A stretch of 64,000 bases of DNA from Dipteris shenzhenensis. Lineage: Eukaryota. The stretch is taken from NCBI GenBank assembly GCA_047967505.1, contig CM106538.1, one strand, 5' to 3'. The first letter of the stretch is position 1, and the number at the start of each line of letters is the position of its first letter. The notes beneath the pieces are model-generated. The model saw only the letters and a program-made list of their open reading frames with translations. It ran no database searches and was not told the DNA's origin. Shown in pieces: positions 1 through 64,000 of the stretch. Position numbers and translations under genes: made by a program.

Positions 1-136
1 CTAGCAGGTGTCGCGCCTAGCAGCTCACACTTTATCTGGCAGGATTGCATTGCTGGAGGATGCCTTGCAACAGTTGTTAGCGTAGCAATTACAGGCCAAT
101 GCAGAGCAGTCTGAACTTAGGAGAGCGATACACAGT

Positions 137-3100
137 ATGTCTGCCAGACCTTCTCGAGAGGAGAAGGGAAAGGCTCCAATGGAACCGGAGTCTAGTGTCC
201 ATACGGTCGAGCCTAGGAAGGCTAAAGTGCCAAATATTGCCAATTACAGGCCAGAAAAGTATTCTGGTCGGATGAACGACCGTAGTTCCGATGTCGTTGA
301 GACCTGGTTATACAAATGGGACGAAGCGTTCGCCGTTTGTGAAATTAGGAATGACATCAAGAAGATCCGCGAGGCCACCCACATGTTCAGTGAGGTAGTG
401 GATCGGTGGTGGATTAAGCAACAAAAAGATGGTATAGCATCCACTACCTGGGAGGGGTTTAAAGGAGAGTTCAGGAAACACTTCTTACCTCTTGACGAAG
501 CATCCCGAGCTTGGGATCAATATAGAAACCTTCGTCAAAGAAATTTATCGGTGGCAGAATACACTGATAAGTTTCGAGAGAGTGTAATGAAGGTTGACGA
601 ACCCCTGCCTCAATCAATCCAAGTGAAAGATTTCATATTTGGATTGAATGATCGAATAAAAATGGAAGTTCGGGCTAAGTACACGAACACATTAGATGAT
701 GCAATAGCTATAGCCCTGAACTATGAAGATGCCAAGGGCAGTAGGCCAAGTGGGTTTGCACAGGTCGGAACCCAGTATGGGTATCCGAAGAAATCTGGGT
801 TTAAAAAGAAATGGATTAGTAAAGGGAGTGGTTCTCAGCCGAGTGGTCAAGCCAAGCAGGCGAAACTGGCTGAAACTCCTAAACCAAGTACTACCATTGG
901 AGTGAAGAGGAAAGTAACCCCAATGGCAGCCCGGGCTTGGTCTAAGTCTCCCTTAAACCCAGAACAAAGGGAAAAAGCGAGGAGAGAAGGCTTATGTTTT
1001 GGTTGCCTTCAGCCTCATCAGTGGAAGGATTGTCCACGTAACAAAGATCGTCGGATGGCTGAGATGGTGATCTCAGAGTGCGACGTGGAGATGGAGGGAA
1101 GTCCCAGAGCAGAAGAGATGCAGATTCAGCTAGTGGGATCTTCTCAGAGGTTAGTACCTTGTTTGTTATGTGTGTTTGTTGCTAAGCTAGTGACGAGTGC
1201 ACCTGATAACATCCTATCTAAGCCCGCAGCAACGGGGTATACAGCCTTTAATGATACGGAGTTAATCAAAATGAAAGGGAGAGTGGCCAATCATGATGTC
1301 ATTGTGTTGTTTGACTCGGCGTCAACTCACAATGTGATCAACTCCAAGCTCGTGAAGAGGCTGAAATTAAAGACAAGTCCATCTGACTATGTGTATACAG
1401 TCAGGATGGCAGATGGAAGTTCAACTGAAGCATGGGACCAAAGGGTTACCCAGTTGGAGCTTCGGATTCAGGACTATGCTAATCAAAATGAAAGGGCGAG
1501 TGGCCAATCATGATGTCATTGTGTTGTTTGACTCGGCGTCAACTCACAATGTGATCAACTCCAAGCTCGTGAAAAGGCTGAAATTAAAGACAAGTCCATC
1601 TGACTATGCGTATACAGTCAGGATGGCAGATGGAAGTTCAACTGAAGCATGGGACCAAAGGGTTACCCAGTTGGAGCTTCGGATTCAGGACTATGCTGAG
1701 AAGCTTGATTTTGAAATTACCAAGCTTGCTCATACAGATATAGCCCTGGGTATGGCATGACATTCTAAGAAGAATCCAGCCATTGATTGGCAAAAGCACG
1801 TATATCAATTTAAGATGAATGATGTGCTTTATGTCTTGCGAGGTGAGAAAGATGTACCTCAGGGACCGTTGGTTTCCGTGATGGAAATCCGAAAAGCTCA
1901 AAAAGAGTTTTTATTCCTTTGCACAGCATTGGTAGAGCCGGTTGATGATTCTTCGGCTAGCACTGATGTTACACAAAGTGGTGAGATGGCCAAGCTGGCT
2001 AATCTTATAACAGAGGAGTTCTCTGAATGTTTTAGGGATGAACTACCTTATGGGTTACCTCCAGAGCGGAAAGTTCAGCATAAGATTGAACTGATCCTGG
2101 GGGCAGAACCTGTAAATAGACCTCCCTATAGAATGAGTTTTACTGAAGAGGCGGAGGTGCGTAGACAACTGGAAGAATACCTCAAGCTGGGGCAAATTCA
2201 ACCAAGTTTCTCACCTTTTGCTTTGCTAGTGATATTAAAGAAGAAAAAGGATGATACATTTCGTCTCTGTATAGATTACAGAGCATTGAATAATATCACT
2301 GCTAAGCACAGGTATCCGATGGCTCGGATCGATGATTTGCTAGATGCCTTCCATGGAGCCGTAATTTTCAGCAAGATAGATCTTAAGTGTGGCTACCATC
2401 AAATCCGGATTAGAGCCGAGGATGTGCATAAAATTGCTTTTAGAAGCAGGTTTGGTCATTATGAGTTTTTGGTAATGCCCTTCGGACTTACCAATGCTCC
2501 ATCGACATTCGTCATGCTTATGAACGATTTACTACGTCCGTATATCGGAAAGTTTATAGTACACTTTATTGACGATATTCTAGTGTTCAGTAAAAGTATT
2601 ACTGAACATTGTGAACACTTGAGAATAGTGTTCAGTACTTTGAGGAAAGCCAGTCTTTATGTAAATAAAAAGAAAACTGTACTATGTATGGTTAGGCTTG
2701 AATATTTAGGATTCATAATTACTTCACAGGGGGTAGAAATGGATCCGAAGAAAGTGGCTGCGATACTACCTTGGCCAATCCCTCAGAGTCTGACCGTGTT
2801 GCGATCATTCTTGGGATTTGTCCAATTTTATAGAAGGCATATCAAAGGATATTCCGAAATAGTATTGCCATTGACTGATCTGACCTCAGATAAAGTACCT
2901 TTTATATGGGGACATAATCAACAAGAAAGCTTTAACACCATAAAACAAGCTGTGGTCCCAGGACCGGTGTTAAAAATAGTTGATCCCCAGAAACCGTTGT
3001 TCCTGAAAACCGATGCAAGTGGCATTGCGGTAGGAGCAGTCCTCCTTCAAGAGGGAAGGCTAGTAGCCTTTGAAAGCAAGAAGCTTTCTCCCTCTCAGAG

Positions 3101-4858
3101 GAATTGGCCAACTCATGAATTGGAGTTGTAGTTATCCATGCTTTGAAAACATGGAGGCATTATTTGTATGGTTCAGAGTTTTATGTGGATGTGGATCATG
3201 ATACTTTGAAACATTTTTGTAAACACCCTGACTTGAGGCGCCGCCAAGCTAGGTGGGCAGAGCTCATGCAGGAGTTTAATTTAACGATTCGGTACCGAAG
3301 AGGAAAAGACAATAAGGTTGCTGATGCGTTGTCTCGCATTATGCACAACCTGAGTTTCACGGTATTAGAGAGTGCTCTAATGACCGAGATCAGAGAAACT
3401 CAAAAAGTGGACGAGTTTGTCCAGAGCTTATGGCCTAAGGCTCATGTGTTAAAACCCGGGGAAAATGAAAAGGATGACCTGGCATCCAGAAAAGGCCAAA
3501 CATATGCGAGATATACCATAAGGGATGGTATGCTAGTTAGAAATGGCAAGGTTGTAGTACGTGGTCAGAATGATCTCAGGCAGAGAGTCATTCGACAGTG
3601 CCATGATAGCCCGTGTGCGGGACATCCAGGAGTCGAGAAGACATATGATCTCGTGAAGCGAGATTTCTTTTGGCCAAAGATGAAAAAGCATATTCATGAA
3701 TATGTGACACGGTGTTTCTCGTGTCAAGTAAGTAAGGCCGAGCGGGTGAAGCCTCCCGGACTTTTACAGCCCTTGGAAATACCACTAAGTAAGTGGGAGA
3801 GCATTTCCATGGACTTTATTGTAGGGCTGCCTACAACACAAGGAGGGTATGATTCTATCCTTGTGGTGGTTGATCGTCTAACCAAGATGGCTCACTTCAT
3901 TCCGACTAGGGAGTCTGTTAGTGCCCCGCAAGTGGCGGATTTGTTTATTAGACATATATTTCGTCTGCATGGATTACCGAGATTTATAGTGTCAGACAGA
4001 GATGTCAGATTTACCGATCATTTTTGGACAGCGGTATTTGAGACACTAAGGACTGAGTTGGGAATGAGTAGTGGGAATCATCCTGAGACGGATGGTCAGA
4101 CGGAGAGAGTCAACCAGACCTTAGAGGATATGCTGAGGGCATATGTGTCATTGAGGCAACATACATGGGACAAGTGGTTGCCATTGTTGGAGTTTGCCTA
4201 CAATGATAGAAAACATTCCTCTACAGGGTTCAGTCCGTTTGAGCTGAACTATGGTTATAGACCAGCAAATCCAACTATAGTTGGAGTACCTCAGAAAGTG
4301 CCTAGTGCCGCGAACTTTGTGGTTCAGATGCGGGAGATGCTGGCACTTGCGAGAGCTAATATCCGCCAGGCTATGGATAGAGCCAAGGTGTATGCGGATG
4401 AAAACCGGTCTATAAGAGTATTTAAGGAAGGAGAAAAAGTTTTTCTCAGAGTTCCTTCGCACTTGAAGTCATTGACTTTAGGAGAGTGTGCGAAGTTATC
4501 ACCTCGATACTGTGGGCCGTGGTTAATTCTAAAGAGAATAGGCAAGATGGCCTATAAACTAGAATTACCACAGGGGTGTAAGGTGCACCCGGTTTTTCAT
4601 GTTTCGCGCTTAAAGAAATTTTTACATACAGGTGACTCACTAATCGAAGGTGTGGTTTTGTTTCAGGGGATAGAGGATAATGCGAGGCGCAAACCAACAA
4701 GAATCCCGGACCGAGGAACAATGCAAATACGAAATCGGAAGATACCCATGGTGTTGGTTGCATGGCATGGTCAGCCTCTATCCGAAGCTACCTGGGAATC
4801 CGTATATCAGTTGCGGAGAGTGTTCCCATACTTTATCATCGAGGACGCTGATGTCTGA
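137..4858 (+). pseudogene. Gypsy gag-pol polyprotein, broken by three lesions
   Basis: ORFs 137-1513, 1389-1760, 1815-3131 and 3143-4858 reassemble into one polyprotein. The lesions are a 217-bp tandem duplication (frameshift), an in-frame TGA at 1758-1760 (GMA* where W is expected), and a small deletion or frameshift near 3130 (HELEL|VIHALKTW). Confidence 0.9.
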
Positions 4859-4870
4859 AGAGGGAAGGAA

Positions 4871-5332
4871 TGTTACGCTCTAGCCGAGGTAGCATGACCT
4901 TGGAAGAATCAGTCGACATTTCCCTTAAAGGATCTTTATTTGTAATTAATTGTTTGCGCTTCATGTAAATGATCGGGAGGGAATTAATGTCAAGGTCCTA
5001 GGTGAGGGTTGATAGCACCAGACTAGGTGGATCTAAGGCTAAGGGCTTAATGCAAGGAATGTGCCTAGGGGCAAAGGAATTAAAGCATCCCAAGAGAGGG
5101 GTGAAATGTTGCATTAGGAAGGCCCTATATGGATGACATGTGGCATCTAGATCCATCTAGGGAGATGGGGCTTGTTGAAGCTAGAGAGAGAAGAGAATAT
5201 GGAATTCACGTATGTTTTTGGATGGAAATTCTCTGTCTGTCTACTCGCTATGCTTCAACAAGGTTGGCTGGGAGGAAATTAACGGTGCTGCTCCCGTGAT
5301 CTGCAGTAGGAGATTAGAAGTGGTTTATTACA
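4871..5332 (+). repeat. 3' LTR of the Gypsy element (about 462 bp), with PPT at about 4858-4870
   Basis: gaagagggaaggaa is followed by TGTTAC at 4871. The LTR ends ..TATTACA at 5332, where L1 ORF2 sequence (INWNK, minus strand) resumes. Confidence 0.8.
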
Positions 5333-8300
5333 AATTTGTTCCAATTAATATGAGCCCTTGCTGAAGTGCAAAACAAATCTAAGGTTGTCCTAAACGAGGT
5401 GAGTGTCTGTGGTGTGGCATCCAAAAAAACAGCCGTATCATCTACCAACTCACTATCCAATAGCTCATCCTGTTGCCTCAACATAAGACTCAGCACTATA
5501 CTATCAGCTTGAGCTCTAGGGTAATAGCTCATAACTTCGGCCACAAATAAAAAGAGAAAGGGGGCTAAAGGGCATCCATGACGGCGGACCGATCTGGTAA
5601 TCTAAAGCCTGTCTCCGCTGACTCCACCAATGAAAACCGCGCTATGGGCTGATTTGGATAGAGCTGACACCCCTCTTATCTATGCATCTGTGAATCCAAA
5701 TCGAGCGAGGGTACCCTCTAGAAAGCCCCAGTCTACTCTGTCATAAGCTTTCTCAAAGCCTAGGAGTAGAATGGCAAGCCTATGGCCATTATGCGTGGCT
5801 CAATCAGAAGTCTCAAAATGAGAAGATGTTATTGAAGATGCTCCTACCATGCACAAATCCCGTCTGCGTATCATGTATAAGATATAGAAGAAAGGGGTGC
5901 AGACGTAGGCTGATTGCTATTGCTAAGATTTTGTACAAAGTACCCAACAGAGTGATTGGTCTCCACTGAGACACTAAATTCGTGCAACGCCCTTTTGGGA
6001 TAAGATGAATGAGGCCCTTCGTGAGTCAGGCATCTCACCCGAGTCCCAAACGCCCTGCAGGGATGAGGTAATGTGTTCCCCAATCTGATTCCAAAATGAA
6101 ATACAAGAGAGGGGATAAGCCCATCTGAACCAGGGCACTTGCCCTTGTGAAGGGTAGAGAGAGCAGTCCTGAACTCTATGTTGGTGAATGGTGCATCAAG
6201 TGAGACTATCATATCTCTAGTCACCAACATATATAAGTGTTGCCAAATAACAACTCGAGCGTCATCTCTGGCTTGTGTGTAAGGATCTGCTATAAGAAGG
6301 GAGGCATATAAATCTATGGCTACCTGCAGGATGGCATCTGGATGTGTCTGTAAAACTCCAAGCTGTGATACACTCTCCTTACTATGTCTGGGGCCAAGAG
6401 TAGAGAAGAACTGCTTTTCCCCTACCTTTCGTCTGAGTCTAAAATGACTCTCTAGCATGAAAGGCATACTTTGCTCTTTGATCTAACAATGACTGCTGTT
6501 GAGCCCTTGCTGTAGCAAGGCGCTCCTAAACTCCAGCATATGTAGGCCTCTTCTGCTCTTCTTTCTGAAGAGTAGCCAACTGTTGGTGGATACCTATCTC
6601 TTGCATGAGGATCTCACCTCTACAGGTATGAGCAACAGAATGATAAAGGTCCCTAATATCCGAGAGGGCTGCAACTACATTTGACGGGGAAATCTGCCCA
6701 TCATGCATGTGAGATACCCAAGTCTGCAAAACTACCTCTGTGAGGCCCTCCTCTGTGTAGAAGGCATGTGGAATCCTGATACTGGCAGAGCGGCTCCTTG
6801 CCCAAGGATCTGAAACCAACAAAACGACTGGAAATTGATCTGAAGTGGACACCCCAGGTGTAATGCATATTGTCCCATCTTTGTTTAGAGCCCAATCATC
6901 CACTTAAAATCTGTAAATCTATGCATGGATAGGCATCTGCAATCTCCTGTTCGATCAAGAAAACAAGAGTGACTGTGGCTGAGTGTGGAAAGCATCATCA
7001 TGCCAAGCATCTCTGTCACTGGATTGTAAAAGAAAGGCATCCCAGGCTGCTCTCTCTAGGGAGTGGATACCACCTTCCCTACCTCCTCTTTTGTGTGTGG
7101 GCATTTCAACCATCTTGAAATCACCCCCAATGATCCAAGACTTTGCAATGCAAGACCAAGAAAGTAACTCCTTCCATAAAAGGACATGGTCCTCTCTTGA
7201 ATTGGGGGCATAAAGGTTTAAGAGACCAACCTTATGCCCACCAATCAAAAGAATTATCCACTGAGCTCTAGAGGGAACTATGATCCCATGTCCAATCACC
7301 AAGGGGAGCATCGATGAAGAAACCGAAATGCAAGTACCTCCAGTGACAAAAAAGTATGGCCTGAGAGAAGCTTACCGGACTTGGCACAATACCTGACGTC
7401 TAGGTTGTGTTCCTAATCATAAGAATATCAATGGGGTCCCTAGTAACACTTGGATGAAATTTGTTACGGATCAGCTGTCTACGGTGGTGGTGAGGTACAC
7501 CTCTGAGGCCTTGAATGTTCCAACTGACAATCCTCATCGGTGAGAGGAAGAAGTCGGATGAAAACCTTACCCGACCTGGTGGCAGAGACACCCCTCTCCT
7601 AGGAAAAATTCCTCCTATCAAGAGGAGGGAAGTCAACTAGGGATAATAGCACTCCCACACATGCAAAGGGGTATCTCTATCGAAGGTGATGTGAACAACT
7701 TGCTCCCCAAAGGTAGAGGGTACAAACTGCTCTAACTAAAACTCTACCATGTCTGCCAGAACTGCAAAAGAATTCTTGAGTGATGCATTTGGCGCAGGTG
7801 TGCAGAGGATCCTTGCAGAAGGTGGAGTAGAAGCAATAATACCCTTGCATTAGCATGGAGTATGGCACGGGTGTCAGCATCAAATTGCTCCATAGATGGA
7901 AGCTGCTTCTCATGAATATCAAGGGGACAGGAGGAACCACATCAGCAGTAGGAACTAGGACATGAATATCTCTTATCTGCAAGAAAGGGTCCGTGGTGCC
8001 ATCGGTAGCCTCTTGAGGTAGAACTGGCTCAACAACTCTGACTCACACCCAATGGGGGACGACTGGAATAGGATGCTAATGGTCCTGGTCGTGCTGTAGA
8101 AGAAGGTCCAAGACAAGAGGTTGTAGCCGACGGTCCTGGGCGGGAGGTGTAAGGTCCAGCAGCGCGAGAAGTGGTAGGATGTGCAATAGATTGTGAAGTA
8201 GGTCTAGCTGAGGTGGTGCTACGAGGTGCTACACCCCTAGACCTTTTAGGCCTTTTCTTTTTTCTCTTCCTTGGGCAATCTGGTGTTTAGGGGTCTTGCA

Positions 8301-9000
8301 AATCCTACATTGATTCTGTTTCCCAGTGATCTCGACTCTCTACCTGAAGAATGAGCCATTTGGATGTTGGAGCATGATGTGATCATCCTTGATGTTAGGG
8401 TCGAAGACAATGACGCTAACACATGGTACCCCGTCTGACCTTACTGCCTCTGATGCCAAAGAAGGCATCCTAGGGAGGGGGAGGGGGATCTCGGTGACCA
8501 TCCCGAAAGCGGCTTTAATGGAACATAAGAGTCGATGGTACACCTGAGGGAGGTCAGGGAATCTAAGGAAGAGTGAAGTCGTATGGCTATCCTCCTCCAC
8601 AGGGTCGAAGCCCAATGAGAAGGGCGTCAAGAAATCCTTTTGGAGCTGAGTGCCAAGGGACTATCTTGAAGCACTGTAACTGCTGCATTTGGGAGTAAAA
8701 AACAACCTGGAAGAAATCTCGACCATGCAGACGGACATCTGTGAGGTGCCCTGCGAGGTCTCCAGGTAAAGCGAAGAGCATCGTGTCCTTGGCTTATAAC
8801 CTGGAGGGGTGGGACCCATGGATGCGAGCAAATAGTGATGTCGAACTCTCCTGCTCTGTATCTTTTTTGAGCTGTTGCAAGTCGTCTTTTGAGAATGTGA
8901 TGGTTTTTGCGGCCGGTGGAAGCGGGCGAGGATTGGTTGAAGGTTGAGTCATCGTCAATTGAGGTGGGAAGGCCGACTCGAACACTGTTAAGCTCCGTCT
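5333..9000 (-). mobile_element. L1-clade LINE, family A copy 1 (ORF1, EN and part of RT), degenerate
   Basis: ORF1 remnants (SLFARIHGSHPSR, LHGRDFFQVVF, LRFPDLP); ORF2 start MRIVSWNIQGLRG near 7537; EN motifs NLYAPN and WIIGGDF; RT motifs KCPGSDGL and LDSELVDDT. The element is interrupted by the Gypsy at 5332. Confidence 0.9.
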
Positions 9001-9009
9001 GTAAAAATG

Positions 9010-9505
9010 CTGCTAAGAGAGAGAAAGGGGAGGAGAGGGTGAAGGCTTAGGGGAGAGAGGGAGATGAAGAAGGCTGAAGGAGGGGGAGAGAGGCTAGGAC
9101 TAGGGGTAGAGTAGAGAGGTGGAGGGGGGGAGAGGCTAGGAAAGGGGGAAGGAGTAGAGAGAGGAGGGGAAGAGAGGCTAGGAGCCGGGGGGGCGGGGGG
9201 GGGGGGGGCTGAAGAGATTGGGAAGAGGGGATAGAGAGGGGCGGGGGAAGGGAGGTAGGGAGAGGGGCTGAGGGAGGAGGGGTGAGGCTAGGAGCGGGGG
9301 TAGGGAGGCGGGGAGAGAGGCTGAAGGAGGGGGGGGTAGGGAAGCGGAGAGGGGGGCTGAGGGAGGCGGGGGTAGGGGAGGGGGTAGGGGCTGAGGTAGA
9401 TGGGGGTAGGAGTGGGGGGTAGGAGGCAGGGGTAGGGGCTGAGGAAAGGCGGGGAGGGAGTTGAGGGAGATAGGGAGGGGAATGAGGGGAGGGAGGAGGC
9501 AGGGC
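9010..9505. repeat. G/A-rich low-complexity tract at the 5' side of L1-A copy 1
   Basis: Almost pure purine on + with many G runs. Confidence 0.9.
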
Positions 9506-9639
9506 CTATTAACATGAAATAGTCCAAGAGATACAAGACAAGATGACAAACTAATAGTGAGTAGGCCAACCAAACTCAAACTGACCCTAGACTTGCCCTT
9601 TGAATATAGCTAATTGCTAGGAACTAAGGGTGAAAATAG

Positions 9640-9920
9640 AAGTCAAGTCAAATTGTAGTATTGGTCCCCTAAACTGGATTTTTAGTTAGACAAATAAAGA
9701 GTGGTTTAAATAACCTTAGTCCATGATGTTAGCATCCTGACGTGGCATGCTAATGTGGCATGATGACATGGCATGCTGATGTGGCAGCCTTGATATATGG
9801 CATTTTGACACATGGAAGTCCATGAGACACATGGCAGCTTGTGGGGACATGTGGAGGACCATGCATGAACCATGACACCACTTGGAACTCCAGCCCCCAT
9901 GCAGTCCACCACTTGTCACT
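9640..9920. mobile_element. Possible DNA-transposon/MITE remnant with repeated (A/C)TGTGGCA / GACATGGCA motifs
   Basis: Clustered degenerate tgacgtggca/atgtggca motifs and ttggtcccctaaact, resembling plant TIR-element subterminal sequence. No TIR pair was found. Confidence 0.3.
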
Positions 9921-10029
9921 AGAGAAGTCTAGCCCCCATGTGGACTCTTAAGTTACAGCTCCAGCTCTCAGCCTACCCCACATAGCACATGATAAGTTTT
10001 GTAGATTTTGCTTGAGCTATTGAGCTCTT

Positions 10030-10181
10030 TATTTCAGCATAGTACTCAGCAAGGGTCTTAGCGCGTCCTTTGCTCCAGCCCTTTGTGGCTTGTATGATTT
10101 TCTTTCCCTTTTGGTGCACTTTGCACTTTGTCCCATAGGCCCGTGAGGCCTCCCACGGACGTTAATATTTCTTTCTTTCTC
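10030..10181 (+). mobile_element. Two stacked isolated 3' tails of (TTTC)n-tailed retroelements
   Basis: 10040-10105 matches the 3' end at 35620-35690. 10121-10181 is the stem-loop plus (tttc)n tail and resembles 32131-32171. Confidence 0.7.
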
Positions 10182-10389
10182 TAGGGGTTCCTTCTTTTCG
10201 TCTTGGGTGGAACTCCCTCTAGAATCCTGCCCCATGCCCAATGCCTACCATGTGTCCTTAAAGGACCTTACATTATACCCTTTAAATGGGCATTTACAAT
10301 GGCACATTCAACTAATGCCTAGGTCTAGGATTACCCCCCTAGGCCCTAGCCTTTTAGTAGTGTTCTTGACTCCTACCTGCTTCCCCTGT

Positions 10390-13300
10390 GCTTAGCTTCA
10401 GCTCAGCTCCACAACAAGCAGCTCGTTTTTGGTGACAACAGCTCGTTTTTGTTCTCCACTTGCAAATTCAGCATGGACATGGGTGGACTGATACACCAGA
10501 GGCCTGTGAGACCCTGCTCACGGAGATACATAGTTTCCGTGAGCGTGAGATGGAGCTGGCTCGCTTTGCACGAGAGCAGGTCCGCTTCAACCAGGAACAG
10601 AGCCACATCATACAGGAGTAGGCTAGGCGGGGGAGCAGGCGGGTCTTATTCAAGGACTCTGACAGGATATCATGCAACTCCGACAGGAGGTCATAGCCTT
10701 ACACACTGCCTTAGGGAGTACCCCGGTGGTCGAGGCACAGATTGCGAGCATGCAATCTGCTATTGAGGAGACTTTCAGATGGGTTGACGTGGCCAAACGG
10801 GAACCCACAAGGGTCACCGTTTCGGCTACCTGATGGAGCAGCAGCAGAGAGCCAGTAAGGCTCTCAACATCAGAGTACGTGGGATCCCACGCACTGAGGC
10901 TACACTGATGGTAGATGCGACTGCGTTCGTGACCACTACCCTAGGTGTGGCTGAGCACAGGATAGAGAGGGCATGGCGGGTGGGGAGAGATCCCAACCGA
11001 GAGCAACCCCTGATCATATGATTTCATGACACTCAGGCACGACTTTCAGCTCTACGACACAGGTCAGTCCTTTGAGATCAGCCAGCGATCTCTATGGATG
11101 AGGACCTCACACCTCTACAGGTTGAGGAGAGGCGCTCTTTGCTGCAGCAGTAGGATCAGGCCCGGAAGGAGGGAAAGCGGGCAGTGGTACGAGAGGGACG
11201 CCTTCTTACAGGCTCCCGTAGGACACCTGCCTCCTCCCCTACATAGGAAAGCGGGGTTTATGAGACTCAGATATCCAAGACCCTATCCTGCACCATTTGG
11301 AACTGTAATGGTACCTTATGGTCAGAACCAGAGAACTTCTCGGAATCCTATATAGGCCATGACATAGTCTTCTATACAGAGATACATCAGAGTCCAGAAC
11401 GCCCTCTTCCAATCCGGATATATATGGGAGTTTGCCTACAGAGATGAGACGAGGGGTACAGGAGGAGTTCGAGGTTCAGGTGGAGTTGTAGTCCTTTTCA
11501 GATCCACACTTTGGGGGATCATTTCAGTAGAGTAGAGAGACACACATTCTAGATTTCTTTGGATTCGGATACAACACATGGACAGCCAGGATCTGTTTGT
11601 TGCTGTTTGCTACTTCCCCCCGGAGACCTCCCACTTTGCTAGAGATATTCGAGGTGATGATGAGACATCCCCATTTGTTGCCCTTTATTAGTCCATCGTT
11701 GACTTTTCTAGCCACGGAGAAGTCCTACTACGGGTTTTGGCTGACAGGCGAGGTCCATTCTCATCCTATGGGCAGGCCCTATCAGACCTAGGTAGGATAC
11801 ATGATCTCATTATCTATAATGGTCTTGACAGATGGCTCGCTTCAGGTGGTTTCACATGCTTTCCACATGGGGGGGGCTCCAGTGTTGTTGATTACATCAT
11901 GGGATCCCCTGTCTTCACATCTCGCATTACTGACTTCACTGTAGCACCTCTCCCCCCAGGGGCTGATCATACATACCTTTTCTTTCGCATCACCTCCTCC
12001 CTTCGCACAGCACCTTCCACCCCACTCAGTGCTTACTCCACTTACCACGATATACACTTTGATCGGGATCTCTCACCTTCTTACTCTGGCCGTCTGTACA
12101 TACTTCTTGCTTATATTGACTTCATACCCCTTTTAGAGGATCGTGCTGCGCTTGTCACCCACTCACTACACGAGGCTGCCATTCACGCTTTTCCCCACAC
12201 CACCTGCTCCACCCGCCCACCACCCCCTAGAACCGTACCCTGTAATAGTTGGTACGATGATGAGTGTAAGGCCTTACACCGTCAACTCAGATTCGAAACC
12301 AAAAACAGTCTTCCGAGTGCACCAGATACGCTACGTGAATACCGTAGATTGGTATGGAGGAAGAAACTAGACTTCGTTCGTCAAAACGAGGAGGAGCTAC
12401 TGAACATTTTGTTTAGTAATGACTCTAAGGACTTCTGGCGGAGATTTCTAGAAGGACGGTCCCCTCCGCCACTCACTGACACCCAGATCTGGTTTGATTA
12501 TGCACGCACACTTTATGACATCCCAAATCAGCTAGTCCCTAGCCTCTCACACATGCCTCGTCCCACATCTTGCACCCTCTTCACTAGAGGAGGGGTAAAG
12601 GACGCTGTAATGAAACTTCATAATGGCGGAGCGAAGGATCATGAGGGACTATGCACTGAGTTCATTGCATATGGGATTAACCTCCTAGCCCCCATCTTAG
12701 CAAAGCTTTTTAATGAAGCGGTTTGTTTGGGATTTCCACACACTTGGACCATTAATACTATCTCACCGATCCACAAGGCAGGGGATCCCATGAGCCCGGA
12801 GAACTACAGGACCATTATGATTGGACATGTCATGTCCAAGATTTATGCATCAGTACTTGACTCCAAGGTTAGCAGACTTGCAGAGTGTCGAGGACTCAGA
12901 GCAGCAGGACAGGCCGGATTCCGGCGTGATCATGGAACCATGAACCACATTCTGACGCTCATATGTATCATCGAGGATTCCACACACTTGGACCATTAAT
13001 ACTATCTCACCGATCCACAAGCCAGGGGATCCCATGAGCCCGGAGAACTACAGGACCATTATGATTGGACATGTCATGTCCAAGATTTATGCATCAGTAC
13101 TTGACTCCGAGGTTAGCAGACTTGCAGAGTGTCGAGGACTCAGAGCAGCAGGACAGGCCGGATTCCGGCGTGATCATGGAACCATGGACCACATTCTGAC
13201 ACTCATATGTATCATTGAGGAGGCGAGGTCACGGAAGGAGAGGGTTTATTGTTACTTTGTGGATTTTCGCAAGGCATTTGACACGGTCCTGAGAGCCCGC

Positions 13301-14840
13301 CTCATATGGCGCCTACAGGACTTGGGTTATGAACAAGAGATCATTTGGGCTGTCATGGCACTTTACGAGAGAGTTTTTGGTAGAGTTCGGGCAGGATCCG
13401 GGTGGACAGACGAGATCATAAGTACCATCGGGGTCAAACAAGGGTGTCCTTTGTCGCCTACCTTGTTTGGCCTCTACATTGATGAGCTTGAGACAATGAT
13501 GCAAACACAGGGGGGTGTAGGTTGCTCTCTTGTGGGCACGTTGATCAAGATTTTGCTCTATGCAGATGACGTGGCTCTCTTATCTTCCTCAGCAGAGGGG
13601 CTTCAGAGACACCTAGACACACTACAGTCCTTTTGTGAGTCTCATGATTTGAAGGTCAACCTGGGTAAAACCAAGGTCATGATCTTCAATACATCTCGAG
13701 CCATCATGCGTCAGCAGCAGTTCACATTTGCGGGGTTATCTGTTGAGATAGTTTCATCATACACTTATCTTGGGGTTATCTTCTTCGGACGAAGCTTCAC
13801 TATGAGACCCGCGATGCAGGCACGCTTGAGTAGAGGGTATGCCTCATTGGCCAGGCTAGAGAGGCAGTGCTTCCGCTCACACTTTCAGGATCCATGCACT
13901 AAGGGGTTGCTTTTTGACTCCTTGGCTCGCCCAGCGGGGATTTACGGCAGCCCTTGTTGGGGGCCAGACTTGTCGAATACAGAGTGGGCCCGTGTGGAGC
14001 GGCTACAAGTTCTCATGCTATCACGGATGATTTGTGGTAAGTCATCCGTTTCTCACCAGATCATTCAGGCTGAGTTTGGGTCACCCCCTTTACAGCTAGA
14101 TGTTGCATTTCAGGTCATCACATATTTGTACCGAGTTAGGGAATATGGGGATGATACCTCGGGGCATAGCAGGCTACCATGGATAGCTCTATCCTCTTCT
14201 ATGGCACTTGCAGCAAGAGGAGATCAGAGGTGATGGTATGCACGTACAGAGAGATGGTTTGAGCGATTGGGGCTCCACATGGATAGACTACCTCCCTTTC
14301 AGTATAGCATGGAGGCTCCGTTCTCTCCCCTCTTATCACACGAGGTCAACCTGGTTATCCGTAAGGATCTACTACAGCTACACACTTTTCGGACCTGGTT
14401 GGAACCGAGTGAACTCCCAGTGAAGCTTAGCTTCTACAGAGATCACTTCTTACATATCACAGCGGAGGGTTTCATTGACCCACCAAGATACACACAGATT
14501 CACCTACCCCACTCGATGAGGATCTCTCTTGGGCAGTTTCGGGTCTCTTCACACAGACTTCACATCGAGAGCGGCAGAGCAGAGCGACTATCTATGGAGC
14601 GGCGCTTATGCACACTATGTGACATACAGGAGGTTGAGACACAGGAGCATTTCATCTCGAGGTGTCCTGTGTACAATGAGATCCGAGGAGTTATGGGATT
14701 TTAGCCCATTTCCTCTCCTACCGAGACCAGCGGTGTTTGGATGGGTAGGGGAGTCCGTTTGGTGGCCCCACCCTTGCCTTTCGTTGTATCTGGTTTTTTT
14801 AATCTCATAGATGTGAATAAACTTTCTTTCTCTCTCTCTT
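10390..14840 (+). mobile_element. Near full-length RTE-X-like LINE (ORF1, then EN-RT-zinc finger ORF2, then (TTTC)n tail), disrupted
   Basis: ORF1 NIRVRGIP..IERAWRVG..DEDLTPLQ; EN from about 11285 (IWNCNG..., GSSVVDYI, ADH); [28 protein letters not shown]-terminal QFRVSSHRL..CTLC..EHF..CPVY; tail aataaactttctttc. The clade assignment is inferred from motif resemblance. Confidence 0.85.
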
Positions 14841-17459
14841 GCACCCTCTTCACAACCCAGGGAGTCACCCACGCAGCGCTTAAGCTTCACAATGGCTGAG
14901 CTAAGGATCATGAGGGCCTATGCACAGAGTTTGTTGCCTATGGCATCAAAACTCTAGCCCCCATCCTGGCAACGCTGTTCAATGAAGCTGTCTGCCACGG
15001 GTTCCCCAGAGCCTGGACCCTGAACACTATCACACCCATCCACAAAGCAGGAGATCCCATGGATCCAGGGAATTACAGGACCATCATGATTGGACATGTT
15101 ATGTCTTAAGATCTATGCATCAGTGTTAGATGGCGAGGTCAGTGGTCGCGCAGAGGTATAGGGGCTCAGGGCATCCGGACAGGCCCGTTTCAGGGCGGAT
15201 CACTTGACTTACGATCACATTTTTACATTAGAGGGATCATTGAGAAGGCCAGACACAAGAGACAGAGAGTATATTGTTGCTTTGTGGATTTTTACAAGGC
15301 ATTCGATACCGTTCCCCGTGCCCGACTCATCAGACGCCTGCAGGAGTTAGGCTACGACTCGGAGGTTATCTGGGCAGTAGTAGCTCTCTATGAGCGGGTG
15401 ACGGGCCAGGTCAGGATTGGCACCAGCTGGACCCCAGAGATCACGAGTACTATCGAAGTCAAACAAGGATGTCCCTTGTCACCGACTCTATTTGGCGTCT
15501 ACATCGACGAGCTCGAGACCACCATCAGGACACTCGGAGGTGCAGGCTACTCTCTTGCGGAGGCTGTCATCTAGATTCTCCTATACGCAGACGATGTAGT
15601 ACTACTATCCTCTTCTGCTACTGGTCTTCAGCAACACCTGGATGGACTTCAGGTCTTCTGTGATACACATGACTTGAAGGTCAACCTTGGGAAAACCAAG
15701 GTGATGATCTTCAACACTTCCATACCCGCTATGCACCGAGAGTAGTTCCTCTTCGCCGGCAACCCTGTTGAGATAGTTGACTCTTACACATACTTGGGCG
15801 TTGTCTTCTTAGGCCCGATCTTCATGATGCGCCCGGCCATGCAGGTCAGGATCAGCTGGGGCTACGCCGCTCTTGCCAGGCTGGAGCAATAGTGCTACCA
15901 CTCCCACTTCCAGGACCCGCGGACCAAGTCTCTCCTTTTTGATTCTTTGGTCCGCCCAGCAGGCATGTACGATAGCCCGTGGTGGGGAGCCGACCTTTCA
16001 GACACAGAGTGGGCTTGAGTCGAGCGCCCACAGATACTGATGTTTGCTCGGATGATCCGCAGCAAACCATCGGTACCACACCAGATCATTCTAGCAGAGT
16101 TCGGCGCCTCACCCCTACAGCTCGATGCGGCTTTCCAGGCTATCACTTAGTCAGGGATTTCAGCTCCTCCTCCGACGGTCGCCTCCGCCTACCTTGGCTA
16201 GCCCTATCCTCCTCTATGGCCTTATCCATTGATGGGGACCAGCGATGCTGATATAGTTGTCTTTCCAGTTGGTTCACCCGACTGGGCCTTGACTTAGACC
16301 GGTTGCCTCCTTTTCAGTACAGCCTTGACGCTCCACCATCTCCCATCTCCCCCACTGATTAGGAGGTCAACCGGCTCATTCGAGCGGATCTGCTCCAGCT
16401 CCATACCTGGTGGACATGGTTTCTTCACCCCGAGCTTCCTGTGACGCTCGACTTCTACCGCCGACACTGCCTCTAGATCTCACAGGAGGGCTTCATCACA
16501 CCTCCGGGTTACACACAGCTTCATCTACCACATGCGCTCCGAATCTCCCTCGGTCAGTTTAGGGTTTCGTCACACCGATTACGGATCAAGAGCGGACGCG
16601 CAGAGGGTATCCCATGAGAGGGCCGCCTTTGCCCACTCTGCGACTTGTAGGAGATCGAGTCGGAGGAGCACTTTGCTTTCAGATGTCCTATCTATTATGC
16701 CATTCGAGGCCGGTACCACTGCCTCTTCCGCGACGGATTCGGTCCCCTCCCACACATGTTGGAGTTCCCGGAGCAGCGATGCCTAGCCGCTTTCTTACAT
16801 GAGATGACTCGCCACCGAGATACCTCTCTCCGAGCACGGCGACACGCGCAGCACACACAACGTGAGGACACCCAATGGCCCATCACTGATTTCTTCTAGT
16901 CACAGGATACCTCTCCTCAATCTAGCTGACGATGCAGACGTGAGCGAGAGCCAGAGCCACGACAGCTGCGCTAGCAGACAGACTCACACATCCGGGTCCA
17001 TGACATCTCGTCTCTGCTCTCTGCCTGCCCCACCGGGGTTACCGTTGCCCTCATCCACAGGGCCACCCGTCGCCCCCGACGACCGAGCTCGACTAGGCCG
17101 CATGACGTCAGAGGCCAATCATCTATTGCAAGGTTTTTTCCGGCCTCCCATTTGACGGCCCCTCTATGATTGGTCTCTGACGATCACCACCTACATATAT
17201 ATATTGTATCTCCCCCCTCTCCTCCATTTTTGGTGCCCCCCCCTTCGTTTTTGTATCATCTGGAGGTAGACACATATTTTTTGTATCAGGACTAGACACA
17301 CCGTCCTTCATAACCTCTTTTTTGTAGAAACGGTTGGCTGGCCCGTTTTGAGACCGCCACCGTTATGCTCATTGTATCAGTTATCTTTAGTCTCATAGAC
17401 CTTCACGGTCTCCCGAAGACTTTAATAAACTTTCTTTCTTCTTTCTTTCTCTCTCTCAT
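14841..17459 (+). mobile_element. 5'-truncated RTE-X-like LINE copy (RT to 3' tail), many stops
   Basis: Homologous to 12570-14690 ([28 protein letters not shown]). Ends with agtctcatagacc..gaagactttaataaac(tttc)n at 17389-17459. Confidence 0.9.
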
Positions 17460-19179
17460 AGAGGACCGTGCTGCCCTAATTAGTCGCATACTCCACGAGG
17501 CTGCCCTCCAAGTCTTTCCCCACACCACATGGTCCACTAGACCACCACCTCTTGGTTCTGTACCCTGCAACAACTGGTACGATGCGGAGTGCAAGGCTTC
17601 TCGTCGACAACTCCGACTTGAAACTAGATGTCATCTCCCGAACACACCAGACACGGTACATAAGTACTGACGTCTCGTACGTCAGAAGAAGCAGGCATTT
17701 CTTCGTCGAAATGAGGAGGAGGTGCTGAACATCTTGTACAGCAACAACTTTGAGAAATTTTGGCGGAGATTCCTTGAGCGTAGGTCTCCATCACCCCTCA
17801 CTGACACAAGAGTTTGACACACATATGCACGCCATCTTTATGATGTCCTACACCAGCCTACTCCAGATCTCACACACACCTCGCTCCACCACTTGCACGT
17901 TGTTCACCAGATGGGGACCATCACATATCTACACCAGGTTAGATCATAGGGGGATTGCACATCAGGGAGACAGAGGTTGCCATGGTTGGCTCTCGATTCC
18001 TCCATGAGGTTGGCAACAGAGGGAGACGAGCGAGGCTGGTATGCACGGACTCACAGATGGTTTGTGAGACTGGGGTTTCACATCGATAGGATACCTCCTT
18101 TTCAGTACAGTTTGGATGCCCCCCCCGGTACTCCCACCCACCATTCCGATCGGGCCACACACCAACCAGGTCATTTGAGAGGATCTCCTGCAGCTACACA
18201 CCTTTAGGACCTGGTTCTAAAGGTGTGCAGCTACACACCTTTAGGAGCTTCCAGTGAAGCTGAGCTTCTACAGAGATCACTGTCTTCGTATTTCAGAGGA
18301 GGGATTCATCACACCACCGGGATACACTGAGCTACACATGCCTCACTCACTACGGATCTCCATCGGACAGTTTCGGATATCATTGCACCGCCTCCGCATA
18401 GAGAGCGGTAGAGCAAAGGGGATCACTAGGGAGCATCGCAATGCACATTGTGCGACTGTCAGGAGGTTGAGTCGGAGGAGCATTTTATTTTTAGGTGCCC
18501 AGTGTACTACAAGATCTGAGGTCGCTACCATTGTCTCTTCAGAGACGGCTTCGGGGCCCTTTCCATATTCCTCGCCTACCTAGATCAGAGATGCCTCGCG
18601 GCCTTCATTCACGAGGGGGTTTGACACAGAGAGTATTTTGGGGTTTGGCAACACCACCATACACCTCTCAGAGCAGGATCACAGAGTTATTCCCATCGAG
18701 TGATATTAATCATCCAGTCTCTAGCCGCAGACATCACAGAGATAGAGACCCCGACCCGACGACTGCAGCACGACACATGAGGCATCGAGGGGACACACAG
18801 ATCACTCTGGGGGACCTCCTGTCACTGTTTAGACCCGGGACACGTCCCACGGGAGTCACGGTGGCTTTGGTCTTGAGTCGAGCCTCCTACGGCACCCGTT
18901 GACAGATGCCAACATCCCATCACCAGCTATGCTCCAGCCAGGGCGACATGACATACAGAGGATTCAGCTCAGTCTTTTTCCTTTTCATTGTCACACCGAG
19001 ATGTATTTGACTATGTATGATCAGACTTAGGACTCAGCACGGGCGATGATGCTCGTTTAGTAGCTCCACCCTTATCGTGGTTTGTATTAGGTTTTCTTTC
19101 AGTCTCATAGACCCATCGGTCTTCCGAAGACTCTAATAAAATTTCTTTCTTTCTTTCTTTCTCTCTCTATCTCTCTCAT
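17460..19179 (+). mobile_element. RTE-X-like LINE copy with a large internal deletion (EN-RT linker joined to the ORF2 C-terminus)
   Basis: 17460-17910 matches 12135-12590. After about 17910 it matches the post-RT region. The tail is at 19101-19170, and tctctctcat occurs at both 17450-17459 and 19170-19179. Confidence 0.85.
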
Positions 19180-19350
19180 GCTACTATTTGAGTTATGTGA
19201 GTAACGTTTGCCATGTAAATTATGTAGAGGCATACTTAATAATTTTCTATTTATATCTATGATGATAAAATGCAAGCAGGATTTTATTTTCTTCTCTTTT
19301 GATAACCTTTAATAGTCTAAGCGGCTAATAGAGAACGTGATCTTTGTTAG

Positions 19351-19476
19351 GTCTCAAAATTTTCAGGCTGAATTCATACAGCATACAAATCATTTTCTAT
19401 TTTGTTTACATCAACCTGCAAATAGCATTGGGCTTTCTTGCTTCAACAATCTTCTCAAATATGAAAACTGCCACTG
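19351..19476 (+). CDS. ABCA: ABCA exon (transmembrane region [33 protein letters not shown])
   Basis: Acceptor ttag|gt and donor g|gtatg. Missed by the ORF track. Confidence 0.9.
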
Positions 19477-22400
19477 GTATGGACTTCTCAATATGATGTA
19501 CCTTCTTAACTAAGGAATAAAAGAATGCTTGCATTGTTCTTTTTGTGATTAATGTAAAATATTTGAAGTGTGAATTTGAATCCCAGCCTTGTTATATGTC
19601 CAAAGACGTAGGGTTTCTTATGTGAAACATGGGACTTAGTAAAGGCATTAATATTTGCAACTTGTTTGATATTAATTCCATGATAGGTTGAAGTACTTTT
19701 ATTTTTTTGGTATTTACCGTTTTGATTTTCTTTTTGCAGTTGTTGGATACATGTATGTATTTGGATCTGGGCTACTTGGCAATTTTCTTTTTGAGTTTTT
19801 TCTACAGGACAAGGGATTTAGTAGTAAGTTCTCCTCTTGAACTTTGAAATTGAATTGTTGTTTCAGTACAAGATATAGGTGGTATTTTGTGCTGTATCAT
19901 TTATGACCAAATGTAATATCTCCCCCTTTTTTTTCGGGTTCTCAGGATATTTTCATGTCTACCCTTTAAATCATGCATGTGTAATGTATAGTTCACTGCC
20001 GATATTCTAACATGAAATGCATGAAATCAACATTTCCAACTGCATTTTGAATTTTGTTTTAGTGTTGTACATACATGAGTTTTTTCTCACTTATATTATG
20101 CTTTTATAATTTCATACAATGGTTAGTAATGTGTATGATCTTTCGCAAAAGGGGGGAGACCAGCTGTTTGCAACCTGTTTGTAAGGGTTTTAGCTCATTG
20201 TCTAAGGTAACCCTGGAGCAGGTGTTATCAGCTGCTTGCAGGCCAAGCCTTGCCAAAATGCACTTGACCTTTGAGGCTCTCTCGGGACCTTCTCGTCTCC
20301 CTCCCAAATCTAGGCAAGGTGTAAACAATATCTAGTTGAACATCAACTAGGGTAGCTGTAGGTTAAGTTCATCCCTAATTTGCCCTATGCGACCTAGATA
20401 TGCCTCCCAAACATCATACTCCGGTAGGCGGGATGGGGCATTTGTACGTGGATCGGAGTGACTTGAGTGATCACCTAGTGCATCTTTCTTTCTTTCTTGT
20501 TAGCAAGAAAGTTAGATTTGGCTACAGTCCGTTCACAGTGGAGGACATGGATACGACACACCATGTTCCATGTTTTCCGGTTACACTCCGCTTCCCAGGG
20601 CTCCCCAAGGAGTATCGAGCCATCCTCCCTTCCATTGGTCGGGCATTTGGCACAGTGCTCAAGTCCCCACCAGAGTCAACTGTTGCCTTAGTTCTAGCAG
20701 ATGATGGAGTCCCATGGATCATGTTGAGAGCCCAGAGTCCCTCCCAGAGTTGATCCTTCTCGAGACCCTTGAAGGGGGCACACTTCGCTAGAGGGTGGAG
20801 ATTTCTGGGTTACCAGGCCAGTGTCTTCGGTGCAGACAGATGGGTCACCTCGCTAGAGATTGCCCCCGTGGCCTCCCGCGTGCGCCTCCCCTCCCTCCCT
20901 CGCAGAGTAGACAAAGTCAGCAGGCCCAAGTCTAGCGTCCTCTCAAGCAAGAGCAGCAGGAGTCTTAGACCCCATGGGTTACCCCTTGGAAGGGGACTGG
21001 ACCCAGGTTAAAGAGAAAAAGAAACCAAGCAAGCAGGCCTGCAAGTGCCATAGGCAGAGGGCCAATCGCAGAGAGGGACAGGGTTGACCGAGAGGCCTTG
21101 AAGGAGGAATAGTAGGAGCCACCTCCCCCAGCGGCAGGGGCCACCGCCCATCCAAATGATCCTCTAGCTTCGGAGGTTCAGCCTCCGCACCCATTGTTGC
21201 AGTAGCAGCAAGCCCCAGGAGCTTCAGATGCGGCGATGGTGGAAGTCGCAGACGCTAGCCCGACGGGGGCCACGGAGGAGCTGACGATCCAGAGCCCCGA
21301 CGAGCCTGATCAGCAGGGGGGGCCAGAGGTCGTCCTTATCCCTCCTCCTCCCCCTCCGCCTCCCCCCCCCCAGACCCCTCCCCCTCTTCCTCTTCAGTTC
21401 CCCTGCCCCCTCCAGGGTTTCCCCCTCCCCCTCCCCCCCCTCAGCCCCCCCTTCTATGGTCACTCTTCGCCCCCCTCCCTCTGTCCCCCGCGTCCCTACC
21501 CCTCCCTCTCTCGCTGTCCCCCTCTCCACTTCAGCAGCAGGTTCTTCCGCTTGACACCCTTGCCAGCAGGCAAGGGATCGATGACGCCCCGTTCTGCTTC
21601 CTCATCGCAACAACAGGTCCGTTCAGGGAGGGATCCTGAGGGACGAGGCTCGTCCTCCCGGTTAGCAGCTCCCAACCTCCAACCTAGGCATCCCTTACCG
21701 CGGGACTTTTGGAGGTTAGGACCCTGGAACTATCTGGAGATTCCGGACTCATATCCTCTACCATTGGAGGTAACGCTCATGGTCCTTCAGCCCCCGAAGG
21801 GGGGTTTGATCAGTGCAGTGGGATCTTAGACACATCCCGTTTGGAGATTTCCATTTGCCTCCACAGAATTGGAGCAGGCACACTTCTGGCCCCTCCAAAA
21901 GTGCGCGGAGCTGTTCAGGGTGGAAGCCTCCTTCATGATGAAGTGGGCACGAAAAATCGGTATTGAGTCGGTATCCACCCTAGTACGGTGCCGCACATAC
22001 ACCGACTACTCGCCCTCCAAACCCTTGGCAAAGTCACACAAGGCAGTCTTTCTGGGACAGGCACTCACTGATAGGAGAGCCTTGTTCCTGACTCCCCCGT
22101 CCTCATGAGCTGAACCATAGTGAGTTGGAATGTACACGGGCTCCATGACCATGTTCGTAGCCAGCCGCAGTATCTGATAGTCCGACGAGAGTTGCAGAGG
22201 GCAGTGATAGGGCAGGCAGTGGACATCCTTATGATTCAGGAGCACATGTTTTCATCTGCAAACATCAGACGACGCCATCACCTTCTCCCAGGGAGAGGTC
22301 CAGAGGAGTGGTCCCCCGCAATAGGACGGAGCGGAGGGGTCTGCATCTCAGTCTCACAAACTTTGGCTCCAGAGGTCTACGATCAAGGCGAGCTCATTCC

Positions 22401-25400
22401 AAGACGGGCGGTTTGGATGGGATTTCGGACGGGAGAGTCCAGGATTGGGATCCTGAACGTGTATGCCCGAACGTGTGGACAGCACCGCCCCACCTTTTGG
22501 AGGAGGTTGTAAGAGTGTCTTCCGGATGTAGACTCTTGGATGGTTGGAGGTGACTTCAATAACCTGGAGTTTGGGGAAGACAAGCAGGGTGGCGCCTCGT
22601 TCTCTGAGATGCTAGCAGTAGAGCGTAGCACCTAGGAGCAGTTCATTTTCATGATCAGTGGCAGAGACCCGTGGAGAGAGCTAGATCTCAGCAGGACACC
22701 TGGGAGCCTTCTCTTCTCCTTTGGATAGAGGAGACACGATGGATTGCTAGAGAGATTAGACCGTTTCTATGTTGGGGACTGGGCACTACACAGAGGCGGA
22801 TCTATCGGATTGTGGCAGGTACCATGATGTCAGACCTCCTGCAGGACAAGGAGATTCAGCAGGTCATGGCAGGGATTTGGGAGCAGTCAGAGATGACACC
22901 GTGTGAGGGCTAGGCTGCGTGGGTGGCCGATGCGATTCAGAGGAGCAGTGAGGAGCTGCAGGCTCACGCCCTTAGGCTTAGGAGAACCCTCCAAGAGTGT
23001 GAGCGGGATTTGAGGAGAGACATCGCCTCCATCGAGAGGCTTAGGGAGCAAGATCCAGGTTCTCAGTGGCTTAGTGACAGATTCGAGAGCGCTCGTCTCG
23101 AGCTTCAGGACACGGAGTTGCGGCGGGCTGAGTTCTCCACTCGTCTTGGGCCTGATGGGTGTAGCAGGGGGACAGGATGTTCTTTTAGACCACTGGGCCT
23201 TGATCGGCAGGCACACAGCTACGTCTCGGGGACTCATAGGGCATCATGCACATCGACCCGTAGGAGATTCTGGACATGACCACCGGTTTTTACAGCTAGC
23301 TCTTTCAGACGGAGAGGATGACCCCAGCTGGTCTTGTGGCCCAAGAGCTAGTTATGGATCACGTTCCGACAGTAGTCTCGCAGGACTTATGCAGTAGACT
23401 TGAGGAGCCTTTCACAGATGAGGAGCTCTGGGAAGCCCTCAAGGCTCTCCCGACCCAGAAGTGCCTGGGTGAGGATGGCTTGACTCTGGCCTTCTTCCGG
23501 AACTTCTGGGAGATTATCTCCACCCCTTTCCGTTTAGCTTGCCAGGAGATTTTTGACACAGGCCTTCTCCCTCATTCCTTGAGCAGGGGGTGGATTTGTT
23601 TGATCCCGAAAGGGGGAGATAGGTTAGACATCCGACAGTGGAGGCCGATCACTCTGCTTGATACTGTAGACAAGATCCTTGCCAAGGTATTGAGTTTGCG
23701 GTTATGGCCCCATCTTACCGACATCATCCATGACACATTGATTGGGTTTGTCCAGGAGTGCAGCATCCTGGACAACATCTTCATGTTCTGGGAGGCAGTG
23801 GATTGGTCCAAGGAGGAGTCACAGCTGCTAGCCGTCCTCTTGGACTTTGAGAAGACATACGACAGGGTGGAGTGGTCTTTCCTGGAGGGCACTATGAGGA
23901 GATTGGGTTTCTTAGATAGATGGGTTAGAGGAGTTTCAGCGCTATATGCAAGGAGCTCTAGTCAGATGCTTATATGCAAGGAGCTCTAGTCAGCGCAAGG
24001 AGCTCTAGTCAGAGGACACACAGGCGAGGCCTTTCCTCTCTCTCGCTCGGTCCACTAGGACTGCCCACTCGCTCCCTTTCTCTTCTTGTTTGTGAGGCTT
24101 TGGGCTACTATTTGAGATCACAGGTGGTGGGTCTCACAGGGTTGAGGCTCCCAATCAGACAGGAAGAGGAGCTACTTGACTCGGAGTTTGCAGATGACAC
24201 GGCCTTGTATGTTGAGGGCACCACAGCGAGTCTGGAGAGAGTCAGGGGCGCCCTGGCTATTTACTATGAGGCCTTGGGGGCACGGATCAATTGGACGAAA
24301 TCTATAGGTTTCTTCACAGGCTTTGAGGAGACACAGGAGATCCGTGAGTGGGGGAGTGACTTTGGCTTCAGATGGATACCACAGGGCCAGACAGCGAGAT
24401 ACCTCGGATGCTAGGTGGGTATTGACATTACAGCAAAGTAGCAGATTGCCTCGGTCCTTGAGAGTGTTCGGCGCAAGCTTTTCTATTGGAGCTCAGCCAA
24501 ACTCTCCCTAGCAGGTCGCGCCTTAGTGGCAAACCAGGTCCTTGCCATGGCCTAGTATATCGCCTCCTGCTGGTGCTTTCACAGAGGATGCATTGGGCAG
24601 CTCCGACGGTTGGTACGGAACTTCCTTTGAGTAGGTTCAGACGGCACGAGGAACACTAGGCCCGAGTAGCTTGGTAGATGGTAATCATGCCGCCAGCATT
24701 GGGAGGCTTGGGTGTCATTGATCCGAAGATGCAGAGCAGGGCCCTCTGGGCAAGTTGGTGGTTCATGGCCTCACCCCAGGTGCCGAGCCTTGGAAGCTCC
24801 TCTTACAGCAAGTGCTTGTGAGGAACACCCCATGCACTAGGGGACAGTGGCAGCCTTCACATAGATGGATCTTCTCAGAGGCCCCCCTTACGGGTAAGGG
24901 CTCCCCCTTGATGAGGAGTCTTCACAGAGCATGGCAGAGACTGGCAGTGGGTCTCATCTGTGCTCCGCCTAGATGCAGAGAGGAGTTTGAGCACCAGCCC
25001 CTTATGTGGCACTCAGAGATCAGAGATCAGGAGGGACGTATGGTCGGACAGTGGACTCACATTGGTTGGGCACAGTGGGACACTGGTCCAGCAGGGTCCT
25101 TTGGCTGTTGGAGCAGACTACCTATGGAGACAGAGGCGAGGCTTGACGCCCTAGCGCATCTGCGAGGGGCAGGGCAGTGGATGGGTGACATTGATTTAGC
25201 CATTCCTGAGTCCTGATGGGAAGGACTTCACGTTTGGAGAGACAGCATATGGTTGGGGCAGTTTTCCCGTACTGGTGTTCCCTTGAGGATGTTGATGAAG
25301 CGCGGCAACATGCACCCCGGCTTCTTCCGTGCAGGACCTGGAGGCCTACTTCAGTCACTTGCTGAGAGAGACCTCAAGATGGATGGGAGTCTTGTTGGGA

Positions 25401-28400
25401 TTCACAGGTAGATGATCAGAGTGGTAGGACGTTTGGGGAAGGAGTGGCACATTGACCCTCCGAGTATCTCAGAGCAAGACACCTCTAGATGGCACCTTTG
25501 GCTGTGGGAGGGTAGACCCCTGAGGGAGGTCGAGTGGGATCCAGGAGAGTGGTTCTGGCCCTCCAGGGGCAGTCTAGTTGAGCTGGTGGATGAGGTGACC
25601 TGCTTTTCCTACACCACACGGATTGGTAGGAGGCTTTAGATGGACTCGTCGAGGTGAACCCCCTCAAGGGAGAGACATTGGGCGACCCAGAGAGTGCCCC
25701 AGGATGTTTGCTCCAGGTTTTGGATGCGGTTGTGGTCCAGCTTGCGACCGAGGAAGATCTCATACTTCTTCTAGCTGGCCGCCGACGGAGGCTTGCCCAT
25801 CAGACTGTGGTTGGACCAGATGCGAGTGGAGGGGCAATGCCATTGTTGCTTCGATGGTGTCCTGGAGACTATCCTGCATTTCCTGTAGAGCTGTCGTATC
25901 TTGGTTGACCGAGGGAGGACACACGTTTCAGATTGATGAGATCTCCCCAGCCTACCGGATACAGGGTCATAGCATCCAGAGTATTGCACTCCATGAGGCT
26001 GTCTCTCCTGACAGCCTAGCTCCTCCTCCTAGGGAGGACTATGTTTGGGAGGTGGTAGCCAGCATCATGGCTTGGAACATTTGGGTGGCTCGCTGCAGTC
26101 TTGTGATGGGAGCACCCGGTTCCACCCTCGGCTACCCTAGTTGCCATCTAGCAGGATATCATTTACACTCTACGGTCCACCTGGGAGCATGGGACTCCAG
26201 GCTCCAACGCGACTATCGAGAGGCGTGCTCGTTTCTGCAAGGCTTGGCCTGCAGGAGTTTTCTACATCTTCACTTTGCGAGGGATTCGCTGGCTGTATAG
26301 TCCCCCCACTTGGCTGTTAGCCCCAGTTCCATAGATCCCCTAGGCAGTGAGCTGGGTTTCTCTGGAACAAGCTGGTTTCTTTCTTTCAGCCTTTTCCAGT
26401 TTTTTCCATACTCAGCACCTTCGGGGCTGCGGGGCTGCTGTCTTGTATGAAATCTTTCAAGCATTTATAGAAGGTTCCTTTCTTTGAAAAAAAAAAAAAA
26501 AGTCATCTCAGTGAGGCCAAAGCCAAGCTAGCTAGAAATCCCATAATTTTCCAAAAATTTCACCAGGATGTTTTGTTGGTATAGGAAAGGATAAAAGGCA
26601 CACAATAGTTTTTAACTTCTTCCCGAGTCACTTTGATATGTTTGGTCTCATAATCATGTGTGCAATATTAACTCAAAGTGTAGTATGTAAGACTACTTGT
26701 AGAGATGCAGTGTAAACTCGGCTGATCAGTCCTGTGATAATATACCGGGGAAAAACCGTGCAATGGCAGAAATGGTGCTCTTGTTAACTGCTGATTCCTG
26801 CAGTCATGGCTTTACTTTCTGAATAAATGATCTTCTGCAGAGGTTGCTATCTATGCCATGGAGCTGCTTCCAGCATTTTCTTTGTACAGAGGACTATATG
26901 AATTTTCTCAGTATGCGTTTATTGGGAATTATAAAGGCACAAATGGTATGCTGTGGAGCAATCTGAATGACCCTGCAAATGGTTTGAGACAAGCTATTGG
27001 AATAATGGTAGTTGAATGGTTCTTATTTTTACTACTTGCATACTACTTGGATCAAGTCGTAGCTTCTGGAAATGGTCTGAAGAGGGACCCTCTCTTTTTT
27101 TTAAAAAGTATCTTACAAAGAAAGAGAGGAATTGCCAGAGGGCGCAGTTCAGGCATTACAGGTTCTCATATAAATGTTGACTTGCAAAAATATGATGTTG
27201 CTCAGGAGGTAATGAATGCTGCTGACCTGTAGGTTCTACTCCTATAACGTTTCCTGTGACTAGGGATTTTAATATTTATTTTTATTGCTATATATTTTCA
27301 GAGGGAAGCAGTTGACAAGATCTTGTCAAGCTCTGGTTCATCCCATGCTATTGTATGTGATGATTTAAAAAAAGTGTACCCAGGAACGGATGGAAATCCT
27401 GACAAGTTGGCTGTCAGAAGACTCTCTCTTGCTATACCATATGGTGAATGTTTTGGAATGCTTGGGCCTAACGGTGCTGGGAAAACATCAAGTATAAATA
27501 TGGTAGGAAATTTTCAGATGGGAACAAAAGAAATTTGTCGTATGAAATTTATTAATAACATATTGACCTCATAGGGAAGCAATCATCTACTTCTTTTTGC
27601 TAAGTAGCTCTGGAATTTTAGCACTACACTGGCCCAATGGGTTTTAATCCATGAAGGCTCTAAGCTGTTCAGTGAATATAACATGTTTGTGTTCACAGAT
27701 GACTGGGCTTTTAGCTCCAACTTCAGGAACTGTCTTGATAGAAGGGCTGGACATTCGGAAAGACCTAGACAAGATTTATCCATGCATGGGAGTCTGCCCT
27801 CAACACGAGTGAGTCTTAATTTTTTTCTATATGTTTTCTTTTACAAATGTGTTTATTTTGCAACTCGGGAAAGCTACTTCTGGCCTGGGAGATGGATATT
27901 TTTTGTCATATAGTATGTTATCATTTGGCTGACTTGCAGCCTTCTATGGGGAACACTTACTGGAAGGGAGCACCTACTATTTTATGGAAGGCTCAAAAAC
28001 TTAAAGGGTGCTGCATTAAGAAATGTGAGATCCATAATTACCAATAATCAATAGTGAAATAATTTCCGAATTCTATCAGTTTCTGGTGTCAGACTAGGGT
28101 TCCATGTTGTACAAAGGTCCCATGAACCCTGAAACACTAGCAGATGGGGTAGCCATTACCTTTTTGTATTTTAGCATTATTCTTCTCAGTTCTCTTTAAA
28201 GAATGGTAACACTGGTGCTTATTTTGATAATTCAGGCAGTAGAGTCTTCTTTGAAAAGTGTGAATCTATTTAATGGCAAAGTTGGTGACAAGCAAGCTGG
28301 AAAGTACAGTGGAGGCATGAAGCGCAGGCTTAGCGTAGCCATTTCTCTAATAGGAGACCCAAGAGTAAGAGAGAAATCTTTTGAAGTCGACAAAATCATG

Positions 28401-31400
28401 TCTAATGTTTAAGTGGTTTGGGATGTTTACGGACTTGCTTCTAGGCAAGCGCATTGTTTCAATTTTGTAGTGTCTCACATTGCATTAACTGATGTGAGCT
28501 AAAACTGTCTCAAGGTGTCTCATTGAAGTCCCATTAAATTTTTGTGCACTTGGATAATAATGTCAGGTTGTGTACATGGATGAGCCAAGCACAGGACTTG
28601 ACCCTGCTTCAAGACGTAATCTTTGGGATGTGATTATGCATGCTAAACAAGATAGAGCAATTATTCTTACAAGTAAGACTTTACAAATTATATCTTAGTT
28701 ATTCGTGGAACAGTAGCTGAAACTGTTCCAACATAATAAATGACTTGAACTTTTATTGATTTCTAAGTACATATGAAAAGTTTGCATGCCAGCTTTTTTA
28801 TTCTTGAAAGAGTAGCTAAAACTTTGTCAAACTAATTTATTAAATTGAAGTTTTATTGGGCAGTTCACAAGTCCATGACGAGAAATTTGGCATGTCATAG
28901 TGTTTCCAGGGGCACATTTCTAGCACATAGAGATCACTCCTCTTTGATTCTCTAGTCTGACCAGTAGCCGTATATGCAGGTGCTTTCTAGCCAGTAGACC
29001 TCAGAGAGGACGAGTGGAGAGACTACAGTTCATGATGTTGTCCCACATGATCTAGGGGAAGGGATGTACTCCAATGACATTATCCTAGCAGAGTTTGCAG
29101 CGAGACCCCTCCACACAGAAGCCTCTTTCCAGATCATCTTCTATTGTAGACGTTCAGATGGACATATGTAGGACGTCGACGATTACTATGGCTGGCTCTC
29201 TCATCATCTATACAGCTTACAACTGAGGGAGAATGAGCAGTGCTGGTACGCAAGAGTCTCCTGATGGTTCCACTCACAGGGCATGTCTATTGACCACTCA
29301 CCACCATTCATCAAGTCATTAGGGATGATCTTTGGCAAATAGATACCCATAGGTCATGGGTATCTCCCCCACAGCCACATACAACGAAAATAGACTTCTA
29401 CAAAGAGTATTTCCTTCATCAGGGTATTTACAAATTCACCTTTCCCATGTAGTAGAGATCACCATGGGCCAGCTCAAGGATTGATCCCATAGATCGAGAC
29501 TGAGGCGGGACGTGACATTGCTCCCAACACTATTTCCAACACATAGGAGGTGGAGATGGGGGGACTACAAAATTTGGTTGAGATATCACTGTCTTTTCAC
29601 CCATAGGTACATAGAAAGATTGAGATGCGCTGCACTGTTCATAAACAGGTTTATTCAACTCAGGTCCAAACACATGAGGTCCACTGTAAAACTTGGCTCT
29701 AGACAACAGACTTCTTCTTAAGAGAAGATGTAATTGGAAGATGTGACCCGGACTTCCAAACATGACAAGTCTGCAAGAGACTGACACAGGCCCAGCAAGC
29801 ACTGGCTCTATTGAATGCATTGTCCTTGTGGCATCTCGACGTCAGATCACCTCATGCCACCCTTGAGTATACACTACATAGAGGAGTTAAGGGTGCTAGT
29901 AGCAGATCTTAGATATGCTCTAGAGACACTGTGACTCTTGGTGGGATCCCACTTGGGCCCACACAAATCCGGGTACTCATGACAATTGCATGACATATGA
30001 TGCATTGCTTAGGGCACTCATGACGATGCATGACATCTGATGCTTGATGTATGGAGGTATGATAGACACCTCTAGTTCCCACACGAGGGGTGTACTTTCA
30101 TGTTGTTTTATTCTTCTTGTGTCTCATAGGATTTTTTGGCCGTCTGTAGATGTTAATAAAGCCTTTCTTTCTTTCTTTCTTTTCTTTCTCCCCTCCCTCC
30201 AGAAGCCTAGCCACAATGGCTAACCTTCTACAAGTAGTCGGGGTGCGCTTTGATATTTATGACAGTTTGTGGTCTTTGAGCAAAGAACGCACCCCTTGTT
30301 TTGCTTATTAATGACCATGGGCCAGGGGGACATAAGCAGCTCCCTTGGGGTCAGTGGCTGGGGGAGATGTAAGGGTTGGAGCAATGACCCTCCCCTTTCA
30401 TAGAATTTGAAGCAAAAATCTCCAGGGCAGGTTTGCCTCTCTCCCTGTTCCTTTATGCTAGACCTGAGGGTGTAGGAGGCCAGGAGCACCTCTCACCCTC
30501 CTTTCTGCATTCAAGGACAGGTTCAGCTCCCACTGATGCCGATTCTTGGATCTGGTGAGGATTGGCAAGAGGGCAGGAGCATCCTTGTTAGCTACCATCT
30601 AGCCATAACAGCAGCATATTGCGATTAGTGGCCAATTGTGGAATGCTTTTTTTGGAAACATGCATTTGGTTTTGACGTAGCGCCAGTGCTTCTAGTAATT
30701 TTCTGCTCTAAAATTGTGCCGTCTAACTCGGCCACAAGGCTACTCACCACAAGTATTATGTGCTTGGATCTTTGCTATCTCTTCCTGTGAATATGGGCAA
30801 TAATTTGTTGGATTGACATTGCATTGAGAAACCATCTCCTTTCTCTCTCAGGTTAGCTCAGCCAAGAAAGAAAGAAAGTTTATTAAAGTCTTCGGAAGAC
30901 CGATGGGTCTATGAGACTGTGAAAATCCTGATACAACAAGCTGTGGTAGTGGAGCTACTAAACGAGCATCTATACCAATGCAAAATGCAAAAATGCAGAA
31001 TAACAGTACTAAGTCCTAAGTATAACATAGTCTTGTCGATGGTTGACTGTATATCAGTCTCAACATCGTCATCAATATCATCATCATCATCGGCAGCAGC
31101 AAGATATCAGGATGGATGGGGTAGTGGAGGCATGAAGTCGGCAATAGAGTGTTGTTGGCCACTCAGAGGTGCGGTCTTGGCACGTCTCTTGGTTGTAGCT
31201 CAATAAACCCTCTGTTTCCATGACCTCGCCTCCTCGATGATACATCTGAGCGTGAGAATGTGGTCCATGGTTCCATGATCACGCCGGAATGCGGCCTGTC
31301 CTACTGCTCTAAGTCCTCGACACTCTGCAAGTCTGCTAACCTCGGAGTCAAGTACTGATGCATAAATCTTGGACATGACATGTCCAATCATAATGGTCTT

Positions 31401-34400
31401 GTAGTTCTCCGAGCTCATGGGATCCCCTACCTTGTGGATGGGTGAGATAGTGTTAATGGTCCAAGTGTGTGGAAATCCCAAACAAACCGCTTCATTAAAA
31501 AGCGGTTTGTTTGGAAGAGATGGCTATTGTGGCCAGCAATAAAATTAATAAAGCAGATGTCTATGTAGAAGTTAAATAGTAGGAAGCAGTAGTACATAAC
31601 AAGAAGATACTACGCATTGGGGGGTTGCCCAAAGATTGCTGTGGCAGCTCTAGTGAGGATGTAACTGTCACAGAAGATGAGAAAATAATATGCCTCAAGA
31701 AGAATATACCTGAAATTGAATGGAATGAAAACCACATTAGCTACATCGCTCAAAAGGGAACACAAATGCAGGTTTATTTCAATGAAAGGATAGAGAGAGT
31801 CAATATCCTCCGACAGACAATAAGCTGAAGCATACAAAGATATGGATATCTGATGAGCTCACTCGGACTCAACTCAAACAAAAGAATAGTGAACTCACCA
31901 AATTCAAGGACGCACGTAAAGCTGGAAAATGGACAGTATATCGAGATGGAATAGCATTAAACCGAGAATTCAAATCTAATCCTAAAGACCCTCAGTCTTA
32001 AACTGATGTAATGAAGGCCTTCCTGATATAGGACTACAACTTAGAATTGTGCTTTAATAAGCTCGAGGTGAGTTGCCATGTCCGCTCCTCGATCCTCTTT
32101 GGTTTATCCAGATGATGTAAGGATTTATGTTTTGCACTTTGTCTCATAAACCCGTGAGGCTTTCTGTGAATTGTTAGAATATGAAGCCAAAGTGAGTCAA
32201 AAATGAGTGTACTAGGTGTCTAGTAGGTGTTCTATAGTCTAGTGAGTCCTATGGATGCCACGTGTCATATTGGGAGCTATCCCATATGCATAGGTGTTCA
32301 TATGTGTGTGTGTGTGCTCTTATATAAGAGTTGTACTTGTCTAGTGTCAAATCAATCAAGTATCAAGCTACAAGCTTTTTGGTCTACATGTGAGTACTCT
32401 CATTTTTGTTCATTGCTCTAGTCATTTCATTTCCATTTCATTATGTCTCCTTTTGAGTATCACTTCTCCTCTCCCTAGCCTACCCTCTCTCTCTCTCTCC
32501 CTCTTTCCACCATGTTTCTTCATGTGGTATCAGAGCCTCCCTTCCTACCTTCCCCTTCTTCTTGCTCTATCTAGAGGATGAGAGAAGCCCGCAAATGGAA
32601 GCTCCCCCCTCCTCTGTGAGTTCAGCTCACTCCCGCATCAGTTCGTGGTTCTCCCTCAGCATTGGCGGACATTCCTCATCAATTGGTCGCCAAAAACTTG
32701 TTTTGGAGCAGTCTAGCGGCTGTTTTTTGACCTTTTGAGGTCCGATTTCTACGTTTTTTGAAATTTTGGCACTTCCCAAACATAAACAACCCTGTCTCGC
32801 AGCTTTTCGAGGGAAAAATTTTTTTCCCCCGTTTTTCCTCCCGACGTACGGACGTTCATACAATTGTACGTGTATGAACGTCCGTACAGACCTCTACAGG
32901 TGGATGCGCGACAGTGCCAGGAGTCCGTACAACTTGTCAAAAGGCGATTCCGAGCAGTTTTAGGCTATTTTTTGGCATTTTTTGCTCAGATTTAGACTCT
33001 TGTGACCTCCAGTAGTGATTTGAGCTTCCCGAGCTTACCTACAAGTCATTTTGACTGTACTGACACTCCGGTACATTAACTTGAGGCTTCCGACAACAGG
33101 GAATAATTTTTTGACACCTCGTCATCTCTGACATTGCGGCAATGCGGTGTTTGACTGTCCCGAACAATCAAAGATCATTTCTCTGAGCCTCTTCTACGCA
33201 TTCGCCGATCAGCACATTGAGAGTCATGACGTGATCTATTATTCCTACAGCTTGATGTATTTTGGGGTCCTTTGCCCTGGGTAGTCCCCCTAAAATGATA
33301 TGTATTGGGTGTTTGGTTTTCATTGAGTCTAAAGGTCCTCTGCCTTGGATAGTCCTCCTAAAGAGATGTATTGGTTTTCCTATTTTGGTGTGTGGCTTCC
33401 TAACAAGTCATGTTATGAAGCAAAGGGGGGATGTACTGTGGGAGCCATATGTATTGGCTTTGATAGGTCTCGTTATCAGGCCTGGCCGAGTTCTAGGATT
33501 TTGGTGTATTCCTAGACCTATGAGCTGGTCATGTAGCCATGCTATAACGTGAGCCTTTGAGCATGTTGAGTCTCAAGCCATGAGAGTGCTTGGATCAACA
33601 AACTCTAAACACGCTCAGACTTTAGCCTCTGAGTTACATAGGGTGCACAATTTGATGACTGTCATTGTCATGTTGTGTTCTTGGTTCCATTCAGTAGTCT
33701 CTCACCTTGCCTTCATGGGGGGGTGTTGGAATATGAAGCCAAAGTGAGTAAAAAATGAGTGTACTAGGTGTCTAGTAGGTGTTTTATAGTCTAGTGAGTC
33801 CTATGGATGCCACGTGTCATATTGGGAGTTATCCCATATGCATAGGTGTTCATATGTGTGTGTGTGTGCTCTTATATAAGAGTTGTACTTGTCTAGTGTC
33901 AAATCGATCAAGTATCAAGCTACAAGCTCTTTGGTCTACATGTGAGTACTCTCATTTTTTGTTCATTGCTCTAGTCATTTCATTTCCATTTCATTATGTC
34001 TCCTTTTGAGTATCACCTCCTCTCTCCCTAGCCTATCCTCTCTCTCTCCATGCAGCTCGAGCACGCCTCACATGAGGATATGGTGCTCTGGCCCGGATAG
34101 AGCGACAGTGTTTCCAGGCGCACTTCCAGGACCCACCGACGAAGTGCTGGCTTTTCGACACCCTAGTGAGACCAACTGCCATGTATGTAGCACCGTTCTG
34201 GGGGTGTGATATTTCAGCAGCAGAGTGGAAGAGATTTGAGTGGCTACAGATAATCATGGGATCCAAGATGATTCGTAGTAAGCCCTCAGTCCCCCATCAG
34301 ACAGTACAGGCAGAGTTTGCTATGACCCCTCTTCAAATCGATGCCACCTTTTAGACAGTGACCTTCCTCCATAGAGTTTGGGACCTACCTCGTGAGAGGC

Positions 34401-36045
34401 TATCGAGACTGGCATTGGAATCCTCTATCCGACTGGCAGAGAGTGGGTTTGATACAGCATGGTATGTATGCGTCTCTGCTTGGTTTGCGAGTCATGGCAT
34501 TTAGATGAACAGGCTCCCTTCTTTTCAGTATAGCATGGATGGACCCCTGAGCTGATTCCGCGAGATGAGATTAACCGCATCATACGGTTAGACCTCCTCC
34601 AGCTTCACACACTTCGGACTTGTGGGGGGGGGGGACCAGGAGTTCCCCACCAAGACCCAGCTCTACTATGACCATTTCTTGAGAGTATCGGAGGATGGCC
34701 TCATCATCAAACCCCAATATCTTGAGGATAGAGGAGTCTCACATGCACTGAGGATTGCCATTGGACAAATGCGAGTCTCCTCCCATCAATTGAGGATTGA
34801 GGCAGGGAGAGCTACATGCATACATAGAGAGCAACGGACTTGTATGCTATGCACGATGGGTCAAGTCAAGACCTAGGAGCACTTTCTTTGTATGTGTCCT
34901 GCCTACTACGAGATCCGAGGGCACTACCATTGCCTTTTTCAGGAGGGACACGGGTTTGGCCCACTCTCACGACTGATCCACTTCCAAGATCAGGTCTGAA
35001 TTGGGCTCTTCCTGATGGAGATGCGGAGACATAGAGAGACACTACTGCGACGGATCAGAGAGCAACAGGATGCGACCACCACACAGGACACTAAGGTGGA
35101 CCGAGCGCAGAGGCAGGTCACCGACTTCTATGCATTTGAGTCAGCTCCAGGGCACTCGGGAGTAGAGGAGGAGGAGCTAGCTGACATGAGAGATAGATGG
35201 GTCAATAGAGGGAGTCGGCACGACACCACTACTGGACGAGGGTCACAGGGATCTCACATGCGACAGGAGACCAGAGCACACACGATTTAGGTTCGACCTA
35301 TCTCAGCTCTTCTCAGAGGCAACCGACAGAGGCGCGGCATTACACTTGACATAGCCCATCGGATCCAAAGATCGAGGAGACCACGCCCCCCACTACAGCG
35401 CCAGACAGCTCGACAGATGTAGATACATGAGCTCTTTGTGTCAGACTAGAGAGCTATCACGGAGCCTGGATCACGGAGCCTGGATACATGGAGCCAGATC
35501 ATGTTCTATGAGGATTAGCCCTGAGCGCCTGACATGCCTCACTCATGTTACACACTATTTGGCTTTTCTGGCCTGATTTGATATGATGTACTACATTAGT
35601 ATTTCAGTTTATGTGTTTTCTAGTACTCAGCGAGGGCCTTAGCGAGCCCTTTGCTCCAGCCCACTGTGGCTTGTATTTCTTTCTTTCTTTCTTTCTCTCT
35701 CTCCCGTCATTGTTTAGACCTGGGATACGTCCCACGGGAGTCACGGTGGCTCTGGTCTTGCATCGAGCCTCGTCCAGGAGACCGAGACGCACGGCACCCC
35801 TTGACGGGCGCCAGCGTCCCATCACCAGCTATGCACTAGCCAGGGCGACATGACATACGGAGGATTCCGCTCCGCTCCAGTCCTTTTCTTTTCATTGTTA
35901 CATCCAGATGTATTTGATTATGTATGATTAGACTTAGGATTCAACACGGGTGATGATGCTCGTTTCAGTAGCTCCACCCTTACTGTGATTTGTATCAGGT
36001 TTTCTTTCAATCTCATAGACCCATCGGTCTTCCGAAGACTCTAAT

Positions 36046-36089
<44 letters not shown>

Positions 36090-39000
36090 CCCCCCCCTCT
36101 CCCTCCCTCCCTCCCTCTCTCCCTTCCCCTCCCCCTCCCCCCGCCGCCCAGCCCTACGGGTTGTATCTCCCCCCTGCCTACGGTCCATAGTTCCCAAGAG
36201 TTTCGGAAGCTAGGAAACAGAAACGGGCTGGAAATGATGTTTCAAAGTTTCGGTCACCAAAAGAAATGGTGGAAATGGAGTTTCGGTTTTTAAGATTAAT
36301 AAAATATATATTATATATGTAATTATTATTAATACATATGTCATACAACAAGGCCTGAGAGGACAACAAGGAGGAGAGGAGACGGAAAGGGCTGAGGAGA
36401 GGGCAACGACAGAGGAGAGCAAGGAGGAGAGGAGAAAGAAAGAAAGAAAGAAAGTTTATTAAAGTCTTCGGAAGACCGATGGGTCTATGAGACTGTGGAA
36501 AACCTGATACAATGAGTTGTGGTGGTGGAGCTACTAAACGAGCATCCACACTAATGCAGAATGCAAAAAAATGCAAAATGGCAGTACTAAGTCCTAAGTA
36601 CAACATCATCGGCATCATCGTCGGCATCATAATCATAATCATCATCATCATCATCGTCAGCAACAGGGCATCAGGATGGACGAGGCTGTGGAAGTGGAGG
36701 CATGAGGTTAGCAATAGAACGTTGTTGCCCCCTCAAGGGTGTAGTCCTGGTACGTCTCTTGGTCATAGCTCTGCGTCTAACCAAGGCCACTGTGACCCCC
36801 GTCGTTCGGGCTCCGACCCTAAACAAGGAGGGGATGTCCCCAAGTGTGATCTGTGAGTCAACCCTTTGTTTGAGCTATCGGGTCACAGGCTCCAAGTCAC
36901 GGTCATGTCGAAGTCTCGCCTCGAGGGGGTCTATGTGATCTGGCTGAAAGAACTCCGTGATAGAGCTCTGAGAGGTATCAGTCGAGGGAGAAGGCTGCTC
37001 CTATCTCCATGCTCGGAGTATCTTATTGCGGTGTCTGAGCATCTCATGAATGAAACCAACCAAGCATTGTAGGTCTGGGTAGGAGAAGACACGGGCCAAC
37101 ATCCCATAACTATCTCTGAAGAGGCAGTAGAAACGCCCTCGGATCTCATAGTAAACAGGACACCTAAAGATGAAGTGCTCCTCTGTCTCAATCTCCTGCA
37201 TGTTACACAGTGTGCATATGCGCCTCTTCCTGGTTAACCGCTCTGCTCGGCCGCTCTCGATACGAAGTCTGTGTGAAGAGACCCAGAACTACCCAAGGGA
37301 GATCCTCAGCGAGTGGGGTAGGTGAATTTGTGTGTATCCTGGTGGATCAATGAAACCCTCCACTGTGATATGTAGGAAGTGATCTCTGTAGAAGCTCAGC
37401 TTCACTGGAAGATCACTCAGGCCCAACCAAGTCTGGAATGTGTGTAGTTGTAGTAGATCCTCACGGATAACCTGGTTGACCGCGTGTGATAGAGGGGAGA
37501 GAAAGGAGCATCCATACTGTACTGGAAAGGAGGTAGTCTGTCCATGTGGAGCCCTAGTCATGCAAACCATCTCTCTGTGCGTGCATACCAACACCTCTGA
37601 TGTCCCCCTGCTGCAAGTGTCATAGAAGAGGATGGTGCTAGCCATGGTATCCTGCTATGCCCGGATGTGTAATCCCCATACTCCCTGACTTGGTACAGAT
37701 ATGTAATGACCTGAAATGCAGCATCTAGCTGTAATGGGGGTGACCCAAACTTCGCCCGAATGATCTAGTGAGGGACAGATGGCTTACCACGGATCATCCG
37801 TGATAACATGAGAACCTGTAGCCGCTCCACCCTGGCCCACTCTATATCCAACAAATCTGGCCCCCAGCATGGGCTACCATACATCCCTGTAGGGCGGACC
37901 AAGGAGTCAAAAAGCAACCCTTTGGTCCGTGGATCCTGAAAATGAGAGTGGAAGCACTGTCTCTCTAGTCTATCCAATGAAGCATATCCTTTGCTCAGGC
38001 GCGCCTGCATCGTAGGTCTCATGGTGAAGGTGGGTCCGGAAAAGATGACCCCCAGATAAGTGTATGATGAAACTACCTCAACAGGGGACTCATCAAATGT
38101 GAAATGCTCATCGTGCATGACGACTCGAGATGTACTGAAGATCATAACCTTGGTTTTACCCGAGTTGACCTTCAAATCATGAGACTCACAAAAGGACTGT
38201 AGTGCGTCAAGGTGTCTCTGGAGCCCCTTTGTTGAGGAAGACAAGAGAGCCACGTCATCTGCATAAAGTAATATCCGGATCAGCGTGCCCGCGAGAGAGC
38301 AGCCTACCCCACCTTGTGCCTGCATCATTGTCTCGAGCTCGTCGATGTAGAGGCCAAACAAGGTAGGTGATAATGGGCATCCTTGTTTGACCCCGATAGT
38401 GCTCATGATCTCGTTTGTCCCTGTCCAGACTCTACTTGAAACTTGCTCATAAAGTGCCATGACAACCCAAATGATCTGCTGGTCATAACCCAGATCCTGT
38501 AGGCGTCGTCTGGGACGGGCTCTCGGAACGGTGTCAAATGCCTTGCAGAAGTCCACTAAGCAACAGTAAACCCTATGCTTCCGTGCCCTGGCCTCCTTGA
38601 TGATACATTTGAGCGCGAGAATGTGGTCCATGGTCCCATGATCCCGCCTGAAATCGGCCTGTCCCACTGCTCTGAGTCCTCGACAGTTTGCAAATCTGCT
38701 GACCTCAGAATCAAGTACTGATGCATAAATCTTGGACATGACATGTGCAATCATGATGGTCCCGTAGTTCTCCGGGTTCAAGGGATCCCCTACCTTGTGG
38801 ATGGGTGAGATAGTGTTGGAGAGGAGAGCAAGGAGGAGAGGAGAAAGAAAGAAAAAGAAAGAAAGTCTATTAACGTCCATTGGAGAGCAAAAGGTCTGTG
38901 GGACAGCAAGAAACCCTCTAGTACATCTGCTTTACGGAGGGCACATGGCAGCTTCCAAGGAGTGCAAAAAGCAACCCCAATTATTTAGAGTACCCACATG

Positions 39001-42000
39001 ATATTCTGGAAGAGTAAACAACCATACATCATTTTAAGACTGAGAGGAGAGGGCAAGGGATGAGGAGAGCAAGGAGGATATGCTAGAGAGGAGAGCAAGG
39101 AGGAGGGGCAGTGGGTTGAGAGGGGGGTTGTAGGATGAGAGATGGATGCAGTAGAGCTGGAGATCATCGTGAGGCAGTTGGCAGATGTAGACGCACCAGT
39201 GACAGCATATGGGAGGCATCTACTTGAATAGAGGGCTATCCATGACTTGATCATATAGCGGTCTCTGGAGATGGCCATCATCTGGTGGGTTCACTTGTTC
39301 CCCACATGGCGGGGGGAGAAGTACTGTGGACTACCTGCTCGGCCTACTAGCCTTTGCCCCACGGATATGTGATTTTACTATGCCTCCTCCACTCGGGGCC
39401 GACCACTCATACCTTGCCTTCTGTATATCGGTTGCCATGCCAGCTATGAGGAGAGACCGCCCTCACCCACTCGCGTTCAGATCTATTTTGACTATGCTTT
39501 TGACCCGGTGTACGTGAGCCACCTAGCTTTTGAGCTTCCAATATTACTTGGAGAGGGAATGGACCTCGCACGTGCATCAGATACCCTTGTCTCAGTGATA
39601 CAAGATGTTGTCACCAGATCTTTTCCCATGACACGATTTTCACGTGTCCCAAATGGGAAGATGCCCCAAAACCCCTGGTTCGACGATGAGTGAAGAGAGA
39701 TGAGAACCCACCTTACACATGAGCTAGCACTAGGACACTTGACTTCACCAGAGGCGCAGTGGATCTTACACCAAGTGACACGGCGTAAGAAGTGGGATTT
39801 TTCCCATCCCGGAGTGGGATCTCCTTCCCAAAGAATCTGATCACCTCATTGCAGGACCCTTGGGCACTTTGCTAGAGACTGCCCAAGGAAGAGAAAAAGA
39901 CCCAAGAGGTCTTCTGGTGCGGCTCCTTCACATACTACCACGACTGCACCTCCCCAGCACCCTGTACCACGCACTCCAGGACCACCAAGAGCAACAGGGC
40001 ACCTTGCTTCGCGCACCCTAGGACCACCAGGGGCAGCAGGGCGCCCAATGCCCGCAGCACACCCAGTACCACGATGGAGGCTATCAGAGCGGATCCCTTA
40101 CCTCAAGAGGAGACTTTTGATCCTGTTCAGCAGACAGACGCCTTCCAGACTCCAGAGGTGGATGTTGCGGCAGCCCAGGACACTACAGTTCCACATCAGG
40201 AGGGGCCTTTAGATCCACCAGCCCCAGTCACTTTGGTCTCTGACCCCTTGGTTTCTGACCACGAGGGGACTACAAGTACTTCTTCCCCGCAGACTATTCC
40301 TGCCACAATCAGGACAACTGAGAAAGTGCAGGCGTAGATGAGGGCTCCTGATTCCTCTTCACCCCAGCCACAGGCCTCTCCTGCACTGGTCCTGTCTACC
40401 TGAAATCTCGACTCTTTGTCGAAAGAGAGAGCCGTCTGGACGCTGAAGCATAATGTGGTCATCTGAGATGTTAGGGTCAGAGACAATGACCCTAACACGA
40501 GGCACCCCGTCTGCACTAACTGCCTCTGCCAAGGAAGAAGGAATGCCAGGAAGGGAGGGGATCTCCGTGACCACTCCGAATGTGGCTCCGATAGTGGCAA
40601 GCAGTCAATGGTAGACCTGAGGAAGACCAGGAAACCTAATGAACAGTGATGTGACCTACCTGTCTTCCTTGACTGGATCGAAGCCCAAGGTGTAGGGCAA
40701 AAGAAAGATCCTCCTCGAACCCAAAGCCAGGGGATTAGCTTTGAGAACAAGGGCTGTGGACTTGTGGGAGTCGAAAACCACTTGGAAGAATCCACGTCCC
40801 AAAAGTCGAATATCCCTGAGGTGAGGGGCGAGGTCTCCTGGTAACGCCGCCAGCATCCAGTGTCTAGCCTGTGATCTGGAAGGGTGTGACCCAAAGATGC
40901 GGGCGAAAAGTGATGTGGAGCCCTCTAATTCCACATCTTTCTTGAGCTGCTGCAGCTTGTCTTCTGAAAAAATGATGGTTCTCGCGGCCGGTGGAGGTGG
41001 ACGGAGATTGGCTGAATGGGGATCCATTCGCCAATTGATGTGAAAAGGCCGATCCCAACACTGAAAAAGCTATGTCCGTGAAACAACTGCCCAGGACGCC
41101 CTGAACGTGGGCGCAAGAAGAAGGAGAAAGAGAGGGTAGGAGAGAGGGGAAGGGAAGGGAAAGAGAGGGGCAGGAAGAAGGAGAAAGAGAGGGGAGACGG
41201 AGGTAGGCTGAGGGGGAGGCGTGGGGAGCTGAGATAGGGAGGAAGGGGGCGGGGAGGGAGAGGGAGGAGGTTTTTTTTTTTAAAATAATAAACTCTTTTT
41301 TTTTTTTTTTGGGGGGGGGGGGGGGTCACCTTCGGGGGGAAGCAGCGGGGGGGGGGGGGGGGGGGGGAGAGCGTGGGGGAGGGAGGGGGGCGGGGGAGGA
41401 GAAGGGGGCGGGGGGGAGGGCGGGGGAGAGGGAGGGCGGGGGAGGAGAAGGGGGCGGGGGGGCTGGCGGGGGAGAGGGAGGGCGGAGGAGAAGGGGGCAG
41501 CGGGGAGGGGGGCAGCAGGGGAGGGGAGAGGGGAGAGGAGAAAGGGGCAGCGGGGAGGGGGGCAGCGGGGGGGGGGGGGGGCTGCTGGCGAGGGAGAGGG
41601 AAGACAGGGGAGGGGACGGGGGAGGAGAAGGGGGGCGGGAGGACTGACGGGTGGGGGAGAGGTTGGGCGGGGAGGGAGAGGTAGGGGGTAGCGGGGGGGG
41701 GGAGAGGGAGGGCGGAGAGGAGGAAGGGGTGAGGGAGGCTGAGGGAGGAGGGAGAGAGGGCTGGCGAGAGGGGCCGGAGAGGAGGAGCAGTGAGGGGGGG
41801 GCAGCGAGGGAGAGGGAGAGGGAGAGGAGGCTGGCTGAGAGGAGGGAGAGGGAGAGGGGGCTGGCTGAGAGAGGGAGAGGGGAGGGCAGTAGCTCACGGG
41901 GAGGAGCAGCAGCTCAGGGCTCTAGGATGTTGCTGTAATTTTCTGTCAATTGAAACTTTGACTTTGGAGTATTTACAACTTGGTGACAAATAATTCTAAT

Positions 42001-45000
42001 TTTGCCAAAGAATGCACGTGTGAATTCTTAGCAAAATTTTTGTCCACCATGATCCATCCCCCTTTGGAAGGCTCCACGCAGGGGGTTTGGGACTCTATTC
42101 CTATTGTTTGGTTGGTCGGAGGCAATCAATTAAGCATGCAATATCAAGCAAGCAGGACCAACAAACTAGTGAGCGAAGCAGAAATGGTTGGGCTACCAAC
42201 ACATAATCTGAGTATATATATGTACTCATCATTCATAAAGATTTATAGTGATTCCTCAACATTGAACATGATTATAACATAATATTGGAAGTGTGCATTG
42301 GTGATACTGTTCTATATTCTCATGAGATGAAGTGGCTATCAACGGCTACTATATAGTTGAAGTGCATCATTTGATAAAAACATAACTTCACTATATGTAT
42401 GTACTCATCATTAATAAAGATTTATAATATCACCTCAATTTTGAAGATGATTATATATAAGCTTACAAGTCTACATTGGCGATAGTGTTATTTATTCCTA
42501 TGAGATGAACTTGCATAGAAATGGTTTGGCTACCACCAACTAGTATATAGTTGAAGTGCATCATTCAATAAAAACTTCAACATTGAACATGATCATAACA
42601 TAATATTTTTATTTTGCTTCCTATTACGGGCAGGCTTGCTCTAAATCTGGTGCAATAAACTAGCAAAATTCCATTAAATTTATATTTTTATGCATGAAAT
42701 TTTTCGAAATGGTGCAAAAGGTCATGATAATCATCTAAATCATGCCTTGCCATTTGATTTGATATGTAACATGACCCCATTTGGATTTGTAAATCATCAG
42801 ATACAGGATGTCGAAATTCTCATGTTTTGGGCCAAAACAGGAAGCCTGTCAAAACATGAGAATTTCGACGCACTCCGTGTTTGGCCCAAAACATGAGAAT
42901 TTCGATGTCTTGTATCTTTTGATTTACAAATCCAAATGGGGTCATGTTACATATCAAATTGAATGGCAAGGCATGATTTAGATGATTGTTAATGTATGTG
43001 GAAGCTATTCATGGTCGAATTGAATCCTCTAGTAGTTGGTGTGTGTGTGTGGGGTGCCTTGTCTGGTATTACTGGACAGACTAAAAAACAAATAAGTATG
43101 GCTAGCTTGAGGACGTAGTGACGGGATGAAACAATACGTGATGTCGGAGGCCAAGGCAAGGGATCCCCTTAGATAGTCAACTATAGCAGAGCCTCCTCCA
43201 TGTGGGAAATAGTGAGCCCATCTGACGAAGGCCACCCTGTCCGGACTATTATAGATGATTAGGGAGAGTAAGGCGTGATGGGCCTCCAAAGAAAGAAAGA
43301 AAGAAAGTCTATTAATGTCCACAGAAGACCAAGAAGTCTATGGGACAACATGAAAATCAATTAGTACATCAGCTTAGGGACGGTAGCTCCCAGGGAGTGC
43401 ATAAAGCAGCTCCATTTATTTAGAGTACCTACATTATGACTTGGAAAGAAACATAATCGGCCATACATCAATTTAAGACTGAGAGTCTTTTGGCTTGGAT
43501 TTAAACTCTTTAATGAGTGTTACGTCCTCACGGTCCACTGCCCATTTTCCATCATTCCTTGCAACCTTGACCTTAGCTAATTCCGTTGCCTTATTTTTCA
43601 ATTGATCTCGTGTAAGTTCTTCAGCTATCCATATCTTAGTTCCTTTCAACTTGTAGGATTGTTGGAGAAGCTTGACTCCTAGATCCTGTGAGAGCGTAAT
43701 GATAGCATGACCTTTAGACTATAAGATACGAGTTGCTCTGGGTTCATCGTCATCATCAAGAGCATCATCCTTATCAACTGTCCAATCAATATTAGGCATG
43801 GTTGCTTTGATATGTGCTAAGGTAACGCTGAAAGAGTCCTCTTTGCACCATCCTTCCGGGAGTCCCCCTATTCTAATCTTCAAAGCGTTATCACGCCTAG
43901 TTGCATGTTCTTTAATCTCTTCCTGAATGTCAACCTTGTTAACCTTTGGATCAAACTCCACCATCACTTCCTTCTTTGCGGTCTGTACTTCAGTGTGAAC
44001 TAGGTCTTTGACTGTGGAGACTAGCTGGGGGGTAGGGGGGGAAGCCTTGTAAGATTTTACAACCTCGTCGATGATTGCCTGCTTGCCAGGTCCTTCTAGA
44101 ACCTGAATTCTAGCTACGGCATTTGCCAATTGCATCTTTAACTCTCTTACCTACTCTTGTAGATAAAAAATCTGTTCATGGTGCCCAATGATGGGTCGGT
44201 CCAGACATCCTCGTAGGTATGTATGTGCATACGGAGAGGGTGTCATAGCTGCAACGGTGGCGTATCGGGACCTGTTGCCTGAAATGATTGGGGTTGAGGG
44301 GGGAGACTTCGAGGAGAGGCTCGGCCATTCCTTGCTGGCCATATCTTCTGCTGCCCCTTGGCTGAGCTAACCCCCTAGCTGGGCTGGGGGTTCAGCCCAA
44401 CTAGGGGTTAACCTTGGGTTGAGTTAACCTCTGTTGAGGTGTTGGTTAGGTCAGAGTTCACCTAGGTTAGGTTAACTGGTGCGGTGCTAGCGGCGCTGGT
44501 GGAGTTGACGATGGACGGTGACGAGGCTGAGGTGACCGGCGAAGAGGTTGAGGTAACGGGTGAGGCTGAGGCTGAGGTTGACGCTGACGGGTGAGAGAGA
44601 GAGAGAGAGAGAGAGAGGCTGAGTGGTGAGGAGGGGAGAGAGAGAGAGAGACAGGCTGAGTGGTGAGGAGGGGCTTGAGGCTGAGAGGCTGAGTGACGGA
44701 GGTGGAGAGGCTGAGCGACGGGAGAGGGAGGCTGAGCGACGGAGGGAGGGGCTAGCGATGGGAGAGGGAGGCTAGCGATGGAGAGGCTGAGCGGGGAGGC
44801 TAGCGACGGAGGTGGAGAGGCTGAGTGACGGGGAGGCTGAGTGATGGGGAGGCTAGCGACGGAGGTGGAGAGGTGGGGAGGCTAGCAACAGAGGTGGAGA
44901 GGCTGAGCGGGGAGGCTAGCGACGGGAGAGGGAGGCTAGCGACGGAGGTGGAGAGAGAGAGAGAGAGAGAGAGAGGGGGGTAGTCCCATTGAACCAAAGA

Positions 45001-46045
45001 GGGATCAGTCTCAACCCCACCCTAGTACCCATTATTTTTAAGAGTGGATTCAAGAGAACCGAAGACAAGAAAAAGAATGACAAGAAGAGAGGAGAGGAAA
45101 GGTGAATAGAGGAGGCAAGACTATTAGAGAGGGAGATCATAAAATATAAAAAGAGAGGGCCATGGAATTACCAAATCCTAGTCCTAGAGTATGCGTTGTG
45201 GGACAAATCCATTGGTCACATGAGCAATTAAGGATACAACTATACTAATTCCATTTGCACTAAGCCTAGTTGGCTGTGTAATGATTGGCATTATACAGAT
45301 TCCTAGTGGCTCTTTTACATATGTATGCCACATTTTTAAACCATATAATTACAGGGCCTTGCATTAAATTCATGTCTCTGAAATTTGTCCAGCGATCTCA
45401 GATGTCCTTAGTTACTCTTTAATGGAATTCCAGGTGGAACATGCTACCAAAACTGTGAGTCTAGTATTATAAAAACTGTACCATATACAAGCTTTGCTAG
45501 CATTGGAAACTGCTTTGAGATTTTGGCATTTGTTTCTTGATGATTCCCAGCACATTCCATGGAGGAAGCGGAGATACTTTGCGATCGTCTTGGAATATTT
45601 GTGAATGGTGAACTGCAATGTATTGGCAATTCAAAAGAGGTAGTACACCATTCTATAAAACTTTCTTTTAAAGTTAATGAATGTGTTGTTTTGTGTATTC
45701 TCATGTAATGCCCTTATTGTGGACTCTCATTTGGTCTTTGTGCAGCTAAAATCAAGATATGGTGGCTCATATGTATTTTCTATCACGACAGCACAAAATG
45801 AAGAGGAGAGAGTATCAAAATTGGTATTCGATTTATCTCCAAATGCAAAAAAGGTTTACAATATTTCCGGGACTCAGAAATTTGAATTGCCCAAGTCAGA
45901 TGTGAGAATAGCAGATGTCTTCCGCACTATGGAATATGCTAAAAAAGAACTGAGTATCCAGGCATGGGGTTTTGCAGACACAACATTAGAAGACGTTTTT
46001 ATTAAAGTTGCCCGTGAGGCAAATGCTGGTGAAACTCTGTCTTGA
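19351..46045 (+). CDS. ABCA: ABC transporter A-family half-size protein (ABCA3-8/ATH-like), last 10 exons; 5' exons not found in the window
   Basis: Exons 19351-19476, 19740-19823, 26841-27208, 27302-27502, 27699-27808, 27940-28024, 28236-28364, 28567-28672, 45551-45639 and 45746-46045 all have AG/GT borders and compatible phases (1598 nt, no internal stop). Motifs include Walker A GPNGAGKT, signature [10 protein letters not shown], Walker [13 protein letters not shown]-loop THSMEEAE and C-terminal [11 protein letters not shown]. Confidence 0.95.
19740..19823 (+). CDS. ABCA: ABCA exon ([23 protein letters not shown])
   Basis: Acceptor tgcag and donor gtaagt; phase matches both neighbouring exons. 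Confidence 0.9.
20500..26501 (+). mobile_element. L1-clade LINE, family B, 5'-truncated in ORF1, with poly(A) tail; lies in an ABCA intron in sense orientation
   Basis: ORF1 LRFPGLP and knuckle [17 protein letters not shown]2 [40 protein letters not shown]-run at 26487-26501. Confidence 0.9.
26841..27208 (+). CDS. ABCA: ABCA exon ([24 protein letters not shown])
   Basis: Acceptor ctgcag and donor gag|gtaatg. Confidence 0.92.
27302..27502 (+). CDS. ABCA: ABCA exon with Walker A
   Basis: [18 protein letters not shown] borders. Confidence 0.93.
27699..27808 (+). CDS. ABCA: ABCA exon ([18 protein letters not shown]-loop)
   Basis: Acceptor cacag and donor gtgagt. Confidence 0.92.
27940..28024 (+). 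CDS. ABCA: ABCA exon ([21 protein letters not shown])
   Basis: Acceptor tgcag and donor gtgag. Confidence 0.92.
28236..28364 (+). CDS. ABCA: ABCA exon with ABC signature
   Basis: [23 protein letters not shown] borders. Confidence 0.93.
28567..28672 (+). CDS. ABCA: ABCA exon with Walker B and D-loop
   Basis: [25 protein letters not shown]; donor gtaag. Confidence 0.93.
28880..30190 (+). mobile_element. Old RTE-X-like LINE 3' fragment
   Basis: Decayed post-RT similarity ([14 protein letters not shown]); ends gtctcatagg..ttaataaagcc(tttc)n at 30120-30190. Confidence 0.7.
30864..31514 (-). mobile_element. Short internally deleted RTE-X-like LINE (RT N-terminal piece fused to 3' UTR and tail)
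   Basis: 31200-31500 encodes [25 protein letters not shown] and joins directly to a 3' UTR similar to 36450-36770. (gaaa)n tail at 30864-30878. Confidence 0.85.
31515..32171 (+). mobile_element. ORF1-only retroelement, divergent 5'-truncated copy
   Basis: Reads [43 protein letters not shown] (stop at 31999-32001), then a short UTR and a tail stem-loop cut by an LTR at 32172. Confidence 0.8.
32172..34052 (+). mobile_element. Non-autonomous LTR retrotransposon (TRIM/LARD-like)
   Basis: LTR1 is 32172-32522 (TGTT..TTCA), the PBS TGGTATCAGAGC is at 32525-32536, the interior is about 1.2 kb and non-coding, and a G-run PPT precedes LTR2 (33724-~34050, 3' end lost at a LINE insertion). Confidence 0.9.
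34053..35703 (+). mobile_element. RTE-X-like LINE, subfamily B, 3' part
   Basis: [37 protein letters not shown]. Distinct 3' end ..ctccagcccactgtggcttgta(tttc)n. Confidence 0.85.
35704..36087 (+). mobile_element. RTE-X-like LINE 3' UTR fragment with (CT)n tail
   Basis: Closely matches 18820-19145. Confidence 0.85.
36185..36300. mobile_element. Possible hAT-like transposon end
   Basis: Begins CATAGTT.. and carries repeated GTTTCGG/GAAACGG motifs resembling Ac-type subterminal repeats. The partner end was not found. Confidence 0.3.
36435..38819 (-). mobile_element. 5'-truncated RTE-X-like LINE with a 24-bp target-site duplication
   Basis: ORF 37765-38880 contains the RT ([18 protein letters not shown]). 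A zinc finger lies near 37150-37215 and the tail at 36435-36455. The TSD agaggagagcaaggaggagaggag is at 36411-36434 and 38820-38843. Confidence 0.92.
38844..39044 (-). mobile_element. 3' UTR and tail of the ORF1-only element family
   Basis: Aligns by eye to 43288-43482, including ctcagtcttaa (QS*), tactctaaataa and gactttctttc. Confidence 0.8.
39200..39810 (+). mobile_element. RTE-X-like LINE endonuclease fragment
   Basis: [22 protein letters not shown] and PQNPWFDDE, homologous to about 11780-12360. Confidence 0.75.
39815..41060 (-). mobile_element. L1 family A copy 2 (ORF1 only), with internal inversion 39847-40379
   Basis: [30 protein letters not shown] on minus; the knuckle continuation [18 protein letters not shown] is on plus. 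Confidence 0.85.
41110..41920. repeat. G-rich low-complexity tract (with T and G homopolymers) at the 5' side of L1-A copy 2
   Basis: Long G runs; purine-dominated on +. Confidence 0.9.
42180..42607. repeat. Degenerate AT-rich tandem repeat, unit about 180 bp, about 2.3 copies
   Basis: tatgtactcatcatt.ataaagatttata recurs at about 42218 and 42398; tatatagttgaagtgcatcatt recurs at about 42350 and 42544. Confidence 0.75.
42729..42987. repeat. Foldback/MITE-like long inverted repeat (arms about 108 bp)
   Basis: 42729-42836 is the near-perfect reverse complement of 42880-42987. Confidence 0.9.
43030..43285 (-). mobile_element. RTE-X-like endonuclease fragment
   Basis: [25 protein letters not shown]. 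Confidence 0.7.
43288..44410 (-). mobile_element. ORF1-only non-autonomous retroelement, best-preserved copy
   Basis: A single frame 44342->43473 (290 codons, two internal TAG) encodes a LINE ORF1-like protein. It is followed by about 165 nt of UTR including the stem-loop, then the (tttc)n tail. No EN/RT. Confidence 0.8.
43473..44342 (-). pseudogene. LINE ORF1p-like protein (coiled-coil-like segment plus RRM/CTD-like motifs), 289 aa with 2 nonsense codons
   Basis: Manual translation through the stops at 44151-44153 and 43719-43721 gives ..[54 protein letters not shown]. Confidence 0.8.
44500..44975. repeat. Degenerate purine-rich minisatellite with (GA)n runs
   Basis: Recurring gaggct(g)agcgacgg(a)g units; (ga)n at about 44594-44615 and 44952-44974. 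Confidence 0.8.
45551..45639 (+). CDS. ABCA: ABCA exon with H-loop
   Basis: [20 protein letters not shown]; phase 1 matches the exon ending at 28672. Confidence 0.92.
45746..46045 (+). CDS. ABCA: ABCA terminal exon
   Basis: [36 protein letters not shown]..stop. Confidence 0.93.
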   Translation, partial: LKSRYGGSYVFSITTAQNEEERVSKLVFDLSPNAKKVYNISGTQKFELPKSDVRIADVFRTMEYAKKELSIQAWGFADTTLEDVFIKVAREANAGETLS

Positions 46046-46609
46046 AACTGCTAACTTTTATAGCTATGCCATGAACAGATTGAGGTGTGAGGTGCAGAGA
46101 TATACTTGTAGCCCAATTATTTCTTGTATGCAAAAGTCTGTGCTTTGTGGAAATTTTAGCTTCTTTGGATTCACTTGGTTCAGGACCAGCAAGAAGGATG
46201 ATATTTTGCTAAAATATCTTAGGATCATATAAGACAGCACGGTACATGCTTGGTTCTATGACAAAGGTGGATGCAAATAATTTCATTTTCTTATGGCCGT
46301 GAAATTTTCAAATTTTGAGTAAAAGATACTCTCTTTTATTTCCTCAGCAGTTTTCCTAAATGCTGCTTTTGATGTGGAGGGATCTTTTCTTAAGGCAGTA
46401 AGCAAGTTGGTAGGGCTGGAATTTGCACATACAAGTTTTAGTGACCAAATATGTCATGGTATTTGTGCTGAATGACACAACCTAAATTGTTTAGTATTGC
46501 TGGGGATTTATTTCTGAAAGTAACGAACGAGCAGTATAAATTCCCATATCAACATGGGGGTATTGCCAACCTTTGACCTTCAAGCAATCCCCCCTCCCCC
46601 CTCTTCCTG

Positions 46610-49600
46610 CCCCTTTCGGAATCAAATGAATGAGGCCCTCTGTAACTGAGTTTGGCATCTCACCCGAGTCCCAGACACCCTGCAGGACTGAGGTAATGTG
46701 ATCCCCAATCTGATCCCAAAAAGTAATAAAAAATAAGGGGGTGAGCCCATCTGAACCAGGACACTTGCCCTTGTGAAGGGTAGAGAGAGCAGTCCTGAAC
46801 TCTACGTTGGTGAAGGGTGCATCGAGTGAAACAGTCATTTCTCGTGTCACCAACCCCGGTAAGTGCCACCAAATAACCACTCTAGCATCGTCTGTGGCGT
46901 GAGTGTCATGATCTGCTGTAAGAAGGGAGGCATAGAAATCGGTGGCAACCTACAAGACATCATCTATATGTGTCTGAAGAACTCCGCCTGAGTCAACAAG
47001 CTATGAGATGCTTCAGGATTTGCTGTAAGAAGGGAGGCATAGAAATCGGTGGCAACCTGCAAGATAGCATCTATGTGTCTGAAGAACTCCGCCTGAGTTA
47101 ACAAGCTATGAGACGCTCTCCCTACTATGTCTAGGGCCAAGAGTAGAGAAGAAATGCTTGTTGACCCTTCCTCCCGTATGAGTCCAAAATGACTCTCTGG
47201 CATGAAAGGCATACTCTGCTCTCTGATCTAAGAGTAATTGTTGATGAGCCTTTGCTGCAGCAAGGCGCTCCTGAATCCAAGCATTTGTAGGCCTCTTCTA
47301 CTCCTCCCTCTGAAGGACAGCCAACTGCTGGTGGATACCTATCTCACGCCTGAGGATCTCACCCCTCTTGATATGAGCAATTGAAAAATAAAAGTCACTA
47401 ATATTAGAGAGGGCTGTAGTCCATTTTGCAAATGAGATACCCAAGTCCTCAACACTATCTCTGTAAGGTTCTTCTTTGCATAAAAAGAATTTGGAATCCT
47501 AACACTAGTAGAGTGGCGCCTCACATGGGGATCTGAGACCATCAAAACCATTGGAACATGATCTGAGTGGACACCCCAGCTGCAATGCAAACAGTACCAC
47601 CTCTGTCAAGAGCCTAATCATCCACATAAAACCTATCAATCCGTGCGTGTATAGGCATCTGCAATCTCCCGTTCGACCAAGAAAACATGAGAGAATGTGG
47701 TTGAGTGTGAAAAGAATCATCGTGCCAAGCATCCGTGCCATTATACTAAAAAAGGAAGGCATCCCACGTTGCTCTCTGTAGGGAGTGAATGCCACCTTCT
47801 CTCTCACCCCTTTTGTTTGAGGTCATTTCAACCATGTTGAAATCACCCCCTATAATCCAAGCATCTGCAATATGTGACCAAGAGAGCAGTTCCTTTCACA
47901 AAAGAACACGAACACGATCCCCTCTAAAATTGGATGCATACAGGTTTGAAAGACCAACCTTATGCCCACCATTCAAAAGAAAAATCCACTGAGCTTTGGA
48001 AGGGACTATGATCCCATGTCCACCAATCACCAAAGAGAGTATAGAAGAAGAAACATAAATGCAAGTACCTCCCCTAGTGCCCAAGGCGGGTGACCAAAAA
48101 GTATGGCCTGAAAGAAGCTTACTTAACTTGGCACAATCTCTGACATCCAATTTGTGTTCTTGAATCATCAGAATGTCCATGGGGCCCCCAGTAACACCTG
48201 GATAAAGTTGGTTACAAATCAGCTTCTTGCGTCGACGGTGAGGTACACCCCTGAGGCCCTGAATGTTGTAATTGACAATCCTCATCTGCGCAAGAGGAGG
48301 AGGTCAGATGGAATATCCTACTCGACTTGGTTGTGGAGAAAGCCCTCTCCTGCGAAAAGTTCTTCCTATCAAGAGGAGGGAAGTCAAATGGGGAAAGCAC
48401 ACCCACACTTGTTAAGGGGGAAACTCTGTCCACGAATGTCTGAAAGATGTGCTCCCTTAGCGTAGAGGGTATAAACTACTCCTTTGCCTCAAACTCAGCC
48501 AAGTTTGCCAGAACTGAAAATGAATTCCTACGAGTACCTTTGGTGTAGGAGTGCGAAGGAGCCCTACGGAAGGAGGAGTGAAACCAATAATGCCCTTACC
48601 TTTGTCAGGTGTAAACAGATCTGTAAGAGAAGAAGGGGGTTGTCGCTGCATGACCTCTGCATGAATCTTCATGACCTCAGCCATGACTTTGGCATTGTTC
48701 TCAAGTAAGGCACGGGTCTCTCAAATAAGGCACGGGCCCCATCAGGGGTAGCATGAGGGACTAGCTCCCCAACTCTAAGAGGCACCCAATGATGGACGAC
48801 CAAAGGAGGACGTGCTGACTATCCTGTCGGTGCTGTAGAAGTGTTAGGAAGAGAGGCTGATGGTCCTGGCTATGAAGCCGAAGTTCTAGCAGCATGTGAG
48901 GTGATAGGAACTGATTGTGATAAAGGTCCAGGTCGGGTGAAGCTATGAGGCGCACCTAAGGATCTTTTTGGCCTTTTCTTTTTCCTTGGGCAATGTCTAG
49001 CAAAATGCCCAAGGGTCTTGCAAATCCTACACTAATTCTGTCTCCTTGTAATCTGGACTCTCTGTCAGAAGGAGCCATCTGGACGTTGAAGCATAATGTG
49101 GTCATCCGAGATGTTAGGGTCAGAGACAATGACCCTAACACGCGGTACCCCATCGGACTCGACTGCCTCTGCTGCTGAAGTAGGCATCTCAGGGAGAGGG
49201 GGGATCTCAGTAACCACTCCAAAGGCGGCTCCAATGGAATGTAGCAGTTGATGGCACACCTGAGGAAGGCCTGGAAATCTGATGAAGAGTGACGTCGTCT
49301 GGCTGTCCTCCTCGACAGACCCTAGTCTCCTCAAGCCTCTTCCACGAGCCTTCTCTCCCTCTTGTAGATATTCTCTTATGTAGACTCTTGAGTCCATCTC
49401 TCTCTAGTTCATTCTCTCTCTATGAGTAGTCTTGGAGCTTTCGCTCCCTTTTTTTAGAGAGTGTTTTGAGCTAAGTGTAAAGGTGTCCATGAAGGAGGTG
49501 CAATGTTTCCTTGGAACCTACCCATCCGACCCAATCAGCCCGCATCAAACCTCAAAGAAAAAGGGGTTAAAAAAATCCTTTTGAAGCCCAGTCCTAACGG

Positions 49601-49915
49601 GCTAGCCTGCAGCACTGTACGTGCTACGTCCGAGGAGTCAAAAACAATCTGGAAGAAACCTCGCCCAAGTAGACGAACATTTGTGAACTGCCTTGCGAGG
49701 TCTCAAGAAGAGTGGCGAGCATCCAGTCCTTGGCATGGATGCGAGCAAAGAGCGATGTCAAGCTCTCCTATTCAGTATCTTTTTTGAACTGCTGCAACTC
49801 ATCTTTTGAGAAAGTGATGGTTTTCACGACTAGTGGAAGAGGGCGAGGATTGGCTAAAGGTTGGGCCGTCATCAATCAAGGTGTGAAGGCCGACTAGAAC
49901 ACAAAAAGCTCTATT
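46610..49915 (-). mobile_element. L1 family A copy 3 (ORF1, EN and start of RT), degenerate
   Basis: ORF2 start MRIVNYNIQGLRG at 48285, [25 protein letters not shown]; colinear with 5990-9000. Confidence 0.9.
49319..49547 (-). mobile_element. About 230-bp insertion in L1 ORF1, probably a truncated LTR
   Basis: Absent from copy 1 at the homologous site (about 8600); begins TGATGCGG on minus. Confidence 0.5.
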
Positions 49916-49934
49916 CGACCAAAAGTGCTAAAAA

Positions 49935-50410
49935 AAGGGCTAGGAAGAGTAGGATGAGGAAGGAAAGAGAAGAAGTAGGGGGGGGATGAGGGAGGGTAGA
50001 GTGAGGGCTAAGGGAGAGGAGGATAGTAGGGAGGGAGAGGGAGAGGGTGAGGGCTAAGGGGAGAAGGGGCAGTAGGGGGAGAGGGAGAGAGTGAAGGGGG
50101 CAGCAGGAGGGAGAGGGTGAGGGCTAAGGGAAAGGGGGTAGCAGCAGGGCGGGAGAGGACACGGAGGAAGGTCGGGGAGGGAAGGGGGAGAAGAGGGTAG
50201 ATGGAGAGGGAGAAGGGCTAGGGAGGAGAGGGAAGGGCGGAGAGGCTAGGGGAGTCAGGGTGGAGAAGAGAGGGCAGGCAGGGATGGGTTCGTACGGCCG
50301 TATGACAATGAGGGCAGCAAGGGAGTGGGGTAGAGAGGAGAGGCCAGCAGCGAGGTAGAGAGGAGAGGGTGGTGAGGTTGAGAGGAGCTACGAGAGGGAG
50401 AAGAGCAGGA
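49935..50410. repeat. G/A-rich tract at the 5' side of L1-A copy 3
   Basis: Purine-rich, with repeated gagagggtgagggctaaggg. Confidence 0.85.
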
Positions 50411-50555
50411 AGCTCATTTTGGTGCCTTTTAGCCAAGAAAGAAAATAGCCCTCAAGAAGGACCAACGTAACGTTGAAAATTTTAGAAAAAGGAAAAGAAA
50501 AGAAATGCGGTTAAGTTTGCATTCAATGAGGACACTTGTGCTACTTTATTATATC

Positions 50556-50836
50556 TGACGTAGGGTGCATAATTTGCTATTTCTAAGATCATCGACGCAT
50601 CTGGAGTGGGCGAAAACCCCCAAAAAGGCTTTTGAAATGCTAAAAAAGGGCCCCTGGAGGAGGCCCAGAAAAGGCCAAAAAGGCTCGGAAAGCAACTCGT
50701 ACAAATGAAAGCGATTTGACAGGTTGGACCTCCAGCTGCCTGTTTTCGACATTTCAAAAGCCTTTTTTGGGGATTTTGGCCCGCGGTCTGGATGCGCCGG
50801 TGATGTCAGAAATAGCAAATTATGCACTGTACATCA
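50556..50836. repeat. Degenerate inverted repeat (arms about 85 bp), MITE/foldback-like
   Basis: gtgcataatttgctatttct..aaaaaggcttttgaaatg (50556-50639) versus catttcaaaagcctttt..agaaatagcaaattatgcac (50750-50836). Confidence 0.75.
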
Positions 50837-51054
50837 GTGGGGTTATGTCATATTTTATTATTTTAGAGGAAAGAAAATTGAAGAAATCATGAATTTCTCT
50901 CAGGGCCCCAAAATGAGCTCCCTTTTTTCCTAATGAGCACAGAGGGGAGAGGGAGGGAGGGCCATATAGTCGTACAGCTGAGGAGAGGGGGAGCAATAGC
51001 AAGTTCGGGGAGGAGCAACAGCTCTTTTTTGAGCCTAGCGATTTTGAAACTAAG

Positions 51055-51720
51055 TGTAATGTGATTGAGAGATGATGATTGAGAAATCAATGGAGAAATT
51101 AGTGGAGCTTGCCTCTCATGTATGTATCAAGTGCCTATATATTGGCCTTCTCTCATGAATCAAGTACAAGAGTTATTTAACATGTGGTATTAGAGCCACC
51201 ACATCCTCCTTGAGTCTTACATTTAGTGCCATGTCATCATCTTCACTCTCTTCTTCTCCATTTTCCCCCCTTTTTGAGAAGAATTTCCAAACACTTGTTC
51301 TCCCTCTATAGGAGACCATGTCCAAAATGTTTTGAGCTGTAGAATCCTCTCGATAGGGCAAATTACTCCATTCAAGCAATTAGTGAAATATTGCTCTAGT
51401 TGCCCATGCCGATAGCTTCTTCAATGGGCAAACTTTTGCATAATTTCGTGAACGCATTTGGTCCATAGACGAAGGAAAAGCCAATTGATTTTGAAGAAGT
51501 TCTCACCAGCGACTTGGCGCATATTTTCAGACATCTTCTGGTATAGATATTGTCCACTAGTAGGGGCTTCTTTTGCCACCAAAATCCCCTTCATAGGCCC
51601 TATAATCAGGGTGAATTCCACCCTCCAGCCGATCTCTATCTCTACAAGAAAATTTCTTCATATTTTGGTCAAAGACAGTTGACCAAGCAATCAAAATTTG
51701 GGGCTTTTATACTTGAGTGA
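51055..51720 (+). mobile_element. Old LTR-element remnant: short LTR, PBS-like site and gag trace
   Basis: TGTAA..TAACA (51055-51182), then tggtattagagcc; PATWRIFSDIFWYRYCP resembles a gag motif. Confidence 0.45.
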
Positions 51721-52242
51721 AAGTTTTATATATGTTTACTGTGTTTCACCACGAGAACTCAGTCATGAAGCTTATATTCGCCATTATACTCTTGCTTTTC
51801 TATGCGGATGATATGATGCTTGTGCTCTTGAAGAATATCTTCTCAAGTTCCACTTGCTTGAGTCGATTTGTCAAATCTTGTAAGGCATTAGACATTGTCC
51901 ATGTGGTAAGACCTTGCCTAGAAGGAAAGCTTTGCTTCATTGACACAAAGTATAATGCAATGGACAAGTAAGTTTATGAGTTTGATACAGTGGTGGCTTG
52001 GAAACGACGCCAGAAAAAGATTGCCATCAGGGGGGACAAATTCCCCACATCTTCAACTTAATTGTTTGTGTGTGTGGTCAATAAGGGTTCTCTGCCTTGG
52101 GATGTCCCCCTTAAATGATTGTTACATGTTTGAGCTTTTACCGTGTTAGACCCATGGGAATTCCCCATGCATACTCATTGTCTAGTCTGCCAATTGTAAA
52201 CCAAGAGACCAAAGTCAAAGTGAGATCATGTTGGGGTGAAGA

Positions 52243-55200
52243 TGAAAGCCAAAGGAGTTTCCTACTCCAATCACGCGTGATGCGCATACCAAGAATATGA
52301 TCTGCAAGTCCCAAATCCTTCATATCAAAGGCCTCATGCAACTTGGCCTTTAATGCATCTAGCTCATAAGTATTCTTGCTAGCCAATAGCATATCATCCA
52401 CATATAGTGCCAAGATTATCAGGCTATTATCCTTAGCCCTTTTAGTGTAGAGGCAGTGATCAATTTCACTCCATCTAAAACCCTGGGATCGAATGAAAGC
52501 ATCAAACTTCTGATACCATTCTCTAGGTGCTTGCTTAAGACCATAGAGGCTCTTCTTCAGCTTGCAAACTAAATGCTCTTTGCCCTTTTCTTTAAAGCCT
52601 TCCAGCTGCACCATGTAAATTTCCTCATGCAAATCCCCATGCAAGAAAGCTGTCTTGACATCCATCTGCATAAGCTCCATATCCTCTGATGCCACTAGTC
52701 CAAGCATGCATCTAAGTGTGGTCATCTTCACAACTGGAGAGAATATCTCATCAAAGTCCACACACTTCTCTTGCTTGAACCCTTTAGCGACCAAACGGGC
52801 CTTGTACCTAGGCACATCATCACCTGTGACCTTCATCTTGTAGACCCATTTACATGGCAATGCTTTCTTTCCATGTGGCAAAGAAACCAAGTCCCAAGTC
52901 TTATTATTCATAAGTGAACTCATCTATGATTGCATAGCATACTCCCACTTGCGTTAATCCTCGCACATCATAGCCTCTCTGTAGCAAGAAGGCTCCCCGC
53001 AATCAGTAAGCATCACATAGTCTACCCTTGGAACAAACCTATCAGGCAGTCTAGACACTCTAGATGATCTTCTCAAGTGCATAATACATGCACGAGTCAG
53101 CTGCATCTTTTGATGCTTTGAGCTTTGAGTTTTGGTGATATTTCAGTCTATTGTGGCATACACATTTGGGTGCACCTGGTATTTGGTGTGATTCTCTCTT
53201 ACAGGCACTAGCATTTGGGATTTTGCTTTATTTCCATTATGGCATCCTCTTCCATGTCTAAAAAGGAGTTTTTCAACATTAAAAAGTTTGATGGGACAAA
53301 CTTTTCTTTGTAGAAAGAACAGATAAGGGATGTGCTTATTCAAAAGAAGCAGATTAAACCCTTGGCAGGGATTGAAGCTAAGCTTGCAAATATGTTTGAG
53401 GATGATTCGAATGAGTTGGATGCGTTAGCAAAGTCTACTATTAGACTTCATCTTGCAGAGTCAGTTTATTTCACAGTAGTAAATGAGCAGACTACTAAAG
53501 ATTTGTGGAAGAAACTGTGTGCCACTTATGAGAAGGAAACCGCCTCTAATTAAGTTTACCTCATGAAGAGGTTGTTTGAGCTATAGATAAAGGAAGGGGT
53601 CTCTATTGCTTCTCACTTGAATGAATTCAATATTATTTTCAGCCAGCTTCAGGCTCAGAAGATGAATTTTGATGCGGAGACTAAGGCAATATTTCTCTTA
53701 TGTTCATTGCCATCCTCATGGGATACCTTTCGTATAGCTATCAGTAACTTTGCACCTAGTGGAGTACTAAAGTTTGATGATGTTGTGGGTAGCTTTTTGG
53801 TTGAGGAGATTAGACGAAGGTCTATGGATGGCAACAAGCAGGATGCAGCCTTAAATGTGCAAAGGGGCAGATCACAGTTCAGGGGAAAGTCCCAAGAAAG
53901 AGGGAAGTCTTGTAGCAAATCCAAGGCACGGAACATTGAGTGTTACCACTGTGGCAAGACGAGCCATATGAAAAAGGATTGCTACAAGCTGAAAAGAGAG
54001 CAAAAGGATAAGAAAAAGAATGCAAATTGGGGTGCAAATAAGAAGGAAGAGAGTCCAAGGGAGAACAAGGGAAAAGTGAAGATTGAGGAGATCAATGCAG
54101 TCACATATGATAGTGACAATGACATTCTCTTCATGTCTAGTTTATCTGCAGAGTTGCTTACCACTTCAGATGATGCATATTCCTAGGATTGGATTTTGGA
54201 TTCTGGAGCTTCATTCCATGTTGCTCCCCATAGGGAATGGTTCTCCACTTATGACACTGGAAAGACAGGTTGTGTGCATCTTGGAAATGACTATGCATGT
54301 GACATAGTGGGAGTAGGTGACATAAAGTTTTCTTTTGCAAATGGGTCTGCATTTGTTTTGAAACATGTGACCAAGAGTCTTATTTCAATGGGTCAGCTAG
54401 ATGTTGCTGGTTTTTACACCACTTTTGGCTTTCAAATTCAGAAGGGCTCTATGCTTTTGGCTAGGGGTGCCAAGTGTGGGACTTTGTATCCCTTACATGT
54501 CTCAGGGGTATTTGATTATGCTGATGCAATAACTGAGCAGCCAAGCACTTCTTTGTGGCATTGCAGGTTAGGGCACATGAGCCAGAATGGAATGAAACTC
54601 TTATGCCGTTTGGGTTGTCTCTTATGCCGTTTGGGTTGTCTCTTATGCCGTTTGGGTTGTGTACTGCATTTGAGTTTCTCTGATTTTGAATTTCATGAGC
54701 ACTGTCTCTATGGGAAGCAGACTAAATCAGCCCATAAAAGAAGGGGAAAGAAAGAGTTTGAAAAGTTTGATTTGGTGCATTCAGATGTATGTGGTCCCAT
54801 GCCTACACGATCATAAGCGGGGTTGAATACTATGTGACATTCATTGATGATGCAACTAGGAAAGTGTGGGCTTATGCTACAGCTCGGAAGAGTGATGTGT
54901 TCCAGGTATTTTAGAAATGACTGGCCTTGGTTGAGAATCAGTCAGGTAGAACGCTTAAATGCCTATGGACTGACAATGGTGGAGAGTATCTCTCTCATGA
55001 CTTTCAGCATTTCTATGATACATGTGGGATTAAGAGGGAGCTCACATCCCCTCGTACTCCAGAGCAAAATCCAGTTGCAGAAAAGATGAACCGTACCATT
55101 CAAGAAAGGTTGCAATGCATGCTTTCCAATGTAAGTCTTCCTGGTGGTTTTTAGGCTGAGGCAATGAAGACTGCAGTGCATGTGATCAATAGATCACCTA

Positions 55201-57141
55201 GTAAGAGTTTGGATGGTGGTATTCCTAAAGAGGCATGGAGTGGCAAGAAGCCCTCTTACTCTCATTTGTGTATATTTGGGTGTCAGACATATGCACATGT
55301 GCCAAAAGATCTTCGAAAGAAGCTAGATCCTAAGTCTTGGAAATGCATCTTTCTGGGTAATGGTGAAAGTGGAGAGATGGGCTATCGTCTATGGGATGCA
55401 GAAGCAAGAAGATCATATGCAGCCATGATGTAGTTTTCAATGAGAAGAAGATGCATAAGGCACCCATGAGGGATGTGGAAATGAGAAGAATCACTTTCTA
55501 GGATGTGAATCCACCTACATATGTTGATAGACAGCAAGCTGTCCATGCACCAAATGTGCAAGAAATAGTACCACCGAATACTCCCACAGGTACACAATCA
55601 AGGGTAGATGATGGATCATTTATTGGTAGAAATGATGAGCCAAATGTGGCTGATATGCAGGTGGGACAGCAAGCTGAAATGCAAATCTGGCCCAAAAGAA
55701 AATGCCAACTGTAATGGCAATCCAAAATGCCAATAAGTACCAAAGGCTCAAGCATAAACACCGTCCATGGGCATATGCATCAATAATATCTCATCCAAGA
55801 GAGCATAACACTATCAGTGCATCACCTGCAATGTGTTAAGGCTTTCCCTTAGCATAATATAGCATCCATGTGTAAAGCGTCCATAAAAATAGCATCCCAC
55901 AAGGCAATCTGGGCCTATCAGCACATCCAATAAGGATCGCAATGCATCTAAATGACCTATAAATCATCCACTGCAACCCAATGCACACCACGAATGAGCG
56001 CACATGGCTCAAATTGCAACTAGAGTGATCTGCATAAGGTATTCTCAAGAAATCATGGTCCCATGGAAAAGACCGCCACTAAAAATGGAACCTGAGATGC
56101 CTTAAAACATGGGTGCCATTGCATAATCGGACTCAACAAGAAAATTTGCAAATATCTCTCTTTTGTCGAAACTCCAAAATCCCAACCGATGAGTGAGAAA
56201 TGGGAGTCAACACTTATCCACTATCATGTGGCATAAATCTAAGGTTTCAAAACCTTAGAATGAAAAATGCATAACAAAGAGACAAAATCGAATACACGGA
56301 GATCTATAACTCTGAAAATACTCCATCGAATCACGCAAGAACTAATAGGTAGGGGTTTTTGGGCGTCCGAAATGCAATGGGATAGACGGTCTTGGAAACC
56401 GTGGTCTTAGTCACTGGGTCCAACACACGGACTGAAAAACGTTTTTGGAAACAAAACTATTTGTAAACTTCACCAGAGTGCGAATGATGAGCAACATAGA
56501 AGTTTTAGGACCTCCTGAGTCCACCGGAACTGACAGATCTACAAATGGTTGCTCCAAACTTGAGTTCCAACACCCGGGCAGAAAAACGTAGGAACTGACA
56601 TAGTGAGTTAGAAATCCAATGAAATGATCCTAGATTCAAGAATGAAGGTGTTTCCAAGCACCTGAAGTGAAGTGGACACCAAAAGCAAGCAATAGTTGCC
56701 TCTACAAGTCAATATAGAGTCTCTGTCATCGAACGGAACATGAAAAAGCTCAAAAAATGACTTTTTCTTTGAAAACACTTAACAAGCTCTCAAAACCACT
56801 TCGCAAAGCCAAAGTGACTTTTCCAAAGGTTCCTCCAAGGTCTCTACACACTCGAATGTAAGTAAAATCACCCACTAAGCTTCCCACAGAGCTTCTTCTT
56901 CCTTCCACATAGCTGTTGAGCTTCCAGGCATTCATGCATGCTCAGCTAGATTACCCGGGCTCTGATACTAGTTGAGAGTGCTCTCAACAGAAGCAAGAAC
57001 GGAAGAGGGAGAGAGAGCAACAGAGAGCCACACAAGTTTTGCTGGGTGCAGAACACCCTAATCTTCTTTTTCATTCATTTATATATGCATTTGAGTATTA
57101 TACATAATCGGGCTAAAGGCACAATGACCTTTAACCCCCAT
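52243..57141 (-). mobile_element. Ty1/Copia element (family 1), with a 2.6-kb internal inversion
   Basis: On minus: LTR remnant ~57141-56973, PBS-like tagtatcagagc (56970-56959), leader, then an inverted block 53078-55683 carrying gag-PR-INT on + (CYHCGKTSHMKKDC, LDSGAS, WHCRLGH, VHSDVCGP, TDNGGEY), then RT (YKARLVAKGF, QMDVKTAFLHG, YVDDM) at 53077-52243. Confidence 0.88.
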
Positions 57142-57965
57142 AATATCATCCACATATAGTGCCAGGAGTATCAAGCTATTATCCTTAGCCCTTTTAGTGT
57201 AGAGTCAGTGATCAATTTCACTCCTTCTAAAACCCTGGGATAGAATGAAAGCATCAAACTTCTGATACCATTCTCTAGGTACTTGCTTAAGACCATAGAG
57301 ACTCTTCTTCAGCTTGCAAACTAAATGCTCTTTGCCCTTTTCTTTAAAGCCTTTCGGTTACACCATGTAAATTTCCTCATGCAGATCCCCATGCAAGAAA
57401 GTTGTCTTGACATCCATCTGCATAAGCTCCATATCCTCTGATGCCACTAGTCCAAGCATGCATCTAAGTGTGGTCATCTTCACAACTGGAGAGAATATCT
57501 CATCAAAGTCCACACACTTCTCTTGCTTGAACCCTTTAGCGACCAAACGGGCCTTGTACCTAGGCACATCATCACCTGTGACCTTCATCTTGTAGACCCA
57601 TTTACATGGCAATGCTTTCTTTCCATGTGGCAAAGAAACCAAGTCCCAAGTCTTATTATTCATAAGTGAACTCATCTATGATTGCATAGCATACTCCCAC
57701 TTGCGTTAATCCTCGCACATCATAGCCTCTCTGTAGCAAGAAGGCTCCCCGCAATCAGTAAGCATCACATAGTCTACCCCTGAAACAAACATATTAGGTG
57801 GTCTAGACACTTTAGATGATCTTCTCAAGGGCATTTCAGCTTGCTGTCCCACCTGCATATCAACCACATTTGGCTCATCATTTCCACCAATAGATGATCC
57901 ATCATCTACCCTTGATTGTGTACCTGTGGGAGTACTTGGTGGTACCATTTCTTGCACATTTGGTG
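57142..57965 (-). mobile_element. Second Copia family 1 fragment (INT-RT linker and RT)
   Basis: 57142-57830 is nearly identical to 52390-53077; 57830-57965 is the reverse complement of about 55548-55682. Confidence 0.9.
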
Positions 57966-59890
57966 TGAAGATTGTGGGAGAGAGGGAAGGAGTCTCACTT
58001 GCGGCTTTCTCACATGCACAATGGGGGAATACACACAAAGGTGGAGGCTGAAAACAGTTTTCCTCTTCTTGGTTGTGAAAGCCAAAAGAACTCTAGTACA
58101 AAGAAATAGAAGAACCCTATATGTGGGTCTCAAAACCAAACTCAACTAACTAAGGTGGCATACTAACTGAGCCACGAACTAGTGTAGATAAGGATAGCTG
58201 TCATCCAGCTATTATTCGTGGGCGGTGTACCAATCGCATCTCCATCTAACAAGTCGGTGACATAAGTACACAACGGTCACCCTGGCATATCTCGAGTGGA
58301 GCTCAATATCTCAACACTCCCCCTCGAGCTCAATCCCAAATCCTGCACACCAAGCAGGTCTCTGAACTTGCGCAGCTTCTCTGTGCCCAATGCTTTCGTG
58401 AATATGTCAGCTACCTGATCCTCTGTGCTGACATAAAGTAGATCAATAAGACCTAGTAAAACCTTCTCCCGCACATAGTGATAATGCACCTCAATGTGCT
58501 TTGTTCTGGCATGAAAGACTGGGTTCTTTGCCAAATGTATACTACTCATGTTGTCACAATAAATGACAACTGGCCCATCTGTAGACTGATGCATATCATA
58601 GAGTAGCTTATGCAACCAAGCTACCTCACATGCAGCCATTGCTGCACCCCTGTACTCAGCCTCTGTGCTCGACAAGGCAACTGTAGGCTGTTTCTTGCTG
58701 CTCCAAGTGACTGCAGCACTCCCAAAAGAGAACACATATCCACTGGTAGATCATCTATCAGAAATGCTACTAGCCCAATCAGCATCAGTGTATCCATGCA
58801 ACTGTATCTGAACCCCAGCCTCATAAAATAGTCCATACTGCAATGTGGACTTCACATACCTGAGTATGCATCTAGCCGCATCCAAATGCGGTTTCCTTGG
58901 AGCCTGCATAAACTGACTTACCAACCCAACAGCATAGCTCAAATCTGGCCTGGTAATAGTCATGTAAATCAAACTTCCTACTATGCGTCTGTACATAGTA
59001 GGGTCTTCCAGAAGCTCACCTGCATCTGTGCTCAGCTTCACATTCTGCTCCAAAGGAACTGAAATAGGCTTACAGCCTGTCATCCCATATTTGGACAGCA
59101 TGTCCAATCCATACTGCCTCTGCAAGAGCTGTATCCCACTTGGTGATCTAATCACCTCAATGCCCAAGAAATAACGCAGCTCTCCCAAATCCTTCATCTC
59201 AAACTTCTGCCTCAATAGCATTTTCACATGAAGGATATCTTCATCACTATCACCTGTGATGATCAAATCATCAACATAAATGACCAGCAGCATAATCCCT
59301 TTCTCTGTTTTTCTCACATAGAGTGAGAAATCTACCTTGGAAATCTGACTCAGGATGAATAGCATGAACATAACCTGCTGGCTGCTCCATAAAGACCTCT
59401 TCTTGCAAATCACCATGCAAGAAGGCATTCTTTACATCCATCTGATGTAAAGACCATCCCTTTGATGCAGCCATAGCAATGGCTGCTCTTACGGTTGCCA
59501 TCCTTGCAACCGGGCTGAAAGTTTCTTCATAATCAATGCCATATGTCTGTGCATACCCCTTGACAACTAATCTTGCCTTGTATCTATTCACAGAACCATC
59601 TGCATTGTGCTTGATCTTATAAACCCACTTACAGCCAATTGCATTCTTGCCTTAAAGGCACCAATTCCCATGTAGCATTCGCATCCAAGGCATCCATTTC
59701 TTCATCCATGGCTTTCTCCCATTTTTCATTTCCCATGGCTTGCTCAAAAGAAGTGGGTTCTGGTTCCTGTATCACTTTGACCATATAGGCATAGTGAATG
59801 GCTGTAAATCCATCATATTTCAGCCTATCCACAGGATACCTAACCCTGGTAGACCTGCGCAAAATAGGCTCACTTCCAGGTGCTCTCAAA
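57966..59890 (-). mobile_element. Ty1/Copia family 2, 3' part (RT-RNase H, PPT, 3' LTR 58316-57966)
   Basis: YVDDL, TRPDLSYAV, YTDADWA, SSTEAEY, RTKHIEVHYH and QVADIFTK; PPT gagggggag then TGTTGA at 58316. An internal deletion near 59360 removes the LYGLKQ motif. Confidence 0.9.
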
Positions 59891-59959
59891 ACATCCCTGG
59901 TCTTTTTATCCTTAGCTAAGGTTTTTTCCTCCTAACAATGGTTAATGGTTGAATGGATT

Positions 59960-61650
59960 TGTTATGTGGGTTTTTACCCTAGCCAAGGGTGACACTCTGG
60001 GGTTTCGTCATTTGGATAGCCCTTATACTCTCAGTCTCCATCTTGCTCAAAACTGAGTTTAGCTTGCTTCCTCCTCCTCCCGCTTCCTTGTGCTTCCATT
60101 TTGTTACATTTGGTATCAAAGTAGGTTGCACTTGCTTTGCACTACATCCCGCACCTCCCACACACCCATGGACTACTTCTGTTGTACAGACATCACATTT
60201 CCTTGCAAGAAATCTCTCCAAATTGATGTCTTAGGCTGGGCAACCACTTTCTCAAGCTGATTTGAGCCTACTATAGCAGGCCACCTAGCAAAACCGGCTT
60301 CGTTGAAGTAGTTTTTGAGGTGTCTTTAAGCATCTCGACTTGTTTTTGGAGTGGTTTCTACCTTACATCTCTATTTCACATCTGGGCGACTTGTTTTGAG
60401 GTTGTTTCAAGTTCACATCTAGTGTTAAATAAAATTTTCAAGTCGTTTTTCAAAAATCCACCTCGGTTTTGTCGAAAACCACCTATTTTTGGTGATTTTG
60501 AGCTGATCTGGACTTGGTTTTATTTGCTGTAGCTGTATTATTGAAGGATGACATGTTTTCTTTTGATTTTGAGCTCACCCTTACTGTTTTCAGAAATACC
60601 ACCAGAGGTTTTGATGAAAACCACATGTTTTTTTAATGTCCTGAGCAGTTTTAATTTTGACCCTAAATCAAAATTTTTACTCCATCTTTGGACTGTTTTA
60701 AAGGTGTATTTGCAGCCCTACATCAGAGATCTATTCCTCATAAGCACTCAGTATATTTTTGCTTGCATTAGGAGCTTTGTTTCCTTCTCCTTTGTTCACA
60801 TGTGGTGGCACTCGAACAACTTGCTTTTGTCTTTTCAGGTACATTCAAAATCAGTTGGGTCAAATGCATTTGTGAGCCAAGCAAGCATTGGCTAGTCTGG
60901 GCAGAGATCTATCAGTGTGCAATAGAATTCTTAGTAGCAAGGGATTTAGTGCATTTGTAACTCATGGCTTAGAATGCAAATTATGTATTTGGCATCCTCG
61001 CACACGAGGACAAGTTGGATGGTACCAACAACTCCTTGTGGAGCATTATGATGGGAAATTTGCTTGTGGAAAAGAATCTTTGGATTATGTTTTTTGGGGA
61101 TTAAGAAAGACCTATGGATGTAGCTCTAGGCACTCCCCAGCAACATGCTAGCCGTGTAACACCTCAACCCCCAAGTTAGGATAAGAGAAGATGGGATGCC
61201 AGAGATGCACAAGTATTGTCATTGATTGCATTGTCTATTAAGAGGTCGATTATACTCATACATGGTCATGCAAGACCTCAAAGGCATCATGGAACATTTT
61301 GGAAGCAATGTATCAAGCATGCAATGAGGCTAGAGTCTCATGCTGGAAGGTGACTCTAGTCAAAGCATGTCACCAAGCTTCCAGATTTCAGGGAGCAACT
61401 TCTAAACATTGATGAGGTCATTTCAGATGCAAAGATGGTTACCACTACGTTAAACTCTTTTCTAGAGTCATATTTGGGTTTTCATATGTCTCTTAACTTG
61501 TCCTTGAGTGGGAATCCAATTCCCCTCACCTTTTAGGAATTGGTGGGACTTTTGTTGTAGGAGGAGCAGACAAGGAAGAACCTTTCTCTTCTTTGGAAAA
61601 AAAGGAAGAACCTTTCTCAAGGTAATGGTGGGCATGCCTATTAAGCATGG
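59960..61650 (+). mobile_element. Decayed LTR element (Copia-like): short LTR, PBS, leader and gag remnant
   Basis: TGTTA..TTACA at 59960-60108, tggtatcaaag at 60111, and weak gag traces at about 61030-61570 (MVTTTLNSFLESY). Confidence 0.6.
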
Positions 61651-62760
61651 TGTAAATTTTACCATCTTCATAAGGCATTAGGGGCAATCCCTAACCCTAA
61701 CCGTAAGGTGTTTCTCATTTATGGAAAACAACATAGTGTACAATTAGTTACTCTCTTGTGCACTCCTCTCTCTCACTCTCTCCTACTTGCGCTATCATGG
61801 TATCAGAGGATCAGGTGCTCCCAAGCCCTTGCTTCTTGTCAAGGCACTAAGCCATCCTTATGCAAGGCCTCCTCCCTCTCCGAGAGCAAGAGATTTGTGA
61901 GATTTTCATGAGAGAGTTTTTCTTTTATGAGAGAGTGAAAGCCCAAGCTATCCTTGTAGATCTCCATTCACTCTCCGTTGTATAGCCTAGAGAGAGAGGG
62001 GTTTGAGTGATCAGTAGTTTTCCATGTCTTGAGGGGTTTTCTGGTAAGGTTCGCAAGAGAGAGAGTTTATTCATCTTTTAGGATCTTTCCTCGTTGAGAG
62101 AGAAAGAGAGATCTTTGAGAAACCTTTTACCGACCTTCAACAGCAACTTCGACTCAAAGACAACCACAGCCGGCCAAAGACACAGAAGACCTGGGCCATT
62201 TGACGCTTCAACACAGGTGACTCAACAAGCTACCTGCAGAAGAGAGATCCATGCTGGTGAGAAGTTTTGAAGCTTTGAAGAATCTACTTGGATTTAGTGA
62301 TCACCACCTTCTTTGATCAGCAGATCATTCCTCAGAATGAGACATTTATGCATTAGTGTGATCCCGCCCTAGTGCACTGGACATTATTAGGTTCAACATA
62401 ACGCAACCTAGGGAGACTCAGTATTACAGCATGCACTTATGGCTATAGTATACAGTCCTTACTTGATGCAGATTAGTGGTTGGATCGAGGACTTCAGATC
62501 AGTCCTTGCATCATCATTTGGCACCGCATATGCCTCAAGGATATCTTATGGCTTTTCAATTATGTTTCAGGCTTCTAGGCCTTTATACTATCAGCTCCAC
62601 CTTGAGCCTATGACAGATGCTACATCCCATGTCGATGGATGTTTAGCCATGCACATATCAGATCACCTTCAGCTCATGATAGTTGAGTATACAGGTTTGA
62701 CAAGTAGCTACACCTTGTCAGTTTTATGGGCCTCTTCTATAGTAGAGCAGACTTGCAGAT
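61651..62760 (+). mobile_element. LTR-element 5' remnant (LTR candidate 61651-61797, PBS 61798-61808, non-coding leader)
   Basis: ..ctatca followed by TGGTATCAGAG. The right boundary is uncertain. Confidence 0.5.
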
Positions 62761-62799
62761 TTTCAGCTCCTAAATCACTCTGTCCACACTGACCATTTG

Positions 62800-64000
62800 G
62801 CGTTGGCTCGAATGCATAAAAATTAGTGATGTGTGTCTGTGCTTGGTCTAGCTCGATGTCCTAAGGCATCAATTATAACTGAATCTCTGGCTTGCAGCAT
62901 AAGGGAATCTATGTGTCTTCACACCTCGATCAAGTAGAGCCCAACGCAAATCTGTTCGGGGAAATGTATCAGCCGTATGAGTGGTCCGAAGCTGAGCCCC
63001 TCCTAAAAGAGAATTTGGTATCGTCCTCAAATCTCATAGTAGGCCGAACAAACACATAGAAAATGCTCCTCTGTCTTGACCTCCCCCATCATGCATAGTC
63101 TACGGACCTGCTACTTTCTAGGTATGCCGACTACTCTCCCAATCTCAATCCGTAGCTAATAGGACAAGACTTGTATCTGTCTGCCACCGATAGCAATCTA
63201 CAAGGCATGTGAGACTCTCCTATCCTCGAGGTACTGGGGCCTAATGATGAGACCATGCTCCAATATCCTCAGGAAATGGTCATGATAGAGCTGGGTCTTG
63301 GTGGGGAACTCCTGATCCCCCCCCCCACGCTTGAGATGTTGAAGCTAGAGAAGGTCTAACCATATGATACGATTAATCTCATCATGTGGAAGGAGCTTTG
63401 GTGGTGCATCCATGCTATACTGAAAGGGGGAGAGCCTATCCACCTAGATACCATGGCTATCAAACTATGTGGACACTCACGCATACCATGGTGTATCAAA
63501 GCCTCTCTCTACTAGGCATTGGGATGACTCCAATGCCAGGTAATCTCCACTGAGGTAGGGCCCAAAACTCTAGAAGAGGGCATCCACTTAGAGTGGTGTC
63601 ATGGTGAACTCTGCCTGTATGATCTGATGGGGAATCGAAGGCTTATTCCAAACCATCCTGGATCCCATGATCACCTGTAGCCTCTCAAATCCCTTCCAGT
63701 TCATTAGAGCTGAAAGGTCACTCCCCTAAAAGGTGCTACATACATGGCAATCAGTCTCACGAGAGTGTCAAAAAGCCATCCCTTCGTGTGTGGATCTTGG
63801 AAATGCACCTGGAAGCGCTATCTCTCTAATTGGGTGAGGGCACCCTTCCCTCGTATGAGTCGCGCTCTAGAGGCATGGGTCATCGTGAAGCTTGGTCTCA
63901 TGAATACGGCCCCTTGGTATGTGTAGGACTGCACTCCAGTGGTTCCCCACAATAAGTGAAACCATGTTTATGTCGATGTTGATGAAGCACTGCTTGGGAT
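62800..64000 (-). mobile_element. RTE-X-like LINE subfamily B, degenerate, running off the window end
   Basis: Reverse-complement similarity to 34053-35000 (HFQDPHTK, GVSHAL, zinc finger near 63030-63100). Confidence 0.8.

Follow-up and report, generated by a model that had tools for sequence, protein, structure and literature searches.

Non-autonomous LINEs that encode a protein of their own are rare. A 2018 paper gives only three that retain ORF1, namely HeT-A, HAL1 and Ag-Sponge, all of them animal elements, and has the proteins of HeT-A (Drosophila, Jockey clade) and Ag-Sponge (Anopheles, CR1 clade) probably working with an autonomous partner (PMC5786205). HAL1, the half-L1 of mammals, is reported as a non-autonomous LINE derivative encoding only ORF1p (PMC5753468). 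LINE and SINE 3′ ends of the stringent type consist of a stem-loop with short repeats behind it, and for pairs such as eel UnaSINE1/UnaL2 the LINE reverse transcriptase (RT) is thought to recognise the common 3′ stem-loop and short-repeat tail (PMC3747384). Our literature search, which lay outside Repbase and Dfam, found no ORF1-only LINE in plants. Here we analysed a window of 64,000 nucleotides from the fern Dipteris shenzhenensis (contig CM106538.1, assembly GCA_047967505.1), in which the minus-strand element at 43288-44410 probably belongs to a non-autonomous LINE family that keeps only ORF1 and is mobilised in trans via its shared 3′ end. It has an ORF1p homologue, no endonuclease or reverse transcriptase (EN/RT) and a 3′ end in common with LINEs, which would place it with HAL1, HeT-A and Ag-Sponge in the ORF1-present non-autonomous type, though HeT-A and Ag-Sponge are animal elements of other clades.

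The element is a decayed, non-functional copy of a retroelement of ~1.1 kb, with two in-frame stops. Its ORF1 pseudogene (43473-44342, minus strand; 289 codons plus TAA) is a single frame, 44342→43473, of 290 codons including the terminal TAA. There is no frameshift, and in-frame TAG occurs at codons 64 and 208 only, against an estimated 13–14 stops expected by chance in 290 codons. Upstream is a putative 5′ UTR (44343-44410, minus strand), with the 5′ end somewhere in 44374-44440; the element's 5′ end has no nucleotide similarity to that of the window's only full-length LINE (10390-14840). Downstream, the 3′ UTR (43307-43472, minus strand; 166 nt) contains the terminal stem-loop (43316-43347, minus strand), formed by an outer and an inner helix of 5 bp each, and is followed by the (TTTC)n tail (43288-43306, minus strand; letters TTTCTTTCTTTCTTTCTTT). 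The first ~60 nt of this UTR are family-specific, and the last ~110 nt can be aligned with LINE 3′ UTRs. No EN/RT lies between the ORF1 stop and the tail, and tblastn with LINE ORF2 was blank inside 43288-44410. The frame and its 3′ side agree with the preliminary description of the locus, which had reported a 290-codon minus-strand frame with two TAGs and no frameshift, followed by about 165 nt of UTR, a stem-loop and (TTTC)n rather than by ORF2.

A family profile built from 16 database relatives, with the query left out, matches the frame 44342→43473 at E 1.3e-59. The predicted fold of ORF1p is L1-type, consisting of a coiled coil, an RRM-like domain and a C-terminal domain (CTD) in the Type II architecture. 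In the structure model (pLDDT 76.2), helices are found at residues 50-62, 66-83, 85-97 and 105-129, and the coiled-coil region is assigned to residues ~50-129 (43956-44195, minus strand). The RRM-like domain occupies residues ~150-242 (43617-43895, minus strand). The CTD, at residues ~243-282 (43497-43616, minus strand) and including GKWAV, is the best conserved stretch of ORF1p in the family alignment, with strong conservation across ferns. Comparison of the model with L1-type ORF1p, a check put forward in the preliminary description, placed human L1 ORF1p at the top of two independent fold searches. In Foldseek, chains of the human L1 ORF1p trimer fill every rank from 1 to 9 (best E 3.7e-5), with RRM matches ranking beneath them, while VIA-align, which is independent of Foldseek, returned 2yko_A first (Z 9.7, rmsd 7.5, 162 aligned; runner-up Z 7.0), aligned to model residues 109-282. 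VIA-align also matched model residues 150-242 to the central domain of human L1 ORF1p, 2w7a_B (Z 6.6, rmsd 3.1, 79 aligned). The element's ORF1p thus appears, from its model, to share domain order and fold class with human L1 ORF1p (PDB 2yko/2ykp/2ykq), from which it differs in having only 9-15% sequence identity and no Pfam Transposase_22 match. The latter family gave no match at E ≤ 1 for ORF1p or for any of 17 alignment members, the same Pfam search returning coiled-coil families only. A PDB sequence-profile search with ORF1p likewise gave nothing beyond coiled coils, among them that of L1 ORF1p (6fia_A, E 0.11), and the ESM Atlas gave only unnamed clusters for an ORF1p relative. Plant L1 ORF1ps are described by Ivancevic et al. 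2016 as variants of Type I (PMC5203782), which would make a Type II-like ORF1p uncommon among plant LINE lineages.

For the relative P0003, a homotrimer model scored 0.46 versus 0.00 for the best control, a pass that may have been memorised because the L1 ORF1p trimer is already solved. For this score, 21 of 30 proteins with structures solved as pairs of one chain attain the mark, compared with 0 of 23 whose structures are single chains. Between runs of the P0003 homotrimer at least 51% of contacts agree, with a partner pLDDT of at least 68, and the model has a parallel, in-register heptad interface at P0003 residues 30-112.

The 3′ end of the element, hairpin and (TTTC)n together, is common to LINEs of the same window. 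A motif of ~41 nt is present at six LINE-type 3′ ends (17389-17430, 19101-19141, 30120-30161, 30878-30918, 36009-36049 and 36454-36494). The element's own stem-loop has an MFE of -12.8 kcal/mol and scores 57.3 bits with our covariance model; Rfam gave no match at E ≤ 1 on 43200-44500. In eight distinct copies, pairing holds in 91.1% of 79 cells (slid controls, 26-47%), the structure having been derived from the same nine sequences used for counting its pairs, and 3 of 10 hairpin pairs are altered on both sides. The element resembles the SINE of a pair such as UnaSINE1/UnaL2 in carrying a LINE's 3′ stem-loop and short-repeat tail, and its 3′ end, with compensatory changes in the stem, is of the stringent type. 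SINEs are non-coding pol III elements, whereas this one keeps a full ORF1, thereby joining the SINE route, by way of a copied 3′ hairpin, to that of HAL1, by way of an ORF1p of its own. In the element the outer helix is UGUCC/GGACA, in the LINEs AGUCU/AGACU. The six LINE-type 3′ ends of the window all lack the element's GTCC/GGAC stem variant, which is otherwise seen only in the copy at 38844-39046 described below and in a further tail at 10129-10185 (plus strand). This tail, a hairpin (motif 10129-10170) plus (TTTC)n, was outside the training set of the covariance model and matches it at 34 bits (E 4.9e-6). It directly precedes the LINE at 10390-14840. It may be a fourth copy of the family, but only its last ~70 nt align with the family UTR.

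Two further copies in the window repeat the junction of stop codon, UTR and hairpin, upholding the earlier claim that the stop-UTR-tail arrangement recurs, although one of them has lost its tail. The first, copy G (38844-39046, minus strand), is a 5′-truncated member of the same family that aligns from 12 nt ahead of the stop codon and on through UTR, hairpin and tail, with 76.4% identity to the element over 208 nt. A 5′-truncated LINE (38817→37136) comes directly after it. The second, copy I (31514-32181, plus strand), belongs to a sister subfamily and retains the ORF from about codon 124 to TAA (31999-32001), or its last two thirds, interrupted by at least three stops and one frameshift. The family profile matches it at E 5e-27 and 1.5e-15. 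Its hairpin, at 32140-32181, scores 34.3 bits with the covariance model, and its tail is lost where another repeat begins at 32172. The three copies are 69-76% identical at the nucleotide level, with differing flanks and truncation points. In the tree, the element groups with P0002 (97/93) and copy I with P0005/P0009 (96/55), as sister subclades inside one clade of six rows (95/88).

Between these two subfamilies we also ran the dN/dS check suggested earlier for copies of the element. Over the last 59 codons, in the CTD, pN is 0.233, pS 0.656 and dN/dS 0.18, and the ORF1 coding sequence accordingly diverged under purifying selection. Most of the divergence between the element and copy I therefore arose in coding-competent lineages. 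Synonymous sites are near saturation between the two (pS 0.66-0.86).

Our evidence on architecture comes from the three window copies and from X1, one small public run of uncertain kind (0.10 of sampled words). X1 was the only sequencing run listed for the element, and no RNA run was among those listed. At ≥80% identity, 71 of 109,610 X1 contigs lie on the element, 43 of the 71 being below 90%. They are confined to 43235-44440, save for a separate repeat at 42900-43033. Depth is zero at 43034-43234 and 44441-44900 (44551-44663 being skipped as a repeat) and reaches the bin 44374-44440 at the element's 5′ side. Among the X1 contigs listed, four cross the stop codon, with 6-24 letters on the shorter side, below the 31-letter criterion for bridging.

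Searching 1.84 billion representatives, we found 53 relatives of ORF1p at E ≤ 1e-3. All are at most 377 aa, 14 are intact at 216-269 aa, and none of the 53, judged by protein size, is a long or fused ORF1-ORF2 form. The named relatives are all fern proteins, and the ORF1p clade includes sequences from Psilotum, Adiantum and Ceratopteris. Thirty were looked up, of which five are fern genome models, one is a fern transcript and 24 are on short contigs, the longest measuring 510-2160 bp; short contigs do not set this family apart, as the two relatives of the LINE's own ORF1 come from contigs of similar size (623 and 665 bp). In metagenome contigs, 302 pattern matches were obtained and none was confirmed by tblastn.

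The only other ORF1 that the family profile detects in the 64-kb window, beyond the family copies, is the remote one of the LINE at 10390-14840, where a degraded RRM-CTD remnant (10830-11234, plus strand) is weakly matched (32.5 bits, E 2e-11). The preliminary description had taken the two ORF1s to be homologous and far diverged, as these comparisons confirm: BLASTP gives E 0.002 over 40 residues, and hhalign of the element family against the LINE ORF1 gives 96.9% probability (E 1.6e-10, 131 columns, 22% identity). In the tree, a branch of 3.2 changes per column (100/100) sets the LINE ORF1 and its two relatives, both short fragments and the only ones found, apart from the family's 28 rows. 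This LINE, a putative RTE-X-like element in the preliminary description, carries a full L1-type ORF1, an ORF2 of ~1200 aa and a C-terminal CCHC motif, with a weak Pfam zf-RVT match (E 0.0053). Against the PDB, its RT matches R2 at 3.6e-29 and human L1 ORF2p at 3.2e-16. Relatives of its ORF2, from the same sources as those of ORF1p, are 1200-1270 aa long on contigs of 3.3-5.7 kb; for one of them the ESM Atlas returned generic EN-RT clusters, uninformative on clade. The tail of this LINE is a shortened version of the motif without the hairpin.

These comparisons bear on the earlier proposal of a self-standing family mobilised in trans by that LINE. The coding of ORF1p only, the shared 3′ end, the junction in three copies, the X1 contigs that stop at the element's ends and the purifying selection support such a family, which would be mobilised in trans. 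The LINE at 10390-14840 is not demonstrably its partner, because its ORF1 is on a very long branch, its tail is without the hairpin and the element's stem variant matches none of the LINE-type 3′ ends. The search for an autonomous LINE whose ORF1 is close, or whose stem is of the GTCC/GGAC type, was negative in the window.

Under the preferred reading of an ORF1-only family mobilised in trans, source copies would have been transcribed and translated, and ORF1p would multimerise via its coiled coil and coat its RNA, presumably in cis. An autonomous LINE resident in the same genome would provide the ORF2 protein (EN-RT), which would recognise the 3′ stem-loop and repeat tail in the stringent manner and, through target-primed reverse transcription, insert copies of the RNA at CT-rich or (TTTC)n sites. 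Such copying may leave 5′-truncated copies and head-to-tail arrays with LINEs.

Of the described systems, HAL1 is similar in that the element also encodes only ORF1p, for which an L1-type build of coiled coil, RRM and CTD is predicted. HAL1 uses the poly(A) 3′ end of L1, whereas the element ends in a specific hairpin and (TTTC)n, the RT of the associated LINE scores higher against R2 than against L1, and the host is a fern rather than a mammal. HAL1 proper, which is L1-derived and ends in poly(A), was accordingly rejected as an assignment for an element with (TTTC)n behind a hairpin, whose associated LINE has an RT that scores higher against R2 (3.6e-29) than against human L1 ORF2p (3.2e-16). 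HAL1 also arose repeatedly from contemporary L1s, in contrast to the very long branch that separates the element's ORF1 from the available LINE ORF1. HeT-A is telomere-specific and encodes a Gag-like (zinc-knuckle) protein; the element's protein is of the RRM-CTD type, and the copy lies in a gene-rich, TE-rich region.

An alternative, which we consider improbable though the best of the rivals, is that an autonomous LINE with this type of ORF1 exists elsewhere and repeatedly yields ORF1-UTR-tail by-products through deletion, splicing or template jumps. Spliced L1 insertions are a precedent for the splicing of LINE RNA. The window itself contains an internally shortened LINE, in which an RT fragment (31503→31201) is joined to a 3′ UTR (31201→30864), and the alignable last ~110 nt of the element's UTR fit a LINE origin; moreover, the window covers 64 kb only. 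By-products also have a parallel in HAL1, which arose several times from L1 (PMC5753468). Against this, the same junction is found in both sister subfamilies, between which synonymous change is close to saturation, and must therefore predate their split or have arisen twice at the same place. The survey of relatives also tells against it, with 0 of 53 long or fused and 0 of 24 short-contig relatives on a contig above 2160 bp, as does the absence of any further profile-detected ORF1 in the window except the remote LINE one.

Far less probable is a domesticated host gene family derived from ORF1, with the window copies as retrocopies or decayed paralogues. L1TD1 of mammals is a host gene of such origin, intact family models of 238-258 aa exist in Adiantum capillus-veneris, where they are annotated as hypothetical proteins, with one in Ceratopteris richardii, and the strong conservation of the CTD across ferns would suit a gene. 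The named models of these two ferns include KAI5066643.1, KAI5065692.1, KAI5064441.1 and KAH7444147.1. However, the copies end in a LINE hairpin and (TTTC)n and not in poly(A), copy G is 5′-truncated, copies and LINEs follow one another head to tail, run X1 contains many diverged contigs of what is a multi-copy family, and the frame 44342→43473 has no introns. A one-off local loss of ORF2 from a normal LINE, with the other copies as segmental duplicates, might be entertained in a window so heavily rearranged and rich in TE fragments, but we discount it almost entirely given three copies of 69-76% identity with unlike flanks and truncation points and 71 X1 contigs resembling the element, 43 of them under 90% identity.

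The preferred reading of an ORF1-only family can be taken further, though here we are doubtful: the unit may be an ancient, fern-wide lineage and not a short-lived deletion derivative like HAL1. The suggestion draws on the fern-wide clade, the long branch from the LINE ORF1, the purifying selection and the hairpin that co-varies with those of LINEs. If all relatives are ORF1-only, the family would be a long-term protein-coding 'satellite' of a LINE superfamily, older than the deep fern splits, and the first of its kind described in plants. A fern example would show the strategy of keeping ORF1 and borrowing ORF2 arising independently in plants, and the family is a candidate natural test of what ORF1p contributes when another element supplies ORF2p. 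Fern annotations carry its members as 'hypothetical protein' gene models, which inflates gene counts.

On its 3′ side, the element's tail is directly adjoined, in the same orientation, by a 5′-truncated LINE ORF2 fragment (43008-43287, minus strand), in which tblastn aligns LINE ORF2 residues 38-126 with 43265→43008 (43.8% identity, E 1.1e-12). An open reading frame listed at 43029-43322 overlaps this fragment.

The element at 43288-44410 on the minus strand is probably best explained as an ORF1-only, non-autonomous element. Minus-strand reading confirmed the single frame claimed in the preliminary description, from an ATG at 44342 to a TAA at 43475-43473. It spans 289 sense or broken codons, is free of frameshifts and has two in-frame TAGs, at codons 64 and 208. 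The frame is far from chance: it matches a profile of 16 database relatives, built without the window protein (the element's ORF1p), at E 1.3e-59. As had also been claimed, a UTR, a stem-loop and (TTTC)n stand in place of ORF2: the UTR, put at about 165 nt, measures 166 nt (43472->43307) and closes with a two-helix stem-loop of 32 nt (43347->43316) and then TTAATAGAC; the tail TTTCTTTCTTTCTTTCTTT (43306->43288) comes directly after the UTR. A tblastn search with LINE ORF2 found endonuclease and reverse-transcriptase sequence absent within 43288-44410.

A motif of about 41 nt followed by (TTTC)n or (TC)n is found at six LINE-type 3′ ends, at the element, in two further copies of its family, G (38844-39046, minus) and I (31514-32181, plus; tail lost), and in K, a hairpin tail at 10129-10185. 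The K motif (10129-10170) lay outside the training set of the covariance model and scored 34 bits (E 4.9e-6). The motif folds into two 5-bp helices, outer and inner; in eight distinct sequences 91.1% of 79 cells are paired, against 26-47% in slid controls, a contrast that is inflated as the structure was derived from the same sequences as were tested. Both-sided changes occur in 3 of 10 pairs in these eight sequences, and the observed pairing and covariation were matched by 3 of 500 shuffles. The outer helix reads UGUCC/GGACA in the element versus AGUCU/AGACU in the LINE ends, and the tail at 10129 has GGCC/GGCC in place of the others' GACC/GGUC. Stringent-type LINEs and SINEs are described as ending in a stem-loop and short repeats (PMC3747384). 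Rfam gave no match at E≤1 over 43200-44500. The main LINE of the window (10390-14840, plus), which carries ORF1 and ORF2, has a shortened tail of its own without the hairpin, and the LINE 3′ end at 36009-36093 (plus) has the hairpin followed by (TC)n, not (TTTC)n.

Copy G (39046->38844, minus) is 76.4% identical to the element over 208 nt, in an alignment that starts 12 nt 5′ of the stop and runs through UTR, hairpin and tail, and is a 5′-truncated copy. Copy I retains the ORF from about codon 124 onwards, interrupted by at least three stops and one frameshift, as far as a TAA at 31999-32001, and has the hairpin about 140 nt past the TAA; a 325-bp direct-repeat pair begins at 32172, which accounts for the missing repeat tail. 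The stop-UTR-tail junction, previously claimed to recur and not to be a one-off, is thus present through the tail in G and through the hairpin in I. In the tree, the element pairs with the database relative P0002 (97/93), both fragments of copy I group with the relatives P0005 and P0009 (96/55), and all of these fall inside a single six-row clade (95/88). The dN/dS comparison among copies that had been proposed gave 0.18 for the element versus I over the last 59 codons (pN 0.233, pS 0.656); over the middle 64 codons pN is 0.449 and pS 0.864, with synonymous sites saturated. Two subfamilies that diverged mostly while coding thus have the ORF1 stop-UTR-hairpin architecture in common. Such sharing is predicted by a replicating ORF1-only lineage and not by a one-off deletion.

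Beyond the window, the element region was compared with contigs, of uncertain kind, from one public sequencing run in which a tenth of sampled words were present. Matches at ≥80% identity were found for 71 of 109,610 contigs, with 2 at ≥99%, 9 at 95-99%, 17 at 90-95% and 43 below 90%. They were confined to 43235-44440, except for an unrelated repeat at 42900-43033, and cover was zero in 43034-43234 and 44441-44900 (44551-44663 being skipped as a repeat); these limits place the element's ends at 43288 (3′) and near 44400 (5′). Among the matches listed, four contigs extend over the stop codon (43288-43478, 43385-43493, 43449-43650 and 43449-43585), with 6-24 letters on the shorter side, less than the 31-letter bridging criterion. 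An exhaustive HMMER search gave 53 relatives of the ORF1p at E≤1e-3, the longest at most 377 aa, 14 of them intact proteins of 216-269 aa. Sources were looked up for 30: 24 are contigs (longest 510-2160 bp), four are Adiantum capillus-veneris 'hypothetical proteins', one is from Ceratopteris richardii and one is a Psilotum nudum transcript. Relatives of the LINE ORF2 in the same sources, named ones being from Adiantum nelumboides and Taxus chinensis, are 763-1271 aa long and lie on contigs of 3.3-5.7 kb. The contrast is no more than suggestive, because the search for ORF2 took in long proteins alone and both relatives of the main LINE's own ORF1 likewise lie on short contigs (623 and 665 bp). 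Judging by the named relatives, the host is probably a fern.

The ORF1 of the main LINE is decayed, with stops and at least one frameshift in three-frame reading and six stops in its translated stretch. The earlier view that the two ORF1s are homologous but far diverged proved correct by BLASTP (only E 0.002 over 40 residues), by the family profile (32.5 bits, E 2e-11, at 10830-11234) and by hhalign (96.9% probability, E 1.6e-10, 131 columns at 22% identity, covering RRM and CTD). A 31-row tree sets the LINE ORF1 and two database relatives against 28 family rows across a branch of 3.2 changes per column (support 100/100). Searched over the whole window, the family profile found no further ORF1 of this kind beyond the element, copy I and the main LINE, and none in another LINE, unrelated and with both EN and RT, at 22114-23986 (plus).

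Pfam gave coiled-coil noise alone for the window protein and all 17 members of its alignment, and coiled coils were its sole matches in a profile search of PDB sequences. We also ran the suggested structure prediction against L1-type ORF1p. With an AlphaFold2 model from the 17-sequence alignment (mean pLDDT 76.2, pTM 0.51), Foldseek placed human LINE-1 ORF1p trimer chains (2yko/2ykp/2ykq) at ranks 1-9 (best E 3.7e-5, probability 1.00, 188 columns) and an RRM-CTD NMR structure at rank 10. An independent search of 48,161 chains ranked 2yko_A first (Z 9.7, rmsd 7.5, 162 aligned, model 109..282), ahead of a match at Z 7.0; the L1 ORF1p central domain 2w7a_B reached Z 6.6. Because human L1 ORF1p, at 9-15% identity, tops both searches, the protein is predicted to be a Type II-like ORF1p built of coiled coil, RRM and CTD. 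When the intact relative P0003 was modelled as a homotrimer, the model scored 0.46 (best control 0.00), on a mark passed by 21 of 30 proteins solved as one-chain pairs and 0 of 23 solved as single chains; contact agreement between runs was at least 51%, partner pLDDT at least 68, and the interface has an in-register heptad pattern (residues 30-112). Since a structure of the L1 ORF1p trimer already exists, the model may have passed through likeness to it alone.

Non-autonomous LINEs with ORF1 listed in a 2018 paper are HeT-A (Jockey), HAL1 (L1) and Ag-Sponge (CR1 clade), whose proteins are suggested to work alongside the proteins of an autonomous partner (PMC5786205). HAL1, which 'encodes only ORF1p', has several separate origins (PMC5753468). 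The element would work in the same way as these. Identity with HAL1 itself is ruled out by the specific hairpin, the (TTTC)n tail and the RT scores of the associated LINE (3.6e-29 versus R2, 3.2e-16 versus human L1 ORF2p). Plant L1 ORF1ps are given as Type I variants by Ivancevic et al. (PMC5203782), so that it is itself unusual for a plant LINE lineage to have a Type II-like ORF1p. Searches of the literature listed no plant ORF1-only LINE.

Directly adjoining the element's tail in the same orientation is a 5′-truncated LINE ORF2 fragment (43265->43008, E 1.1e-12), and the tail of G (38844) is likewise adjoined by a 5′-truncated LINE (38817->37136). LINE tails at 14830 (next LINE from 14837) and 17448 (17446-17459) are also followed by a 5′-truncated LINE in the same orientation, and the tail ending at 10185 by the near full-length LINE at 10390. 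Hairpin-(TTTC)n tails thus precede a same-orientation LINE in five cases, four 5′-truncated and one near full-length, making up head-to-tail arrays. This suggests integration into pre-existing (TTTC)n tails, or template switching in which the RT passes from LINE RNA onto another RNA's 3′ end; by either route, the ORF1-only RNA would be a substrate of the LINE machinery.

Several other features were observed. The same CT-rich flank of about 25 nt (36410-36435 and 38818-38843, minus) follows two different tails, F and G, and its motif also lies 5′ of copy G, which suggests that a CT-rich target is preferred or that a repeat is shared. The 325-bp repeats at copy I (32172-32495 and 33724-34048; 96.6% identical, 1.2 kb apart) run from the point of tail loss to where a 5′-truncated LINE (34052-36085) begins, and may be a small LTR-type insertion. 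An RT fragment of about 300 nt (31503-31201, minus), with 95% identity to the LINE at 10390, is fused directly to about 340 nt of LINE 3′ UTR with hairpin and tail (31201-30864, minus), together an internally shortened LINE copy without ORF1. The RT region of the main LINE contains a 244-bp tandem duplication (12734-12977 and 12978-13221, 98% identical). A Ty3/gypsy element with gag, protease, RT, RNase H and integrase lies at 86-4855 (plus), and Copia-type pieces in both orientations at 52141-59651. Strong GC skew marks an unclassified repeat family (5990-9006, 40379-41083 and 46611-49902; copies 71-82% identical), which had no Pfam match. Long palindromes occur at 50555-50837 (70% to its own reverse complement) and 42729-42987 (86%), the latter a short way past the LINE fragment adjoining the element's tail. 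ORF pieces at 27260-27571 (plus) and 45659-46042 (plus) match ABC_tran (E 7.7e-6) and an ABCA12-like C-terminal domain (E 2.2e-27); if both belong as exons to a single ABCA-type transporter gene, an intron of about 18 kb would contain the element and most of the TE cluster in antisense orientation.
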